Virus record (IMG/VR): IMGVR_UViG_2728369554_000022
Coordinates: 1 to 17,352 of that record
Length of the DNA stretch: 17,352 nt
Source of the DNA: a virus
Lineage: Duplodnaviria > Heunggongvirae > Uroviricota > Caudoviricetes
Strand: one strand, 5' to 3'
Shown here: one piece after another, positions 1 through 17,352 of the stretch
How positions within the stretch are numbered: position 1 is the stretch's first letter
How the letters are laid out: each line of letters begins with the position of its first letter
The notes under the pieces: model-generated
What the model was told of the DNA's origin: nothing
The model's input: only the letters and a program-made list of their open reading frames with translations
The model's database searches: none
Program-made: the position numbers and the translations under genes

Positions 1-392
1 TTACTTAACATTACCGCCTCCACCCCGCAGACGGGAGAACAGCCCGGATACCAGCGATGCGATATCCTGCTGGTGGATGAATGAGAGAATCTTCACCGAC
101 ACCACCGATACCAGTACCGCGCAAAGCGCGTCGAGAGATGTGCTGTGGAGATTCAGTTTTTCGACCAGGTAAGACGCCATCACATCCGCCCCCAGTACGC
201 CAACAATGAACGACACCAGAAAATGCGCTGCCACACGCCAGACAGAAATCTTCTGTGGTATCGTGGCCACAAACAGCGCCCCTGCGAATGCACCAAACAC
301 AATCCCGAAATCCGTTCCGGTAAACAGCCCGAATACCGTCGCCCCGCCGAGCGCCGCAGCCGTGCCGGAACCGGATAAGGGTTCAGACATAC
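1..392 (-). CDS. Putative holin-like phage membrane protein (130 aa), first gene of the lysis cassette
   Basis: ATG at 392 with AGGAGA 7 nt upstream, TAA at 3..1. Three hydrophobic segments and a charged C-terminus (RLRGGGGNVK). Position downstream of Q and tRNAs matches lambdoid S. Family not recognised by sequence. Confidence 0.4.
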
Positions 393-408
393 TTTTTCTC
401 CTGTAAAT

Positions 409-430
409 AAAAAAGGGCCTCTGTCGGCCC
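409..430 (-). terminator. Hairpin plus T-run immediately upstream of the holin RBS (attenuator or terminator)
   Basis: Minus strand reads GGGCC-gacaga-GGCCC followed by TTTTTT. Confidence 0.4.
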
Positions 431-475
431 GTAAAAAAACACCCCGTCAAAGGCACCCGCAGATACCTTTTGTGT

Positions 476-519
476 GGTGTTATCTGGTGTTTTCTGGTGT
501 TTTCTGGTGTGGTGTGTGC
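476..519. repeat. Tandem ~10-bp repeat (TGGTGTTTTC-like, 3 to 4 units)
   Basis: tggtgttatc / tggtgttttc / tggtgttttc / tggtgtggtgtgtg read directly from the sequence. Confidence 0.7.
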
Positions 520-568
520 AGGACACAGATGTGAAAAAGGTCCGCTGGTACGAACCCTGTATATGGAT

Positions 569-594
569 AAAAAAATGCCCGTCAGGAGACGGGC
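569..594 (-). terminator. Rho-independent terminator-like hairpin
   Basis: Minus strand: GCCCGTC-tcct-GACGGGC followed by ATTTTTTT. Confidence 0.45.
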
Positions 595-643
595 CAGAGC
601 ATTCATCGTGTAGTAATAGAATTATATTTATAATGGTCGCCAC

Positions 644-720
644 CAGAATGAGTCGTCAACCTATAAAGCCATCCTGGCTTACTGTACGTGTGCGCATGGA
701 ACAGGTAACGACTCATTCTG
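644..720. repeat. Perfect 13-bp inverted repeat with 51-bp spacer
   Basis: cagaatgagtcgt (644-656) and acgactcattctg (708-720) are exact reverse complements. Confidence 0.7.
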
Positions 721-895
721 CTAACGACGTTTACAAGTAATAATCACATACCATTATGTAATACAAAAAAAGCAGCACTGAAACTGTAACCGTTCAGATA
801 TTACAGCATGAAGAAAAACAATAGTACCTACAAAGCTGTTCTCCGCGAAAATTCGCCAGTGCTGATAAAGCTATGCCTCGTTTGTTTTACAGGAG

Positions 896-967
<72 letters not shown>

Positions 968-970
968 ATA

Positions 971-1046
<76 letters not shown>

Positions 1047-1658
1047 GTTGGTTCCTCGGGAGTGAGATGAGATGCCCCGATACATAATGTATCATTCCCT
1101 CGGAACCACAAAAATAATACTAATAAATAATCAGGATGCAATATTTACCAACTATGTAATTGTAAATTTGTTTGAATAAAAAATTACTAAACACGCCATA
1201 TCGCCCCTCTAAAAAAGGGGGGCGTAATAATATAAGTGATACTAAGCATCACATTACTAAATACATTGTATTAAGCTGGCGACCCGATGCGTAATCCCTT
1301 GATATTAAAAACTCCAAACAAAATCAGAATGCCATCTGAATACACAAAAAGCTGGCTTCACACCACCCTGTATGTGAACGCAGAACTCATCACCCCACGC
1401 GCTTTCGCAGCCAGTACACAACCTGTGTCAAACGCTGGCAGATGAACAATGAAACTGCCAGCACGGTCACCTATCTTAGTTCGCGTCTCGTATTCTGCTT
1501 GATAATAAGTTTCCCGTTCTTCTCTTATTGTGCATTTTTCAGTTTATCTGTCAGTAGCATTTTGACATACCAATAATTCCTGTCGAGAAAATCAGTGAGC
1601 TAAAAAACCGTATTCACAGCCTCGGGCACGTTTAACGTACCGCACCACTTTTCGGGCG

Positions 1659-1685
1659 TAAAAAAACCCACATTAAGCGGGTTTT
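1659..1685 (-). terminator. Weak hairpin plus U-run downstream of the Q-like gene (tR'-like candidate)
   Basis: Minus strand: AAAACCC-gcttaatgt-GGGTTTT then further T residues. Only 3 GC pairs in the stem. Confidence 0.3.
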
Positions 1686-1765
1686 CAGGTGTCCATGTCT
1701 GCTATACGCCTCGTGATACAGCTTTACGAAGCGTACCAAAATTGAAGCAGTTTGTACGTAAAAAA

Positions 1766-2308
1766 TCAAGCCATTTTTTGAGCAAATGATTCTCGCATGG
1801 GAATGTATAGCGCATACTCAGCAACAGCCAACCAATTAGCAATTCGCTTTTCGCATGTGCTAAAACACCACTCTGGGTGTGCATCATTTAGCAATTCAGC
1901 CATTTTTCGCTTAGTCATCCCCCGCCCCTCATAGCGTTGCCGGAGAATACAAATCAATCCCGGATGATCCGCCATAACTTCGCCAATAACTCTGTCGATT
2001 ATTAATGCCTCTGAATCGGCACAATGTGCCAGCCAGCTCTTTTGCTTGCCGTTAATCATATCCCGCAAAAAAGCCTCAAGTTCAGGCTTGTCCAGACCTG
2101 CTTTTTTCATCCTCCGGAGCACCTCGTTAATTGCCGTTTTCGTCAATTTTTTGGATGCCAACAACTGATTGAACATATTTCCTGACCTGCCACCGCCAAT
2201 ATACGACCAGCGCCCCCACATACGCAGTTTGCCCTGAATCCAGACACTTTCCAGCGTGGCGAGACGAAGGTGTTCTCCGCTTTTTCCTGTATTCGTTGGG
2301 TAAATCAC
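1766..2308 (-). CDS. Late antiterminator Q candidate (Q82/QuuD-like), start uncertain
   Basis: GTG at 2308 overlaps the upstream stop (GTGA) with AAGGAGGG 7 nt upstream; alternative ATGs at 2221 and 2176. LRMWGRW motif recalls the LERWGAW motif of QuuD from memory. Last gene before the tRNA/lysis leader. Confidence 0.45.
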   Translation of the reverse strand: MIYPTNTGKSGEHLRLATLESVWIQGKLRMWGRWSYIGGGRSGNMFNQLLASKKLTKTAINEVLRRMKKAGLDKPELEAFLRDMINGKQKSWLAHCADSEALIIDRVIGEVMADHPGLICILRQRYEGRGMTKRKMAELLNDAHPEWCFSTCEKRIANWLAVAEYALYIPMRESFAQKMA

Positions 2309-2595
2309 AAATATCCCTCCTTTCTCCAGATTTCTTGTGTGCGAAAAACACCTTCTGCATGCATCAGGCGTAATTCTTCTTTGGTGTAATCGCTGGTTTT
2401 TAGCCGCCCGTCGATTAGATCGTGGCATGAGCTACAGGCAATCGCCGCCTGCATATCGTGTGGTTTTGTCGCTATTCCGCACGTTCCCGCCAGTCGGTAA
2501 TGCGCCAGCACAGACGTTTCCGGATCGTGATTGCAGTAGCCAGGAATTCTGACGGTGCACATCTGCCCCCGCGCCGCTTTACGTAAATCCACCAT
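2305..2595 (-). CDS. ybcO: YbcO-like putative nuclease (DUF1364 family), 96 aa
   Basis: ATG at 2595 overlaps upstream stop (TAATG). Pattern DLRKAARG..C.VRIPG.CN..PETSVLAH..CSSCHD matches recalled DLP12 YbcO; same length. Confidence 0.55.
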   Translation of the reverse strand: MVDLRKAARGQMCTVRIPGYCNHDPETSVLAHYRLAGTCGIATKPHDMQAAIACSSCHDLIDGRLKTSDYTKEELRLMHAEGVFRTQEIWRKEGYL

Positions 2596-3194
2596 TACGC
2601 AAACTCCAGCAGCTGCGCGGCCACATTTTCGACTTGTTCCGGAGAGGAAAATTTACGGAACAGAATCCAGTTCCACAGCACATTCAGAACAGATTTATAA
2701 ACCTGCTGAAACTCGGTTTCGTCCATATTCGCAAAAGCGATGGATTTCGCCCGACGCCCATGGCTACCGTCCGGATAAAAATGTTCGGTGTAAAATCCAG
2801 CCTGAATGGTTACCCACTCGCGAAAAGCCTCAAACGACTTTAGCAATGCCGTATCCCGGGTTCTGCGAGTCGCAACGGTGTTAAGGTATTGCTCTGCAGC
2901 ATCACTAAGGGCTGGCGTATGTTCCCGACCTACTGATTCGCACAGGAAATCAACGAAACCGGACACCAGTTCTCGTTCGCGAGGCGTGATCACCCCACCG
3001 ACCGGAGTCCAGTAATCGAATCCCAGTTGCAGGAGTTTGAAAAAACGCTTGTGGAATGCGTAGTTACGCACACGCTTAAAGTCTGCGTGTATCCACTCAC
3101 CTATTTTGATTTGATGCAAAAAATCGCAACTCTCCGGCGTCGCCGGGAGAAGTAATCCGGAAGAGGTTTGTTTGACCAGTTGTATATGCGCCAT
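2595..3194 (-). CDS. nin-region phage protein of unknown function (possibly DUF1367 family), 199 aa
   Basis: ATG at 3194 with GGAGA upstream; the track's 3206 start is TTG. Family assignment is a recollection only. Confidence 0.45.
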   Translation of the reverse strand: MAHIQLVKQTSSGLLLPATPESCDFLHQIKIGEWIHADFKRVRNYAFHKRFFKLLQLGFDYWTPVGGVITPRERELVSGFVDFLCESVGREHTPALSDAAEQYLNTVATRRTRDTALLKSFEAFREWVTIQAGFYTEHFYPDGSHGRRAKSIAFANMDETEFQQVYKSVLNVLWNWILFRKFSSPEQVENVAAQLLEFA

Positions 3195-3253
3195 TGCTGT
3201 CTCCAATGGCGCTGTAGGTTGCCAGTTGTTCAGGCTGGCTTACGAATTATAAC

Positions 3254-3427
3254 TCATTCCCGAATCACCTTGAAACCGAGCCTTTCAAGATATTCAATGA
3301 ATGCCTCGATAGATAAAATTACATGATTATCAGGGATTAACGTTGCGTAGATAACTTCCCCATTCTCAACGCGCACAGCAAAGAGGCCATTTTCACTAAA
3401 AATTTCACGTAATTCTTCAATTTTCAT
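3254..3427 (-). CDS. Small hypothetical protein (57 aa), absent from the ORF track
   Basis: ATG at 3427 with AAGGA 8 nt upstream, TGA at 3256..3254; translates to MKIEELREIFSENGLFAVRVENGEVIYATLIPDNHVILSIEAFIEYLERLGFKVIRE. Confidence 0.4.
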   Translation of the reverse strand: MKIEELREIFSENGLFAVRVENGEVIYATLIPDNHVILSIEAFIEYLERLGFKVIRE

Positions 3428-3547
3428 CAACAGAATCCTTCCAGATAAATAGCACCCCCCTGTTCGGGGTCCATCCCTCTTCTCCCTGCGCGCTACTTAA
3501 GTATTTTTGATTCTATTCCGGCATCGTCCATAACTTCAAACGTATTG

Positions 3548-3579
3548 AAAATAAAAACAAAAACCCGCCGAAGCGGGTT
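3548..3579 (-). terminator. Rho-independent terminator of the hok transcript
   Basis: Minus strand: AACCCGC-ttcg-GCGGGTT followed by TTTGTTTTTATTTT. Confidence 0.65.
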
Positions 3580-3647
3580 AAGTGCGGGTGCGTTGAAGAT
3601 GCCTGACACATCATAGGCGGCGAGGGATTTCTCCCTCGCCTGGTCTC

Positions 3648-3803
3648 TTACTCCTCAGGTTCGTAAGCTGTGAAGACAGCGACCTCCGTCTGGCCGGTTC
3701 GGATTCGTACCTCGCAGAGGTCTTTCCTCGTTACCAGTGCCGTCACTATGACGGTTAAACAGATGACGATCAGGACGATTAACATCGCCTTTTGCTGCTT
3801 CAT
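3648..3803 (-). CDS. hokD: Hok/Gef-family type I toxin (51 aa)
   Basis: MKQQKAMLIVLIVICLTVIVTALVTRKDLCEVRIRTGQTEVAVFTAYEPEE, near-identical to recalled HokD/RelF; AAGGAGA upstream of ATG 3803. In-frame upstream ATG at 3860 gives a 70-aa mok-like extension. Confidence 0.8.
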   Translation of the reverse strand: MKQQKAMLIVLIVICLTVIVTALVTRKDLCEVRIRTGQTEVAVFTAYEPEE

Positions 3804-3975
3804 AGCCTGCTTCTCCTTGCCTTTCGGCACGTAAGAGGCTAACCTACATTTGTGAGACATAGATTGGGCCTCAGATTAATGTTAAGCGTCTTGCAGGACG
3901 CGTAATGTTAACTGGGGCTTTTCTCTATCTGCCTTTGGTGTTCATGCCCGAGGCAGATAGCCTCAAGCACCCGCA
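3804..3975. promoter_or_regulatory. hok leader with candidate antisense (Sok-like) region and structured elements
   Basis: Direct repeat TAATGTTAA (3876-3884, 3903-3911) flanking hairpin GCGTC-ttgcag-GACGC; 10-bp stem CTATCTGCCT/AGGCAGATAG at ~3937-3972. Sok promoter not defined. Confidence 0.35.
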
Positions 3976-4093
3976 GCAATTCTACTTAACTCTCCTTTTC
4001 CCGCAAACCGTTTTTATCCCCAGCGGCAAATCGAATACACCACCAGCGCCACCGCCATCGCAATTCCTACCGTGGTGAATGCATCAGGCCGGG

Positions 4094-4798
4094 TCATTGA
4101 TTCACCTCCTGCGGCGGTTCTGGTAGCGGCATCCAGTGAGTTGAGCTCTCTACTTCGACGCCGTCTTTGTCCACAAAAGCCATCTTATTCCCGCCACGAG
4201 TGGGGCAAAAAACCTTATCCCAGGAACCGGGGAATATATTCCCGAGATCATCGAGAAGAATCACATCGCAATATTCAGCAGGAACTGCATCACTACAGCT
4301 TATCCAGCCAGCCGGAGTTCCCGGAGAGCTGGTTGACGTTTCCGAGATTTCCCGAAAATTGTTGGTTGACGAATTCTTACTTTCCCGAAAGTTTTCGGCC
4401 TGAAGCATGGCGACACGGCAGGCGTTCCAGCCATCAGCATATGTTTCAGTTACACCGTCGAGATGGCAGGTAAGCAAATCCATTTCATCAGGCACTACCA
4501 TCGCTGGCGGCGCTGCGTAAAGCGGTGTTATTTCTGCCCGAAAATCACCTACTTTATGCAGTCGCACCCACCGTTCGATTTCTGCTTTGTCAGAATTCAT
4601 AAGGGTGAACGTATTACATTCATGGTTAATTTGCGTGAAGGTTGCCTTCCACGCCACCGGCTCTGCTTCCAGTGATGCCAGTGCAATTTTGAATAACTCG
4701 CCCTCTACCTGCGCCATCCCTGAATTTGGGTGGCATTTCGCAATCGCTATTTTTAATTTGGCTTCTTCGATTAATTGCTCTTTGGTTAATTCAGTCAT
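4094..4798 (-). CDS. Hypothetical phage protein (234 aa), C-terminus resembles DUF551
   Basis: ATG at 4798. C-terminal WIS.SD..P and THWMPLPEPP pattern recalls DUF551 from memory. Confidence 0.5.
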   Translation of the reverse strand: MTELTKEQLIEEAKLKIAIAKCHPNSGMAQVEGELFKIALASLEAEPVAWKATFTQINHECNTFTLMNSDKAEIERWVRLHKVGDFRAEITPLYAAPPAMVVPDEMDLLTCHLDGVTETYADGWNACRVAMLQAENFRESKNSSTNNFREISETSTSSPGTPAGWISCSDAVPAEYCDVILLDDLGNIFPGSWDKVFCPTRGGNKMAFVDKDGVEVESSTHWMPLPEPPQEVNQ

Positions 4799-4928
4799 TT
4801 TTCATTACCGCCCTTTCAGGCGGCCTCCTGATGTTCTGAGGGTGCAGAAATCCCTCCGGTTAAGGATTTAATAAAATTCACTTCTGATTTAAATTTTCAG
4901 TATTTTGTTGTCAGGTGGTTTATCGCCT

Positions 4929-5240
4929 TTATGCTTCAGTCTTATTTCTCAGCCATACACAAACAGGACCATCTTCAGTGTCATGAATGGAACCAATGAA
5001 CCAGCCTTCACCTTCCGGGCGCTCCGGTTTCCAGGAGGCAATATCGGGACCATCTGCGTCCAGATTAAAATCATCTTCATCCATAGTTCTGATGGTCCAT
5101 TGAAGATTATTTTCCTCCATCCATGCGTTAAACTCTTCCGTTGAAATATGTTCTCTACCATCACAGAATTTTTCATATTCAGGATGCGTCCAGCAGCCAT
5201 ATTCATCACGTACTACTGGTATTTCTTTAATTTCATTCAT
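4929..5240 (-). CDS. Highly acidic small phage protein (103 aa), function unknown
   Basis: ATG at 5240 with GGGAGA upstream; ~25% D+E, Trp-rich; stop overlaps next gene. Confidence 0.5.
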   Translation of the reverse strand: MNEIKEIPVVRDEYGCWTHPEYEKFCDGREHISTEEFNAWMEENNLQWTIRTMDEDDFNLDADGPDIASWKPERPEGEGWFIGSIHDTEDGPVCVWLRNKTEA

Positions 5241-5487
5241 TTCTGTTCTCCCACGTTTTCAGACTTTCACCACAGAACGGACAAAATGAAACCCGCACTG
5301 GTAATTTAGAAAATTCACCGGAACGCAACATCACCAAATCAGGGTCGCGAGTTAAATTCTCATTCCAGATTTTGTATATCAGCAGACCTTTTCGCGTCGT
5401 GTATTCAGCATCATGCTCAAGGGCTTTTGCCAGTACCGCACATGGTTCTATCTGATTGCTATTAACCTGACATTTTGATTCGCTCAC
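5233..5487 (-). CDS. Small Cys-containing protein (84 aa), possible zinc ribbon
   Basis: GTG at 5487 overlaps upstream TGA (GTGA) with AGGAGG upstream; Cys at 6, 16 and a CPFCG motif. Confidence 0.45.
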   Translation of the reverse strand: MSESKCQVNSNQIEPCAVLAKALEHDAEYTTRKGLLIYKIWNENLTRDPDLVMLRSGEFSKLPVRVSFCPFCGESLKTWENRNE

Positions 5488-5906
5488 AGCATCACCTCCT
5501 GAAATTCCCCCTGATAAAACGCCAGCACTCGCTGCATAACCTCACTCTTCCGGCACTCGCGACAGATTATGTTCTGACGCCTGTCGTAGCGGCGTATTTC
5601 TCCGTCAGGTAATGACCTGATAAGGTCCGGATCAACCACAGCCGTTTTCTTCACCTTTGCCCTTGAGAGTTTTTTGCGGGCGTTTTGCCAGTCCTTACGG
5701 GCCTGTTCAGAGGGAAATAACCCGTAGCCAGAGTTGTATACATCACCACTAGCAACCAGCTCTCTGGCGAGAACACTCATCAGATATCTTGTCGCACCTG
5801 TTTTCGCTTCCAGTTGCCGTAACGTCTCGCGCCCACTCCGGCGTACTAGCTCAACAACCTGCCCTTTAATTTTTTCTCGCTCTTCCTGTGTAAATACTTT
5901 TGCCAT
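5484..5906 (-). CDS. Hypothetical phage protein (141 aa) with winged-helix-like N-terminus
   Basis: ATG at 5906 with GGGGAGG upstream; track start at 5972 is TTG without RBS. Confidence 0.5.
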   Translation of the reverse strand: MAKVFTQEEREKIKGQVVELVRRSGRETLRQLEAKTGATRYLMSVLARELVASGDVYNSGYGLFPSEQARKDWQNARKKLSRAKVKKTAVVDPDLIRSLPDGEIRRYDRRQNIICRECRKSEVMQRVLAFYQGEFQEVML

Positions 5907-5922
5907 AAGCCCTCCCCAGGAA

Positions 5923-6684
5923 TCACTTTTCCGACACAATACGACTGGAGGAATCAACAATCTGTCGAACAATATCCCGGTGCTTATTCAGCTCCCGCAG
6001 CGCGGCGCAGACACGCTCCCACTTCTGGACATGACTTTTCGCCCGACGCAGTTCGCGGTTTGCCATATGCAGCGATGGTAAAACCAGGTCATCCGCTTGC
6101 GTTTCGGCGAACGGTGGCAACGACTGCACAATATCCGCCACAGTTTCTGTTTTAATATCTTCCTGTGTTGCAGCTTCCTGTACTGGTAACGCAACACCGG
6201 CTGGCTGAGGAAAGGCTTTACCATCAGTTTCCGCTACCGATGCCGCTTTCGGCTCTGCTGGTAAATTACCGCCCGGCATGCAGTAACGAAATTTACCGTT
6301 CTGATTAACACGAATCAGACGACCTTTGCTGATTGCCATTGCCAGCGTTGAAGCCACTTTGCGGGATGTTGTACCGAACAGCGTAGCCAGTTCATCCGCC
6401 GTTTGTGGTCCGCGTTGTTCAATCGTCGCGGTTAAATCGCACTCTGAGATTTTCGCTACTGTCGCCGTGCTGGTTTCTTCCGGCTGTTCTTCTGGCGCTG
6501 GCTGTTCCTGCTGAACGTTGTTATCAGCCACACGCCAGGTGTATGCGCTTTTATCAACGAAGCCAGCCTTTTTAAGTTCCCACAGCTCATTCAGCACTTC
6601 TTCACGACTGATATCAAGTCGCGCAGCCAGCTCTACCGACGTGGCTTTTCCCATCGCTTTCAGTGCGTCAAAAACAGTCTCCAT
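5923..6684 (-). CDS. Phage protein with two winged-helix-like segments (DUF1627-like), 253 aa
   Basis: ATG at 6684 with GGGAGG upstream; acidic linker; sits downstream of the DnaC-like gene. Confidence 0.5.
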
Positions 6685-6704
6685 AAATTTCCTCCCGGTA
6701 AAAA

Positions 6705-7451
6705 TTACTTTTCAATACCTGGCTGACCAACATTCGGGCGCCAGCTCTCCCAGTTAAAATTCACCCAGCGCCCGCCGTTCATGGTCATGCGATCCATAAT
6801 CCGCTCGCCGAGCAATGTTTTCATGGCCTCATAGTTCAGGTTTGTCAGCATTCCCACGCTACGCATCGACGCTGTCCGTCGATCAATAATCTGGTGCAGT
6901 ACCACCTGCTCGTTTTTCGTCTCGCGCTGAATGCCAATTTCATCAAGAACCAGCAGATCCACTTCGCACAGTTCCCGCAAAAATTTTTCGCCTGACTGCC
7001 CGTCGTCATAGCTGGCGTGCAGGGCGCTCATAACATCAGCCACGGTAACCACAATCACTGTCTGACCGTCTTTCAGCAGGCGATTCCCGATAGCTGCCGC
7101 TAAGTGATTCTTCCCGGTACCAGGTTTTCCGCTGAACGCAAAATTTGTACACCCGGTCATCAGTTCATCGGCGATGGATTTCGCCTGGCTTAACGCGTAT
7201 CGCTGGCCGTCGTTCTGCACCTGGTAATTCGCAAACGAGCATTTACGGTGCAACGGCTGGATGCCTGAGCGATTCAGAATTTTTTCCACCCGCAACTGGC
7301 GATTCAGGCGGTTGATCTCCTCGCTACGTTTCTGGCCTTCAGCAAGTTGCCACTCGCGCCACTCCGCAACCGTTCTGAATGGGGCGGTTACATGTGGTGG
7401 GGTCAGTCTGCGGATACGCTCCAGAACGCCTCCTGTCGCAATATTTTTCAT
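6705..7451 (-). CDS. DnaC-like replicative helicase loader (AAA+ ATPase, YdaV-like), 248 aa
   Basis: Walker [16 protein letters not shown] and Walker B LLVLDEIG; position after the initiator gene. Confidence 0.85.
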
Positions 7452-7457
7452 GGTCTG

Positions 7458-8252
7458 TTACCCCCTGAAGCCTGGCGGGATCGCACTGTCCGGCAACGAG
7501 ACGGTGTTAACCTGTCGGAGCAACGTCTCAGGCCGAACACCTTTCGGCGCGAACAGGCCCTGGTATTCATTGGCGATGCTGTGTCGAATCACCTGCTCAG
7601 GTGTAAAACCCTGCTGACGGAATTTTTCCAGTTCCCGTATCGCCCCGTTAGCGCCCTGCTCCGTTCGAATCGGTTTTCGCAATGCCTGTCTGAACCGGAC
7701 CCACTCATGCCAGAGTGTTTCCGGCAACCAATCGGGCAGCTCAATAGCCTCCGGCTCGAATTTTTTAGACGCTCGTTTTTGGCGAGGGGGATTTAGGGGG
7801 AGATCAGTATTTAGATCTTCCTCTTCCTCTTCCTCTTCCTCTGGTAGCGCTTTTTGATCCGTTTGTGTAACGCCGGCAGCGTTACCTTTTCGTTTCAGTT
7901 CACGTATTTTTGTAACTCGCTCGTTTGTAACCGCCCGTTTTTTAGAGCTTTTTCCGTTATGGCGTTCAAAGTTAGGTAGAGAAAGCCCAACGTCATTTTC
8001 GACCAGCCATCCAACCTGAATTAACGCATCAGCAAAACCAGCCATAAAAGTGATGCGATCTATTGCACTTTTTGTAACGCCGCGAGCGTTACAATCTGCA
8101 TTACCGTCTATCATTTGTTGATCCGCCCATGCCCAGAAGCGAATAACCTTCCCTAATGCGGCATCTGGATCAATATTCAGAATCTCAGCAAGCCTGAATA
8201 TTTCCGGCTTATCCGGCGTAATAACCTCGAGCTTTATCCAGTTTGAAGCCAT
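7458..8252 (-). CDS. Replication initiator / replisome organiser (YdaU-like, lambda O analogue), 264 aa
   Basis: ATG at 8252 with AAGGTG upstream; poly-Glu linker; contains two of the three 19-bp palindromes; immediately precedes the DnaC-like gene. Confidence 0.5.
   Translation of the reverse strand: MASNWIKLEVITPDKPEIFRLAEILNIDPDAALGKVIRFWAWADQQMIDGNADCNARGVTKSAIDRITFMAGFADALIQVGWLVENDVGLSLPNFERHNGKSSKKRAVTNERVTKIRELKRKGNAAGVTQTDQKALPEEEEEEEEDLNTDLPLNPPRQKRASKKFEPEAIELPDWLPETLWHEWVRFRQALRKPIRTEQGANGAIRELEKFRQQGFTPEQVIRHSIANEYQGLFAPKGVRPETLLRQVNTVSLPDSAIPPGFRG
7817..7842. repeat. Hexanucleotide tandem repeat (CTCTTC)n encoding a poly-Glu tract
   Basis: cttcctcttcctcttcctcttcctct encodes EEEEEEEE on the minus strand. 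Confidence 0.8.
7867..7885. repeat. 19-bp palindrome GTAACGC-N5-GCGTTAC, copy 1 (inside initiator gene)
   Basis: gtaacgccggcagcgttac read directly. Confidence 0.8.
8074..8092. repeat. 19-bp palindrome GTAACGC-N5-GCGTTAC, copy 2 (inside initiator gene)
   Basis: gtaacgccgcgagcgttac, with flanking TT/AA extending the symmetry. Confidence 0.8.
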
Positions 8253-8265
8253 TTGTTTTCACCTT

Positions 8266-8284
8266 GTAACGCTCGCAGCGTTAC
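8266..8284. repeat. 19-bp palindrome GTAACGC-N5-GCGTTAC, copy 3 (intergenic, upstream of initiator RBS)
   Basis: gtaacgctcgcagcgttac, located between the ydaT-like stop and the initiator start. Confidence 0.8.
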
Positions 8285-8329
8285 ATTTAACTGATACCGA
8301 ACAAAACAATCCGGCACGATTAATTTCAA

Positions 8330-8752
8330 TCAATGCACTACGACAGAATCACCGGGCGACCCACCACCGCTGAAATGTGCTTTCCGGTAAACGGCCTGGA
8401 CTGCATCATCATGCGCATCAATTGCCGTACTCAACGCTTCCTGCGCCGCCAGTAATGCACGGCGTTCCAGGGTATCGAAGATGCAGAGTCGGTGACGCAG
8501 CTCGCGCGGAAGAATTGCCAGAACCGCAGGGATCAGTGTCTGAATTTTTTCCCTTTGCGCTTTCGTTTCACCTTTTAACCAACGGTGATAGATGTTCTGC
8601 TGATTATTCCAGTCCTTGCCTGGTACCAGGGGCAATTCGCCGCCCCCCTGGCGCAGATATTCTTCAGTAATTGCATTGGCTACCCATGCCTGCCCTTTTT
8701 CAGCGGCCAGGGCTAACAGCACTGATTCGATGTGCTCATGCCTGATTTTCAT
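8330..8752 (-). CDS. ydaT: YdaT-like protein (140 aa)
   Basis: ATG at 8752 with AGGAG upstream; length and position after the YdaS-like gene match the Rac ydaS-ydaT pair. Confidence 0.6.
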   Translation of the reverse strand: MKIRHEHIESVLLALAAEKGQAWVANAITEEYLRQGGGELPLVPGKDWNNQQNIYHRWLKGETKAQREKIQTLIPAVLAILPRELRHRLCIFDTLERRALLAAQEALSTAIDAHDDAVQAVYRKAHFSGGGSPGDSVVVH

Positions 8753-9011
8753 GAATCAACTCCTGTGCATTTTGTGTGTTAGCCTTACATCCAACAGGTA
8801 AACCATCGGTCGGATTCGGGTAGATATCAGGCCGGAGTTCATGAGGTGTAACCTCGAAATTCGTAGCCTCTGCGATACGCAATACCTTTTCAGGGCTTAA
8901 CTGACTACGTCCAGTAGCAACGAGGCTAATCATTGATTGCGAACAACCAGCCAGCGCGGCCAAACAAGACTGTCGTACACGATTTTTTTTCAAATATTCA
9001 TCTAATGTCAT
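8736..9011 (-). CDS. ydaS: YdaS-like Cro-type HTH regulator (91 aa)
   Basis: ATG at 9011 with AAGGTGA upstream (track start at 9038 is TTG); HTH-like segment; divergent from the repressor gene. Confidence 0.55.
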   Translation of the reverse strand: MTLDEYLKKNRVRQSCLAALAGCSQSMISLVATGRSQLSPEKVLRIAEATNFEVTPHELRPDIYPNPTDGLPVGCKANTQNAQELIHENQA

Positions 9012-9115
9012 AAGGGTCACCTTAGTAATGTTCGCCAAAATATTAACTATACTAATTTAAATGATCAATACTTATATCAGTTTGAGATTATGAGCTGTGT
9101 TCATAAGATGGTGGT
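9012..9115. promoter_or_regulatory. Divergent promoter/operator region between ydaS-like and racR-like genes
   Basis: 104-bp AT-rich intergenic region with palindrome TTATGA-gctgtgt-TCATAA (~9090-9108) and TGATCA (9064-9069). Confidence 0.4.
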
Positions 9116-9580
9116 ATGAGAAGAAAACGCGAAGAAATCGCATCGCCAGAAGCTACGCAGCGTCTACGCGGAATCTGGGATGCAAAAAAAAGAGAGCTCA
9201 AATTGACTCAGGAGCTTGCTGCCGAGCTAATGGGCTTTGAGACGCAATCTACGGTTAGCCACTATCTCAACGGAAAGGCTCCACTTAACACTGATGCGGC
9301 ATTAAAATTCGCAGTATTGCTAAGAGTTAAGCCTGAAGACTTGAGGCCTGATTTAGCTGATCTGATGAATTACGTCCGTTCCTCTGGAACTTATGACGAA
9401 AGTTTCGAAGGCGAAGGGTGGCGGATGGTTAACAAGCAACAAGCTGATTTACTGGATCTTTTTGATATCCTCCCCGAATCAGAAAAAGCAAAACTAATCG
9501 AAAGGCTTAAAGGCCAGAATGAACTCTACAAAGAAGCGTTTGAAAATATGCTGGCAGCTCAGAAACGCATAAAGAAATAG
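9116..9580 (+). CDS. racR: RacR-like prophage repressor (HTH), 154 aa
   Basis: HTH-like LTQELAAELMGFETQSTVSHYLNG; divergent from ydaS-like; followed by a strong terminator. Confidence 0.6.
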   Translation: MRRKREEIASPEATQRLRGIWDAKKRELKLTQELAAELMGFETQSTVSHYLNGKAPLNTDAALKFAVLLRVKPEDLRPDLADLMNYVRSSGTYDESFEGEGWRMVNKQQADLLDLFDILPESEKAKLIERLKGQNELYKEAFENMLAAQKRIKK

Positions 9581-9600
9581 CCCCCACTACCTCGTAACTA

Positions 9601-9626
9601 AACCGCCATCCCTGGCGGTTTTTTTG
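9601..9626 (+). terminator. Rho-independent terminator after racR
   Basis: CCGCCA-tccc-TGGCGG followed by TTTTTTT. Confidence 0.7.
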
Positions 9627-9697
9627 TCCCCTGCGCCCCCATCGCCTTACTTTTTTATCAAAAAAAACACTAAAATTTTCATTATGATAGTACATTT

Positions 9698-9728
9698 TTA
9701 TCAACAAAATGCATATTTATGTTGATCA
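9698..9728. promoter_or_regulatory. Candidate operator/promoter upstream of ydaG (early-left, PL-like position)
   Basis: Inverted repeat TTATCAACA-N13-TGTTGATCA in an AT-rich region ~90 bp upstream of ydaG. Confidence 0.3.
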
Positions 9729-9816
9729 TTAATATGAATATAACTAATATTATTGCAGAAGCAGCACGGCGCTGTAGGTTTTAGTTCCGCCACCCGGCGT
9801 TAAGGGGAGAGATAAG

Positions 9817-9951
9817 ATGGTGCATTACGAAGTAGTTCAGTATTTGATGGATTGTTGCGGTATCACTTACAACCAGGCTGTGCAGGCTTTACGCAGCAAC
9901 GACTGGGATCTCTGGCAGGCAGAAGCCTCTATCCGCAACAACAAAATGTGA
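9817..9951 (+). CDS. ydaG: YdaG-like small protein (44 aa)
   Basis: ATG at 9817 with AGGGGAGAG upstream; MVHYEVVQYLMDCCGITYNQAVQALRSNDWDLWQAEASIRNNKM; size and position match recalled Rac ydaG. Not in ORF track. Confidence 0.5.
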   Translation: MVHYEVVQYLMDCCGITYNQAVQALRSNDWDLWQAEASIRNNKM

Positions 9952-9961
9952 GGTGCGAAAA

Positions 9962-10114
9962 ATGCAAAAAATCGACCTCGGCAATAACGAATCCCTGGGG
10001 TGCGGCGTGTTCCCCAACCAGGATGGAACGTTCACTGCCATGACTTATACCAAAAGCAAGACATTCAAAACTGAAACGGGCGCACGTCGCTGGCTTGCCA
10101 GAAATACTGGCTAA
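9962..10114 (+). CDS. ydaF: YdaF-like small protein (50 aa)
   Basis: ATG at 9962 with GAGGTG upstream; MQKIDLGNNESLGCGVFPNQDGTFTAMTYTKSKTFKTETGARRWLARNTG. Not in ORF track. Confidence 0.5.
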   Translation: MQKIDLGNNESLGCGVFPNQDGTFTAMTYTKSKTFKTETGARRWLARNTG

Positions 10115-10295
10115 TCCATTATTTGGATTAATTCAATATTCTCGCTGTAGGGGTATAGCAGAAACCACCAAAGCCCGGAGGTGGTGAAATAAAACCGGGC
10201 ACAACACGAAGGCGCATTTCCGATATCCATAAAGAGTCGGTTTTGTCTGTTAAATTTAAATGGTGGGAGTGCGCCTCCGGTTGTAAATAACGACA

Positions 10296-10360
10296 TTGCT
10301 GTGTGTAGTCTTGGCGGCATCAGTTTTTTCTTGAAGTTCGGCTGATGTCCGCCCCTTTTT
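10296..10360 (+). ncRNA. DicF-like sRNA candidate with intrinsic terminator, upstream of kilR
   Basis: TTGGCGGCATCAGTTTT ... CTGATGTCCGCCCC-TTTTT; stem GGCGGCATCAG/CTGATG(T)CCGCC plus U-run; resembles recalled DicF core. Boundaries approximate. Confidence 0.45.
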
Positions 10361-10525
10361 AAAGTGAATTTTGTGATGCGGTGAATGCGGCTAAGCGCAC
10401 GCGGAACAGTTAAAAGCATCAGTGTTATGGGTGGATTATCCGGCGTTAATTGTTAACTGGTTAACGTCACCTGGAGGCACCAGGCACCGCATCAACAAAG
10501 TTCATTTGTAAAAATGGAGATAATT

Positions 10526-10747
10526 ATGATTGCACATCACTTCGGAACTGAGGAAATACCACGTCAGTGTGTGACTCCTGGCGATTATGTTCTTCATGAA
10601 GGCCGGACATATATTGCCTCGGCAAACAATATTAAAAAGCGAAAACTTTATATTCGTAACCTGACCACAAAAACATGCATTACTGACTGCATGATTAAAG
10701 TCTTCCTCGGTCGTGATGGTTTACCTGTAAAGGCGGAGTCATGGTGA
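10526..10747 (+). CDS. kilR: KilR-like cell-division inhibitor (73 aa)
   Basis: ATG at 10526 with GGAGA upstream; size and synteny with Rac kilR; sequence recognised from memory. Confidence 0.7.
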
Positions 10748-10917
10748 TGACTAAGAAAATAAAATGTGCTTACCACCTTTGCAATAAAGAAGTTGAAAAA
10801 AGCAAAAGCATTACAAAACCACTTCATTTCATGCGTGGAGTTATCCCAACGACGGAAATGAAAAAATATTGTAGTGAAATATGTGCCGAAAAAGACCAGA
10901 TGGCACACGAACTTTAA
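10747..10917 (+). CDS. ydaE: YdaE-like Cys-rich small protein (56 aa)
   Basis: ATG overlaps kilR stop (TGATG); four Cys; not in ORF track as a separate ORF. Confidence 0.6.
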   Translation: MTKKIKCAYHLCNKEVEKSKSITKPLHFMRGVIPTTEMKKYCSEICAEKDQMAHEL

Positions 10918-10991
10918 TTAACTGACTATTCGAAACTGAATTTATGCCAGCAATGGCAGGGATTCACTCAACCTTAATTAAGGAGAAAAAC

Positions 10992-11237
10992 ATGATTACC
11001 AATTATGAAGCCACTGTTGTAACTACCGATGACATTGTTCACGAGGTTAATCTGGAAGGAAAGCGTATTGGCTACGTGATTAAAACAGAAAATAAAGAAA
11101 CCCCATTCACTGTGGTTGATATCGACGGTCCATCAGGCAACGTAAAAACACTTGATGAAGGTGTCACAAAAATGTGCCTGGTTCACATCGGAAAGAATCT
11201 GCCCGCAGAAAAAAAGCCGGATTTCTGGCAACTCTGA
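10992..11237 (+). CDS. racC: RacC-like protein (81 aa from this start)
   Basis: ATG at 10992 with AGGAGA 5 nt upstream; upstream in-frame ATGs at 10944/10953 lack an RBS. Confidence 0.55.
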   Translation: MITNYEATVVTTDDIVHEVNLEGKRIGYVIKTENKETPFTVVDIDGPSGNVKTLDEGVTKMCLVHIGKNLPAEKKPDFWQL

Positions 11238-11367
11238 TTGCAATGAAATTAAACGGTGAAATCTGAAAGAAATAGCCTGCGTATGGCGCAGGCTATGAAC
11301 AGTGTGTATCCGGCAAGATCATTCACTGAACAAAACGAATTTTAATCTGAGTTGAGGTTAAAAAACA

Positions 11368-14040
11368 ATGAGCACAAAACCACTCTTCCTGTTACGGAAA
11401 GCGAAAAAATCATCCGGTGAACCTGACGTCGTCTTGTGGGCAAGCGACGATTTTGAATCGACCTGTGCCACTCTGGACTACCTGATCGTTAAGTCAGGTA
11501 AAAAACTGAGCAGCTATTTTAAAGCTGTTGCCACGAATTTTCCTGTCGTTAATGACCTTCCCCCTGAAGGTGAGATCGATTTTACCTGGAGTGAACGCTA
11601 TCAACTCAGCAAAGACTCCATGACCTGGGAACTAAAACCGGGAGCAGCGCCAGACGACGTTCACCACCATGATAATGCTCAGGAAACCAAAGAACTGGCG
11701 GGGGGCCAGGAAGAAAACGCGCAGGCAGACGCCCACGGGGATTGCCAGGATTGCGAAGTCTCTGTAGCCACTTTGCGGTTCACACAGCGTCTTCTGCACA
11801 TTTTTACGTATGCGGCCGGGGATCGGAAATACCTGCATCATGCCACCCGTGAACAACGCGAACACATCACTGCTCTTGAGATGGATCAGGAAAACAGCTA
11901 TGTCCAGAATCTGCTGTTGGCCATACGCGGCATGGCAGAACCGACAACTCTGGATAATGCCGCCCTGCTCCGCCTGACTGATGCAATTAAGGCAGTTTTC
12001 TCTATCACGAAAAAACATCAGCCCTATGAATTTAAGAATTTCATTTCAGCCTGGCTGGATACCGAACACATTGATCGCGGTCTTCTGACAAAAGAATGGC
12101 GAAAAGGGAATCGTGTTTCACGCATCACTCGCACGGCTTCCGGTGCTAATGCTGGCGGCGGGAACCTCACCGATCGCGGCGAAGGTTTCGTCCACGATCT
12201 GACGTCACTGGCGCGCGATGTAGCCACTGGCGTACTGGCCCGTTCAATGGACGTGGACATTTATAACCTTCATCCTGCACACGCTAAACGCATTGAGGAA
12301 ATTATCGCTGAAAATAAACCGCCCTTTTCTGTTTTCCGCGACAAATTCATCACCATGCCTGGCGGGCTGGATTATTCCCGCGCCATCGTGGTTGCGTCCG
12401 TGAAAGAAGCACCAATTGGGATCGAGGTCATCCCCGCGCACGTCACTGAATATCTGAACAAAGTACTGACTGAAACCGATCATGCCAACCCTGATCCGGA
12501 AATCGTGGATATTGCCTGCGGTCGCTCCTCTGCCCCGATGCCGCAGCGTGTAACAGAAGAAGAAAAACAGGATGATGAAGAAAAACCGCAACCATCTTGC
12601 GCAATGGCAGATGAACAGGCAACGGCTGAAACAGTGGAACCGGATGCAACTGAACATCATCAGGACACGCAGCCGCTGGATGCTCAGTCACAGGTAAATT
12701 CTGTTGATGCGAAATATCAGAAACTGCGGGCAGAACTCCATGAAGCCCGGAAAAACATTCCGCCCAAAAATCCTGTCGATGCAGACAAATTACTGGCTGC
12801 CTATCGCGGAGAATTTGTTGCAGGGATTAGCGACCCGAATGATCCGAAATGGGTTAAAGGGATCCAGACCCGCGATTCTGTGTACCAGCATCAGCCAGAA
12901 ACGGAACAGAACGACCGAAAATCGGAACAAAACGGCCAAAATGCGCGACAAAATGAACCAGAAGCGCAACAGGAACTGGAAAAAGTCTGCAATGCCTGCG
13001 GTCAGTCTGGTGGAGATAACTGCCCTGATTGTGGCGCGGTGATGGGCGACACCACATATCAGGAAACCTTTAATGAAGAAAATCTGGATGAATCTCAGGA
13101 AAAAGATCCGGAGGAAATGGAAGGCCCTGAACATCCGCACAATGAGAATGCTGGCAGCGATCCGCATCGCGATTGCAGTGATGAAACTGGCGAAGTCGCA
13201 GATCCCGTAATCGCAGGAGACATAGAGCCTGGTATTTATTACGGAATTTCGAATGAGAATTACCACGCGGGTCCCGGTGTCAGTAAGTCTCAGCTCGACG
13301 ACATTGCTGATACTCCGGCGCTGTATTTGTGGCGTAAAAATGCCCCAGTGGACACCACAAAGACAAAAACGCTCGATTTAGGAACCGCTTTCCACTGCCG
13401 TGTACTTGAACCGGAAGAATTCAGTAACCGCTTTATCGTGGCACCTGAATTTAACCGCCGTACAACCGCCGGAAAAGAAGAAGAGAAAGCGTTTCTGATG
13501 GAATGCGCAAGCACAGGAAAAACGGTTATCACTGCCGAAGAAGGCCGGAAAATTGAACTCATGTATCAGAGCGTTATGGCTTTGCCGCTGGGTCAATGGC
13601 TTGTTGCAAGCGCCGGACACGCTGAATCATCAATTTACTGGGAAGATCCTGAAACAGGAATTTTGTGTCGGTGCCGTCCGGACAAAATTATTCCTGAATT
13701 TCACTGGATCATGGACGTGAAAACCACAGCGGATATTCAACGATTCAAAACGGCTTATTACGACTACCGCTATCACGTTCAGGATGCATTCTACAGTGAC
13801 GGTTATGAAGCACAGTTTGGTGTGCTGCCAACTTTCGTTTTTCTGGTTGCCAGCACAACTGTTGAATGCGGACGTTACCCGGTTGAGATTTTCATGATGG
13901 GCGAAGAAGCAAAACTGGCAGGCCAGCAGGAATATCACCGCAATCTGAGGACCCTGGCTGACTGCCTGAATACCGATGAATGGCCAGCTATTAAAACGTT
14001 ATCACTGCCCCGCTGGGCTAAGGAGTATGCAAATGACTAA
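11368..14040 (+). CDS. recE: RecE exodeoxyribonuclease VIII (890 aa)
   Basis: N-terminus [41 protein letters not shown] recognised as RecE; long acidic central region; C-terminal nuclease domain. Confidence 0.9.
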
Positions 14041-14842
14041 GCAACCACCTATCGCAAAAGCCGATCTGCAAAAAACCCAGGGAAACCGTGCACCAGCAGC
14101 AGTAAAAAATAACGACGTGATCAGCTTTATTAATCAGCCATCAATGAAAGAGCAACTGGCAGCAGCTCTCCCACGCCATATGACGGCTGAACGAATGATA
14201 CGTATCGCCACTACAGAAATTCGTAAGGTTCCGGCGCTAGGAAACTGTGACACCATGAGTTTTGTCAGTGCGATCGTTCAGTGTTCACAGCTCGGCCTTG
14301 AGCCAGGTAGCGCCCTCGGCCACGCATATTTACTGCCTTTTGGTAATAAAAACGAAAAGAGCGGTAAAAAGAACGTCCAGCTAATCATTGGTTATCGCGG
14401 CATGATTGATCTGGCTCGCCGTTCTGGTCAAATCGCCAGCCTGTCAGCCCGTGTTGTCCGTGAAGGTGACGTGTTTAGTTTTGAATTTGGCCTTGATGAA
14501 AAGTTAATACACCGCCCGGGAGAAAACGAAGATGCACCAGTGACCCACGTCTATGCTGTCGCAAGACTGAAAGACGGAGGGACTCAGTTTGAGGTTATGA
14601 CACGCAAACAGATTGAGATTGTACGCAACCAGAGTAAAGCAGGTAATAACGGGCCGTGGGTAACTCACTGGGAAGAAATGGCAAAAAAAACGGCTATTCG
14701 TCGCCTGTTCAAATATCTGCCCGTATCAATTGAGATCCAGCGTGCAGTATCAATGGATGAAAAGGAACCACTGACAATCGATCCTGCAGATTCCTCTGTA
14801 TTAACCGGAGAATACAGTGTAATCGATAATTCAGAGGAATAA
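14033..14842 (+). CDS. recT: RecT single-strand annealing recombinase (269 aa)
   Basis: ATG at 14033 overlaps recE 3' end, AAGGAG upstream; [16 protein letters not shown] recognised. Confidence 0.9.
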
Positions 14843-14849
14843 TTCAGCC

Positions 14850-14868
14850 TGGCGGTGTAATGCACCGC
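14850..14868 (+). other. GC-rich hairpin between recT and ralR (possible attenuator)
   Basis: GGCGGTG-taat-GCACCGCC; T-run begins ~12 nt downstream, so not a canonical terminator. Confidence 0.3.
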
Positions 14869-14898
14869 CAACTTGAAATATTTTTTATGAGAAAAATT

Positions 14899-15093
14899 AT
14901 GAGATATGACAATGTTAAACCATGTCCATTTTGTGGTTGTCCATCAGTAACGGTGAAAGCCATTTCAGGATATTACCGAGCGAAGTGTAACGGATGCGAA
15001 TCCCGAACCGGTTATGGTGGAAGTGAAAAAGAAGCACTCGAAAGATGGAATAAACGAACCACTGAAAATATTAATGGAGGCTTTCATGTATAA
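14899..15093 (+). CDS. ralR: RalR/Lar restriction-alleviation protein (64 aa)
   Basis: MRYDNVKPCPFCGCPSVTVKAISGYYRAKCNGCESR..., zinc-ribbon-like, recognised as Rac Lar. Confidence 0.8.
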   Translation: MRYDNVKPCPFCGCPSVTVKAISGYYRAKCNGCESRTGYGGSEKEALERWNKRTTENINGGFHV

Positions 15094-15274
15094 AATTACC
15101 GCTACAATTGAAAAGGAAGGTGGCACTCCTACTAACTGGACAAGATATTCAAAATCTAAACTAACGAAATCGGAATGCGAAAAAATGCTCTCAGGGAAAA
15201 AAGAAGCAGGCGTTTCCAGAGAGCAGAAAGTAAAACTGATAAATTTTAATTGCGAGAAACTTCTGTCATCGTGA
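15086..15274 (+). CDS. ydaC: YdaC-like small protein (62 aa from this start)
   Basis: ATG at 15086 with GGAGG 5 nt upstream, overlapping ralR stop; synteny with Rac ydaC. Confidence 0.55.
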   Translation: MYKITATIEKEGGTPTNWTRYSKSKLTKSECEKMLSGKKEAGVSREQKVKLINFNCEKLLSS

Positions 15275-15380
15275 GTTGCATTATATCCAAATCAGAACTT
15301 CATAGCTGATTATTAAAAATCAACCACACCCGCCAGTATTTTGTATATTTACTGGCGGTCATATCGTAAGAGGTATGGCA

Positions 15381-15662
15381 ATGAATCTTGTGACACTCAA
15401 AACCTGGGGAAGACTCAGATATCCGGATAACCCACCATCAATATCAACGCTGAGACGATGGGCAAGGAATGGAAACATTTATCCTGCACCTGAACTACAC
15501 GGGAGGAGTTACAGGGTGGTTCCGGAGGCTTTCTATATCAACCCAAATAAGGTTGATACCGATATAACACACCACCAGCCTAATGGGCGACAAGGGAGAG
15601 ACAGTCCGTTAATGGAGAAGTTAAAACATGCAGCGGAAAAAATACGATCCCAATTTGCCTAG
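15381..15662 (+). CDS. Excisionase (Xis-like)
   Basis: AAGAGG upstream of ATG 15381; resembles lambda Xis N-terminus; 3' end overlaps int start as in lambda. Confidence 0.7.
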   Translation: MNLVTLKTWGRLRYPDNPPSISTLRRWARNGNIYPAPELHGRSYRVVPEAFYINPNKVDTDITHHQPNGRQGRDSPLMEKLKHAAEKIRSQFA

Positions 15663-16704
15663 AAATTTAACATATCGAAGGAGAGACAAAGCATATTACT
15701 GGCGCAACCCTCTCACGAAAGAAGAATTTACACTAGGTAAAATTTCAAGAAGAGATGCAGTAGCGCAGGCAATTGAAGCAAATCATTATATATACAAAAA
15801 CTACTCTCCTGCTGCCTTAATTGAAAAACTTAAAGGGTTCGACTCATTTACTATGGCAGACTGGATTGAACGTTACAAAACGATTCTTATAAGGAGAAAA
15901 GTGTCCAGAAATACTTATAAAATTCGGGTAAATCAACTGGAGACAATAAAAGAAAAATTAGGAGGGATTTTACTGACAGAAATAACCACTCGCCATATTG
16001 CCGAGTTTCTTGATTTGTGGATTGAAGGAGGGAAAAACACGATGGCAGGATCAATGCGTTCTGTGTTATCTGATATGTTCCGCGAGGCCATTGTTGAAGG
16101 ACGTATATCTCAAAATCCAGTAACGCCAACAAGAGCACCGAAAATAGTAGTTACAAGAGAACGGCTGAAACTAAAGACATACAACTGCATCAGGGAGGCA
16201 GCAGATCAACTTCCGGCATGGTTCCCATTAGCTATGGATTTAGCCCTTGTAACAGGACAACGTCGCGAAGACATAACGAATATGCGGTTCAGTGATATTT
16301 ATGATGATCGTCTCCACATCAGGCAAATTAAGACAGGAATGATGATTGCTATCCCCCTGTCACTCAGCCTTCCTGTCGCTGGTCTACGGCTTGGTACAGT
16401 AGTTGAACGGTGCCGCCTGGTAAGCCGGGGAGATTATCTAATCAGTGCCGGGATTAGAAAAAACAGCCCTGACGGCAGCATTCACCCGGACGGCCTGACA
16501 AAAAAATTTGTCGCAGCCAGAAAATTAACAGGTATCCAGTTCAGTGAAAACCCACCAACTTTTCACGAGATCAGAAGTCTGGCTGGACGATTGTACAAAG
16601 AAACATGTGGAGAAGAATTTGCTCAGCGTCTACTTGGCCACACATCGGAGAAGACAACAAAAATGTATCTTGATGAGAGAGAAAAAACGTACTTACTGCT
16701 CTGA
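15628..16704 (+). CDS. Lambda-family tyrosine integrase (358 aa)
   Basis: Aligns by eye with lambda Int (N-terminal arm-binding region, [25 protein letters not shown], tyrosine in KMYLDE). Confidence 0.9.
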
Positions 16705-16751
16705 TTTTAACGTAAATGGATTGTTAAATGTATTTTGGTTGTGATATAACC

Positions 16752-16853
16752 AAAAAAGACCGAATACGATTCCTGTATTCGGTCCAGGGAAATGGCTCTT
16801 GGGAGAGAGCCGTGCGCTAAAAGTTGGCATTAATGCAGGCTTAGTTGCCTTGC
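16752..16853 (-). ncRNA. sdsR: SdsR (RyeB) sRNA
   Basis: Minus strand reads GCAAGGCAACTAAGCCTGCATTAATGCC...GACCGAATACAGGAATCGTATTCGGTC-TTTTTT, matching recalled SdsR with its terminator; sigma-S-like -10 TCTATTCTTAA just upstream. Confidence 0.8.
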
Positions 16854-16982
16854 TCTTTAAGAATAGATGACGACGCCAGGTTTTCCAGTTTGCGTGCAAA
16901 ATGGTCAATAAAAAGCGTGGTGGTCATCAGCTTAAATGTTAAAAACCGCCCGTTCTGGTGAAAGAACTGAGGCGGTTTTTTA
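16758..16982 (+). ncRNA. ryeA: RyeA (SraC) antisense sRNA candidate overlapping sdsR; 5' end uncertain
   Basis: Known bidirectional sRNA locus; candidate promoter TTGTTA (16721-16726) and TATAAC (16745-16750); terminator at 16941-16982. Confidence 0.35.
16941..16982. terminator. Bidirectional terminator between RyeA and the yebY-like gene
   Basis: ACCGCC-[CGTTCT-ggtgaa-AGAACT]-GAGGCGGT flanked by A-run and T-run. Confidence 0.6.
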
Positions 16983-17010
16983 TTGGAAATCAAAAGGCTA
17001 TTTTAGGTAA

Positions 17011-17352
17011 TTAACAGAGTTTTTCAGCTCGCTCTATAAACGGTGCCAGACTCATTTTTTCGCCGGGATTGTTAGGATCATCAATCTGAATCACCGAAAT
17101 GGGTTGGGCTTTAGTCTTCCCACTGGCAACTTCCTTTTGTGCGATATCGTTTAAAGGATACTGCACGAGGGTACTTGGGTTAATGACATACAAAGCATTA
17201 CCCGGTCGGCAAGTCAACATCACCTCTTCGCGATTAAACGCCCATTTGTCTTTACCCACTTCAAAACGGCTGACGGTAATCACCTGCGGTGCCGCCAGCG
17301 CAGCTGCAGAACTGGTGAGTAACAGAAACGCCAGAATACTTTTTCTCATCAT
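17011..17352 (-). CDS. yebY: YebY-like secreted protein (DUF2511-like), 113 aa; start codon at window edge
   Basis: Signal peptide [20 protein letters not shown]; adjacency to the sdsR/ryeA locus matches recalled pphA-ryeA/ryeB-yebY arrangement. Confidence 0.5.

Follow-up and report, generated by a model that had tools for sequence, protein, structure and literature searches.

Many prophages of E. coli and Salmonella are held by short repressors that RecA cannot cleave, and their induction is only partly understood. The viral DNA analyzed here, a stretch of 17,352 nucleotides that we call the window, brings up this problem at one small locus. Between the terminator of the hok toxin gene and a set of co-oriented downstream genes lies a 57-codon open reading frame (ORF), and the question is whether it encodes a protein and, if so, what that protein does for the prophage that carries it. 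The original prediction, made from the letters alone, had placed an unannotated small gene with an ATG and a ribosome binding site in this gap, and had proposed that its product could be a small regulator or an antitoxin-like protein.

The gene content of the window is that of a Rac-like lambdoid prophage. Genes for integrase, excisionase, RecT and RecE lie elsewhere in it together with the RalA RNA, and two tRNA genes and a holin gene are also present. The replication genes and the DUF1627, DUF977 and DUF551 genes are followed by hok, the ORF, and the DUF1367, YbcO and Q genes. The features on which the analysis draws are collected in Table 1.

Table 1. Features of the window around the ORF and in the immunity region
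Feature	Position	Strand	Details
DUF1133 Q-type antiterminator gene	1766-2428	minus	downstream of the ORF
YbcO/DUF1364 gene	2305-2595	minus	downstream of the ORF
DUF1367 gene (irsA homologue)	2595..3206	minus	directly downstream of the ORF; PF07105, E 2e-97; RefSeq start at 3194
Short-form rem coding sequence	3254..3427	minus	ATG 3427-3425, last sense codon 3259-3257, TGA 3256-3254
Shine-Dalgarno sequence GGAAGGA	3442-3436	minus	8 nt 5' of the ATG; from sequence
Small leader hairpin, CCCC-loop-GGGG	3454..3470	minus	terminator-like match
Predicted -10, TAGAAT	3515-3510	minus	promoter scan
Predicted -35, TTGAAG	3539-3534	minus	promoter scan; 18-nt spacer
Intrinsic terminator, AACCCGCTTCGGCGGGTT + T run	3579-3562	minus	downstream of hok, just upstream of the rem promoter
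hok toxin gene	3648..3803	minus	upstream of the ORF; Pfam HOK_GEF
Sok RNA	3798-3972		Rfam, 117.7 bits
YdaS-family cro-like gene	8736..9038	minus	Pfam YdaS_toxin and HTH_3; divergent from the repressor gene; YdaT also there
154-aa prophage repressor gene	9116..9580	plus	HTH_3 only, no peptidase domain; predicted antirepressor target

A conserved 57-codon gene downstream of the hok terminator

The predicted gene was found where it had been placed, on the minus strand, with its ATG and ribosome binding site and in the gap between the hok terminator and the co-oriented DUF1367, YbcO and Q genes. Translation of the ORF gave the 57-residue product MKIEELREIFSENGLFAVRVENGEVIYATLIPDNHVILSIEAFIEYLERLGFKVIRE. 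An in-frame TTG stands one codon 5' of the ATG, and because relatives have AAG, CTG, TTG or ATG at this codon, we take the ATG at 3427 to be the start. The Shine-Dalgarno segment, GGAAGGATTC, was kept in nearly all leaders, both those that precede a gene of this short form and those that precede the longer form described below. The length of the ORF is not informative in itself: 74 ORFs in the window reach 55 aa or more, and 57 codons alone are thus within chance.

Conservation of the reading frame had been named in advance as a check on the gene. Scanning IMG/VR, along with a single genome for each species, yielded 85 loci, which included 44 short-form sequences when the window itself is counted. 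The short-form frame was intact, with neither frameshift nor stop, in 44/44 of these loci, which represent 21 distinct DNA sequences. Substitutions within the ORF were mostly synonymous or conservative; the median dN/dS by the Nei-Gojobori method (NG86) was 0.20 over the 141 pairs with dS >0.05, and comparison of the window with its most distant full-length copies gave dS of 0.85-1.25 and dN of 0.12-0.18. From the intact frame and the low dN/dS, and not from its length, we conclude with high confidence that the 57-codon ORF is a real gene under purifying selection.

Short-form copies were found in E. coli, E. albertii and Salmonella enterica and in one MAG labelled Proteobacteria, and the copies from Salmonella and the MAG retained 54-77% identity. 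Copies with at least 90% nucleotide identity over at least 80% of the ORF were present in 101 of 5,426 complete E. coli genomes. The family as a whole is narrow, as a profile search across 1.84 billion representative proteins recovered 39 clusters only.

The description of the gene as unannotated was partly right. RefSeq/PGAP annotates only the equivalent of positions 3350-3427, which are the first 26 codons, and marks it as a pseudogene, 'incomplete; missing C-terminus', in 3/3 genomes checked (RM11911, whose DNA is 100% identical, O157:H7 F6294 and 2014C-3061). The exact protein, on the other hand, is public on 584 contigs under the label 'hypothetical protein'. If the RefSeq call were taken at its word, the ORF would be what is left of a long rem gene after decay, and it is true that similarity to long Rem is weak past residue 26. 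This is contradicted by the unbroken frame and the dN/dS reported above, by the identity kept in Salmonella and the MAG, and by the C-terminal part of the product, which can be aligned both to long Rem and to the dinI-linked homologues. Moreover, rem copies that are truly disrupted (loci L053/L054, P0051 and P0065) look different from the intact short form. We consider it very unlikely that the ORF is a pseudogene. Conservation contradicts the RefSeq call, which is a recurrent annotation error; our guess is that it stems from long-form protein evidence. The pseudogene label hides an intact, selected gene from pangenome and prophage analyses.

Assignment of the product to the Rem family

The original prediction had pointed out that rem follows hokD at the corresponding position in Qin, and this positional guess was right. 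K-12 Rem (b1561, 83 aa) occupies the same place after hokD in Qin, and the ORF product is its homologue. It matched phrog_340 with an E-value of 1.7e-17 (K-12 Rem, 4.4e-21), and tblastn against phage records, a search that had been proposed together with the profile search, returned one match, a 58-aa gene of Rac-SA53 with 70% identity whose annotation reads 'Rem, similar to Rem of Qin prophage'. A protein search retrieved 63 homologues, all of which carry the Pfam accession PF27490.1, an assignment that is precomputed on the homologues and is not a direct score of the window ORF. Most of these homologues have 57-58 aa, and greater lengths reflect either gene calls extended upstream or the long form, with 86-95 aa. 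No significant match to the ORF came from the local Pfam and NCBIfam scans (PASTA, E 0.11), and no PDB sequence scored below E 0.17 in a profile search.

Short and long Rem could be aligned over their whole length. Identity in residues 1-26 is 65-85%, with 65% to Qin Rem and 85% to other long forms. After residue 26 the long form carries an insertion of ~21-24 aa, and it also has a C-terminal tail. Past the insertion, the remainder, D-x-x-I-L ... F ... L-x-x-x-G-F-K, aligns weakly between short and long forms; in the comparison with Qin Rem, the C-terminal helix and strand are alignable. The short form has 57 aa as compared to 83-95 aa and is without the insertion, the second beta-hairpin and the acidic C-terminal tail, so the full-length architecture of K-12 Rem is absent from it. 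In hhalign comparisons, the single hairpin of the short form, GLFAVRVENGEVIYATLIPD, pairs with the second hairpin of longer relatives, which have two similar ones. The long forms thus appear to be made of two tandem hairpins and the short form of one.

The surroundings of the two forms agree. Qin Rem, like the ORF, stands after a hok terminator and before a DUF1367/YdfU gene, and the two have promoter, leader (89% identical) and ribosome binding site in common. More generally, the slot, the promoter and the leader of the Rem family are present in both short-form and long-form loci. Taken together, these results show that the ORF almost certainly encodes a Rem-family protein whose architecture is reduced to one hairpin. 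It is a shortened Rem and not a same-length Rem orthologue.

AlphaFold modelled the short form as a helix (residues 3-13), two strands (15-21 and 24-31) and a second helix (40-49), with moderate confidence (pLDDT 75, pTM 0.40); the long-form model (pLDDT 53) was too poor for use. When the short-form model was searched against the PDB and BFVD with Foldseek, no match below E 0.5 was found, so that the structure offered no clue to function.

The neighboring toxin gene called for a different reading to be weighed, in which the ORF is a partner of hok (an antitoxin or modulator) or a component of a HicA-like toxin-antitoxin pair. Indeed, hok adjoins the ORF in most loci and one JGI record calls a homologue 'YcfA (HicA-like)'. 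The C-terminal ...YLERLGFKV... of the ORF bears a superficial resemblance to the N-terminus of HicA. However, hok is a type I toxin gene under the control of the Sok antisense RNA, and the ORF lies past the hok terminator with a predicted promoter of its own. In related loci, hok and rem are 0.37 to 2.2 kb apart; hok is absent in L004 and L044, and in one O157:H7 strain a doc toxin gene stands upstream of rem where hok is otherwise found. The ORF matched neither HicA in Pfam nor any toxin-antitoxin or defense model in PADLOC. These data largely contradict a toxin-antitoxin role, which we regard as most improbable, and the antitoxin-like character that had been proposed for the product was not borne out.

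The proposal of a small regulator fared better. In the available text of Ragunathan et al. (2023, PMC10448788), ectopic Rem is described as raising dicBp-lacZ 165-fold and as causing DicB/DicF-dependent filamentation only when Qin is present. From this evidence, which is genetic and not biochemical, its authors conclude that Rem is an antirepressor of DicA. The same text relates that Rem was found via iterated BLAST starting at the Gifsy-1 antirepressor GfoA. Since the homologue is a published antirepressor, the description as a small regulator fits the ORF.

A conserved promoter and leader without a LexA box

In most loci an intrinsic terminator is kept just 5' of the rem promoter, whatever stands further upstream, and it is predicted to shield rem from upstream transcription. 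This terminator resembles the one ahead of the LexA box of Gifsy-2. The hok 3' end and the terminator are also covered by a sub-threshold Rfam match to isrK (3558-3639, 26.7 bits with a cut-off of 50). We dropped the isrK reading on account of this overlap and because the IsrK-controlled antirepressor locus of Gifsy-1 adjoins antQ and involves a different, larger protein.

The promoter-like site of the window, taken alone, is at chance level, as shuffled sequences average 1.1 such sites. Its conservation is what makes it noteworthy: the -10 is TAGAAT(C), or TAAAAT in one case, in 35/35 distinct canonical upstream sequences, and it is missing in five loci that have a different upstream region. 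About eight upstream sequence contexts each offer a TTGxxx 16-18 nt from the -10. Because the -10 is kept and the TTGxxx is re-supplied across these different contexts, we consider the predicted rem promoter plausible.

About 130 bp upstream of the gene, comprising terminator, promoter, leader and ribosome binding site, are common to short and long forms. The leader measures ~76 nt, and the promoter-leader region shows 76-89% identity as compared to 75-81% for the coding sequence. Such conservation, together with that of the leader hairpin, would be expected if selection acted on the RNA or the DNA itself, as a leader, small RNA or operator, and the ORF were incidental. In the hairpin the stem is kept and the loop varies, with some loci reading CCCU...AGGG. 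A search of the leader for a consensus RNA fold returned nothing convincing, just a hairpin of 4 bp in which one change may be compensatory, and no Rfam family was found at or near threshold in 3254-3560. No shared operator emerged from the leader 10-mers, none of which had meaningful further occurrences in the window; nor is the leader likely to serve the immunity repressor as an operator, since it is common to phages of different immunity types. The mostly synonymous or conservative substitutions in the ORF, and a protein homology that extends to proteins with little DNA similarity, speak for a selected protein. An incidental ORF is, in our estimation, scarcely credible.

We then considered the input to this promoter. 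Between 3434 and 3560, no LexA box (CTGT-N8-ACAG) was found with two mismatches or fewer, the best core match being 5/8, and upstream of the ORF there was no dinI homologue. Since both are lacking, the regulatory input of short rem differs from the Gifsy paradigm.

Rem form follows repressor class

The 154-aa repressor of the window contains the C-terminal segment ...QQADLLDLFDILPESEKAKLIERL..., with the motif LLxLFxxLPxSEK. Comparison of this C-terminal motif gave matches to DicA (E 4e-6), to GtgR of Gifsy-2 (E 3e-4) and to a 139-aa repressor type (E 2e-9). The resemblance to DicA is restricted to the last 50 residues, with 30% identity. No similarity was seen between the window repressor and K-12 RacR; the layout of the prophage is Rac-like, but its immunity is not that of RacR.

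Across related loci, the form of Rem went with the class of the repressor encoded upstream of it. Short Rem was accompanied by repressors of the 154-aa class, 67-100% identical to that of the window, in 25 loci representing 13 configurations, to which Rac-SA53 can be added. Long Rem was accompanied by DicA/DicC (56-100% identical) in 24 loci and 16 configurations. Crossed pairings, that is, short Rem with DicA or long Rem with the 154-aa class, numbered 0 among these 49 loci. A Fisher test of Rem form versus repressor class on distinct configurations gave p = 1.5e-8, a value that sets a ceiling on how strong the evidence is, because the loci are related prophages and not independent. Counted likewise, Rem form was far less tied to the gene 60 bp downstream (DUF1367 or YdfU; p = 0.02) or to the YdaT type beside the repressor (p = 0.14). 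Repressor and rem are 3.6 to 9.6 kb apart across loci. Since the link between Rem form and repressor outlasts this shuffling of modules, we argue for a functional pairing.

A few loci depart from the pattern. One 139-aa repressor type occurs with the short form in L035 and with the long form in L049, and in L020 the short form is found with a fourth repressor type that has the same C-terminal motif. The immunity regions of L087 and L088 are decayed. L053, the one locus with a repressor of LexA/CI-like length (238 aa), has a disrupted rem. Among loci of the short-form class, identity falls to 54-62% for Rem while it is still 88-92% for the repressor, and hence there is no fine-scale co-variation between the two.

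A proposed role in prophage induction

The role that we favor for short Rem, and judge to be the probable one, is that of an antirepressor directed against the 154-aa repressor of its own prophage and expressed from a non-SOS promoter. The following steps, from the start of transcription and the length of the operon to repressor binding and derepression, are our inference. In a lysogen, the intrinsic terminator would insulate rem from upstream transcription. The putative sigma-70 promoter of rem would fire on a signal that does not act via a canonical LexA box, and the 57-aa protein would bind the non-cleavable repressor, which is of the GfoR/GtgR/DicA class. The repressor would then leave its operators, and the early operon that it would control, of which the YdaS-like gene would be the first gene, would be derepressed. 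The same transcript may extend from rem into the DUF1367, YbcO and Q genes. Derepression of a promoter held by a DicA-class repressor has been demonstrated for K-12 Rem only, and the tie of the short form to such a repressor is one of co-occurrence with a repressor class.

A genuine Rem-family protein could also be something other than an inducer of its own prophage: it might act in trans, or its function might have been altered or weakened after loss of a hairpin. Non-cognate cross-talk is known for Gifsy-type antirepressors, and FsoA of Fels-1 acts on Gifsy-2 and not in the induction of its own phage (Lemire et al. 2011, PMC3121763). The 139-aa repressor type that occurs with both Rem forms would be in line with this, as would the lack of fine-scale co-variation in the short-form class. 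So would the rem deletion in K-12, for which PMC10448788 reports no phenotype in the assays used. On the other side stands the pairing at class level, without a single crossed case despite shuffling on both sides, as does purifying selection, which shows the short form to be functional. We therefore regard an action in trans or an altered function as unlikely, and retain the antirepressor of the resident repressor as the preferred role.

It is possible, if on balance doubtful, that one-hairpin and two-hairpin Rem are specificity classes for different non-cleavable repressors, while the promoter and leader that they share, without a LexA box, answer a host signal. If this were true, a large group of E. 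coli prophages of the Rac/Qin type would be inducible by a route other than SOS, and the sensor for it would be in the ~90 bp that run from the -10 hexamer to the start codon (3428-3515).

The locus offers a testable rule for the pairing of Rem form and repressor. Short rem becomes a candidate switch for one class of short repressors, including that of the functional phage Rac-SA53. Its conserved promoter, which lacks a LexA box, is also a concrete place to seek the signal that induces rem, a question raised in the 2023 Rem paper.

Comparison with known antirepressor modules

The closest paradigm is that of the Gifsy phages, in which the small proteins encoded between dinI and irsA are antirepressors and their genes stand behind Rho-independent terminators and a LexA box (PMC3121763). 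These antirepressors bind short non-cleavable repressors, probably in an A2B2 arrangement, and so free them from DNA; DicA and RacR are both named in the group of GfoR/GtgR-type repressors (PMC3121763). In Gifsy-2, the order is two terminators, a LexA box, dinI, gftA (73 aa) and irsA. In the window, the order is terminator, promoter, ORF and irsA homologue, so that the ORF is in the gftA slot. The DUF1367 protein of the window is 54% identical to that of Gifsy-2 irsA/STM1020, the gene after gftA.

Modules of the form LexA box-dinI-X-irsA, each with a divergent small gene at X, were found in SPN3UB, mEp237, SEN34 and PHB10, and these four as well as Gifsy-2 have perfect CTGT-N8-ACAG boxes. The small proteins mEp237 gp49, SEN34_55, that of PHB10 and SPN3UB gp59 are homologous to the ORF product. 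Matches to phrog_340 were obtained for mEp237 gp49 (E 1.4e-20), PHB10 (E 1e-17) and SPN3UB gp59 (E 4.7e-6), and hhalign of the Rem alignment with the small proteins of such modules gave a probability of 90.6% and an E-value of 1.3e-6 over 46 columns, the dinI-linked proteins compared here being GfoA-like by position only. The proven antirepressor GftA belongs to phrog_4847, and its hhalign comparison with the ORF family was not significant (E 0.17).

In its setting, the ORF is like GfoA, GfhA and GftA: it lies outside the immunity region, between replication genes and irsA, and after a Rho-independent terminator. The partner repressor in the window is likewise short, has no cleavage domain and has LLxLFxxLP as its C-terminal motif. 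Unlike the Gifsy genes, the ORF has neither a LexA box nor dinI and has another conserved promoter and leader instead, and its product contains one hairpin where the Gifsy-type proteins contain two. It differs from Qin Rem in being paired with a 154-aa repressor instead of DicA/DicC. By analogy, short Rem may also follow the logic of Tum of coliphage 186 and AntC of N15, in which a small protein encoded outside the immunity region binds the repressor and takes it off the DNA without cleavage (cited in PMC3121763). Tum, with 146 aa, has a DinI-like half, and Tum and AntC are, unlike the ORF, controlled by LexA.

Structure and annotation of the short rem gene

The short and long Rem genes are nearly identical in promoter, leader and the first 26 codons, and diverge sharply thereafter. 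From the sequences, the point within the gene where the two forms part looks like a mosaic junction. Directly downstream of the predicted -10 hexamer, the leader carries CTTAAGTAGCGCGCAGGGAGAAGAGGGATGG and a CCCC/GGGG hairpin, a segment that is almost invariant across phages of differing immunity types and to which no regulator and no RNA family could be assigned. In all three RefSeq genomes checked, PGAP annotates short rem as a pseudogene, 'incomplete; missing C-terminus', that comprises the first 26 codons only. The gene so mislabelled is an intact and conserved gene of 57 codons.

Coordinates of the features discussed (window positions unless a record or locus is named)
Feature	Position	Strand	Remark
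Short rem, shared part	3350-3427	-	
Short rem, diverged part	3254-3349	-	
RefSeq pseudogene call	3350-3427	-	equivalents in NZ_CP044313.1, NZ_CP038372.1, NZ_CP027548.1
Near-invariant leader segment	3454-3505		
isrK match (rejected)	3558-3639	-	Rfam, 26.7 bits; cut-off 50
Repressors with LLxLFxxLPxSE(K/Q)	9116-9580	+	also loci L003, L020, L035, L090
Doc-type neighbour locus	L091, 1-472		NZ_CP038372.1
Broken rem	L053, 10000-10282		
Broken rem	L054, 1492-1774		
tRNA genes (two)	896-1046	-	
RalA	15092-15270	-	Rfam, 210 bits
Integrase gene	15628-16704		
SraC/RyeA and SdsR/RyeB	16747-16891		

Upstream neighbours and other RNA features

In O157:H7 strain F6294 (locus L091), a gene for a death-on-curing (Doc) family toxin replaces hok upstream of short rem; the upstream neighbour of rem is therefore interchangeable cargo. 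In the window, a sub-threshold match to isrK spans the 3' end of hok and the terminator, and was judged a chance resemblance driven by the terminator.

Elsewhere in the window, Rfam matched RalA, the small RNA that serves as antitoxin in Rac's type I system RalR. Two tRNA genes lie with the Q gene on one side and the holin gene on the other, and tRNA-Arg and tRNA-Ile are annotated at the matching position in a RefSeq record whose rem-locus DNA equals that of the window. Two paired small RNAs, SraC/RyeA and SdsR/RyeB, lie about 45 bp past the end of the integrase gene, and thus the prophage is probably integrated beside the ryeA/ryeB locus.

Disrupted rem loci and a shared repressor motif

In two of the compared loci, L053 and L054, rem is broken past residue 29. 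The repressor upstream of the broken gene in L053 is a 238-residue protein, LexA/CI-like in length, an arrangement that fits loss of the antirepressor once it had become needless.

At least five repressor types that adjoin Rem-type or GftA-type genes have in common the C-terminal motif LLxLFxxLPxSE(K/Q), and their HTH regions are unlike one another. Judged from sequence, this motif may mark a dimerisation or antirepressor-contact domain. Its carriers are the 154-residue repressor of the window, the 139-residue type, the L020 type, DicA and GtgR of Gifsy-2.

Follow-up and report, generated by a model that had tools for sequence, protein, structure and literature searches.

A Rac-like lambdoid prophage with an intact and very probably autonomous hok/mok/sok cassette of the HokD/HokW subgroup in its nin region

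Introduction

Type I toxin-antitoxin systems belonging to the hok/sok family have been described since the 1980s. In the mechanism worked out for plasmid R1, the hok mRNA carries a metastable hairpin at its 5' end and passes through two forms. The full-length form is closed, with tac paired to fbi and ucb lying on the mok Shine-Dalgarno (SD) sequence, and the 3'-trimmed form is open, with tac paired to ucb and the mok SD to dcb, and is the form that can be translated and that Sok binds (PMC9841398). The R1 hok mRNA is stable and is processed from its 3' end, Sok is unstable, Hok kills the cell and Sok protects it (PMC9841398), properties that were likewise shown for hokW-sokW (PMC8621323).

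A relative carried by phages, the hokW-sokW cassette of 933W, was annotated in 1999 (AF125520), and its copy in Sp5 was tested in 2021 (Takada et al., PMC8621323). In Sp5, HokW is toxic and sokW expressed from its own promoter protects against it (PMC8621323). Changing the -10 box of sokW from TAACCT to GAGCCG (primers YO-421/422) abolished this protection and unmasked the toxicity of HokW, sokW supplied in trans restored the protection in part, and the hokW and sokW RNAs were both visible on Northern blots (PMC8621323). A further relative, hokD (relF) of Escherichia coli K-12, is the third gene of relBEF in the Qin cryptic prophage.

The locus described here lies in a stretch of 17,352 nucleotides of a Caudoviricetes virus (IMG/VR record IMGVR_UViG_2728369554_000022, positions 1 to 17,352), which is called the window throughout. 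A first-pass annotation, made from the letters of the window alone, had placed an intact hok-family toxin locus without a relBE partner at 3548-3975. In our analysis the region from about 3556 to 4007 on the minus strand is very probably an intact type I toxin-antitoxin cassette, hok/mok/sok, that is autonomous and falls in the HokD/HokW subgroup; its place is the nin region of a lambdoid, Rac-like prophage.

Materials and Methods

Structural conservation was scored on an alignment of 25 homologues, 69-97% identical, from Escherichia, Shigella, Kluyvera, Pseudocitrobacter, Erwinia and others. The positions of ucb and dcb were set after the account of the R1 mechanism in PMC9841398. A long-range helix, CUCUUAC/GUAAGAG, had been considered as the ucb/dcb pair and was dropped on the same account; the helix itself is 98.9% paired. 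For the hok and Sok promoters, the assignment rests on homology with 933W and the R1-type locus.

Allelic variation was scored on 120 further loci from viral contigs. The search pattern was fixed at both flanks of the mok-start region and nowhere else, and its bias is confined to those flanks. The distribution of the intact form was determined in 5426 complete E. coli genomes with a 451-nt query at a coverage of at least 80%. The prophage context was taken from strains RM11911 and UTAK-1.

Results and Discussion

The toxin and its reading frames

The coding features of the locus and their ribosome-binding sites are as follows.

3648-3803, minus strand: hok toxin gene, 51 aa (open reading frame and Pfam match)
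3818-3813, minus strand: hok SD, AAGGAG, 9 nt before the hok ATG; the homology to K-12 hokD starts here
3648-3860, minus strand: mok, a reading frame of 70 aa that is in the frame of hok; the equivalent open reading frame is mokW in the 933W annotation
3874-3868, minus strand: mok SD region, CUGAGGC, with GAGG at 3872-3869, 8 nt upstream of mok

The toxin matches the Pfam family HOK_GEF (PF01848) with 79.9 bits against a cutoff of 22 (E 9.8e-23). The NCBIfam Hok models also match it, with scores under their family-specific cutoffs. The first-pass annotation had judged the toxin near-identical to HokD/RelF, which is correct, as 50 of 51 residues are shared with K-12 HokD and the sole change is A10V. 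Identity to HokW is 46 of 51 residues and identity to the Hok of IncFII plasmids is 42%. The separate ribosome site for hok and the in-frame, 70-aa mok-like extension that had been proposed are also present, the latter with a GAGG of its own.

Elements and folds of the hok mRNA

The Rfam sok model (RF01794) matches 3798-3972 on the minus strand with 117.7 bits, against a gathering score of 59 (E 9.7e-27), and the match covers model positions 1-157 of 157. Because this model runs in the direction of the hok leader, the match marks the leader on the minus strand, and the Sok RNA is its complement on the plus strand. The elements of the mRNA, in order from its 5' end after the transcript as a whole, are listed here.

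3556-3972, minus strand: predicted full-length hok (mok-hok) mRNA, about 417 nt, with the 5' end placed at the start of the Rfam model and the 3' end placed from the terminator
3972-3961, minus strand: tac, GGGUGCUUGAGG, the 5' end of the hok mRNA
3944-3970, minus strand: metastable 5' hairpin (mRNA nt 3-29), predicted to form during transcription
3920-3912, minus strand: ucb, AAGCCCCAG, partner of the mok SD in the full-length form and of tac once the RNA is truncated
3846-3868, minus strand: hypervariable patch that forms the upper stem and loop of the sokT (Sok-target) hairpin and is complementary to the Sok 5' tail
3840-3835, minus strand: dcb, AGCCUC, which pairs with the mok SD in the truncated form
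3619-3640, minus strand: 3' UTR hairpin, GGCGAGGGA-GAAA-UCCCUCGCC, with arms GGCGAGGGA/TCCCTCGCC, read from the sequence and the fold
3598-3586, minus strand: fbi, CUUCAACGCACCC, complementary to tac
3579-3562, minus strand: intrinsic terminator of the hok transcript, made up of a 7-bp stem, in which 5 pairs are G-C, and a T run behind it; identical in K-12 hokD

The minimum free energy (MFE) fold of the full-length mRNA has an energy of -170 kcal/mol (z = -7.0 against shuffles), and in it the 5' end closes on the 3' end through tac/fbi. This value and the Rfam score are both well beyond chance. The structured leader of the first-pass annotation is present, as are the hairpin and terminator that it had noted on the 3' side of hok. 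When the last 44 nt or so are removed from the RNA, the 5' end refolds locally in the computed fold. When 5' fragments of growing length are folded, the metastable hairpin appears first, and then the tac/ucb and SD/dcb pairings of the Rfam consensus. The metastable hairpin is the MFE structure of the first 35 nt (-18.8 kcal/mol), and in this nascent fold tac pairs with nt 19-29.

Over the 25 homologues, the full-length structure is 88% paired, compared to about 40% in slid controls, and 27 of its pairs have changed on both sides. The truncated-type leader is 76% paired, compared to about 40% in its slid controls. Among the individual helices, the metastable hairpin is 99.6% paired, and 8 of its 11 pairs vary with pairing kept; the tac/fbi helix is 97.7% paired, with one compensatory change from a G-C to an A-U pair; and the 3' UTR hairpin is 95.1% paired, with two compensatory pairs. 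By analogy with R1, this last hairpin probably stabilises the 3'-processed mRNA. The pairs of tac/ucb in the truncated-type fold and the mok-SD/dcb stem are invariant in all 25 sequences; thus, these two stems are conserved but carry no evidence of covariation. The helices that the full-length MFE draws in the variable patch are only 63-67% conserved, so that this part of the fold is uncertain.

The hok 3' UTR also resembles isrK in Rfam at 26.7 bits, against a threshold of 50, a likeness that lies in the generic shape of a hairpin plus terminator. An origin of the Gifsy-1 IsrK from a recycled hok 3' end was rejected. In Gifsy-1, isrK comes directly after Q and next to the C4 antisense RNA, whose a1/b1 target elements it overlaps, and there is no hok nearby.

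Promoters and the Sok RNA

Two convergent promoters and the antisense RNA complete the locus.

3979-4007, minus strand: putative hok/mok promoter, with -10 box TAGAAT at 3984-3979 and a weak -35 box (TTTGCG/TTGCGG) at 4007-4001
3817-3845, plus strand: Sok promoter, with -35 box TTGCCT at 3817-3822, a 17-nt spacer and -10 box TAACCT at 3840-3845, read from the sequence
3852-3922, plus strand: predicted antisense RNA Sok, 71 nt from a start at G3852, placed by means of the sokW feature in AF125520

The -10 box of the candidate hok promoter is separated by 6 nt from the presumed +1 G at 3972. Conservation jumps at 3972 and the region is identical in 933W, which points to a promoter at this place. 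The locus was correctly located by the first-pass annotation, but the unit is slightly longer than stated there, as the -10 box (3984-3979) and the -35 box (about 4007-4001) both lie beyond the limit it gave. The same annotation had named the plus strand as the place to look for a Sok promoter, and by homology there is one at 3817-3845. Its -35 box, spacer and -10 box are identical to those of the sokW promoter of 933W/Sp5, and its -10 box, TAACCT, matches the consensus at 3 of 6 positions. The Sok RNA predicted from this start begins with 14 unpaired nt as its 5' tail, continues as a long hairpin and closes with UUUU (-29.2 kcal/mol, z = -5.3). Since sokW of the tested 933W/Sp5 locus maps onto the window with an identical promoter, the Sok gene and its promoter are taken as present.

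A scan of 3400-4200 for consensus sigma-70 promoters left the hok and Sok promoters both below threshold. For hok, this outcome fits a weak promoter. The sole promoter-like match in the scan, at 3539-3510 on the minus strand, is downstream of the hok terminator and was set aside.

The scan result would also suit a passively carried, non-functional remnant in which the toxin frame is kept and is either unexpressed or unregulated, as has been reported for hok loci of K-12, where hok/sok is stated to be inactive (PMC1635323). Decay does occur in the family; the 5' end is degraded in one relative (homologue L006). A remnant is nevertheless highly improbable here for several reasons. First, the window copy, unlike K-12 hokD, keeps every regulatory element. 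Secondly, pi is 0.03 in the hok coding sequence and in the Sok hairpin, which is consistent with purifying selection. Third, the Sok promoter is the one that is active in Sp5. Lastly, the same locus is present in inducible phages, mEp460, HannyBb and Tritos among them. By computation, all elements are present, are conserved and covary, and the promoters of Sok and sokW show no difference, in agreement with an intact cassette.

Proposed mechanism

If the R1 model holds for the window sequence, the intact cassette would operate as follows. A weak promoter would give rise to a stable hok mRNA of about 417 nt, and during transcription the 5' tac would be locked in the local hairpin. In the finished RNA, tac would be paired with fbi and the mok ribosome site would be covered by ucb, which would permit neither translation nor Sok binding. 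Slow trimming of the 3' end would then remove the terminator and fbi. At this stage tac would move to ucb and the mok ribosome site would pair with dcb, forming a hairpin with the mok AUG in its loop. This hairpin could be translated, in which case translation of mok would open hok, or the short-lived Sok could capture it through its 5' tail, in which case the duplex of Sok and hok mRNA would be degraded. Once Sok synthesis was halted, the stored hok mRNA would be translated and the 51-aa Hok would damage the inner membrane. Prophage induction, a shut-off of transcription or loss of the element are possible causes of such a halt.

The expression of the window allele, and a behaviour like that of hokW-sokW, would be expected by analogy with the tested locus. 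The Sok tail differs from that of SokW at 6 of 16 nt; thus, the Sp5 experiments transfer by homology of architecture and not by identity of sequence.

Genomic setting and distribution

The host element is a mosaic, Rac-like prophage that is inserted next to yebY and the sdsR/ryeA pair. A coverage of at least 80% of the window was reached by none of the complete E. coli genomes. Starting at the window's right end, the genes come in the order integrase, excisionase, ralR/RalA, recT, recE, a repressor and cro-like pair, and replication genes of the ydaT/U/V type. After the replication genes come DUF1627, DUF977, DUF551, a 27-aa open reading frame, hok, a Rem-like open reading frame, DUF1367, YbcO, DUF1133 and two tRNAs. 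The two features directly before the cassette are these.

4094-4798, minus strand: DUF551 gene (E 7e-19), upstream of hok
4014-4097, minus strand: hydrophobic open reading frame of 27 aa, directly upstream of the hok promoter; its ATG overlaps the DUF551 stop codon as ATGA

The first of these is the unrelated DUF551-like upstream gene that the first-pass annotation had named. The 27-aa frame goes with the module, as it lies inside the 933W homology and is conserved with conservative substitutions in about 50 loci; no Pfam or NCBIfam model matches it.

The hok gene is co-oriented with the early rightward operon, downstream of the replication genes, and there is no terminator between it and the upstream genes. 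Sense read-through after induction could thus run against the convergent Sok promoter. Such a collision would be in line with a role for the cassette as an aid to lysis, by analogy with hokW-sokW in Sp5. On this account induction would remove Sok, Hok would act before holin and endolysin, and the weakened membrane would let more phage out. In Sp5, Sok is lost after mitomycin C and HokW production depends on RecA; without the locus, growth arrest comes about 40 min later and phage release is halved (PMC8621323). The reported effect is, however, a modest, two-fold one in a single phage. Moreover, the 933W/Sp5 locus sits at the far right end and not in the nin region, so trigger and role may differ. 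We therefore consider lysis aid as the main role of the cassette possible but doubtful.

The intact form was found in 3950 of the 5426 complete E. coli genomes, with a median of 2 copies and a maximum of 10, mostly in prophages. The relE-hokD junction was found in 1165 of the same 5426 genomes. The contrast with K-12 that the first-pass annotation had drawn is thus sound, although its K-12-centred framing is not, since the form without relBE is the commoner one. In the phage collection, loci 95-98% identical to that of the window occur in ten phage records, including mEp460, HannyBb, Evi and Tritos. RefSeq annotates only the coding sequence, as 'hokD', at the E. coli copies. For annotation, the K-12-centred view is thereby corrected: a 'hokD' outside K-12 is usually a complete, self-regulated hok/mok/sok cassette whose Sok RNA is left unannotated.

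The number of copies per genome, up to 10 and mostly in prophages, also bears on whether the same device serves mainly a selfish or defensive end, either by post-segregational killing or by an abortive response to lytic phages that block host transcription, by analogy with R1 hok/sok and T4. Other toxin-antitoxin pairs adjoin the locus, relBE in K-12 and a Doc-family pair in UTAK-1, and R1 hok/sok stabilises plasmids and lowers the plating of T4, as cited in PMC8621323 and PMC10305079. Activation may be difficult for a locus present as one chromosomal copy (PMC1635323), though, and deletion of hokW-sokW gave no growth phenotype absent induction (PMC8621323). A mainly selfish or defensive role therefore appears rather unlikely.

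Variation in the Sok tail and its target loop

Diversity was compared between parts of the locus, and the pi values are given by region.

hok codon positions 1 and 2: 0.028
hok third codon positions: 0.038
Sok hairpin: 0.028
3852-3867, the 16 nt complementary to the Sok 5' tail: 0.34 (0.30-0.34 over the patch 3846-3868)

Among 113 prophage loci that are otherwise near-identical, the Sok-tail region is about 9 times more diverse than the synonymous sites of hok.

In the 120 loci, the patch has 21 alleles, at least 7 of them major, which differ at 3-9 of 16 positions. For example, the allele of the window, GUGAGACAUAGAUUGG, is the third most common, and that of 933W is GUUCAGCAUGGAUUGA. All major alleles keep the mok AUG and an SD/dcb hairpin of -13.2 to -14.7 kcal/mol, and the changes are located in the upper stem and loop. 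This pattern has the look of an antisense recognition loop that is diversifying, rather than of constraint that has been relaxed. Tentatively, and with the balance tipped slightly against it, we suggest that the 16-nt Sok 5' tail and the matching target loop (3846-3868) are a specificity determinant under diversifying or balancing selection.

If this is true, lambdoid prophages would carry mutually orthogonal hok/sok cassettes, and co-resident or incoming phages could not neutralise the toxin of one another. Orthogonal alleles would explain the coexistence of up to ten copies per genome, and they would matter for attempts to trigger Hok with anti-Sok oligomers. Of the six genomes with 2-3 full copies, five had all-different alleles and in one an allele occurred twice; with a chance identity of only 0.11, this sample has no power. 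No mention of a hypervariable Sok tail was found in the hok-family literature searched, the scope of which did not extend to older subscription papers.

Comparison with known systems

The cassette of the window is an ordinary member of a family that is already known, and it adds nothing new to type I toxin-antitoxin biology. Its likeness to the cassette of 933W is high. Nucleotide identity is 92% over 537 nt (window 4112 to 3576), a stretch that includes the 27-aa upstream frame, and about 93% for hokW/mokW/sokW of 933W and VT2-Sakai (Sp5). The hok promoter region, tac, ucb, the Sok hairpin, the Sok -35 and -10 boxes, the hok SD and fbi are identical or nearly so, and mokW, like the mok of the window, is in frame and 70 aa long. 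Sok and SokW differ at 7 of 71 nt, of which 6 are in the first 16 nt and 1 is in the other 55. Two further differences concern the surroundings. The terminator that follows fbi in 933W is unrelated to that of the window, and the 933W cassette is located at the far right end, beyond the tail-fibre genes, whereas that of the window is in the nin region.

The R1-type locus of IncFII plasmids has its elements in the same order as the window, namely tac, its metastable partner, ucb, the Sok-terminator hairpin, mok SD, mok AUG, dcb, hok SD, hok, the 3' hairpin, fbi and the terminator. The mok frame of the IncFII R1-type locus is also in frame with hok, and an out-of-frame mok in R1, which had been entertained as a difference, was accordingly dropped. 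The Sok promoter is in the same place, as TTGCGC-17-TATCCT in IncFII and TTGCCT-17-TAACCT in the window. The IncFII tac/fbi differs from that of the window in a compensatory way, with GGCGCUU pairing with AAGCGCC, and the Sok hairpin is about 18 nt longer in the window than in the R1-type locus. Both loci belong to the Rfam sok family; the carrier is a plasmid for the R1 type and a prophage for the window.

The likeness to K-12 hokD is confined to one side of the locus. The K-12 sequence aligns only from AGGAGAAGCAGGCTATG at the hok SD onward (window 3817 to 3360), and has in common with the window the hok SD, the 3' hairpin, fbi, the terminator and the downstream Rem-like neighbour. It is without the promoter and without tac, ucb and the start of mok, and of Sok both the body and the -10 box are missing; relE is found in their place, as the first-pass annotation had implied by setting the locus against a Qin hokD behind relBE. 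The relBEF-type arrangement, in which hok follows right behind relE with no leader, mok start or Sok, is absent from the window, and the HokD protein name alone is common to both. These data support a window locus that does not depend on relBE. Because the homology continues into the Rem-like downstream gene and relE lies upstream in K-12, the two loci occupy the same place in the lambdoid nin region, and in K-12 the leader has been replaced by relBE. The relBE-hokD of K-12 is the derived, truncated form, which has lost its leader to relBE, and the form found in the window is the usual state.

Diversity at the Sok 5' tail

Diversity across loci is concentrated in a short patch of the cassette, where the target loop of hok and the 5' tail of Sok, the antisense RNA, coincide.
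3846-3868, minus strand: hypervariable patch at the hok target loop and Sok 5' tail
3852-3867, plus strand: Sok nucleotides 1-16, within the patch
Among 113 loci, nucleotide diversity (pi) was 0.34 in this patch versus 0.038 at the synonymous sites of hok. The patch occurs as 21 alleles, seven of which are common; every major allele keeps the hairpin architecture.

Sequences flanking the hok cassette

A small reading frame lies upstream of hok, and a region with transcription-like signals lies between the hok terminator and a Rem-like ORF.
4014-4097, minus strand: 27-aa hydrophobic ORF (MTRPDAFTTVGIAMAVALVVYSICRWG)
3539-3510, minus strand: promoter-like site, TTGAAG-18-TAGAAT
3470-3454, minus strand: terminator-like hairpin, 3' of the promoter-like site
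3254-3430: 58-aa Rem-like ORF
The DUF551 stop codon and the ATG of the 27-aa ORF overlap, and the -35 box of hok is located about 10 nt past the end of the ORF. It is kept as an ORF in approximately 50 related loci and, by homology, accompanies hok into the Shiga-toxin phage 933W. No family match was found for it in NCBIfam or Pfam; at the equivalent position in E. coli UTAK-1, RefSeq annotates a 34-aa hypothetical protein. Downstream of hok, the promoter-like site and hairpin (3454-3539, minus strand) may produce a short leader transcript or act as an attenuator, and this region is retained in the K-12 Qin prophage.

Atypical relatives of the cassette

Two relatives of the cassette were unusual. 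In E. coli ECMA0423 (locus L006, 1333-1724) the hok copy has a diverged 5' end: the initial ~40 nt of the hok mRNA, which is the tac region, has diverged (GACTGCATGTGG...), and the remaining locus is 93% identical. This copy may represent decay in progress. The second, PP818812.1, is designated "Actinobacillus phage vB_Apl-pPE4" and carries a locus 98% identical to the E. coli-type hok cassette. Such a cassette is unexpected for a Pasteurellaceae host, which suggests that the host was mis-assigned or that the record is contaminated.

Toxin-antitoxin pairs and prophage context

Other toxin-antitoxin pairs gather immediately around hok in UTAK-1 and K-12. Besides hok/sok, the prophage carries another toxin-antitoxin pair under RNA control, RalR/RalA.
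UTAK-1 locus L179, 2295-2978 (versus 3431-3555 in the window): Doc-family type II pair, between hok and DUF1367
K-12 locus L002, 4347-4873: relBE, directly upstream of hok
15092-15270, minus strand: RalA, the antitoxin sRNA of the type I pair RalR/RalA (210 bits in Rfam)

An sRNA pair and yebY lie immediately beyond the integrase gene and place the prophage at the yebY-side attachment site rather than at the Rac site of K-12.
16747-16891, both strands: overlapping sRNA pair SraC/RyeA and SdsR/RyeB
17011-17352, minus strand: yebY

Elsewhere in the prophage, at 895-1046 on the minus strand, the phage carries a pair of tRNA genes, Gly(TCC) and Thr(TGT).
They lie in a mosaic part of the prophage, since the set differs from that of the 99.7%-identical relative RM11911, whose late-region leader contains tRNAs for Ile, Arg and Gly.

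Follow-up and report, generated by a model that had tools for sequence, protein, structure and literature searches.

In phage lambda, the ren gene is located after the replication gene P, and the ren/nin stretch between P and Q consists of small, non-essential genes of mosaic composition. The phenotype by which ren is defined is resistance to Rex exclusion, and growth of lambda on non-Rex hosts does not depend on ren. The Ren protein interacts with the Rex proteins in two-hybrid experiments and is presumed to take part in replication (bioRxiv 10.1101/2021.04.19.439022). Among Rac-type elements, phage Rac-SA53 carries the gene order ydaW-lygF-rac19-ead-rac21-rac22, and the Rac prophage of E. 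coli K-12 encodes an N-terminal fragment of YdaW. In a screen, this fragment emerged as a blocker of RcaT, the toxin of retron-Sen2 (bioRxiv 10.1101/2020.06.22.160242). Rows of small early genes are likewise found in the exo-xis/ea regions of lambdoid phages, where Ead/Ea22 and DUF551 genes are located. DUF551 is a portable C-terminal domain of acidic, mosaic proteins such as Ea22 variant V2 of Stx phages and YfdS of CPS-53; YfdS in multicopy contributes to inhibiting the initiation of host replication (PMC4776307).

The window analysed here, a stretch of 17,352 nucleotides of caudoviral DNA (IMG/VR record IMGVR_UViG_2728369554_000022), harbors a comparable row of five genes, designated g1 to g5 in operon order (Table 1). 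A preliminary description made from the sequence had reported five co-oriented open reading frames at 4094-6684; their sizes and coordinates were confirmed, all on the minus strand. Genes for a cro-like protein, a YdaT-like protein, an O-like initiator and a DnaC-like helicase loader precede the block on the same strand, and hok/sok, NinB-like DUF1367, DUF1364 and Q-like genes follow it. These flanking genes bear out the placement in the slot equivalent to ren/nin, with the replication module on one side and hok on the other. The region belongs to the early-right operon of a lambdoid prophage of the Rac-like type, probably as its variable ren/nin-proximal segment. As in lambda, the stretch appears to be made up of non-essential, mosaic small genes, with g2 located after a replication gene (here the DnaC-like loader, followed by g1) and ahead of NinB-like and Q-like genes. 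In contrast to lambda, which has no counterpart of g1, the window lacks ninA and the ninC-ninI set, and hok/sok is inserted ahead of the NinB-like gene. The prophage adjoins ryeA/ryeB and a yebY-like gene and is not located at the Rac site of K-12.

Table 1. Features of the five-gene block, in positions of the window.
Feature	Position	Strand	Size and properties	Assignment
g1	5923..6684	-	253 aa	DUF1627 / YdaW-family protein
g2	5484..5909	-	141 aa, pI 9.9, basic	DUF977, "LygF" in phage records; assigned homologue of lambda Ren
g3	5233..5487	-	84 aa, GTG start	small Cys4 protein; rac21 in phage Rac-SA53
g4	4929..5240	-	103 aa, acidic	unnamed phage domain family; rac22 in Rac-SA53
g4-g5 leader/linker	4799..4928	-	130 nt	conserved, non-coding
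g5	4094..4798	-	234 aa, acidic	internally mosaic; C-terminal DUF551

The genes are separated by 20 nt (DnaC-like gene to g1), 13 nt (g1-g2) and 130 nt (g4-g5). Both overlaps noted earlier are present on the minus strand, GTGA at 5484-5487 for the g2 stop and g3 start and ATGAATGA at 5233-5240 for the g3 stop and g4 start, so that the co-translation proposed for the block holds for the part from g2 via g3 to g4. The start codon of g2 is the ATG at 5909, while the mechanical open reading frame extends back to a TTG at 5972. In strain VG48B2, the corresponding locus is 96.9% identical and the RefSeq calls for g1 to g4 share the boundaries given here, with g2 one codon shorter. The G+C content of g3 and g4 is 0.42 compared to 0.51-0.52 for g1 and g2. 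All five genes are under purifying selection and are more than chance open reading frames, since dN/dS against the window allele is between 0.10 and 0.33 (g1, 0.14; g2, 0.10; g3 to g5, 0.15-0.33, the g5 value of 0.33 being derived from two alleles) and close homologues are found in thousands of genomes. No functional study of the five genes was found in the literature.

By profile searches, as suggested in the preliminary description, all five proteins fall in catalogued families. The g1 protein covers the whole Pfam profile DUF1627 (PF07789; positions 1-155 of 155, 329.7 bits with a cut-off of 28.1, E = 2.9e-99) and matches phrog_630 (4.3e-130); its close relatives are named "DUF1627 domain-containing protein" in RefSeq. 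An alignment showed three conserved parts separated by variable linkers, namely a winged helix at the N-terminus (about residues 1-53), another winged-helix-like part (about 76-136) and a C-terminal helix (about 200-245). Matches to winged-helix profiles include HTH_20 (7.8e-6), TrmB, MarR and others. All of the 120 homologue matches listed are at least 80% identical to g1, most of them at least 85%, which is too shallow for building a useful profile or structure model. The ydaW fragment of K-12 corresponds to about the N-terminal 150 residues of g1 (91.8% nucleotide identity), whereas g1 represents full-length YdaW. A Ren-like second winged helix in g1 was considered on the basis of a weak hmmscan match (E = 3.9e-5) and was not confirmed by hhalign; BLASTP of g1 against g2 and of g1 against Ren was negative.

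The g2 protein matches Pfam DUF977 (PF06163) over the full profile (112.3 bits, cut-off 22.1, E = 2.3e-32), a family to which a winged-helix fold was assigned through profile searches (PMC2686095). The two winged-helix-like proteins noticed earlier are g1, by its HTH matches, and g2, by the fold assignment of its family. Both g2 (7.5e-48) and lambda Ren (1.6e-41) match phrog_142, annotated as "Ren-like exclusion protein", and they have a C-terminal motif in common (CRECRxSxxMxRVLAxY; 11 of 20 residues identical, BLASTP E = 2e-6). Judged by sequence and position, g2 is a homologue of lambda Ren in the ren position, although Ren is shorter (96 aa) and has no match to Pfam DUF977. The earlier statement that none of the genes has an assignable function was slightly too strong for g2, which shares PHROG and position with Ren.

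The position of g1 and g2 is highly constant. In all 193 loci examined, g1 was found directly 3' of a replication gene, either a DnaC-like loader (139) or a lambda-P-like gene (54). Where g1 is missing, g2 takes this place in 99 of 100 loci, the remaining one having a truncated g1 ahead of g2; altogether, one of the two genes directly follows the replication gene in 292 of 293 loci. The first module of the block would be the winged-helix pair g1 and g2, placed directly after replication genes of whatever type, like ren after P. The constancy of position next to DnaC-type, P-type and other initiators also fits an alternative in which g1 and g2 serve initiation at the phage origin, as regulators or co-factors, and are not counter-defence proteins, with the other genes as unrelated passengers. 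Their winged helices make DNA binding probable, and for lambda ren the wording "likely involved in DNA replication" has been used, Ren and O having been assayed jointly for interaction with Rex (bioRxiv 10.1101/2021.04.19.439022). On the other hand, many prophages encode g2 without g1 (full-length genes in 3648 and 1330 genomes, respectively), and the occurrence of g2 beside several unrelated initiator types argues against a specific partner. The dispensability of ren on non-Rex hosts, known from lambda genetics, also weighs against this alternative, which is considered unlikely. The two proteins could also be plain transcription regulators.

The g3 protein belongs to phrog_4030 (1.8e-38) and has no match in Pfam. 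Its homologues form 69 protein clusters, nearly all from Escherichia, with Salmonella and Citrobacter represented as well. Each of the four cysteines C6, C16, C69 and C72 is kept in at least 90% of the homologues; one pair forms a CxxC knuckle (CPFC), the other is spaced as C-x9-C. The possible zinc ribbon (CPFCG) of the preliminary description is this knuckle; typical zinc ribbons have two knuckles, often both CxxC, on two beta-hairpins. A sequence search of the five proteins against solved structures gave a single weak match, that of g3 to the RpoM-2 ribbon (phmmer E = 0.0031), and the AlphaFold2 model of g3 was unusable (pLDDT 43). An NCBIfam search of the five proteins yielded nothing informative.

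The gene described earlier as highly acidic is g4 (pI 4.24; 26 D and E against 9 K and R), a member of phrog_1372. For this protein, a confident model of an alpha/beta protein was obtained (pLDDT 83). The family comprises 935 representative clusters, with 14 residues invariant across Enterobacterales and the conserved motifs RDxxGxWTHP and GWFxGSIHDTEDGPxCxWxR. Fusions of the g4-type domain with a Lar restriction-alleviation, a Tad2-like or an exoribonuclease domain account for 7 of the 52 long homologues. An assignment of g3 as Lar-like (PF14354), or of g3 and g4 together as a split version of the Lar-g4 fusion, found no support outside the CPFCG knuckle: g3 had no Pfam match, and hhalign of g3 with a Lar-g4 fusion protein and with RalR of the window aligned only 14-15 columns around CPFCG at a probability of 21-40%. 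A DUF551-like C-terminal half of g4 (hhalign probability 0.1%) and a mutual relatedness of g3 and g4 were likewise dismissed by comparison. The g3-g4 pair is intact in the genomes of the plaque-forming phages mEp460_4F5 and Rac-SA53; in mEp460 (mEp460_4F5), it is located in the early-left region beside Eae and YfdR-like genes. The small Cys4 protein g3 and the acidic alpha/beta protein g4, translationally coupled, would constitute the second module.

The fusions of g4 and the published findings on Ren and YdaW would also suit a more specific variant, in which the slot after the replication genes is a dedicated counter-defence locus, with g1 and g2 directed against Rex or retron toxins, the g4 domain as a new anti-restriction or anti-defence module and g3 as its zinc-binding partner. 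This variant is regarded as quite unlikely. In a search with the PADLOC-DB 2.0 defence models, g2 to g5 had no match, and those of g1 were weak HTH matches (E = 1.6e-4 or worse), namely to regulators of the Csa3/CARF type and to a SWIM model.

The DUF551-like C-terminus mentioned in the preliminary description belongs to g5, in which residues 164-230 cover Pfam DUF551 (PF04448) completely (positions 1-68 of 68, 68.8 bits, cut-off 22, E = 7.4e-19). The N-terminal module (residues 1-134) falls in phrog_5117/660. With its portable C-terminal DUF551, its acidity and its mosaic structure, g5 resembles Ea22 variant V2 and YfdS in sequence; the pro-lysogenic (Ea22) and replication-inhibiting (YfdQRS) phenotypes are features of those systems. 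Moreover, Ead/Ea22-type genes are located early-left, whereas g5 is early-right and has no match to Pfam Ead_Ea22 (PF13935) at E up to 0.01; a protein from the neighbouring slot of a sibling locus matches this profile at 1.5e-25. The 130-nt leader ahead of g5 ends with AGGAGG and a GC hairpin (CCGCCUGAAAGGGCGG), followed by the ATG of g5. It is found in 2466 of 5426 complete E. coli genomes ahead of varied genes (DUF7167, DUF4014 and DUF551-type). Its fold is not significantly stable (z-score -1.4), and no Rfam family was found in it or elsewhere in the region, either at the gathering threshold or at E up to 1. As a mosaic DUF551 protein behind this widely shared leader, g5 would be the third module. 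A consensus scan detected a terminator after hok; within the block of five genes, it gave no minus-strand promoter or terminator. Since the scan is insensitive and did not pick up the promoter of hok either, which must exist, internal promoters may be present, especially in the conserved leader.

The slot is used for accessory cargo, as had been supposed, and variable genes occupy it in sibling prophages. The 70 distinct intervals between the DnaC-like gene and hok span 2.3-5.9 kb, and the alternative genes in sibling intervals encode a NACHT NTPase, HNH, DUF4406, Mom-like and Ead/Ea22 proteins. In Rac-SA53, lygF, rac21 and rac22 correspond to g2, g3 and g4 in the same order and operon as in the window, with about 91% nucleotide identity over the matched parts; two extra genes (rac19 and ead) separate lygF from rac21, and IS1 and other genes are present where the window has g5.

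The distribution was surveyed in the 5426 complete E. coli genomes, and co-occurrence was counted separately in IMG/VR loci. While any piece of the block was detected in 4540 genomes, all five genes were found together in 12. Individually, g2 was present in 3648 genomes, g1 in 1330 (both counted as full-length), g3 together with g4 in 252 and full-length g5 in 19, with pieces of g5 in 1466; the prevalence differs about 300-fold between genes. In IMG/VR, about 3-4 contigs carry all five. Relative to the complete set, single genes are more common by a factor of 2 to 300. The gene order is conserved across loci, but presence varies gene by gene: g1 is accompanied by g2 in 56 of 57 loci, while g2 lacks g1 in 15 of 47; among 47 loci with g3, 44 also have g2 and 36 have g4, but just 18 of 38 loci with g4 have g3.

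The five genes are hence not a travelling unit, and the term cassette used in the preliminary description does not apply. Of the two observations named there as speaking against it, independent scattering across phages was found, while known housekeeping functions were not. The five are widespread accessory genes from lambda-like prophages of E. coli, previously catalogued as genes of unassigned function, and are independently shuffled. A single co-functioning cargo cassette, for instance for superinfection exclusion or anti-phage defence to the benefit of the lysogen, would agree with the tight packing, the translational coupling of g2, g3 and g4, the placement of g2 in the PHROGs category "moron/host takeover" and the presence of a recognised defence-type cargo, a 752-aa NACHT STAND NTPase, in a sibling slot. 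It is very unlikely in view of the rarity of the complete set (12 of 5426 genomes, about 3-4 IMG/VR contigs), the lack of a meaningful PADLOC match for any of the five, their orientation with the lytic operon and the lack of a detected promoter, and the g3-g4 pair in another operon context in mEp460. A further alternative takes g3, g4 and g5 for annotation noise or for remnants that decay in a defective prophage. In its favour, the split pseudogene pieces of the g5 equivalent and the large deletions in the VG48B2 prophage, the rarity of intact g5 (19 genomes), and the missing Pfam family and poor AlphaFold2 model of g3 might be cited. It is extremely improbable given their dN/dS of 0.15-0.33, the invariant residues, cluster number and confident model of g4, the conserved cysteines of g3 and the intact pair in mEp460_4F5 and Rac-SA53.

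The preferred reading, to which we assign a probability of roughly 0.7, combines exchangeable modules with an accessory role in the lytic cycle; its functional leads come from homologues, a screen, domain fusions and another DUF551 protein. The block would consist of three or more modules that are exchanged independently of one another but keep a fixed order, and would not be one functional cassette. After induction, the genes are presumably expressed along with the replication genes, by read-through from the early-right promoter, while in the repressed lysogen they would be silent. All five would encode non-essential accessory proteins of the lytic cycle, of which g1 and g2 most likely counter exclusion (abortive-infection) systems of the host or of prophages or tune replication, while for g3, g4 and g5 the most likely role is modulation of the host or counter-defence.

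The arrangement in the window is one among many mosaic combinations and matters little as it stands. The genes themselves are very abundant early genes and rank among the commonest prophage genes of E. coli labelled "hypothetical", with relatives of g2 in about two thirds of the complete E. coli genomes, and for two of them published hints at counter-defence exist, for Ren against Rex and for YdaW as a blocker of a retron toxin. A function for the g1-g2 pair and for g4 could annotate thousands of genomes.

The five genes g1 to g5, which form a block of 2.6 kb between a DnaC-like gene and hok, comprise at least three independently exchangeable modules. Some piece of the block was found in 4540 of 5426 complete E. 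coli genomes (any match). With presence defined as at least 80% of the sequence length, g1 was found in 1330 of these genomes, g2 in 3648, g3 together with g4 in 252, g5 in 19 and the whole block in 12; no phage record holding 80% of the block was found. In addition, up to 80 loci per gene were surveyed in IMG/VR, the five genes and flanking markers being mapped on each. Among the loci mapped, the order g1, g2, g3, g4, g5, hok was kept without exception, and each gene can be absent. g1 was accompanied by g2 in 56 of 57 loci, while 15 of 47 loci with g2 lacked g1. g3 had g2 upstream in 44 of 47 loci and was followed by g4 in 36 of 47, whereas only 18 of 38 loci with g4 contained g3. The complete set was present on about three or four of the contigs mapped. 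The preliminary description had named the genes a cassette that might travel as a unit, which is not upheld by the 12 genomes with the whole block and the absence of single genes from IMG/VR loci. The G+C content is 0.42 in g3/g4 compared to 0.51-0.52 in g1/g2. Phage Rac-SA53 carries two additional genes between its g2 and g3 counterparts, and the plaque-forming lambdoid phage mEp460_4F5 harbors a 96.5% identical g3-g4 pair in the early-left region between integrase and repressor. A g3 homologue is located on the 102-kb plasmid pCTX_B2_4 in a row of Ead/Ea22 and DUF551 genes. Based on these counts, the G+C content, both phages and the plasmid, the block is one combination from a pool of exchangeable modules. 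The plasmid row adjoins an ISEcp1-blaCTX-M-15 insertion.

The slot from the DnaC-like gene to hok is a site of accessory cargo, as had been proposed, since its length varies and alternative genes are seen in sibling loci. The 70 distinct intervals are 2.3-5.9 kb long and contain ORFs of 127 clusters, some of them spurious. In four sibling loci, a NACHT STAND NTPase of 752 aa (PF05729; NCH1, PF22728, 1.2e-38) occupies the place of g3 to g5. Further alternatives are an HNH endonuclease, DUF4406, an Ead/Ea22 protein and a Mom-like protein, and methyltransferases, DUF7167 and DUF4014 genes are annotated in the slot in RefSeq.

The window is a Rac-like lambdoid prophage of E. coli (Table). Its int end borders ryeA/ryeB and a yebY-like ORF and the prophage is therefore not located at the K-12 Rac insertion site. 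The minus strand carries the early-right operon, in which cro-like, YdaT-like, O-like initiator and DnaC-like loader genes precede g1 to g5, followed by hok/sok, a 58-aa gene, DUF1367/NinB-like, DUF1364 and Q-like genes, then tRNA and lysis genes. The order of loader, g1 to g5 and hok/sok fits the placement previously assigned to the five genes. For sok, the Rfam match shares the strand of hok/mok, where an antisense RNA would be opposite, which is probably due to the way in which the family model was constructed. A sub-threshold match to isrK, a Salmonella sRNA family, overlaps the terminator hairpin just 3' of hok.

Table. Positions of the five genes and of associated features
Feature	Position	Strand	Remarks
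g1	5923-6684	minus	253 aa
g2	5484-5909	minus	141 aa
g3	5233-5487	minus	84 aa
g4	4929-5240	minus	103 aa
g5	4094-4798	minus	234 aa
Overlap GTGA	5484-5487	minus	g2/g3
Overlap ATGAATGA	5233-5240	minus	g3/g4
Non-coding gap	4799-4928	minus	130 nt
O-like initiator	7458-8252	minus	
DnaC-like helicase loader	6705-7451	minus	IstB_IS21 5.4e-20; phrog_50 4.6e-84
hok/sok		minus	operon, after g5; Pfam HOK_GEF 9.8e-23; Rfam sok 117.7 bits
Rfam sok match	3798-3972	minus	over hok mRNA leader
isrK match	3558-3639	minus	26.7 bits (gathering score 50), E 0.0056
Terminator after hok	3579-3562		consensus scan
recE, recT, ralR, xis, int		plus	
RalR (Lar)-type gene	14860-15270	plus	intact, CPFCG zinc knuckle
RalA antitoxin sRNA		opposite ralR	Rfam RalA, 210 bits
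ryeA/ryeB (SraC/SdsR) sRNA genes, yebY-like ORF	16747-17352		adjoin int end of prophage
NACHT STAND NTPase	L031 7209-9467		IMG/VR sibling prophage, between DnaC-like gene and hok
g3-g4 pair of mEp460_4F5	L396 4150-4708		
g3 homologue on pCTX_B2_4	L397 3479-3739		

g1 belongs to the DUF1627/YdaW family (Pfam E 2.9e-99). Several winged-helix matches, at the N-terminus and around residues 85-135 (Pfam), support the fold noted before, and in the alignment, two winged-helix blocks and a C-terminal helix are conserved, with variable linkers between. K-12 Rac ydaW is an N-terminal fragment of a g1-type gene. g2 (pI 9.9) is a DUF977 protein (E 2.3e-32), named "LygF" in phage records. The sole trace of lygF found in the literature is its entry, without a function, in the gene list of the Sdr I region, a region originally described from Salmonella Enteritidis. 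g2 matches phrog_142, "Ren-like exclusion protein" (7.5e-48), as does lambda Ren (1.6e-41), and both share a C-terminal motif (NIICRECRKSEVMQRVLAFY / NLVFKECRQSAAMKRVLAVY); unlike g2, lambda Ren has no Pfam DUF977 match. Directly upstream of g1, a DnaC-like loader was found in 139 loci and a lambda-P-like gene in 54. In 99 of 100 loci lacking g1, the gene immediately before g2 belongs to one of four replication-gene types; in the remaining one it is a truncated g1. Thus g1 and g2 are tied to replication genes, in contrast to the variable remainder of the slot. The O-like protein of the window and otherwise unrelated initiators encoded before g2 in different prophages (L226 and L121) have a common C-terminal tail, ...(E)IPPGFRG, which may be a shared docking motif.

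By analogy, the best lead for the g1/g2 pair is a putative role in counter-exclusion. Ren is labelled an exclusion protein by PHROG 142, and lambda ren is the gene by which lambda escapes Rex exclusion. A Ren-Rex protein interaction was reported in a two-hybrid assay (bioRxiv 10.1101/2021.04.19.439022), and the prophage genes that blocked the retron-Sen2 toxin when overexpressed in a screen included the K-12 ydaW fragment (bioRxiv 10.1101/2020.06.22.160242). Because of the strict adjacency to replication genes, the main alternative to counter-exclusion is that g1 and g2 tune replication.

The sole match of g3 is phrog_4030, a small family of 69 clusters, nearly all from Escherichia, plus Salmonella and Citrobacter. 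Regarding a possible zinc ribbon, four cysteines are conserved with a single CxxC knuckle, and the AlphaFold2 model is poor (pLDDT 43). g4 is acidic as described (pI 4.24); it has a match to phrog_1372 but none in Pfam. Across Enterobacterales, 14 of its residues are invariant, and its alpha/beta model is confident (pLDDT 83). When 1.84 billion representatives were searched with the g4 profile, 935 clusters were recovered, in many of which the domain is joined to other sequence. Among 52 long homologues, a Lar restriction-alleviation domain was found in three, Tad2-like in one, an Rv2179c-like exoribonuclease in two and other Pfam domains in four more, the remainder having no recognisable partner. 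In the three Lar clusters, the g4-type domain lies behind the Lar zinc ribbon; the g4 homologues P0325, P0369 and P0445 are listed with the fusions. Judged from sequence, these Lar, Tad2-like and exoribonuclease fusions hint at a counter-defence gene pool.

The DUF551 domain recognised earlier at the C-terminus of g5 was recovered (E 7.4e-19), while the N-terminal module matches unannotated PHROGs only. By megablast, g5 is a patchwork with pieces in 1466 of the 5426 E. coli genomes and full length in 19. Possible roles are suggested solely by other DUF551 proteins: YfdS in multicopy helps inhibit host replication initiation (PMC4776307), and an Stx-phage Ea22 variant carries the domain. A conserved copy of the gap before g5 (~90-100% identity) was found in 2466 of the 5426 genomes, where it precedes differing genes (DUF7167, DUF4014, DUF551-type). 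It ends with AGGAGG and a GC hairpin with a GNRA-like loop (CCGCCUGAAAGGGCGG), followed by the ATG of g5. Its fold has no significant stability (z -1.4). The gap may serve as a common leader for translation, as a weak promoter or as a linker for recombination.

The coordinates and sizes of the five ORFs and both overlaps agree with the preliminary description, and g2, g3 and g4 are translationally coupled. The g1 to g4 boundaries are identical in the RefSeq annotation of a 96.9% identical locus (strain VG48B2), where g2 is one codon shorter and the g5 counterpart is split into pseudogene pieces. The dN/dS values against the window allele (0.14 for g1, 0.10 for g2, 0.28 for g3, 0.15 for g4 and 0.33 for g5) indicate that all five are real protein-coding genes, and they are located in the early-right operon. 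A consensus scan of the minus strand identified no sigma-70-like promoter or intrinsic terminator within the block and a good terminator after hok, which is weak evidence, because the promoter that hok must have was missed as well. After induction, the five proteins would be produced alongside the replication proteins, and they may serve non-essential roles in the lytic cycle. That the five genes form one cassette for defence or exclusion is unlikely in view of the missing co-inheritance, the lack of a PADLOC match and of a detected promoter in the block, and the orientation shared with the lytic operon. Decay or annotation noise is also unlikely, given the selection signal, the conservation of the genes and their presence in plaque-forming phages.

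For all five genes, near-identical prophage genes, DUF-labelled or "hypothetical", have been deposited in the thousands. Among described arrangements, ydaW-lygF-...-rac21-rac22 of phage Rac-SA53 is the closest, and among characterised relatives lambda Ren. The block is no new kind of element. Early genes of this kind are extremely common; their exact five-gene combination is rare, an outcome that mosaic exchange produces.

Follow-up and report, generated by a model that had tools for sequence, protein, structure and literature searches.

What is the role of a small, strongly acidic protein encoded among the early genes of an Escherichia coli prophage? The gene lies in a viral DNA stretch of 17,352 nucleotides (IMGVR_UViG_2728369554_000022:1-17352), which is called the window below. 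A preliminary description of the same DNA proposed a DNA mimic or anti-defence factor, on the grounds that the composition of the protein was reminiscent of Ocr and ArdA. The questions are thus whether the gene is genuine, whether its acidity has been retained by homologues, and whether the resemblance to the known DNA mimics extends beyond composition.

The ORF of 103 codons is indeed present at positions 4929..5240, on the minus strand, whereas the preliminary description gave no strand. As seen from the ORF list and the translation, it starts with ATG (5238-5240) and ends with a stop codon at 4929-4931. The product is MNEIKEIPVVRDEYGCWTHPEYEKFCDGREHISTEEFNAWMEENNLQWTIRTMDEDDFNLDADGPDIASWKPERPEGEGWFIGSIHDTEDGPVCVWLRNKTEA. 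It contains 26 aspartates and glutamates against nine lysines and arginines, exactly as had been estimated; the several tryptophans mentioned earlier are six in number, and there are three cysteines and three histidines. The isoelectric point is 4.24 (approximately 4.2) and the charge at pH 7 is about -17. With a net charge per residue of -0.165, versus -0.086 for the next one, the protein is the most acidic among the 24 ORFs of the window that were compared.

The ribosome-binding site described earlier is found as well: a Shine-Dalgarno-like GGGAGA, read directly from the sequence, occupies positions 5247..5252 of the minus strand, 6 nt upstream of the ATG. The gene start overlaps the end of the upstream gene, which encodes an 84-aa protein, by 8 nt (ATGAATGA; 5233..5240, minus strand; from the sequence and the ORF coordinates). 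The TGA at 5233-5235 within this octanucleotide terminates the upstream ORF (5233..5487, minus strand). This overlap suggests that the acidic-protein gene is translationally coupled to its upstream neighbour.

The ORF is a real gene under strong purifying selection. The identical protein is recorded on 299 contigs, the dN/dS ratio in comparisons with relatives that are 82-93% identical is 0.06-0.15, and the protein matches the family phrog_1372 (see below). It is thus no chance ORF.

The window is a mosaic Rac-like, lambdoid prophage of E. coli, and no complete E. coli genome covering at least 80% of it was found. The minus strand carries the early rightward operon. It contains a cro-like gene (8736-9038), a gene of the YdaT type in the cII position (8330-8752; YdaT_toxin PF06254, E = 9e-11), an O-like gene (7458-8252), a DnaC/P-like gene (6705-7451), DUF1627 (5923-6684), a DUF977/Ren-like gene (5484-5972) and the gene of the 84-aa protein (5233-5487), directly upstream of the acidic-protein gene. 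A YdaT-domain gene occupies the cII position also in the ydaS/ydaT module of the Rac prophage. The 84-aa protein has a C-terminal CPFCG knuckle and matches phrog_4030 (1.8e-38); in Pfam it has no match above the threshold (the best is DUF6980, E = 0.076) and no match to Lar. The acidic-protein gene is followed on the same strand by DUF551 (4094-4798), a Hok/Gef-family toxin ORF of the nin-like region (3648-3860; PF01848, E = 1e-22), two ORFs that by visual inspection of their translations are putatively NinB-like (203 aa, 2595-3206) and NinG-like (96 aa, 2305-2595), and a DUF1133/Q-like gene (1766-2428). It follows from this gene order that the acidic-protein gene sits in the nin-like, non-essential, delayed-early accessory region. 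The counterpart of the Hok ORF in a related E. coli prophage is annotated as hokD. The Q-like gene is followed by two tRNA genes, tRNA-Thr(TGT) (971-1046, minus strand) and tRNA-Gly(TCC) (895-967, minus strand), an arrangement known from many lambdoid and Stx-type prophages.

The plus strand encodes a cI-like repressor (9116-9580), RecE (11368-14040), RecT (13976-14842) and, just past recT, a homologue of the Lar/RalR-type restriction-alleviation proteins (14860-15093; Pfam PF14354, E = 5e-14). DUF1187, excisionase and integrase genes lie beyond it on the same strand. Because of the Lar homologue, the prophage is already equipped with a recognised restriction-alleviation gene apart from the acidic protein. 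A 58-aa cysteine-rich ORF between the repressor gene and recE (10741-10917, plus strand) matches the Rtr1/RPAP2 zinc-finger family (33.1 bits against a cutoff of 33 bits, E = 7e-8). This family is eukaryotic and the match is marginally over the cutoff; the ORF, part of the leftward early operon, is likely to encode a small protein that binds zinc.

Profile comparison assigns the acidic protein to the PHROG family phrog_1372, annotated as having unknown function (E = 1.2e-53, 182.6 bits; residues 1-102 align with profile positions 55-158 of 194). Many family members have additional N- or C-terminal domains, whereas the window copy is a stand-alone, bare domain. Hence the gene is not new as a sequence, and the earlier statement that no family could be recognised has to be divided. 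It holds for Pfam, where there is no family at E <= 1, for NCBIfam, where no model matches, and for the defence-protein models of PADLOC-DB, with no match at E <= 0.1. It does not hold for PHROGs. The window protein contains all three motifs of the domain, R-D-x-x-G-x-W-x-H-P, W-x-P-x-x-P-x-G-x-G-W-F and S-I-H-D-T-E-D-G-P-x-C-x-W-x-R, whose columns are 80-100% conserved among 154 non-redundant domains.

The family is large. A profile search among 1.84 billion representative proteins yields 922 clusters (50% identity) at E <= 1e-3. With tblastn, the family was found in 46 phage records, the hosts or genera being Escherichia, Klebsiella, Erwinia, Yersinia (PY54), Pectobacterium, Pseudomonas, Burkholderia (phi1026b gp46), Vibrio, Acinetobacter and Nitrincola, and in 2,046 plasmids, 1,764 of them conjugative and 1,499 from Klebsiella. 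One of the Klebsiella plasmid homologues is WP_004152383.1. All named copies are labelled 'hypothetical protein', and a full-text search of the literature found no paper mentioning the family. The domain is a cargo of mobile elements, carried in the early operons of temperate phages and by F-type conjugative plasmids.

Within these elements the gene moves as a single module with no fixed neighbour. In 80 viral loci containing copies with at least 82% identity there are 10 types of upstream and 16 types of downstream neighbours. The downstream gene is DUF551 in 29 of these loci and encodes a Ser/Thr phosphatase in 11. A sample of 149 diverse loci has 577 neighbouring proteins, which form 317 clusters; the largest of these, DUF2303, is represented in 18 loci. 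Among the neighbour families listed (25 of 47 Pfam families), there are DNA methyltransferases (C5 methylase, 3 clusters; Dam, 1; N6/N4, 1), and integrases, RecT, RdgC and the Rv2179c-like exonuclease are recurrent; Ocr, ArdA and ArdB/KlcA are absent among these 25. A fused C5+Dam methyltransferase, a DndB-like protein or a ParB-like protein is encoded directly upstream at individual loci.

The phrog_4030 protein with the CPFCG knuckle was considered as a possible functional partner. It is the upstream neighbour in 30 out of 80 loci of close relatives and is not Lar-like by Pfam, and thus a functional pair is ruled out.

The gene occupies different places in different elements, but its surroundings are always early or accessory genes. 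In phage mEp213 the homologue immediately follows N in the leftward early operon, in the slot that belongs to ral in lambda. In Klebsiella and Serratia prophages it is found in the accessory region between the repressor and integrase genes, together with YfdP, DUF2303, ParB-like, Ead/Ea22, Rv2179c-like exonuclease and dATP/dGTP pyrophosphohydrolase genes. A phosphatase gene adjoins the homologue in the P1-like phage D6. Two arrangements exist in F-type plasmids. In the first one, the homologue lies between traW and traU, and in some cases overlaps traU by 4 nt. In the second one, observed in IncFII(K) plasmids, finO precedes the homologue and repA is adjacent. The gene is missing from closely related prophages and from E. 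coli IncFII plasmids.

The homologues of the tra-operon lineage (L089 4986-5309, L090 4507-5333, L108, L111, L113-L116) are accompanied by several other small unannotated genes. In some of these plasmids it is the stop codon of the homologue that overlaps the traU start. Plasmid pEP1 of Erwinia persicina (L090) has two adjacent paralogues of the family.

Fusions follow the same modular pattern. Of the 140 representatives that contain the full domain, 65 consist of it alone, 35 are extended at the N-terminus and 40 at the C-terminus. The fusion partners are Lar_restr_allev in three representatives (P0133 and P0177 confirmed individually), the Rv2179c-like exonuclease in two (P0201 confirmed individually), and a Tad2-like (anti-Thoeris) domain (P0171), a DHH/DHHA1 phosphoesterase (P0178) and KTSC in one each. 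One representative (P0139) carries two tandem copies of the domain. Together with family members that are fused to coiled coils, it would predict a dimeric or multimeric protein.

An AlphaFold2 model built on an alignment of 41 sequences has a mean pLDDT of 84.9 and a pTM of 0.75. The predicted secondary structure includes helices at residues 20-26 and 34-43 and strands at residues 46-52, 80-88 and 91-99. The confidence is lowest in the acidic loop, residues 51-70 (pLDDT 72-73). According to the model, the protein would be an alpha/beta domain of about 100 residues whose confidently predicted fold has no match among solved structures. In particular, no confident homology to any unrelated fold was found among solved structures; such a homology had been named in the preliminary description as an observation that would count against its proposal.

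Sequence searches against PDB, both with the single sequence and with the 41-sequence profile, produced only noise. The best matches are to Strep-tag II (WSHPQFEK) in recombinant constructs, which resembles the segment CWTHPEYEK of the protein itself. This similarity of residues 15-24 (G-C-W-T-H-P-E-Y-E-K; approximately positions 5169-5198, minus strand) to the tag is an artefact and not homology. An alignment with an Agenet domain is non-significant (E = 0.7).

Strong acidity is a conserved trait of the family. The net charge of 261 domains has a median of -15 and ranges from -21 to -2. Eleven positions (D12, E30, E36, E47, D54, D56, D66, E78, D87, E89 and D90) are acidic in 62-92% of the 154 non-redundant domains. 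The acidic loop at residues 53-66 (MDEDDFNLDADGPD; codons at 5043..5084, minus strand), delineated by the alignments and the pLDDT values, varies across the family in length and sequence and retains its acidity. A general criterion for DNA mimics is a high density of surface aspartate and glutamate that is retained by homologues; of this, density and conservation are observed at the level of composition and alignment.

Conservation is not limited to acidic residues. The best conserved positions are R11, D12, G15, W17, H19, P20, W40, W70, P72, P75, G77, G79, W80, F81, S84, I85, H86, D87, T88, E89, D90, G91, P92, C94, W96 and R98. They include a core rich in tryptophan, arginine and histidine (R11, W17, H19, W70, W80, W96, R98). 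The best conserved segment of the family, residues 80-99 (WFIGSIHDTEDGPVCVWLRN; codons at 4944..5003, minus strand), combines column conservation in the 154 domains with strands of the model; it is predicted to be a beta-hairpin with the acidic turn D87-T88-E89-D90-G91-P92.

A metal or catalytic site formed by H19, H86 and C94 was also considered. However, many members have A, W or S in place of C94 and Q, G, F or Y in place of H86, with the rest of the motif intact. Such a site is therefore ruled out, and a Cys/His metal site in general is unlikely because both residues are replaceable. No match to an enzyme family exists in Pfam or NCBIfam.

Taken together, a real and constrained gene, conserved acidity, an unmatched fold, modular spread with mobile elements and no evident catalytic or metal site are best explained by a non-catalytic protein that binds and inhibits a basic host protein, in counter-defence or host takeover. 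We give this explanation a probability of about 0.4. Transcription from the early rightward promoter would reach the gene after passing through the replication genes. The product would have no catalytic activity and would act stoichiometrically. Its conserved negative surface and the invariant acidic hairpin (H-D-T-E-D-G-P) may attach to a host protein that is basic and probably binds nucleic acids; this host protein would be blocked, which would result in counter-defence or host takeover. Temperate phages carry the domain as non-essential cargo of the early operon, and F-type plasmids have it as well. The mode of binding, the inhibitory role and the class of the target are what we infer. The evidence of genomic context for an inhibitor is guilt by association, in regions where genes of many accessory kinds reside, and the purifying selection and the Trp/Arg/His core would equally fit a ligand pocket or a purely structural role.

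A more specific version of the binder is rather unlikely in all its details. It would be a nucleic-acid-mimicking or other electrostatic inhibitor of a new fold class, shared by phages and F-type plasmids, the IncFII(K) resistance plasmids of K. pneumoniae among them, and it would use the acidic hairpin for neutralising a conserved proteobacterial defence or DNA-processing enzyme.

One possibility, unlikely on balance and yet the strongest of the alternatives, is that the protein is not directed against defence at all and serves as an accessory factor in the DNA metabolism of the element or in host physiology. Candidate processes are recombination or replication, H-NS-type nucleoid proteins, and the SOS response, as in the case of PsiB. 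Indeed, the neighbours are often genes of recombination and early DNA metabolism, such as DUF2303, RecT, RdgC and exonucleases. The tra-operon lineage of F-type plasmids, with its 4-nt overlap with traU, would be expressed in donors, and hha lies near the homologue on pCROD1. Strong purifying selection also agrees with such a role, as genes involved in an arms race often evolve fast. On the other hand, none of the neighbouring genes is a conserved partner, the protein matches no known family of DNA metabolism, and the gene is dispensable, that is, missing from the closely related prophages and the E. coli IncFII plasmids.

DNA mimicry in the strict sense, as suggested initially, assumes that the protein, with an acidic surface that resembles the DNA phosphate backbone, fills the groove in which type I restriction-modification enzymes (or BREX and similar systems) bind DNA. 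Ocr (gp0.3 of T7) and ArdA are, like the acidic protein, small, very acidic and found on phages and conjugative plasmids, and the acidic protein shares their non-enzymatic nature as far as can be told. The conserved acidity of the family is in line with this mechanism. So are the three fusions with a Lar-like restriction-alleviation domain, the position of the mEp213 homologue right after N and the orphan methyltransferases among the neighbours, while the tandem copies (P0139) and the adjacent paralogues (L090) hint at function as a dimer.

However, the resemblance ends at the composition. Neither Ocr (PF08684) nor ArdA (PF07275) is matched in Pfam at E <= 1, and no PDB chain matches the protein with a significant E-value. 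The model has neither the all-helical elongated fold with which Ocr, as a dimer, mimics bent B-DNA, nor the elongated three-domain fold of ArdA. In conjugative plasmids ArdA is characteristic of the leading region, whereas the homologues are found either behind finO, beside repA, or in the tra operon with traW and traU on their two sides. More generally, Ocr and ArdA act at the first-entering genome end or leading region, whereas the gene in the window is a delayed-early one of the nin-like region and not among the first to be expressed, and the prophage has its own Lar homologue (14860-15093). Two arginines and five tryptophans among the invariant residues would be unusual in a pure phosphate mimic. 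Strict mimicry of this kind is thus doubtful. The initial suggestion of a DNA mimic or anti-defence factor is partly supported: the conserved charge, the mobile-element cargo, the Lar- and Tad2-like fusions and the methyltransferase neighbours make an anti-defence or host-takeover binder a reasonable hypothesis, whereas DNA mimicry in the manner of Ocr and ArdA is a compositional resemblance only, with no relation in sequence, fold or position.

Lar itself offers a further comparison. Lar/RalR proteins (PF14354) belong to the same type of prophages and the same pool of accessory genes, and a Lar-like domain is what the three family representatives are fused to. However, Lar is a zinc-ribbon domain, whereas the acidic protein has no zinc ribbon and no Pfam match.

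Another reading treats the protein as a sponge, similar to Tad1, Tad2 and Acb2, in which a pocket of Trp, His, Arg, Ser and Thr residues would sequester an immune signalling nucleotide. These sponges, too, are small stand-alone phage proteins, and one member of the family is fused to a Tad2-like domain. The invariant residues R11, W17, T18, H19, S84, H86, T88, W96 and R98 look more like a ligand site than like the surface of a mimic, and a pocket could be built from the conserved cluster of aromatic and basic residues; strong purifying selection is compatible with one. The fusion partners and neighbours are biased towards nucleotide handling (the Tad2-like domain, the Rv2179c-like 3'-5' exoribonuclease, DHH/DHHA1, dATP/dGTP pyrophosphohydrolase). 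However, such nucleotide enzymes are also ordinary residents of the same accessory regions, H86 is replaceable, and a net charge of about -15 disfavours the binding of anionic nucleotides. The solved sponges match the protein neither in fold nor in sequence, which is part of a more general result: comparisons of sequence and fold with solved structures revealed no similarity to any DNA mimic, sponge or anti-CRISPR. Sequestration of a nucleotide therefore seems an improbable function.

Two anti-CRISPRs deserve mention in this connection. AcrIE10 and AcrIE9 occur in plasmids and phages of Klebsiella, E. coli and Pseudomonas; they are small proteins from conjugative Klebsiella plasmids of the same kind and from enterobacterial mobile elements (PMC11317147). 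Identity with AcrIE10 is ruled out, as neither sequence nor fold searches of PDB produced a match. Identity with AcrIE9 has no support, although the AcrIE9 chain was not confirmed among the PDB chains compared.

A pairing with a nuclease was suggested by some plasmids. In IncFII(K) plasmids of Klebsiella and in pCROD1 of Citrobacter rodentium, the homologue shares 4 nt at its start with a DUF2726 gene, and the match also overlaps a DUF2726 gene in two more plasmids (K. michiganensis and K. pneumoniae). Known nuclease inhibitors are small and acidic. DUF2726 has been classified as a DNase of the PD-(D/E)XK, or REase, fold (PMC3424549, PMC3710099). Overlap and fold class together suggest a nuclease-inhibitor pair, in which the acidic protein would inhibit DUF2726 or confer immunity to it, and the phage copies would be orphan immunity genes (cf. 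barstar, the colicin Im proteins and NuiA). However, only two of the first 121 loci examined (L087 and L088) contain DUF2726. The adjacency was seen only in IncFII(K)-type plasmids and pCROD1, and it is not an obligate one. DUF2726 is present on at least 5,000 plasmids, at least 2,603 of them from Escherichia, whereas the acidic protein is present on 161 Escherichia plasmids. In E. coli IncFII plasmids the repA regulators come immediately after DUF2726, without a partner gene between them; as DUF2726 stands alone there, the nuclease can do without the acidic protein. Finally, the window has no DUF2726 gene. The rarity of the pair and the partnerless DUF2726 genes largely rule out this relationship, and it is very improbable.

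In the K. pneumoniae IncFII(K) plasmid NZ_CP122583.1 (L087 8336-9291), DUF2726 and the homologue are followed by a gene for a phospholipase-D-family nuclease. On pCROD1 (L088 4315-5306), the homologue follows DUF2726 with the 4-nt overlap. The DUF2726 proteins of both loci have an N-terminal hydrophobic segment.

The idea of a chance ORF or a decaying, functionless remnant, which could appeal to the mosaic prophage region, to pseudogenes in its relatives and to certain frameshifted or split family copies (L096, L103), is effectively refuted by the low dN/dS, the hundreds of identical copies, the spread over phages and plasmids of beta- and gamma-proteobacteria and the confidently predicted fold.

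The significance of the family depends on its role. A specialist would not be surprised to find a hypothetical protein of acidic composition encoded in a nin region, and if the domain is a housekeeping accessory of its elements, the finding is an ordinary one. The functional novelty would be at most that of a new family and fold within the known class of small mobile-element inhibitors. At present the gene is a well-characterised candidate and not a discovery; however, the breadth of the family, its occurrence on IncFII(K) resistance plasmids and the unmatched fold make it worth screening. If it does inhibit a host protein in counter-defence or host takeover, the 922 clusters would constitute a new and very widespread family, carried by many E. 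coli prophages, including those of Shiga-toxin-producing strains, and by approximately 2,000 plasmids, mostly conjugative Klebsiella plasmids of the kind that spreads carbapenem resistance. A defined target would then yield a tool protein with a new fold, and could help to explain how plasmids and phages become established in defended hosts.

Follow-up and report, generated by a model that had tools for sequence, protein, structure and literature searches.

Most origins of temperate phages outside the lambda O/P type are, to our knowledge, unmapped. In iteron plasmids, winged-helix Rep proteins bind inverted repeats as dimers, autorepressing, and bind single repeats as monomers. In phage lambda, the iteron is a 19-bp imperfect inverted repeat that is bound by dimers of the O protein and lies in the middle of gene O (PMC7466680). 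The DNA analysed here, a 17,352-bp stretch that we call the window, holds a prophage of the same Rac-type family at ttcA as Rac of Escherichia coli K-12, with the slot order ydaS-ydaT-initiator-ydaV. Palindromes dispersed in and just upstream of its replication initiator gene most likely belong to a predicted lambda-like origin within that gene, in which the sites are laid out differently. From sequence comparison alone, we arrived at a precise and testable prediction of both this putative origin and the sequence recognized by the initiator. We found no published description of these palindromes in the literature on Rac oriJ, Eru replication units, the epsilon15 origin and lambdoid iterons.

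A motif scan of the window for GTAACGCNNNNNGCGTTAC (GTAACGC-N5-GCGTTAC) returned exact matches at all three positions given in the original prediction, which had described three 19-bp palindromes about 200 bp apart, and detected no further copy in the 17,352 bp even at 2 mismatches. By chance 0.04 matches would be expected, and three were reached in 0/200 shuffles. Gene coordinates confirmed that two copies, here called palindromes A and B, are coding (codons 54-60 and 123-129 of the 264-codon initiator gene) and that the third is intergenic, 1 nt from the AAGGTG ribosome-binding site (Table 1). The peptide encoded by palindrome A is predicted to fall in a loop that joins N-domain helices 2 and 3, where residues 54-56 have low pLDDT, while palindrome B encodes part of a predicted disordered interdomain linker.

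Table 1 Features of the initiator locus in window coordinates
Feature	Position	Strand	Description
DnaC-like helicase loader (ydaV)	6705..7451	-	NF009043, E 2e-153; DnaC equivalog, E 7e-91; PF01695
Replication initiator gene	7458..8252	-	264 aa; phrog_2509 'replication initiation protein', E 2e-90
Homopurine tract (GAGGAA)n, 27 nt	7816..7842	-	encodes Glu run of the linker
Specificity cassette	7820..8331	-	upstream palindrome, N-domain coding sequence, palindromes A and B, half-site, purine tract
Isolated half-site GCGCTAC (gene strand)	7844..7850	.	one mismatch to GCGTTAC
Palindrome B	7867..7885	.	intragenic, +368 from ATG, read G-N-A-A-G-V-T
Palindrome A	8074..8092	.	intragenic, +161 from ATG, read C-N-A-R-G-V-T
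Upstream palindrome GTAACGC-TCGCA-GCGTTAC	8266..8284	.	non-coding, between ydaT stop codon and initiator RBS
YdaT-like gene	8330..8752	-	PF06254
YdaT box CTGATT-N6-AATCAA	8742..8759	.	overlaps ydaT start codon; one mismatch to TTGATT-N6-AATCAA

The initiator gene, the ydaT-like gene and their neighbours all lie on the minus strand, with the initiator gene placed within the ydaS-ydaT operon and ydaV directly downstream of it. The initiator is predicted to consist of a winged-helix-like N-domain (about aa 1-120), a disordered linker (about 120-161) and a lambda-O-like C-domain. No Pfam-A family matched the 264-aa protein at E ≤0.01, Phage_rep_O and Rep_3 included, and precomputed Pfam domains were likewise lacking in the listed homologs, barring a few partial or fused entries with unrelated domains (PF00872, PF07789). 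The O-like character of the C-domain was seen in a match to phrog_678 'replication initiation O-like' at E 1e-25 and in 46% identity to the Gifsy-2 gpO homolog; the initiator C-terminus gave a weak DnaT-like match, and a profile search against PDB sequences yielded a marginal match to a DnaT tail only (E 0.3). The ydaV product is presumed to be the partner of the C-domain. RefSeq labels the window initiator and its close E. coli homologs 'hypothetical protein'. The family comprises more than 4,000 clusters at 50% identity and is common in prophages of E. coli, Shigella and Salmonella and in phages of plant pathogens.

The original prediction further held that the palindromes have a function at the DNA level, and comparison of homologs supported this on several counts. 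Among initiator homologs of 38-100% protein identity, the arms were invariant and the 5-nt spacer was free in sequence and fixed in length; identical arms and a free spacer were also seen in loci found by protein similarity (31-95% identity), and constant arms with a variable spacer in a sample of 60 non-redundant homologous regions. Palindrome A lay at +149 or +161 in 55 of these 60. Palindrome B lay at +338 to +413; of the non-redundant genes, 36 read it in frame 1 and 19 in frame 0 (for example, as VTLPAL). The upstream copy occurred in 17/60 loci (-31 to -43 relative to the ATG), all from the enterobacterial branch; 7 of these 17 had no YdaT homolog nearby.

Conservation in relatives was independent of codon wobble, with the arms fixed at synonymous positions. 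In a test restricted to palindromes pre-selected at no more than one mismatch, the Asn codon of palindrome A was AAC in 53/53 sites versus 144/260 elsewhere, and its Val codon was enriched for GTT to much the same extent. The flanking residues were only C/G/S (xGT codons) and S/G/C (xGC codons), with the first codon bases varying. The putative binding site provides a clean example of DNA that constrains the protein read from it, the residues allowed being exactly those of NGT/NGC codons. Among 83 close relatives, which like the other homologs compared share phylogeny and hence are not independent samples, the arms differed at 0.1-0.3% of positions, versus 2-24% for spacers and 5% for third codon positions; in the upstream palindrome, arms and spacer differed at 0.2% and 7% of positions, respectively. 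Homologs kept the palindrome while the peptide changed, the opposite of the pattern (peptide repeats kept, palindromes lost) that would speak against a DNA-level role. Fixed wobble positions, free spacers, two reading frames and a non-coding copy strongly support the view that the palindromes are constrained as DNA.

A scan of DNA alone for two palindromes 163-193 bp apart recovered 120 loci, and all 120 encode the initiator N-domain at 38-100% identity. The window-type C-domain was encoded in only 60/120 of these loci, and homologs of YdaT, YdaS, the repressor and DnaC were missing from most palindrome-bearing loci, whose hosts include Enterobacterales, Xanthomonas and Pseudomonas together with MAGs assigned to other phyla. 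Because the palindromes always travel with the N-domain, the initiator itself is the protein most likely to bind them. Searching for the 19-bp motif pair also offers a way to detect the replication module from DNA alone.

Distant subfamilies carried variant palindromes of 19-20 bp at equivalent positions. Symmetric changes in both arms and both sites gave CTAACGx-N5-GCGTTAG in two Planctomycetota MAGs and GTCACAA-N5-GTGTGAC in Paraglaciecola, while GTCCGC-N7-GCGGAC (in epsilon15, PAT1, RPZH6 and phiPSA1) and GTAGACG-N6-CGTCTAC (in Raharianne) each occurred twice in the initiator gene, with the purine tract coming right after the second copy. The initiators of Salmonella phage epsilon15 and of PAT1, SPN1S, phiPSA1 and RPZH6 share with the window a homologous N-domain (32-34% identity) and two 19-bp palindromes in the gene, the purine tract after the second being CCAGAG(AAGAG)n; they differ in palindrome sequence, in the position of the first copy (+66, not +149 or +161) and in having a C-terminal domain that is DnaT-like according to record annotation. 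As read from these sites, palindrome specificity covaries with initiator protein subfamily, and GTAACGC, GTCCGC, GTAGACG and CTAACG offer ready specificity classes for swaps. Since symmetric arm changes also keep hairpin pairing, they do not by themselves separate dimer binding to duplex DNA from a hairpin or cruciform.

A natural replacement delimits the module. The window and K-12 Rac were 92.7% identical over 8758-8332 and 91.4% identical over 7819-6600, and could not be aligned over exactly the segment listed as the specificity cassette in Table 1, where K-12 Rac has a DUF1376 N-domain with AGATGTTCAAACA repeats of its own while retaining ydaT, the initiator C-domain and ydaV at about 92% identity. 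The K-12 protein, YdaU, occupies the same genomic slot, is nearly identical to the window initiator over its C-terminal 120 residues and likewise has repeats in its linker-coding region (4-5 copies), whereas its N-terminal domain and repeats are unrelated to those of the window, the whole cassette having been replaced. In this comparison, the N-domain and palindromes are inherited and exchanged as one cassette.

Two further parts of the conserved element, the isolated half-site and the homopurine tract, had been missed in the original prediction. Measured from start to start, the half-site lies 35 nt downstream of palindrome B, with its CGTTAC core at +36, and it abuts the purine tract. In homologs, CGTTAC was offset from the last palindrome by +24/25 in 20/54 and by +36 in 22/54, and GTAACG stood at -12 in 17/54, a phasing of about 12 bp. 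GTTACC followed by the purine tract was present in 51/57 homologs and was read in three frames. The tract itself followed the last palindrome in all homologs examined (median 23 nt), as (GAGGAA)n read EEEEEE in enterobacterial members and as (GAGAA)n read REEKRREEK, QRREEK or TREEKR in other lineages; a Glu run necessarily encodes purines, so part of this conservation could be at the protein level. In the window, TCTAAATACT follows the 27-nt tract. No strongly AT-rich unwinding element was found in the window, with a GC content of 0.375-0.5 in 40-nt windows around the palindromes, and we propose that the purine tract is the unwinding or helicase-loading region.

The analogy with lambda drawn in the original prediction found support in silico in the co-occurrence with the N-domain, the covariation of specificity, the K-12 cassette swap and the 19-bp dyad. 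As in ori-lambda, the putative origin lies inside the initiator gene, in DNA encoding the linker and the last part of the N-domain; the 19-bp unit has dyad symmetry (dimer-bound in lambda, PMC7466680); a strand-asymmetric region that may open easily adjoins the last site; N-domain and sites form a specificity pair exchanged as a module; and the O-like C-domain, which matches phrog_678 and the Gifsy-2 gpO homolog, is followed by a helicase-loader gene. In contrast to lambda, the window N-domain matches no Pfam model, Phage_rep_O included, and the partner is DnaC-like rather than lambda P. The dispersed spacing noted in the original prediction as unlike lambda's was confirmed, with full sites 207 and 192 bp apart from start to start in the window and 190-230 bp apart in the comparison with lambda's four to six tandem iterons; across loci the spacings (189, 192, 204, 207, 209, 219 and 231 bp) had no consistent helical phase, and only half-sites are closely phased here. 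The window also has a copy ahead of the gene and, in place of a clearly AT-rich tract, a homopurine (GAR)n one; the window-type site is invariant over much of the family, not diversified.

We consider it probable that the palindromes are the initiator's cognate sites and form a lambda-like origin within its gene. The winged-helix-like N-domain would bind each palindrome as a dimer, with one monomer per GTAACGC arm, and palindrome B, the phased half-site and the homopurine tract would form the origin core, situated in DNA encoding the flexible interdomain linker as ori-lambda is in gene O. The lambda-O-like C-domain of the bound initiator may then recruit the DnaC-like loader encoded by ydaV and host DnaB, and helicase would be loaded where the DNA opens, at or next to the purine tract. 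Palindrome A and the enterobacterial upstream palindrome may be accessory sites about 200 bp apart that join the nucleoprotein complex by looping or act as an autoregulatory transcription roadblock. Initiator binding, its stoichiometry as a dimer, the opening of DNA at the purine tract and any role for the 200-bp spacing are the inferred parts of this model.

A bolder form of this proposal, which we advance only tentatively, is that this large, Pfam-less initiator family uses an origin unlike that of lambda, with two or three sites for dimers spaced by about 200 bp and opening at homopurine (GAR)n. Sites in and just before the initiator gene would meet by looping or wrapping, and the DNA would open at the homopurine tract instead of an AT-rich element. 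Constraint on the site would be visible in the protein as a recognizable peptide footprint, [CGS]-N-A-x-[SG]-V-T, and one and the same site would serve hosts ranging from Enterobacterales to Xanthomonas and perhaps further phyla. The palindromes might also serve as joints for module exchange or duplication; at one locus (L149) they flank a 193-bp tandem duplication.

The palindromes could instead be bound by the initiator as operators only, repressing or roadblocking transcription of the initiator gene and ydaV, with the true origin elsewhere in the prophage. The proximity of the upstream copy to the ribosome-binding site and the dispersed spacing, which is more operator-like than iteron-like, would fit such a role, as would the autorepression exerted through inverted repeats by winged-helix Rep dimers of iteron plasmids. 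The window initiator resembles those proteins (RepA of pPS10, F and P1; pi of R6K) in its predicted winged helix and in the presence of both full palindromes and isolated phased half-sites; it differs in having no Rep_3 or other Pfam hit, in having its sites inside coding sequence and in belonging to a phage, not a plasmid. An operator of the Rep type, an inverted repeat over the rep promoter, was not supported, as no promoter-like site was found near the upstream palindrome or the other copies; more generally, no sigma-70-like promoter was found near any of the three palindromes. The upstream copy is absent from 43/60 non-redundant homologs, in contrast to the near-universal presence of both intragenic copies; repression offers no obvious role for the phased half-sites and purine tract conserved beside palindrome B; and K-12 Rac has its own repeats at the same linker-coding position. 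We therefore regard a purely regulatory role as unlikely.

Another reading is that the functional form is a hairpin or cruciform (7-bp stem, 5-nt loop) in single-stranded DNA or mRNA, where it might, for example, signal priming or primosome assembly or, at the RNA level, control translation or stability. Arms that are complementary in all variant classes, a loop of free sequence and fixed length, an upstream copy abutting the Shine-Dalgarno sequence and the weak DnaT-like match at the initiator C-terminus are all in keeping with it. Within each class, however, the arms were invariant and not compensatory over 38-100% protein identity, and therefore point to sequence-specific recognition, beyond mere pairing. 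Conservation also extends to isolated unpaired half-sites, phased at about 12 bp, and the site classes follow the protein subfamily of a winged-helix domain predicted to bind duplex DNA. These observations make this reading quite improbable. An intrinsic terminator was rejected and a structured RNA hairpin was not supported, as the arms did not covary within a class and a terminator-like T-run accompanied 1/3 copies only (palindrome B, antisense), such hits occurring at the chance rate.

Other candidate binders are YdaT (CII-like), YdaS/RacR-like regulators, the DnaC-like loader or a host factor, which we judge very improbable as the proteins recognizing the palindromes. YdaT-like and RacR-like proteins were candidates in the original prediction, and a weak YdaT-box-like sequence (2 mismatches) lies at 8316-8333, 32 bp from the upstream palindrome. 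Footprinting of the Rac and CP-933P YdaT proteins identified (A/T)TGATT-N6-AATCAA as their site (PMC11879457, PMC9986795). The window YdaT conserves H56, R57 and W58, and the box at the ydaT start codon indicates that it has a different target; the palindromes are unrelated in sequence to that box, which occurs elsewhere in the window. As YdaT, YdaS, repressor and DnaC homologs are lacking at most palindrome loci, YdaT was rejected as the binder and RacR-like proteins are unlikely too, and no single host factor fits hosts ranging from Enterobacterales to Xanthomonas, Pseudomonas and MAGs of other phyla.

That the palindromes simply follow from a functional peptide repeated in the protein (xNAxxVT), as two of the three window copies, encoding similar heptapeptides in the same frame, might suggest, or arose by chance, has a negligible probability and is effectively refuted already, given that one copy is non-coding, palindrome B is read VTLPAL in other lineages, wobble bases are fixed while flanking first-codon bases vary, the peptides fall in a low-confidence loop and a disordered linker, and the chance expectation is as low as stated above. 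Dispersed extragenic palindromes (REP/BIME or MITE-like) were also rejected, with only three copies per 17 kb, two of them coding; the universal presence of the initiator N-domain at the 120 palindrome-pair loci contradicts this reading as well.

Extra GTAAC half-sites at about 7908-7933, included as possible parts of the element in the original prediction, did not hold up. These pentamers are located at 7912 and 7927, and the equivalent codons contained GTTAC in only 3/43 and 8/43 homologs; being unconserved, they are probably by-products of Val-Thr codons.

The window is a Rac-family E. coli prophage that lies integrated beside ttcA and carries recE, recT, kilR, xisR and intR. Pattern scanning reproduced GTAACGC-N5-GCGTTAC as exact matches at the three positions of the original prediction, compared with a mean of 0.04 matches in shuffled sequence, in which three were never reached, and no further copy was found elsewhere in the window with up to two mismatches allowed. 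We agree that the upstream copy is intergenic, with the ydaT stop codon on one side and the initiator ribosome-binding site on the other. The initiator gene spans sites A and B, so that these two palindromes are coding (CNARGVT and GNAAGVT). Its product matched no Pfam family.

Features of the initiator region and paired palindromes of two phages
Feature	Position	Strand	Remark
Repressor-like HTH gene	9116-9580	plus	faces YdaS/Cro-like gene
YdaS/Cro-like gene	8736-9011	minus	
YdaT/CII-like gene	8330-8752	minus	
Upstream palindrome	8266-8284		exact
Palindrome, site A	8074-8092		exact
Palindrome, site B	7867-7885		exact
Initiator gene, 264 codons	7458-8252	minus	phrog_2509 'replication initiation protein', E 2e-90
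Half-site GCGCTAC	7844-7850		one mismatch; adjoins purine tract
Homopurine tract	7816-7842		27 nt
DnaC-like loader	6705-7451	minus	
Epsilon15 palindromes (L229)	2566-2584 and 2845-2863		within gene
Raharianne palindromes (L232)	+154 and +370 of gene		

Twenty-seven homologous loci, picked by protein similarity alone with one genome per species, carried the same palindrome at fixed ATG offsets (+149 or +161, plus +338 to +413), with identical arms and unrelated 5-nt spacers down to 31-50% protein identity. Site A was kept in 55 of 60 non-redundant regions, and the site-B window held 56 site copies in these 60 regions, with at least one copy in 54. The Asn codon of site A was AAC in 53/53 cases, compared with 144/260 elsewhere in the same genes, and its Val codons were far richer in GTT than those elsewhere; because sites were pre-selected at ≤1 mismatch and the sequences are related, the P values of this test are only indicative. 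Residues flanking the site A core were only Cys, Gly or Ser on one side (TGT, GGT, AGT) and only Ser, Gly or Cys on the other (AGC, GGC, TGC), which are exactly the amino acids with arm-preserving codons. Of the non-redundant genes, 36 read site B in frame 1 and 19 in frame 0 (the latter as VTLPAL, for example); the third frame would introduce a TAA stop. In 83 distinct close relatives at ≥88% identity, divergence from the window was 0.1-0.3% in the arms, compared with 2-24% in the spacers and 5% for third codon positions. We checked for loss of the palindrome with retention of the peptide and saw the reverse, bearing out the DNA-level function originally proposed; as judged from these comparisons, the palindromes are constrained as DNA.

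The contigs among the 27 loci include Erwinia, Yersinia, Serratia and Pantoea assignments. Palindrome-bearing homologs were also seen in MAGs labelled Planctomycetota/Pirellulaceae, Saccharibacteria and Ignavibacteriae, assignments to be taken cautiously, and in Novipirellula rosea JCM 17759 (genome contigs L019-L021 and L023-L025). This spread reflects either a very broad host range of the module or, for the MAGs, binning contamination.

In homologs, an isolated right half-site lies 3' of the last palindrome (site B), about one or two 12-bp steps from its right arm: counted from the palindrome start, CGTTAC was found at +24/25 in 20/54 and at +36 in 22/54, and a left half-site at -12 in 17/54. 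The extra GTAAC half-sites originally noted at ~7908-7933, located here at 7912 and 7927, proved unconserved (3/43 and 8/43). GTTACC followed by the purine tract occurred in 51/57 genes, read as ALPEEE (44), RYQRREEK (5) or VTREEK (2), and enterobacterial tracts are (GAGGAA)n, the others (GAGAA)n. Conservation of the tract could be partly protein-level, because Glu codons are all-purine; AGA/AAG codon use and the different frames argue for a DNA-level component. A terminator-like feature flagged at 7867-7885 on the plus strand, antisense to the initiator gene (palindrome B, then CTTTTCGTTT), was rejected, since such matches occurred in chance number.

We propose that initiator dimers would recognise the 19-bp palindromes via the N-domain, that the origin core, within the linker-coding part of the gene, would comprise palindrome B with the phased half-site and purine tract, and that the O-like C-domain would bring in the DnaC-like loader together with host DnaB where the DNA opens, in or alongside the purine tract. 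The other two palindromes, site A and the upstream copy, would be accessory, either looped into the same complex or serving as roadblocks for autoregulation. We infer binding, its stoichiometry, unwinding and what the 200-bp spacing is for; the palindrome region was not markedly AT-rich. A role as operators only seems unlikely: no promoter-like sequence was found adjoining site A or the upstream site, the intragenic copies are near-universal whereas the upstream copy occurs in the enterobacterial branch only (17/60), and the half-site and purine-tract anatomy is origin-like.

The closest system to this candidate origin is ori-lambda with its O protein, a mid-O-gene origin in which a 19-bp imperfect inverted repeat is bound by O dimers, with an easily opened region adjacent (PMC7466680). 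Both have sites within the initiator gene and a 19-bp unit. In contrast to lambda, the window has an initiator N-domain without a Pfam model, dispersed rather than tandem full sites, an extra palindrome copy upstream of the gene, a homopurine rather than AT-rich tract and a DnaC-like rather than P-type partner. By analogy, the candidate origin would resemble the lambda type in its working, but without tandem iterons and without an O-family N-domain. No description of the palindrome sites was found in the literature searched, the coverage of which is incomplete; the element is of an expected type, yet well delimited, widely distributed and directly testable.

In divergent members, changes were mirrored between the arms and shared by both sites. 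Two Planctomycetota MAG contigs had CTAACGx-N5-GCGTTAG and a Paraglaciecola MAG had GTCACAA-N5-GTGTGAC; phages epsilon15, PAT1, RPZH6 and phiPSA1, with Salmonella, Ralstonia and Pseudomonas hosts, had two copies per gene of GTCCGC-N7-GCGGAC (also 19 bp), and Ralstonia phage Raharianne had two of GTAGACG-N6-CGTCTAC. The second copy directly precedes the purine tract in every class, and the paired palindromes of epsilon15 and Raharianne are without annotation in their records. These comparisons showed that palindrome specificity covaries with the initiator protein. Symmetric changes would also keep the pairing of a hairpin or cruciform; however, within a class the arms do not vary, half-sites that have no pairing partner are conserved as well, and class membership tracks a predicted duplex-binding domain, making such a structure improbable. 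The N-domain family comprised 6,539 clusters at 50% identity with E ≤1e-3 (4,090 with E ≤1e-10), and the peptide footprint of the palindrome was present in 101 of the best 148 representatives.

A DNA-only scan of viral contigs for two palindromes 163-193 bp apart returned at least 120 stretches. All 120 listed encoded the N-terminal 137 residues of the initiator (38-100% identity) and only 60 its C-terminal domain; YdaT, YdaS, repressor and DnaC-like loader homologs were missing at most palindrome-bearing loci. This co-inheritance identified the predicted DNA-binding N-terminal domain as the probable palindrome partner, and we give very little weight to another protein having the palindromes as its targets. 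Published footprints place YdaT of Rac and CP-933P on (A/T)TGATT-N6-AATCAA (PMC11879457, PMC9986795). A one-mismatch box (CTGATT-TTCATG-AATCAA, 8742-8759) overlaps the ydaT start codon, the same location as in the K-12 Rac footprint, so the YdaT target is distinct from the palindromes. YdaT-box matches in the window numbered eight versus 1.8 expected; of two 2-mismatch copies, one (8316-8333) is at the ydaT stop codon, 32 bp away from the upstream palindrome, and the other (8933-8950) is inside ydaS. That the palindromes are by-products of a peptide repeat, or chance, is hardly credible, with wobble bases fixed, site B read in two frames and three matches against the shuffled expectation.

An AlphaFold2 model of the initiator (38-sequence alignment, mean pLDDT 68.5) placed helices at 16-25, 29-48, 61-68 and 73-80, a beta-hairpin at 84-91 and a basic helix at 104-121 in the N-domain, followed by a disordered linker (120-161) and a three-helix C-domain. 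The site A peptide falls in a low-confidence loop and the site B peptide in the linker, and the sites therefore lie where the protein tolerates them. The C-domain matched phrog_678 'replication initiation O-like' and the Gifsy-2 gpO homolog, and the C-terminus gave a marginal DnaT-tail match.

Over ydaT (8758-8332), E. coli K-12 Rac and the window shared 92.7% identity; on the other side, running down from 7819 and taking in the remainder of the initiator gene and ydaV, they shared 91.4%. No alignment was possible across 7820-8331. The K-12 counterpart of this segment codes for a DUF1376 N-domain; the C-domain to which it is fused is a homolog of that of the window and nearly identical over its last ~80 residues. 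The swapped unit of the window runs from the upstream palindrome through the end of the purine tract, and therefore N-domain, three palindromes, half-site and purine tract act as one heritable module. The linker-coding region of K-12 ydaU (L237, NC_000913.3, 3005-3078) has its own repeats, four to five copies of AGATGTTCAAACA, direct copies being spaced 33, 33 and 12 bp with one inverted; these are candidate iterons of the DUF1376-type initiator and possibly the classical Rac oriJ.

Just beyond the purine tract, where K-12 homology resumes, the segment 7780-7815 (gene strand TCTAAATACTGATCTCCCCCTAAATCCCCCTCGCC) contains a GATC-flanked AT-rich stretch and then two AAATCCCCC repeats at 12-bp spacing; K-12 has ATCCCCCCC twice (L237, 3116-3151), and in epsilon15 and TL-2011b comparable AAACCCC motifs also come after the purine tract. 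The arrangement may reflect the protein sequence (DPPLNPP) or belong to the origin. In a common variant, the 376-378-aa E. coli and Salmonella initiators P0013 and P0024, a ~112-aa insertion directly follows the acidic linker (…GRIDIVVTDRNGVRCGIELD…). The insertion is located just downstream from the proposed origin core and resembles by eye a small nuclease-like domain. The viral locus L149 (IMGVR_UViG_2731957942_000002) has a 193-bp tandem duplication at ~+161 to +400 of the initiator gene, which may be an unequal exchange between palindromes or an assembly artefact; at its junction the left flank of palindrome A runs into the right flank of the upstream one, and the gene restarts (…GCGTTACAAAGAGAGTACAAAATGGCTTCAAAC…).

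Follow-up and report, generated by a model that had tools for sequence, protein, structure and literature searches.

The ydaF-kilR interval of a Rac-like prophage

The 411 bp that separate ydaF from the division inhibitor gene kilR (10115-10525) raise the question of what this stretch encodes and whether, as the original prediction proposed, it carries a DicF-like small RNA (sRNA). The window, which here means the whole stretch of 17,352 nucleotides analyzed (positions 1 to 17,352 of IMG/VR record IMGVR_UViG_2728369554_000022), is a Rac-like lambdoid prophage. Its plus strand encodes a racR-like HTH repressor (9116-9580), ydaG (9817-9951) and a ydaF homolog (DUF1391; Pfam PF07151, 98.5 bits; 9953-10114) that forms the left edge of the gap. 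On the far side lies kilR (10526-10747, plus strand), which encodes a 73-aa FtsZ inhibitor; it appears in the ORF list, its ATG at 10526 is the start of K-12 KilR, and a Shine-Dalgarno GGAG is present at 10516-10519. Downstream of kilR follow ydaE, racC, recE and recT, in that order and on the plus strand, and downstream of recT is ralR with its RalA antitoxin RNA (15092-15270, minus strand). The early-right and late part of the prophage contains a hok/sok-type toxin-antitoxin locus (3798-3972; sok, 117.7 bits) and a tandem pair of tRNA genes (896-1046), both on the minus strand.

At the right end of the prophage, excisionase and integrase genes are followed by the host SraC/SdsR locus. The integrase region (15628-16704) abuts this SraC/RyeA-SdsR/RyeB sRNA locus (16747-16891), of which both SraC/RyeA and SdsR/RyeB are full-length Rfam matches. 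Because the integrase adjoins the SraC/SdsR locus, the phage is integrated beside yebY; in K-12 the site is ttcA. Across the gap, the closest complete genome shows 99.3% identity. It has the same gene order and carries its prophage beside yebY; its kilR gene is labelled "kil", and RefSeq annotates nothing between the DUF1391 gene and kil. The RefSeq product name of the Kil protein at locus L195:9412-9633 (NZ_CP080139.1) is "cell division protein FtsZ". The same label is used in phage record PQ600364, and it is misleading, as Kil inhibits FtsZ.

Identification of the sRNA as KilS

On the basis of alignment to K-12 kilS, the element at 10263-10360 (plus strand) is the ortholog of the known sRNA KilS, with a 98-nt primary transcript by homology. 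The K-12 genome (NC_000913.3) annotates ncRNA kilS (b4833) at 1418405-1418502 on the minus strand, between kilR and sieB. Over these 98 nt the window differs by one substitution and two 1-nt indels, and it is collinear throughout, including the TSS region and the terminator. The location agrees as well: the element lies in the ydaF-kilR interval of a Rac-type prophage, on the strand of kilR and in the gene order of K-12. In both RNAs the locus 5' of kilR, the orientation relative to kilR, the promoter, the seed, the hairpin and the U-run are alike, while beside the stem the window reads CUU and K-12 reads CCU, the loop of the window copy is shorter by one U and its U-run is preceded by an additional C. 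The surrounding prophages also differ, the window being without sieB and integrated by yebY/SdsR rather than ttcA. The original prediction stated that K-12 Rac carries sieB in this interval; that is correct, but kilS lies there too and was omitted.

As a new sRNA, then, the candidate does not hold up: it corresponds to KilS, annotated in K-12 Rac and published in 2021, so that the gene is already known. KilS was predicted from Hfq RIL-seq and confirmed by Northern blot in K-12 (Bar et al. 2021, Front Microbiol, PMC8175672). Supplementary table 6 of that study lists a TSS at 1418502, quoted from Thomason data, and an RNase E site at 1418471 (nt 32), from Clarke data (PMC8175672). The reported RIL-seq partner is yncL, and KilS took part in only 3 RIL-seq interactions with low sRNA scores (0.03-0.15) (PMC8175672), and may therefore be a minor regulator. 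An expressed, Hfq-associated RNA of about 98 nt has thus been demonstrated by others for K-12 KilS only.

The 74-nt KilS core is about 96% identical to K-12 strains. Of 5426 complete E. coli genomes, 1699 (about a third) carry this core and 4624 contain parts of the whole gap. Among the matches listed from non-reference RefSeq/PGAP genomes, there was no annotated feature beneath the 74-nt core. RefSeq/PGAP leaves KilS unannotated there because the KilS-type hairpin falls 7 bits short of the DicF cut-off.

Promoter and terminator

A putative extended -10 promoter of KilS is located at 10248-10256 on the plus strand (TG at 10248-10249, TAAATT at 10251-10256). The KilS TSS, placed by homology to the K-12 TSS at 1418502, is 6 nt downstream of the -10 element. 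The promoter motif TGTTAAATT is kept in nearly all KilS-type alleles, and we infer that it drives KilS transcription. Upstream of this promoter is an inverted repeat, ACCACC-N9-GGTGGT (10165-10186), which in K-12 is kept between sieB and kilS.

The stem and U-run proposed for the plus strand are indeed present. The sequence GGCGGCATCAG (10313-10323) pairs with CTGATGTCCGCC (10342-10353), and TTTTT follows at 10356-10360. For the 73 nt from 10290 to 10362, the fold has an energy of -21.6 kcal/mol (z = -2.8), which 1 of 200 shuffles matched. Folding and allele conservation point to an intrinsic terminator and likely Hfq-binding module at 10313-10360 (plus strand). In 41 distinct alleles, 99.5% of cells in the outer GGCGG/CCGCC stem are paired; overall, 96% of cells are paired, and there is one compensatory pair, C-G to U-A. 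That only one such pair was found is attributable to the hairpin classes differing in register. Since covariation in the terminator is thin, its support comes from folding within each class: nearly every allele class has a hairpin of -9.6 to -21.2 kcal/mol with a U-run, and a few degenerate alleles are without.

Relationship to DicF and modularity of the locus

The Rfam DicF model (RF00039) matched 10300-10354 in a search of 551 nt (10050-10600). At E = 1.3e-7 the match is significant, but at 41.1 bits it falls below the gathering score of 48; a scan of the whole window against Rfam at gathering thresholds reported no match in the gap. Alignment with K-12 dicF likewise agrees in part, with a near-identical 3' flank but a different 5' seed, loop and 3' arm. 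The 165 nt 3' of the U-run are near-identical in Rac (before kilR), in Qin (before dicB) and in phage Tritos, where the RNA at the homologous locus is annotated as DicF. Read as homology, the proposed likeness to DicF is upheld by the covariance-model match, the shared leader and the same place in the early-left operon, just ahead of a gene for a division inhibitor.

KilS and DicF further share a GGCGG...CCGCC terminator with U-run, and the RNase E-generated mature 5' end of DicF aligns with the RNase E site of K-12 KilS. KilS differs in being without ftsZ complementarity and, in K-12, in having its own mapped TSS directly upstream. The DicF 5' seed UUUCUGGUGACG, which is directed at xylR/pykA, is absent from KilS and has ACAUUGCUGUGUGUAGUC in its place. 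The 1994 work of Faubladier and Bouche and that of Conter et al. from 1996 reportedly mention Rac.

To survey the locus, an invariant 18-mer just 3' of the U-run was used as an anchor, which yielded 139 homologous loci in Escherichia/Shigella genomes and IMG/VR contigs. Anchor matches outside Escherichia/Shigella were mostly due to chance and were removed by requiring the adjacent motif GGTGAATG[CT]GG. DicF-type seeds are found at 93 of the 139 loci and KilS/RprA-type seeds at 35; the remainder comprise class C (7 loci, CAUGUUGAUU type), class D (3 loci, CAUGUGUAGU type) and one other. These seeds are carried on about five hairpin types, nearly all of which keep the GGCGG/CCGCC outer stem and the U-run. 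Besides the DicF and KilS/RprA types, two seed classes, CAACAACCCAUGUUGAUUACC and CCCAUGUGUAGUCUUU, were noted at the dicF/kilS locus.

Mosaic alleles join the DicF and KilS types. Alleles L161 (L161:6219-6290, minus strand) and L183 (L183:2438-2509, minus strand) combine a KilS seed with a DicF hairpin and score 63.5 and 61.6 bits for DicF, above the gathering score, and L037 (L037:4607-4678, minus strand), in which a KilS-like hairpin carries a DicF seed, reaches 43.5 bits. Further alleles are L071:4732-4803 (plus strand) and L128:8951-9022 (minus strand). The mosaic scores indicate that the Rfam DicF cut-off follows hairpin type, and we conclude that KilS is an allele of a broader DicF family. 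The hairpin that carries the RprA-like seed in L161 and L183 is of the DicF ftsZ type.

A seed identical to RprA

Directly 5' of the terminator stem, KilS nt 33-50 (10295-10312, plus strand) form the seed AUUGCUGUGUGUAGUCUU, which is identical to RprA nt 60-77. The identical run covers 18 of 18 nt, compared to a longest run of 12 nt among 2000 shuffles, and in alleles L161 and L183 it extends to 20 nt. The seed bases are upper-case, that is, highly conserved, in the Rfam RprA consensus. The Rfam RprA model (RF00034) gives 29.8 bits against a gathering score of 70 (E = 0.18), a partial match caused by AUUGCUGUGUGUAGUCUU. In place of the ftsZ-targeting sequence of DicF, KilS appears to have acquired this RprA-identical seed. 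Northern probe 2 for KilS (AGGACTACACACAGCAATGTCGTTATTTAC; supplementary table 3 of Bar et al. 2021) covers the RprA-shared run, and could therefore cross-hybridize with RprA and processed RprA.

By homology to K-12 position 1418471, an RNase E processing site is predicted at 10294-10295 (plus strand), 1 nt before the RprA-identical run, and would yield a short form of about 66 nt. In the minimum free energy fold of full-length KilS, the seed is partly paired with the 5' portion, and processing, at the site mapped in K-12, may therefore be needed for activation. Processed RprA consists of the last 47 nt and is active in vivo, and the seed is its 5' single-stranded part (PMC9262595). RprA60-105 is a known species, and RprA nt 60-97 pair with csgD site I (PMC3465796). 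The two RNAs are thus alike in that the 18-nt run lies directly 5' of the terminator stem and immediately 3' of a processing site. They are unlike in other respects: RprA is a core-genome, Rcs-regulated sRNA, whereas KilS is prophage-borne, is not a family member by covariance model and differs in terminator hairpin and promoter. The 5' part of RprA, which includes its rpoS-activating region, is missing from KilS.

Pairing was predicted with RNAduplex in seed-only runs with shuffles, and all energies given are without target accessibility. Runs with full-length sRNAs against 210-276-nt targets gave meaningless end-to-end duplexes and were dropped. The KilS seed is predicted to bind csgD at -103..-81 with -27.3 kcal/mol (z = -3.9; 0 of 100 shuffles as good), the same site Ib that RprA binds, compared to -24.6 kcal/mol for the seed of RprA itself. 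Pairing with yncL at -42..-16 is predicted at -20.7 kcal/mol (z = -2.0). csgD is absent from the reported K-12 KilS RIL-seq partners. The sequence suggests that the RNA may be processed in this strain, may use this seed and may regulate csgD.

A full-text literature search returned no paper tying KilS to DicF or RprA, an absence that is not proof, and neither the RprA-seed identity nor the modular allele family was found in the searchable literature. DicF, RprA and prophages are not mentioned by Bar et al. 2021 (PMC8175672), Rac is not mentioned in the DicF paper, and DicF, KilS and RprA all go unmentioned in a 2026 preprint on Pas/STnc100 RNAs.

A structured leader of kilR

Between the terminator and kilR is a conserved, structured and STnc100-like leader (10361-10525, plus strand), as judged from an Rfam covariance model and RNAalifold. 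The STnc100 model (RF02076) matches 10344-10533 at 43.8 bits (E = 3e-8), short of its gathering score of 47, and related alleles reach 46.2 bits. For 20 alleles, RNAalifold predicted a structure of -51.3 kcal/mol with 43 pairs, and compensatory changes were seen at 4 of these. Three hairpins lie within a 20-bp long-range helix (10364-10383 with 10485-10505), and a variable cassette is bounded on its 5' and 3' sides by constant blocks. This leader is found ahead of three unrelated ORF types, namely kilR, dicB and a third, and it is better conserved than the sRNA before it or the gene after it. A 29-aa GTG ORF within it (10422-10511, plus strand) matches phrog_24763 (unknown function, E = 4e-13); this was rejected as a gene, as the match probably reflects ORF calls on a nucleotide-conserved RNA leader.

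The 165-nt leader matches the model of the STnc100/PasD prophage RNAs end to end and has the same multi-hairpin architecture, but it scores below the gathering threshold, lacks its own terminator here and continues into the Shine-Dalgarno sequence of kilR. For the latter two reasons it behaves as a leader and not as a separate sRNA. The 20-bp helix begins 3 nt past the terminator and could plausibly be cut by RNase III. DicF is said to be processed from operon transcripts in an RNase III-dependent manner (an observation ascribed to Faubladier and colleagues in 1990), and the leader helix might serve as the RNase III site for DicF-type processing. It is possible that the leader acts as an expression gate for division inhibitors.

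Proposed mode of action and alternative explanations

KilS would be transcribed both from its own extended -10 promoter and as part of the early-left operon (racR-like repressor, ydaG, ydaF, KilS, kilR, ydaE, racC and recET). Transcription would end at the GGCGG...CCGCC hairpin and U-run to produce the 98-nt RNA, which RNase E would probably cut near 10294, leaving a form of about 66 nt with AUUGCUGUGUGUAGUCUU as its free 5' end. The RNA may then act in trans with Hfq through the seed common to processed RprA, pairing with yncL, its K-12 RIL-seq partner, and, as predicted, with the csgD leader at RprA site Ib. Transcripts that pass the terminator would yield kilR mRNA by way of the structured leader. 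In K-12, kilR relies for its expression on readthrough, which is normally suppressed with NusG and occurs when NusG is repressed (PMC10798246). We consider it likely that the element is the prophage's KilS copy, an allele of the dicF locus, acting in trans with Hfq via the seed it shares with RprA.

Other explanations of the gap were weighed against this one. The chance that it codes for a protein, whether the 102-aa minus-strand ORF (10111-10419) or a diverged sieB-like gene, is next to nil. The ORF is open over its full length, and other alleles have stop-free antisense stretches of 62-106 aa, but it matches no Pfam or PHROG family and alleles do not keep its frame: two 1-nt indels between K-12 and the window shift it (K-12 ...KRADISRTSRKK... 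versus window ...KRGGHQPNFKKK...), and other alleles open different frames. We judge that it is not a gene, and RefSeq calls none here in the closest genome. A tblastn search of K-12 SieB against the window gave a best E-value of 4.4, and homology with K-12 resumes about 30 nt past the ydaF stop codon, leaving the window without the sieB insert. The original prediction was accurate on both counts, the lack of a credible gene in the gap and the absence of sieB. It fared worse in implying DicF function. A functional DicF would repress ftsZ, as well as xylR and pykA, as an antisense RNA and would join KilR in blocking division; the shared locus and scaffold just upstream of a division inhibitor and the RF00039 E-value of 1.3e-7 are what would be expected of it. 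DicF represses ftsZ via its 3' region and xylR and pykA via its 5' end (PMC5069750), and in KilS the segment that pairs with the ftsZ RBS (PMC5069750) is replaced, the 5' seed is replaced too, and the covariance-model score is below the Rfam gathering threshold. In the control, the 3' part of DicF paired with ftsZ -29..0 at -27.9 kcal/mol (z = -2.2), while the loop and 3' arm of KilS (z = 0.1) and its seed (z = 0.8) paired with ftsZ no better than shuffled sequences. Since this pairing is at background level, an ftsZ antisense role is unlikely for KilS. KilS probably does not function as a DicF, and we regard the contrary as very unlikely.

An element that is only a terminator or attenuator of the early-left operon, gating kilR and releasing a short RNA as a by-product without a role in trans, is somewhat less improbable than a functional DicF, yet still unlikely. 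Faubladier and Bouche (1994), in the statement cited in PMC2681065, describe dicF-like elements as similar to terminators, and the dependence of kilR expression on readthrough when NusG is repressed (PMC10798246) is in keeping with such a role, as are the few RIL-seq partners and low sRNA score of KilS. A bare terminator, however, would not be expected to have an 18-nt identity with a functional RprA seed, and both a conserved promoter and this conserved seed lie 5' of the hairpin. The K-12 RNA, moreover, is found in Hfq RIL-seq chimeras and on Northern blots. The terminator role and the sRNA role are not mutually exclusive.

Implications

As an sRNA gene, KilS adds nothing new: it already has an annotation in K-12, and discussion of dicF-like elements goes back to 1994. 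The Rfam DicF family is narrower and less modular than the real one: an RNA annotated as DicF may carry an RprA-like seed and, conversely, an RNA left unannotated may be a DicF allele. A broader reading, which we put forward tentatively and find slightly easier to doubt than to believe, is that KilS is a prophage-borne mimic of the RprA seed and that dicF/kilS is a modular cassette in which lambdoid prophages shuffle seeds and hairpin modules. One conserved scaffold and leader would then carry DicF-type, RprA-type and at least two other seeds on hairpins that do or do not bind ftsZ. Were the RprA-identical seed functional, the prophage would feed the csgD/biofilm circuit independently of Rcs signalling. 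If the mimic reading is true, processed KilS would duplicate targeting by processed RprA, such as repression of csgD and curli, and in about one third of E. coli strains a prophage promoter could set off part of the Rcs/RprA output.

Follow-up and report, generated by a model that had tools for sequence, protein, structure and literature searches.

Gene content of the prophage end and its host flank

The window, meaning the whole 17,352-nt stretch of DNA analysed here, contains the early-region end of a rac/lambda-like prophage followed by host flank. Gene content was assigned from the ORF list, from Rfam and ARAGORN, and from an annotated homologous locus of E. coli. From left to right, the order is a holin fragment, tRNA-Gly, tRNA-Thr, hokD/sok, replication and immunity genes, kilR, recE, recT, ralR/RalA, xis and int, and the features on either side of the prophage end are collected in Table 1. 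The far prophage end lies outside the window, which shows the int-proximal junction only.

The integrase gene stops at 16704, as had been annotated initially, and its product is a lambda-type tyrosine integrase according to Pfam, with matches to Phage_integrase (PF00589, 61.7 bits), Phage_int_M (PF22022, 40 bits) and Arm-DNA-bind_1 (PF09003, 28 bits against a cut-off of 22). This protein shares 98.6% amino acid identity with Int of the phage record PP818812.1 and 39-41% identity with the integrases of HK022 and HK97. The recombination directionality factor, Xis, is encoded next to int and the two reading frames overlap.

SdsR is a core sigma-S-dependent Hfq sRNA, with targets that include ompD, tolC, mutS and yhcB, and RyeA is its antisense antagonist. 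Both are recognised beyond int. The Rfam model SdsR_RyeB (RF00111) matches 16751-16850 on the minus strand across all 100 model positions, scoring 114.5 bits where the cut-off is 38. On the plus strand, SraC_RyeA (RF00101), a 145-nt model that starts at the sdsR 3' end, matches 16747-16891 with 172 bits (cut-off 37). An intact SdsR with its terminator and a sigma-S-like -10 element had been proposed from the sequence, and Rfam, mapping from K-12, a terminator scan and the RNA fold all agree with this. Relative to the K-12 SdsR/RyeA pair, conservation extends to sdsR, to its sigma-S promoter and to the RyeA terminator, and between 16777 and 16981 the window differs from K-12 at three positions: substitutions at 16854 and 16933 and a 1-nt deletion at 16975. 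K-12 has pphA downstream of sdsR, whereas in the lysogen the two genes are separated by the prophage.

Table 1. Features at and around the int-proximal prophage junction, in window coordinates
Feature	Position	Strand	Basis or detail
xis (excisionase)	15375-15662	+	ORF; Pfam Exc PF07825, E 1e-13; excisionase in homologous C25 annotation
int, lambda-type tyrosine integrase, 358 aa, sdsR-specific	15628-16704	+	ORF; Pfam domains
Phage-derived spacer, int stop to att homology	16705-16751	+	One substitution relative to free-phage attP; holds candidate promoter
Candidate promoter	16721-16750	+	TTGTTA 16721-26; 18-nt spacer; TG 16742-43; TATAAC 16745-50
sdsR (ryeB), intact	16751-16854	-	Rfam SdsR_RyeB RF00111; mapping from K-12
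Deletion scar, one surviving copy of 16-bp direct repeat AAAAAAGACCGAATAC	16752-16767		DR1 at -98 fused to core copy at -13
SdsR terminator hairpin, then T-run	16757-16785	-	Terminator scan
RyeA/SraC-homologous antisense region to RyeA terminator	16757-16981	+	Rfam; K-12 mapping
att core, coinciding with SdsR terminator stem-loop	16758-16784		Half-site GACCGAATAC 16758-67, phage allele; half-site GTATTCGGTC 16775-84, host
7-bp overlap GATTCCT, SdsR terminator loop	16768-16774		att comparison
sdsR -10 element TATTCT, sigma-S promoter	16860-16865	-	Mapped from -10 mutagenesis primer PM_SdsRF in PMC6610125
RyeA terminator	16941-16981	+	Mapping from K-12
yebY, host flank	17011-17352	-	ORF of 113 aa; annotated yebY in K-12 and C25

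The attachment core is the SdsR terminator

Alignment with the prophage-free pphA-yebY region of K-12 showed that similarity starts only at ~16752 (AAAAAAGACCGAATACG...), and that nothing left of this point is related to the K-12 pphA-sdsR spacer. The junction was mapped by comparing attP (PP818812.1 and IMG/VR contigs), attB (K-12), attL (lysogen C25) and int-proximal junctions. Around the exchange point, attP (PP818812.1 and an IMG/VR contig) reads ...AAAAAAAGACCGAATACGATTCCTGT|TTTCGTCAAC... and attB reads ...AAAAAGAGACCGAACACGATTCCTGT|ATTCGGTCCAGG..., and the two lysogen junctions are the reciprocal products: attL beside pphA in C25 consists of the host left half and the phage right half, and the int-proximal junction of the phage left half and the host right half. 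The sole stretch identical in attP, attB, attL and attR is ACGATTCCTGT (16766-16776), with imperfect homology extending from 16752. This comparison places the prophage junction in the sdsR/ryeA locus, as had been proposed. The second att copy that was expected at the far prophage end is present beside pphA in C25; the equivalent end of the prophage studied here lies beyond the window.

The initial annotation had further allowed the att core only the ~45 bp that separate the int stop from sdsR, which is incorrect because the core overlaps the SdsR terminator. A core inside the 45-bp spacer (16705-16751) was rejected: a single substitution separates the spacer from the free-phage attP, and K-12 attB contains nothing equivalent to it. 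Two markers locate the exchange more closely. At both the T/C marker at 16765 and an A/G marker in the A-run, the int-proximal junctions of the window and of C25 carry the phage allele and the C25 attL carries the host allele, which puts the exchange in C25 to the right of 16765. In a small number of other lysogens, both markers are host-type on the int-proximal side.

By analogy with lambda-type attachment sites, we infer that the two arms of the terminator stem are inverted core-type half-sites bound by Int around the 7-bp overlap. Integration into the sdsR terminator would thus use the stem arms as half-sites and the GATTCCT loop as the region of strand exchange.

SdsR is rebuilt and the native RyeA promoter is displaced

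The overlap lies 18-24 nt from the 3' end of sdsR (16751), and the last ~15-24 nt of the gene, comprising the 3' half of the terminator stem and the U-tail (16751 up to 16765-16774), are phage-derived. SdsR is nevertheless rebuilt intact, because the phage brings its own version of the U-tail and of the hairpin's 3' half. The fold retains an 11-bp terminator hairpin that differs from that of K-12 by a U-A pair in place of one G-U pair, and it is followed by an uninterrupted U6 tail in place of UCUCUUUUU.

The situation is different for RyeA. The K-12 ryeA -10 element, read from a mutagenesis primer, is TATGGT at positions 2054-59 of the K-12 locus L001 (Choi et al. 2019, PMC6610125). K-12 RyeA (2067-2338 of L001) has its TSS or processed 5' end at 2067, 53 nt to the left of the core, a position that maps onto phage DNA in the window, at 16713. 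When the window junction was aligned with K-12, neither these first 53 nt of RyeA nor the TATGGT element had a counterpart. In lysogen C25, the pphA-side junction, ~42 kb away, retains the native RyeA promoter and the beginning of RyeA intact, reading into the phage. Since the native promoter and the 5' 53 nt lie beyond the crossover, any RyeA made at the window junction must start in phage DNA. Integration puts a prophage of ~40 kb between sdsR on one side and, on the other, pphA and the initial 53 nt of RyeA together with their sigma-70 promoter. The proposal that integration rewires RyeA expression holds in so far as the native promoter is separated from sdsR, as seen from the far junction of C25 and from the K-12 mapping, and the candidate replacement promoter considered below is plausible only.

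In K-12, pphA is partly expressed through read-through of sdsR and is repressed by ryeA transcription (PMC6610125). Deletion of the sraC promoter altered SdsR only ~1.5-fold in E. coli and Salmonella (PMC3333887), so the regulatory effect of the rewiring is likely to be modest and its physiological effect may be small.

A recent deletion has removed the P' arm

Four attP sequences were compared, from elements with an Int that is 100%, 99%, 74% (the Salmonella prophage ZC-S1_prp, over the matched 72% of the protein) and 51% (Tbat2_3) identical to that of the window, with arm positions given relative to the centre of the overlap. The same arm elements recur at the same distances in all four, including ZC-S1_prp, save for an IHF consensus that is present in three. 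A copy of the core half-site, GACCG(G)AATA, here termed DR1, lies at -98, with the core half-site itself at -13. Between them, tandem candidate arm-type Int sites (AAWTTCGRG) are found at -83, -72 and -62 in the four attPs and in all relatives, and the IHF consensus YAANNNNTTGATW lies at -45. The motif TT[TC]CG[AG][GA] occurs at -72 and -62 and again in the other arm at +122/+143. The arm repeats are all on one strand (P <= 0.0025 per attP in shuffles).

This layout resembles the att sites of lambda and HK022 in several respects. Int has the arm-binding, core-binding and catalytic domains, inverted half-sites surround a 7-bp overlap, the xis frame overlaps int, and intact relatives have the IHF consensus at -45, three repeats ~10 bp apart from -62 to -83 and distal sites at +122/+143. 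The family differs in that Int is only 39-41% identical to its counterparts, the core lies in the terminator hairpin of an sRNA and not in intergenic DNA, DR1, the extra copy of the core half-site at -98, has no lambda counterpart, and the window has lost its entire P' arm. From their position, tandem arrangement and conservation, we infer that the AAWTTCGRG repeats bind Int, while noting that the candidate arm motif is similar to the core half-site ATTCGG as well. The lambda-like P'/P layout, together with the arm-binding domain that Int carries, supports the view that this segment is the functional P' arm.

The window contains none of the three candidate arm sites and no IHF consensus, and the int spacer runs straight into the core (16752-16767). 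Other copies have 84-85 bp more between TATAAC and the core. The nearest relatives (L082-L091) carry two copies of a perfect 16-bp repeat, AAAAAAGACCGAATAC, 84 bp apart, of which the window keeps exactly one. The closest of these, L091, has a single mismatch to the window over 7033 nt and matches the 601-nt host flank perfectly, yet its arm is present. The arm is also kept in all ten assemblies with a RecE identical to that of the window, in all 67 assessable IMG/VR loci, in both GTDB representatives, and among the matches listed for complete E. coli genomes (60-odd of 228), each of which matches in two pieces spanning the 84-85 bp extra. A 42-nt diagnostic megablast for the short junction gave no match in 5426 complete E. 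coli genomes, and an exact-pattern search gave none in GTDB representatives, IMG/VR or JGI metagenomes. As read from these alignments, the missing 84 bp were deleted very recently, through slippage or short-homology recombination between the 16-bp repeats.

An assembly or sequencing artefact, or an aberrant integration at DR1 in which the 84 bp ended up at the opposite prophage end, is an improbable source of the short junction. Its uniqueness among about 300 copies examined fits such an origin, as does the location of the far prophage junction outside the window, but both breakpoints coincide precisely with a perfect 16-bp direct repeat, as is typical of deletion by slippage or over short homology, and repeats spaced 84 bp apart are not of a type that assemblers collapse. 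Aberrant integration in particular is unlikely because DR1 has neither identity to the overlap GATTCCT nor an inverted partner for Int-mediated exchange.

We therefore consider it likely that the region 16705-16985 is the int-proximal junction of a prophage, equivalent to lambda attL (B-O-P') and inserted in the intrinsic terminator of sdsR, whose P' arm has since been deleted and whose capacity for excision has probably been lost. The junction is a truncated lambda-type att junction, a member of the family by descent. Lambda has a heterobivalent Int and a P' arm with H', P'1, P'2 and P'3, and its excision needs P'1, P'2 and H'. Loss of the corresponding arm sites and IHF site would abolish excision here. 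By analogy with lambda, Int/Xis/IHF-mediated excision has probably been lost and the prophage is probably locked in, though int and xis are intact. The same deletion between the 16-bp repeats has brought the candidate promoter beside the core: it lies ~100 bp from the core in all other copies examined and adjoins it in the window only because the intervening 84 bp were deleted.

Source of antisense RNA across sdsR

The promoter-like sequence TTGTTA-18-TATAAC had been annotated at 16721-16750, and it is present there exactly. It had been described as partly phage-derived or att-overlapping; in fact it is phage-derived in its entirety, being present in the free-phage attP of PP818812.1 with a single substitution in the promoter spacer (G16733, which is C in that record), and it lies outside the identical core. 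Against the sigma-70 consensus, TTGTTA matches at 4/6 positions and TATAAC at 5/6, with C at -7, and the latter is preceded by a TG extension. A consensus promoter scan of 16500-17100 returned one site on either strand against 1.1 expected and no consensus-like site on the plus strand; the candidate is not listed because it has no T at -7, and as a match to the motif it does not exceed chance. In a rough weight matrix it scores 7.6, the 99.8th percentile of the window, although ~70 window positions score as high. Its designation as the best candidate RyeA promoter is accurate to the extent that it ties for the best score on the plus strand upstream of sdsR, and is at odds with its absence from the consensus scan. 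The validated K-12 ryeA promoter, TGtTATGGT, obtains the same score of 7.6, so neither the consensus nor the weight matrix can tell the candidate apart from background or from the genuine promoter of K-12.

Antisense transcription across sdsR in the lysogen would start in phage DNA, most likely from the extended -10-like TTGTTA-18-TGaTATAAC just past int, with read-through from int as the alternative. A role for this sequence as the active RyeA promoter in the lysogen, with the phage-supplied replacement resetting RyeA and hence SdsR, is compatible with the junction mapping, and we give it slightly less than an even chance. In its favour, TGaTATAAC is an extended -10 of the same type as the validated K-12 element, and the block TGTTAAA...TGnTATAA is conserved in lineages with a ~75%-identical Int, as TGgTATAAG/C and TGaTATAAC. 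Transcript length provides a further point of comparison. With a start 7 nt past TGaTATAAC, RyeA of a standard lysogen or of S. flexneri is predicted to measure 306 nt, which is 36 nt more than the 270 nt of K-12. The S. flexneri genome concerned carries the same int and phage arm at sdsR, though it may differ from the Shigella strain used for the published northerns. In those northerns, SraC/RyeA of Shigella and Salmonella exceeds that of K-12 by ~35 nt, and a potential -10 was placed ~35 bp further upstream in the same two genera (Frohlich et al. 2012, PMC3333887). The match between the predicted +36 nt and the published ~35 nt for Shigella makes the candidate promoter plausible. Against it stand the C at -7, the 18-nt spacer, the scan result and the many equal scores in the window, and also the absence of the block from the lineage with a 50%-identical Int, in which DR1 directly follows the int stop. 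If the candidate fires in the window itself, the predicted RNA would start at ~16757, have a length of ~225 nt and carry no 5' overhang beyond SdsR.

A consensus-like promoter sequence, TTTGCA-16-TACAAT, within the 84/85-bp arm of standard lysogens, was disfavoured as a source of RyeA, as it would yield an RNA of ~222 nt, shorter than that of K-12, whereas SraC of Shigella is longer. Its hexamers vary among loci, it overlaps the IHF consensus in an A/T-rich tract, and it is gone from the window.

A different reading is that no dedicated RyeA promoter exists in the lysogen, antisense RNA being made only as a 3' extension of the int or xis-int transcript, or not at all, with SdsR freed from RyeA control. 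The lack of a consensus-like plus-strand promoter in 16500-17100 is consistent with this, as is the lack of any plus-strand terminator from the int stop to the RyeA terminator; the minus-strand SdsR terminator alone was found there, and the terminator/hairpin scan gave no second terminator or hairpin in the spacer. The silence of int in a repressed prophage, which is normal for lambdoid prophages, speaks against int read-through as the source. PhiW104 lysogens of Salmonella have lower RyeA and higher RyeB levels (Balbontin et al. 2008, as relayed in PMC7380047), which agrees with a loss of antisense RNA. SraC was, however, clearly detected in Shigella and Salmonella at a defined, longer size (PMC3333887), which argues for a discrete start and against read-through only. 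We regard this reading as doubtful, and the candidate promoter just past int is the more likely source.

A more elaborate version of read-through is highly unlikely. In this version, the int (or xis-int) mRNA would cross sdsR in antisense orientation and end at the RyeA terminator, and its RyeA-like 3' UTR, with perfect complementarity to SdsR, would pair with sigma-S-induced SdsR and be cleaved by RNase III, making the host sRNA a trans-acting counterpart of the lambda sib retroregulator. If so, SdsR would hold Int low in stationary phase, int transcription on induction would deplete SdsR, and the 84-bp deletion would represent a first domestication step that retains the wiring between int and SdsR.

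Prevalence and relationship to known elements

Among 5426 complete E. coli genomes, attB is uninterrupted in 5191, and int is located at sdsR in 228, or about 4%. The carriers include E. coli strains of serotypes O55:H7, O111:H8 and O103:H2 as well as a Shigella flexneri genome. That the ryeA/ryeB locus is an insertion hot spot had been stated in the initial annotation, and the literature bears this out (PMC7380047, PMC3603311, PMC3333887): PMC3603311 includes the sdsR locus among sRNA integration targets, and PMC3333887 names it a contemporary attachment site.

The closest published parallel is PhiW104 of Salmonella enterica DT104, which inserts in the last 23 bp of ryeB, leaves sdsR intact and replaces the 5' part of ryeA and its promoter with phage DNA (Balbontin et al. 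2008, via PMC7380047). The element described here differs in its E. coli host, its rac-like early region (recET, ralR/RalA, kilR) and the loss of its P' arm. Rewiring of RyeA by phage insertion in sdsR/ryeB is already published for Salmonella, and the present locus is an E. coli case whose junction is unusual in being truncated. The full-text literature searched contained no account of the E. coli sdsR element or of its att architecture.

Integration at the 3' ends of tRNA and tmRNA genes is a more general parallel, in that the target is a symmetric stem-loop and the phage restores the 3' part of the gene (Williams 2002, cited in PMC3603311). The target here differs in being an Hfq-dependent sRNA with an overlapping antisense partner and, unlike tRNA integration, insertion therefore has a regulatory side effect, in that sdsR is cut off from pphA and the RyeA promoter is lost.

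These findings leave current concepts unchanged, and their significance lies in more specific points. In carrier strains, the 5' end and promoter of any RyeA would be phage-derived and pphA is uncoupled from sdsR read-through, which is relevant when SdsR/RyeA is compared between strains, and the phage arm at sdsR may explain the published difference in SraC size between K-12 and Shigella. The conserved attP layout provides a usable map of a family of sRNA-targeting integrases, and the deletion of the arm illustrates, in a clean natural case, how prophages may become immobilised. Prophages at the RyeB/SraC site were also noted in Citrobacter and Cronobacter.

An additional core half-site at the edge of the P' arm

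In the integrase family to which the window enzyme belongs, all attP sites, including those whose Int is as little as 50% identical, have an extra core half-site, GACCG(G)AATA (DR1). It lies at -98 from the overlap centre, at the end of the P' arm that is farther from the core. The att site of lambda has no counterpart to this element of the sdsR-targeting integrases. It is the presence of DR1 that made the 84-bp deletion in the window possible, and a fused copy is found there.

Coordinates of att-associated and RNA features
Feature	Sequence	Position	Strand	Remark
DR1	L003 (phage record PP818812.1)	1125-1141		
DR1	L079 (attP-bearing)	~1768		
DR1	L080 (attP-bearing)	~832		
DR1, fused copy	window	16752-16767		
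Inverted repeat	L003	1502-1538		attP distal arm
Variant left flank	L006 (E. coli ECMA0423)	2700-2730		
Variant left flanks	L008, L009, L028, L050 (IMG/VR loci)			
pphA-side junction	L004 (lysogen C25)	42780-42960		
sdsR/ryeA region	L005 (S. flexneri SFBU1023, CP182556.1)	2700-2940		
RalA antitoxin sRNA	window	15092-15270	-	Rfam, 210 bits
ralR (RalR toxin)	window	about 14893-15087	+	
sok antisense RNA	window	3798-3972	-	Rfam, 117.7 bits
tRNA-Gly(UCC)	window	895-967	-	phage-borne
tRNA-Thr(UGU)	window	971-1046	-	phage-borne

Core and flank variation

The 7-bp overlap GATTCCT is invariant in the junctions and attP sites that adjoin an E. coli- or Salmonella-type sdsR, and the phage Tbat2_3 (51% Int identity) has CAATCCT in its place. 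At the int-proximal junction, the 15 bp to the left of the overlap differ between lysogens (AAAAAGAG, GAACCGAACAC, GAGTAC), differences that could represent distinct phage alleles or exchanged strands that were resolved differently.

PP818812.1 is deposited as 'Actinobacillus phage vB_Apl-pPE4' with Actinobacillus pleuropneumoniae as the host. This assignment looks doubtful: its integrase gene is 97.6% identical in nucleotide sequence to that of the window, and its attP core is the sdsR terminator of E. coli/Salmonella. An induced E. coli prophage is the probable source of the record. Its attP distal arm features a perfect 13-bp inverted repeat (AGCTGCGGCACGT/ACGTGCCGCAGCT) approximately 275-310 bp past the core, which lies 3' of int in the free phage only. 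This placement matches that of sib/tI in lambda, and the repeat may equally be the terminator of a convergent tail gene.

The host locus at both junctions

In C25, the K-12-type ryeA promoter is intact at the pphA-side junction and points into the tail-fibre end of the phage, an arrangement that should yield a chimeric antisense transcript of RyeA(1-53) and phage RNA. There, pphA no longer has the sdsR promoter upstream of it.

Substitutions and 1-nt indels are numerous in the sdsR/ryeA region adjoining the same prophage junction in SFBU1023. They affect the promoter and body of sdsR as well as its terminator, and reflect either sequencing errors or, in this Shigella strain, decay of the gene. 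Window position 16854, the annotated first position of sdsR, is A where K-12 has G (RNA sense), and becomes position -1 if numbering follows the start used by Choi et al. 2019 (PMC6610125). The A allele, an unremarkable polymorphism of the promoter/start region of sdsR, is common to C25 and most IMG/VR lysogens read out that far.

Toxin-antitoxin and tRNA genes

Directly upstream of xis, the prophage encodes the RalR toxin and the RalA antitoxin, which in rac-like prophages form a type I toxin-antitoxin pair. A second type I pair of the window prophage comprises sok and hokD; compared with the Rfam consensus, sok contains an insertion of 18 nt in the loop of one of its hairpins. The two tRNA genes are located between the holin and late-regulation genes.
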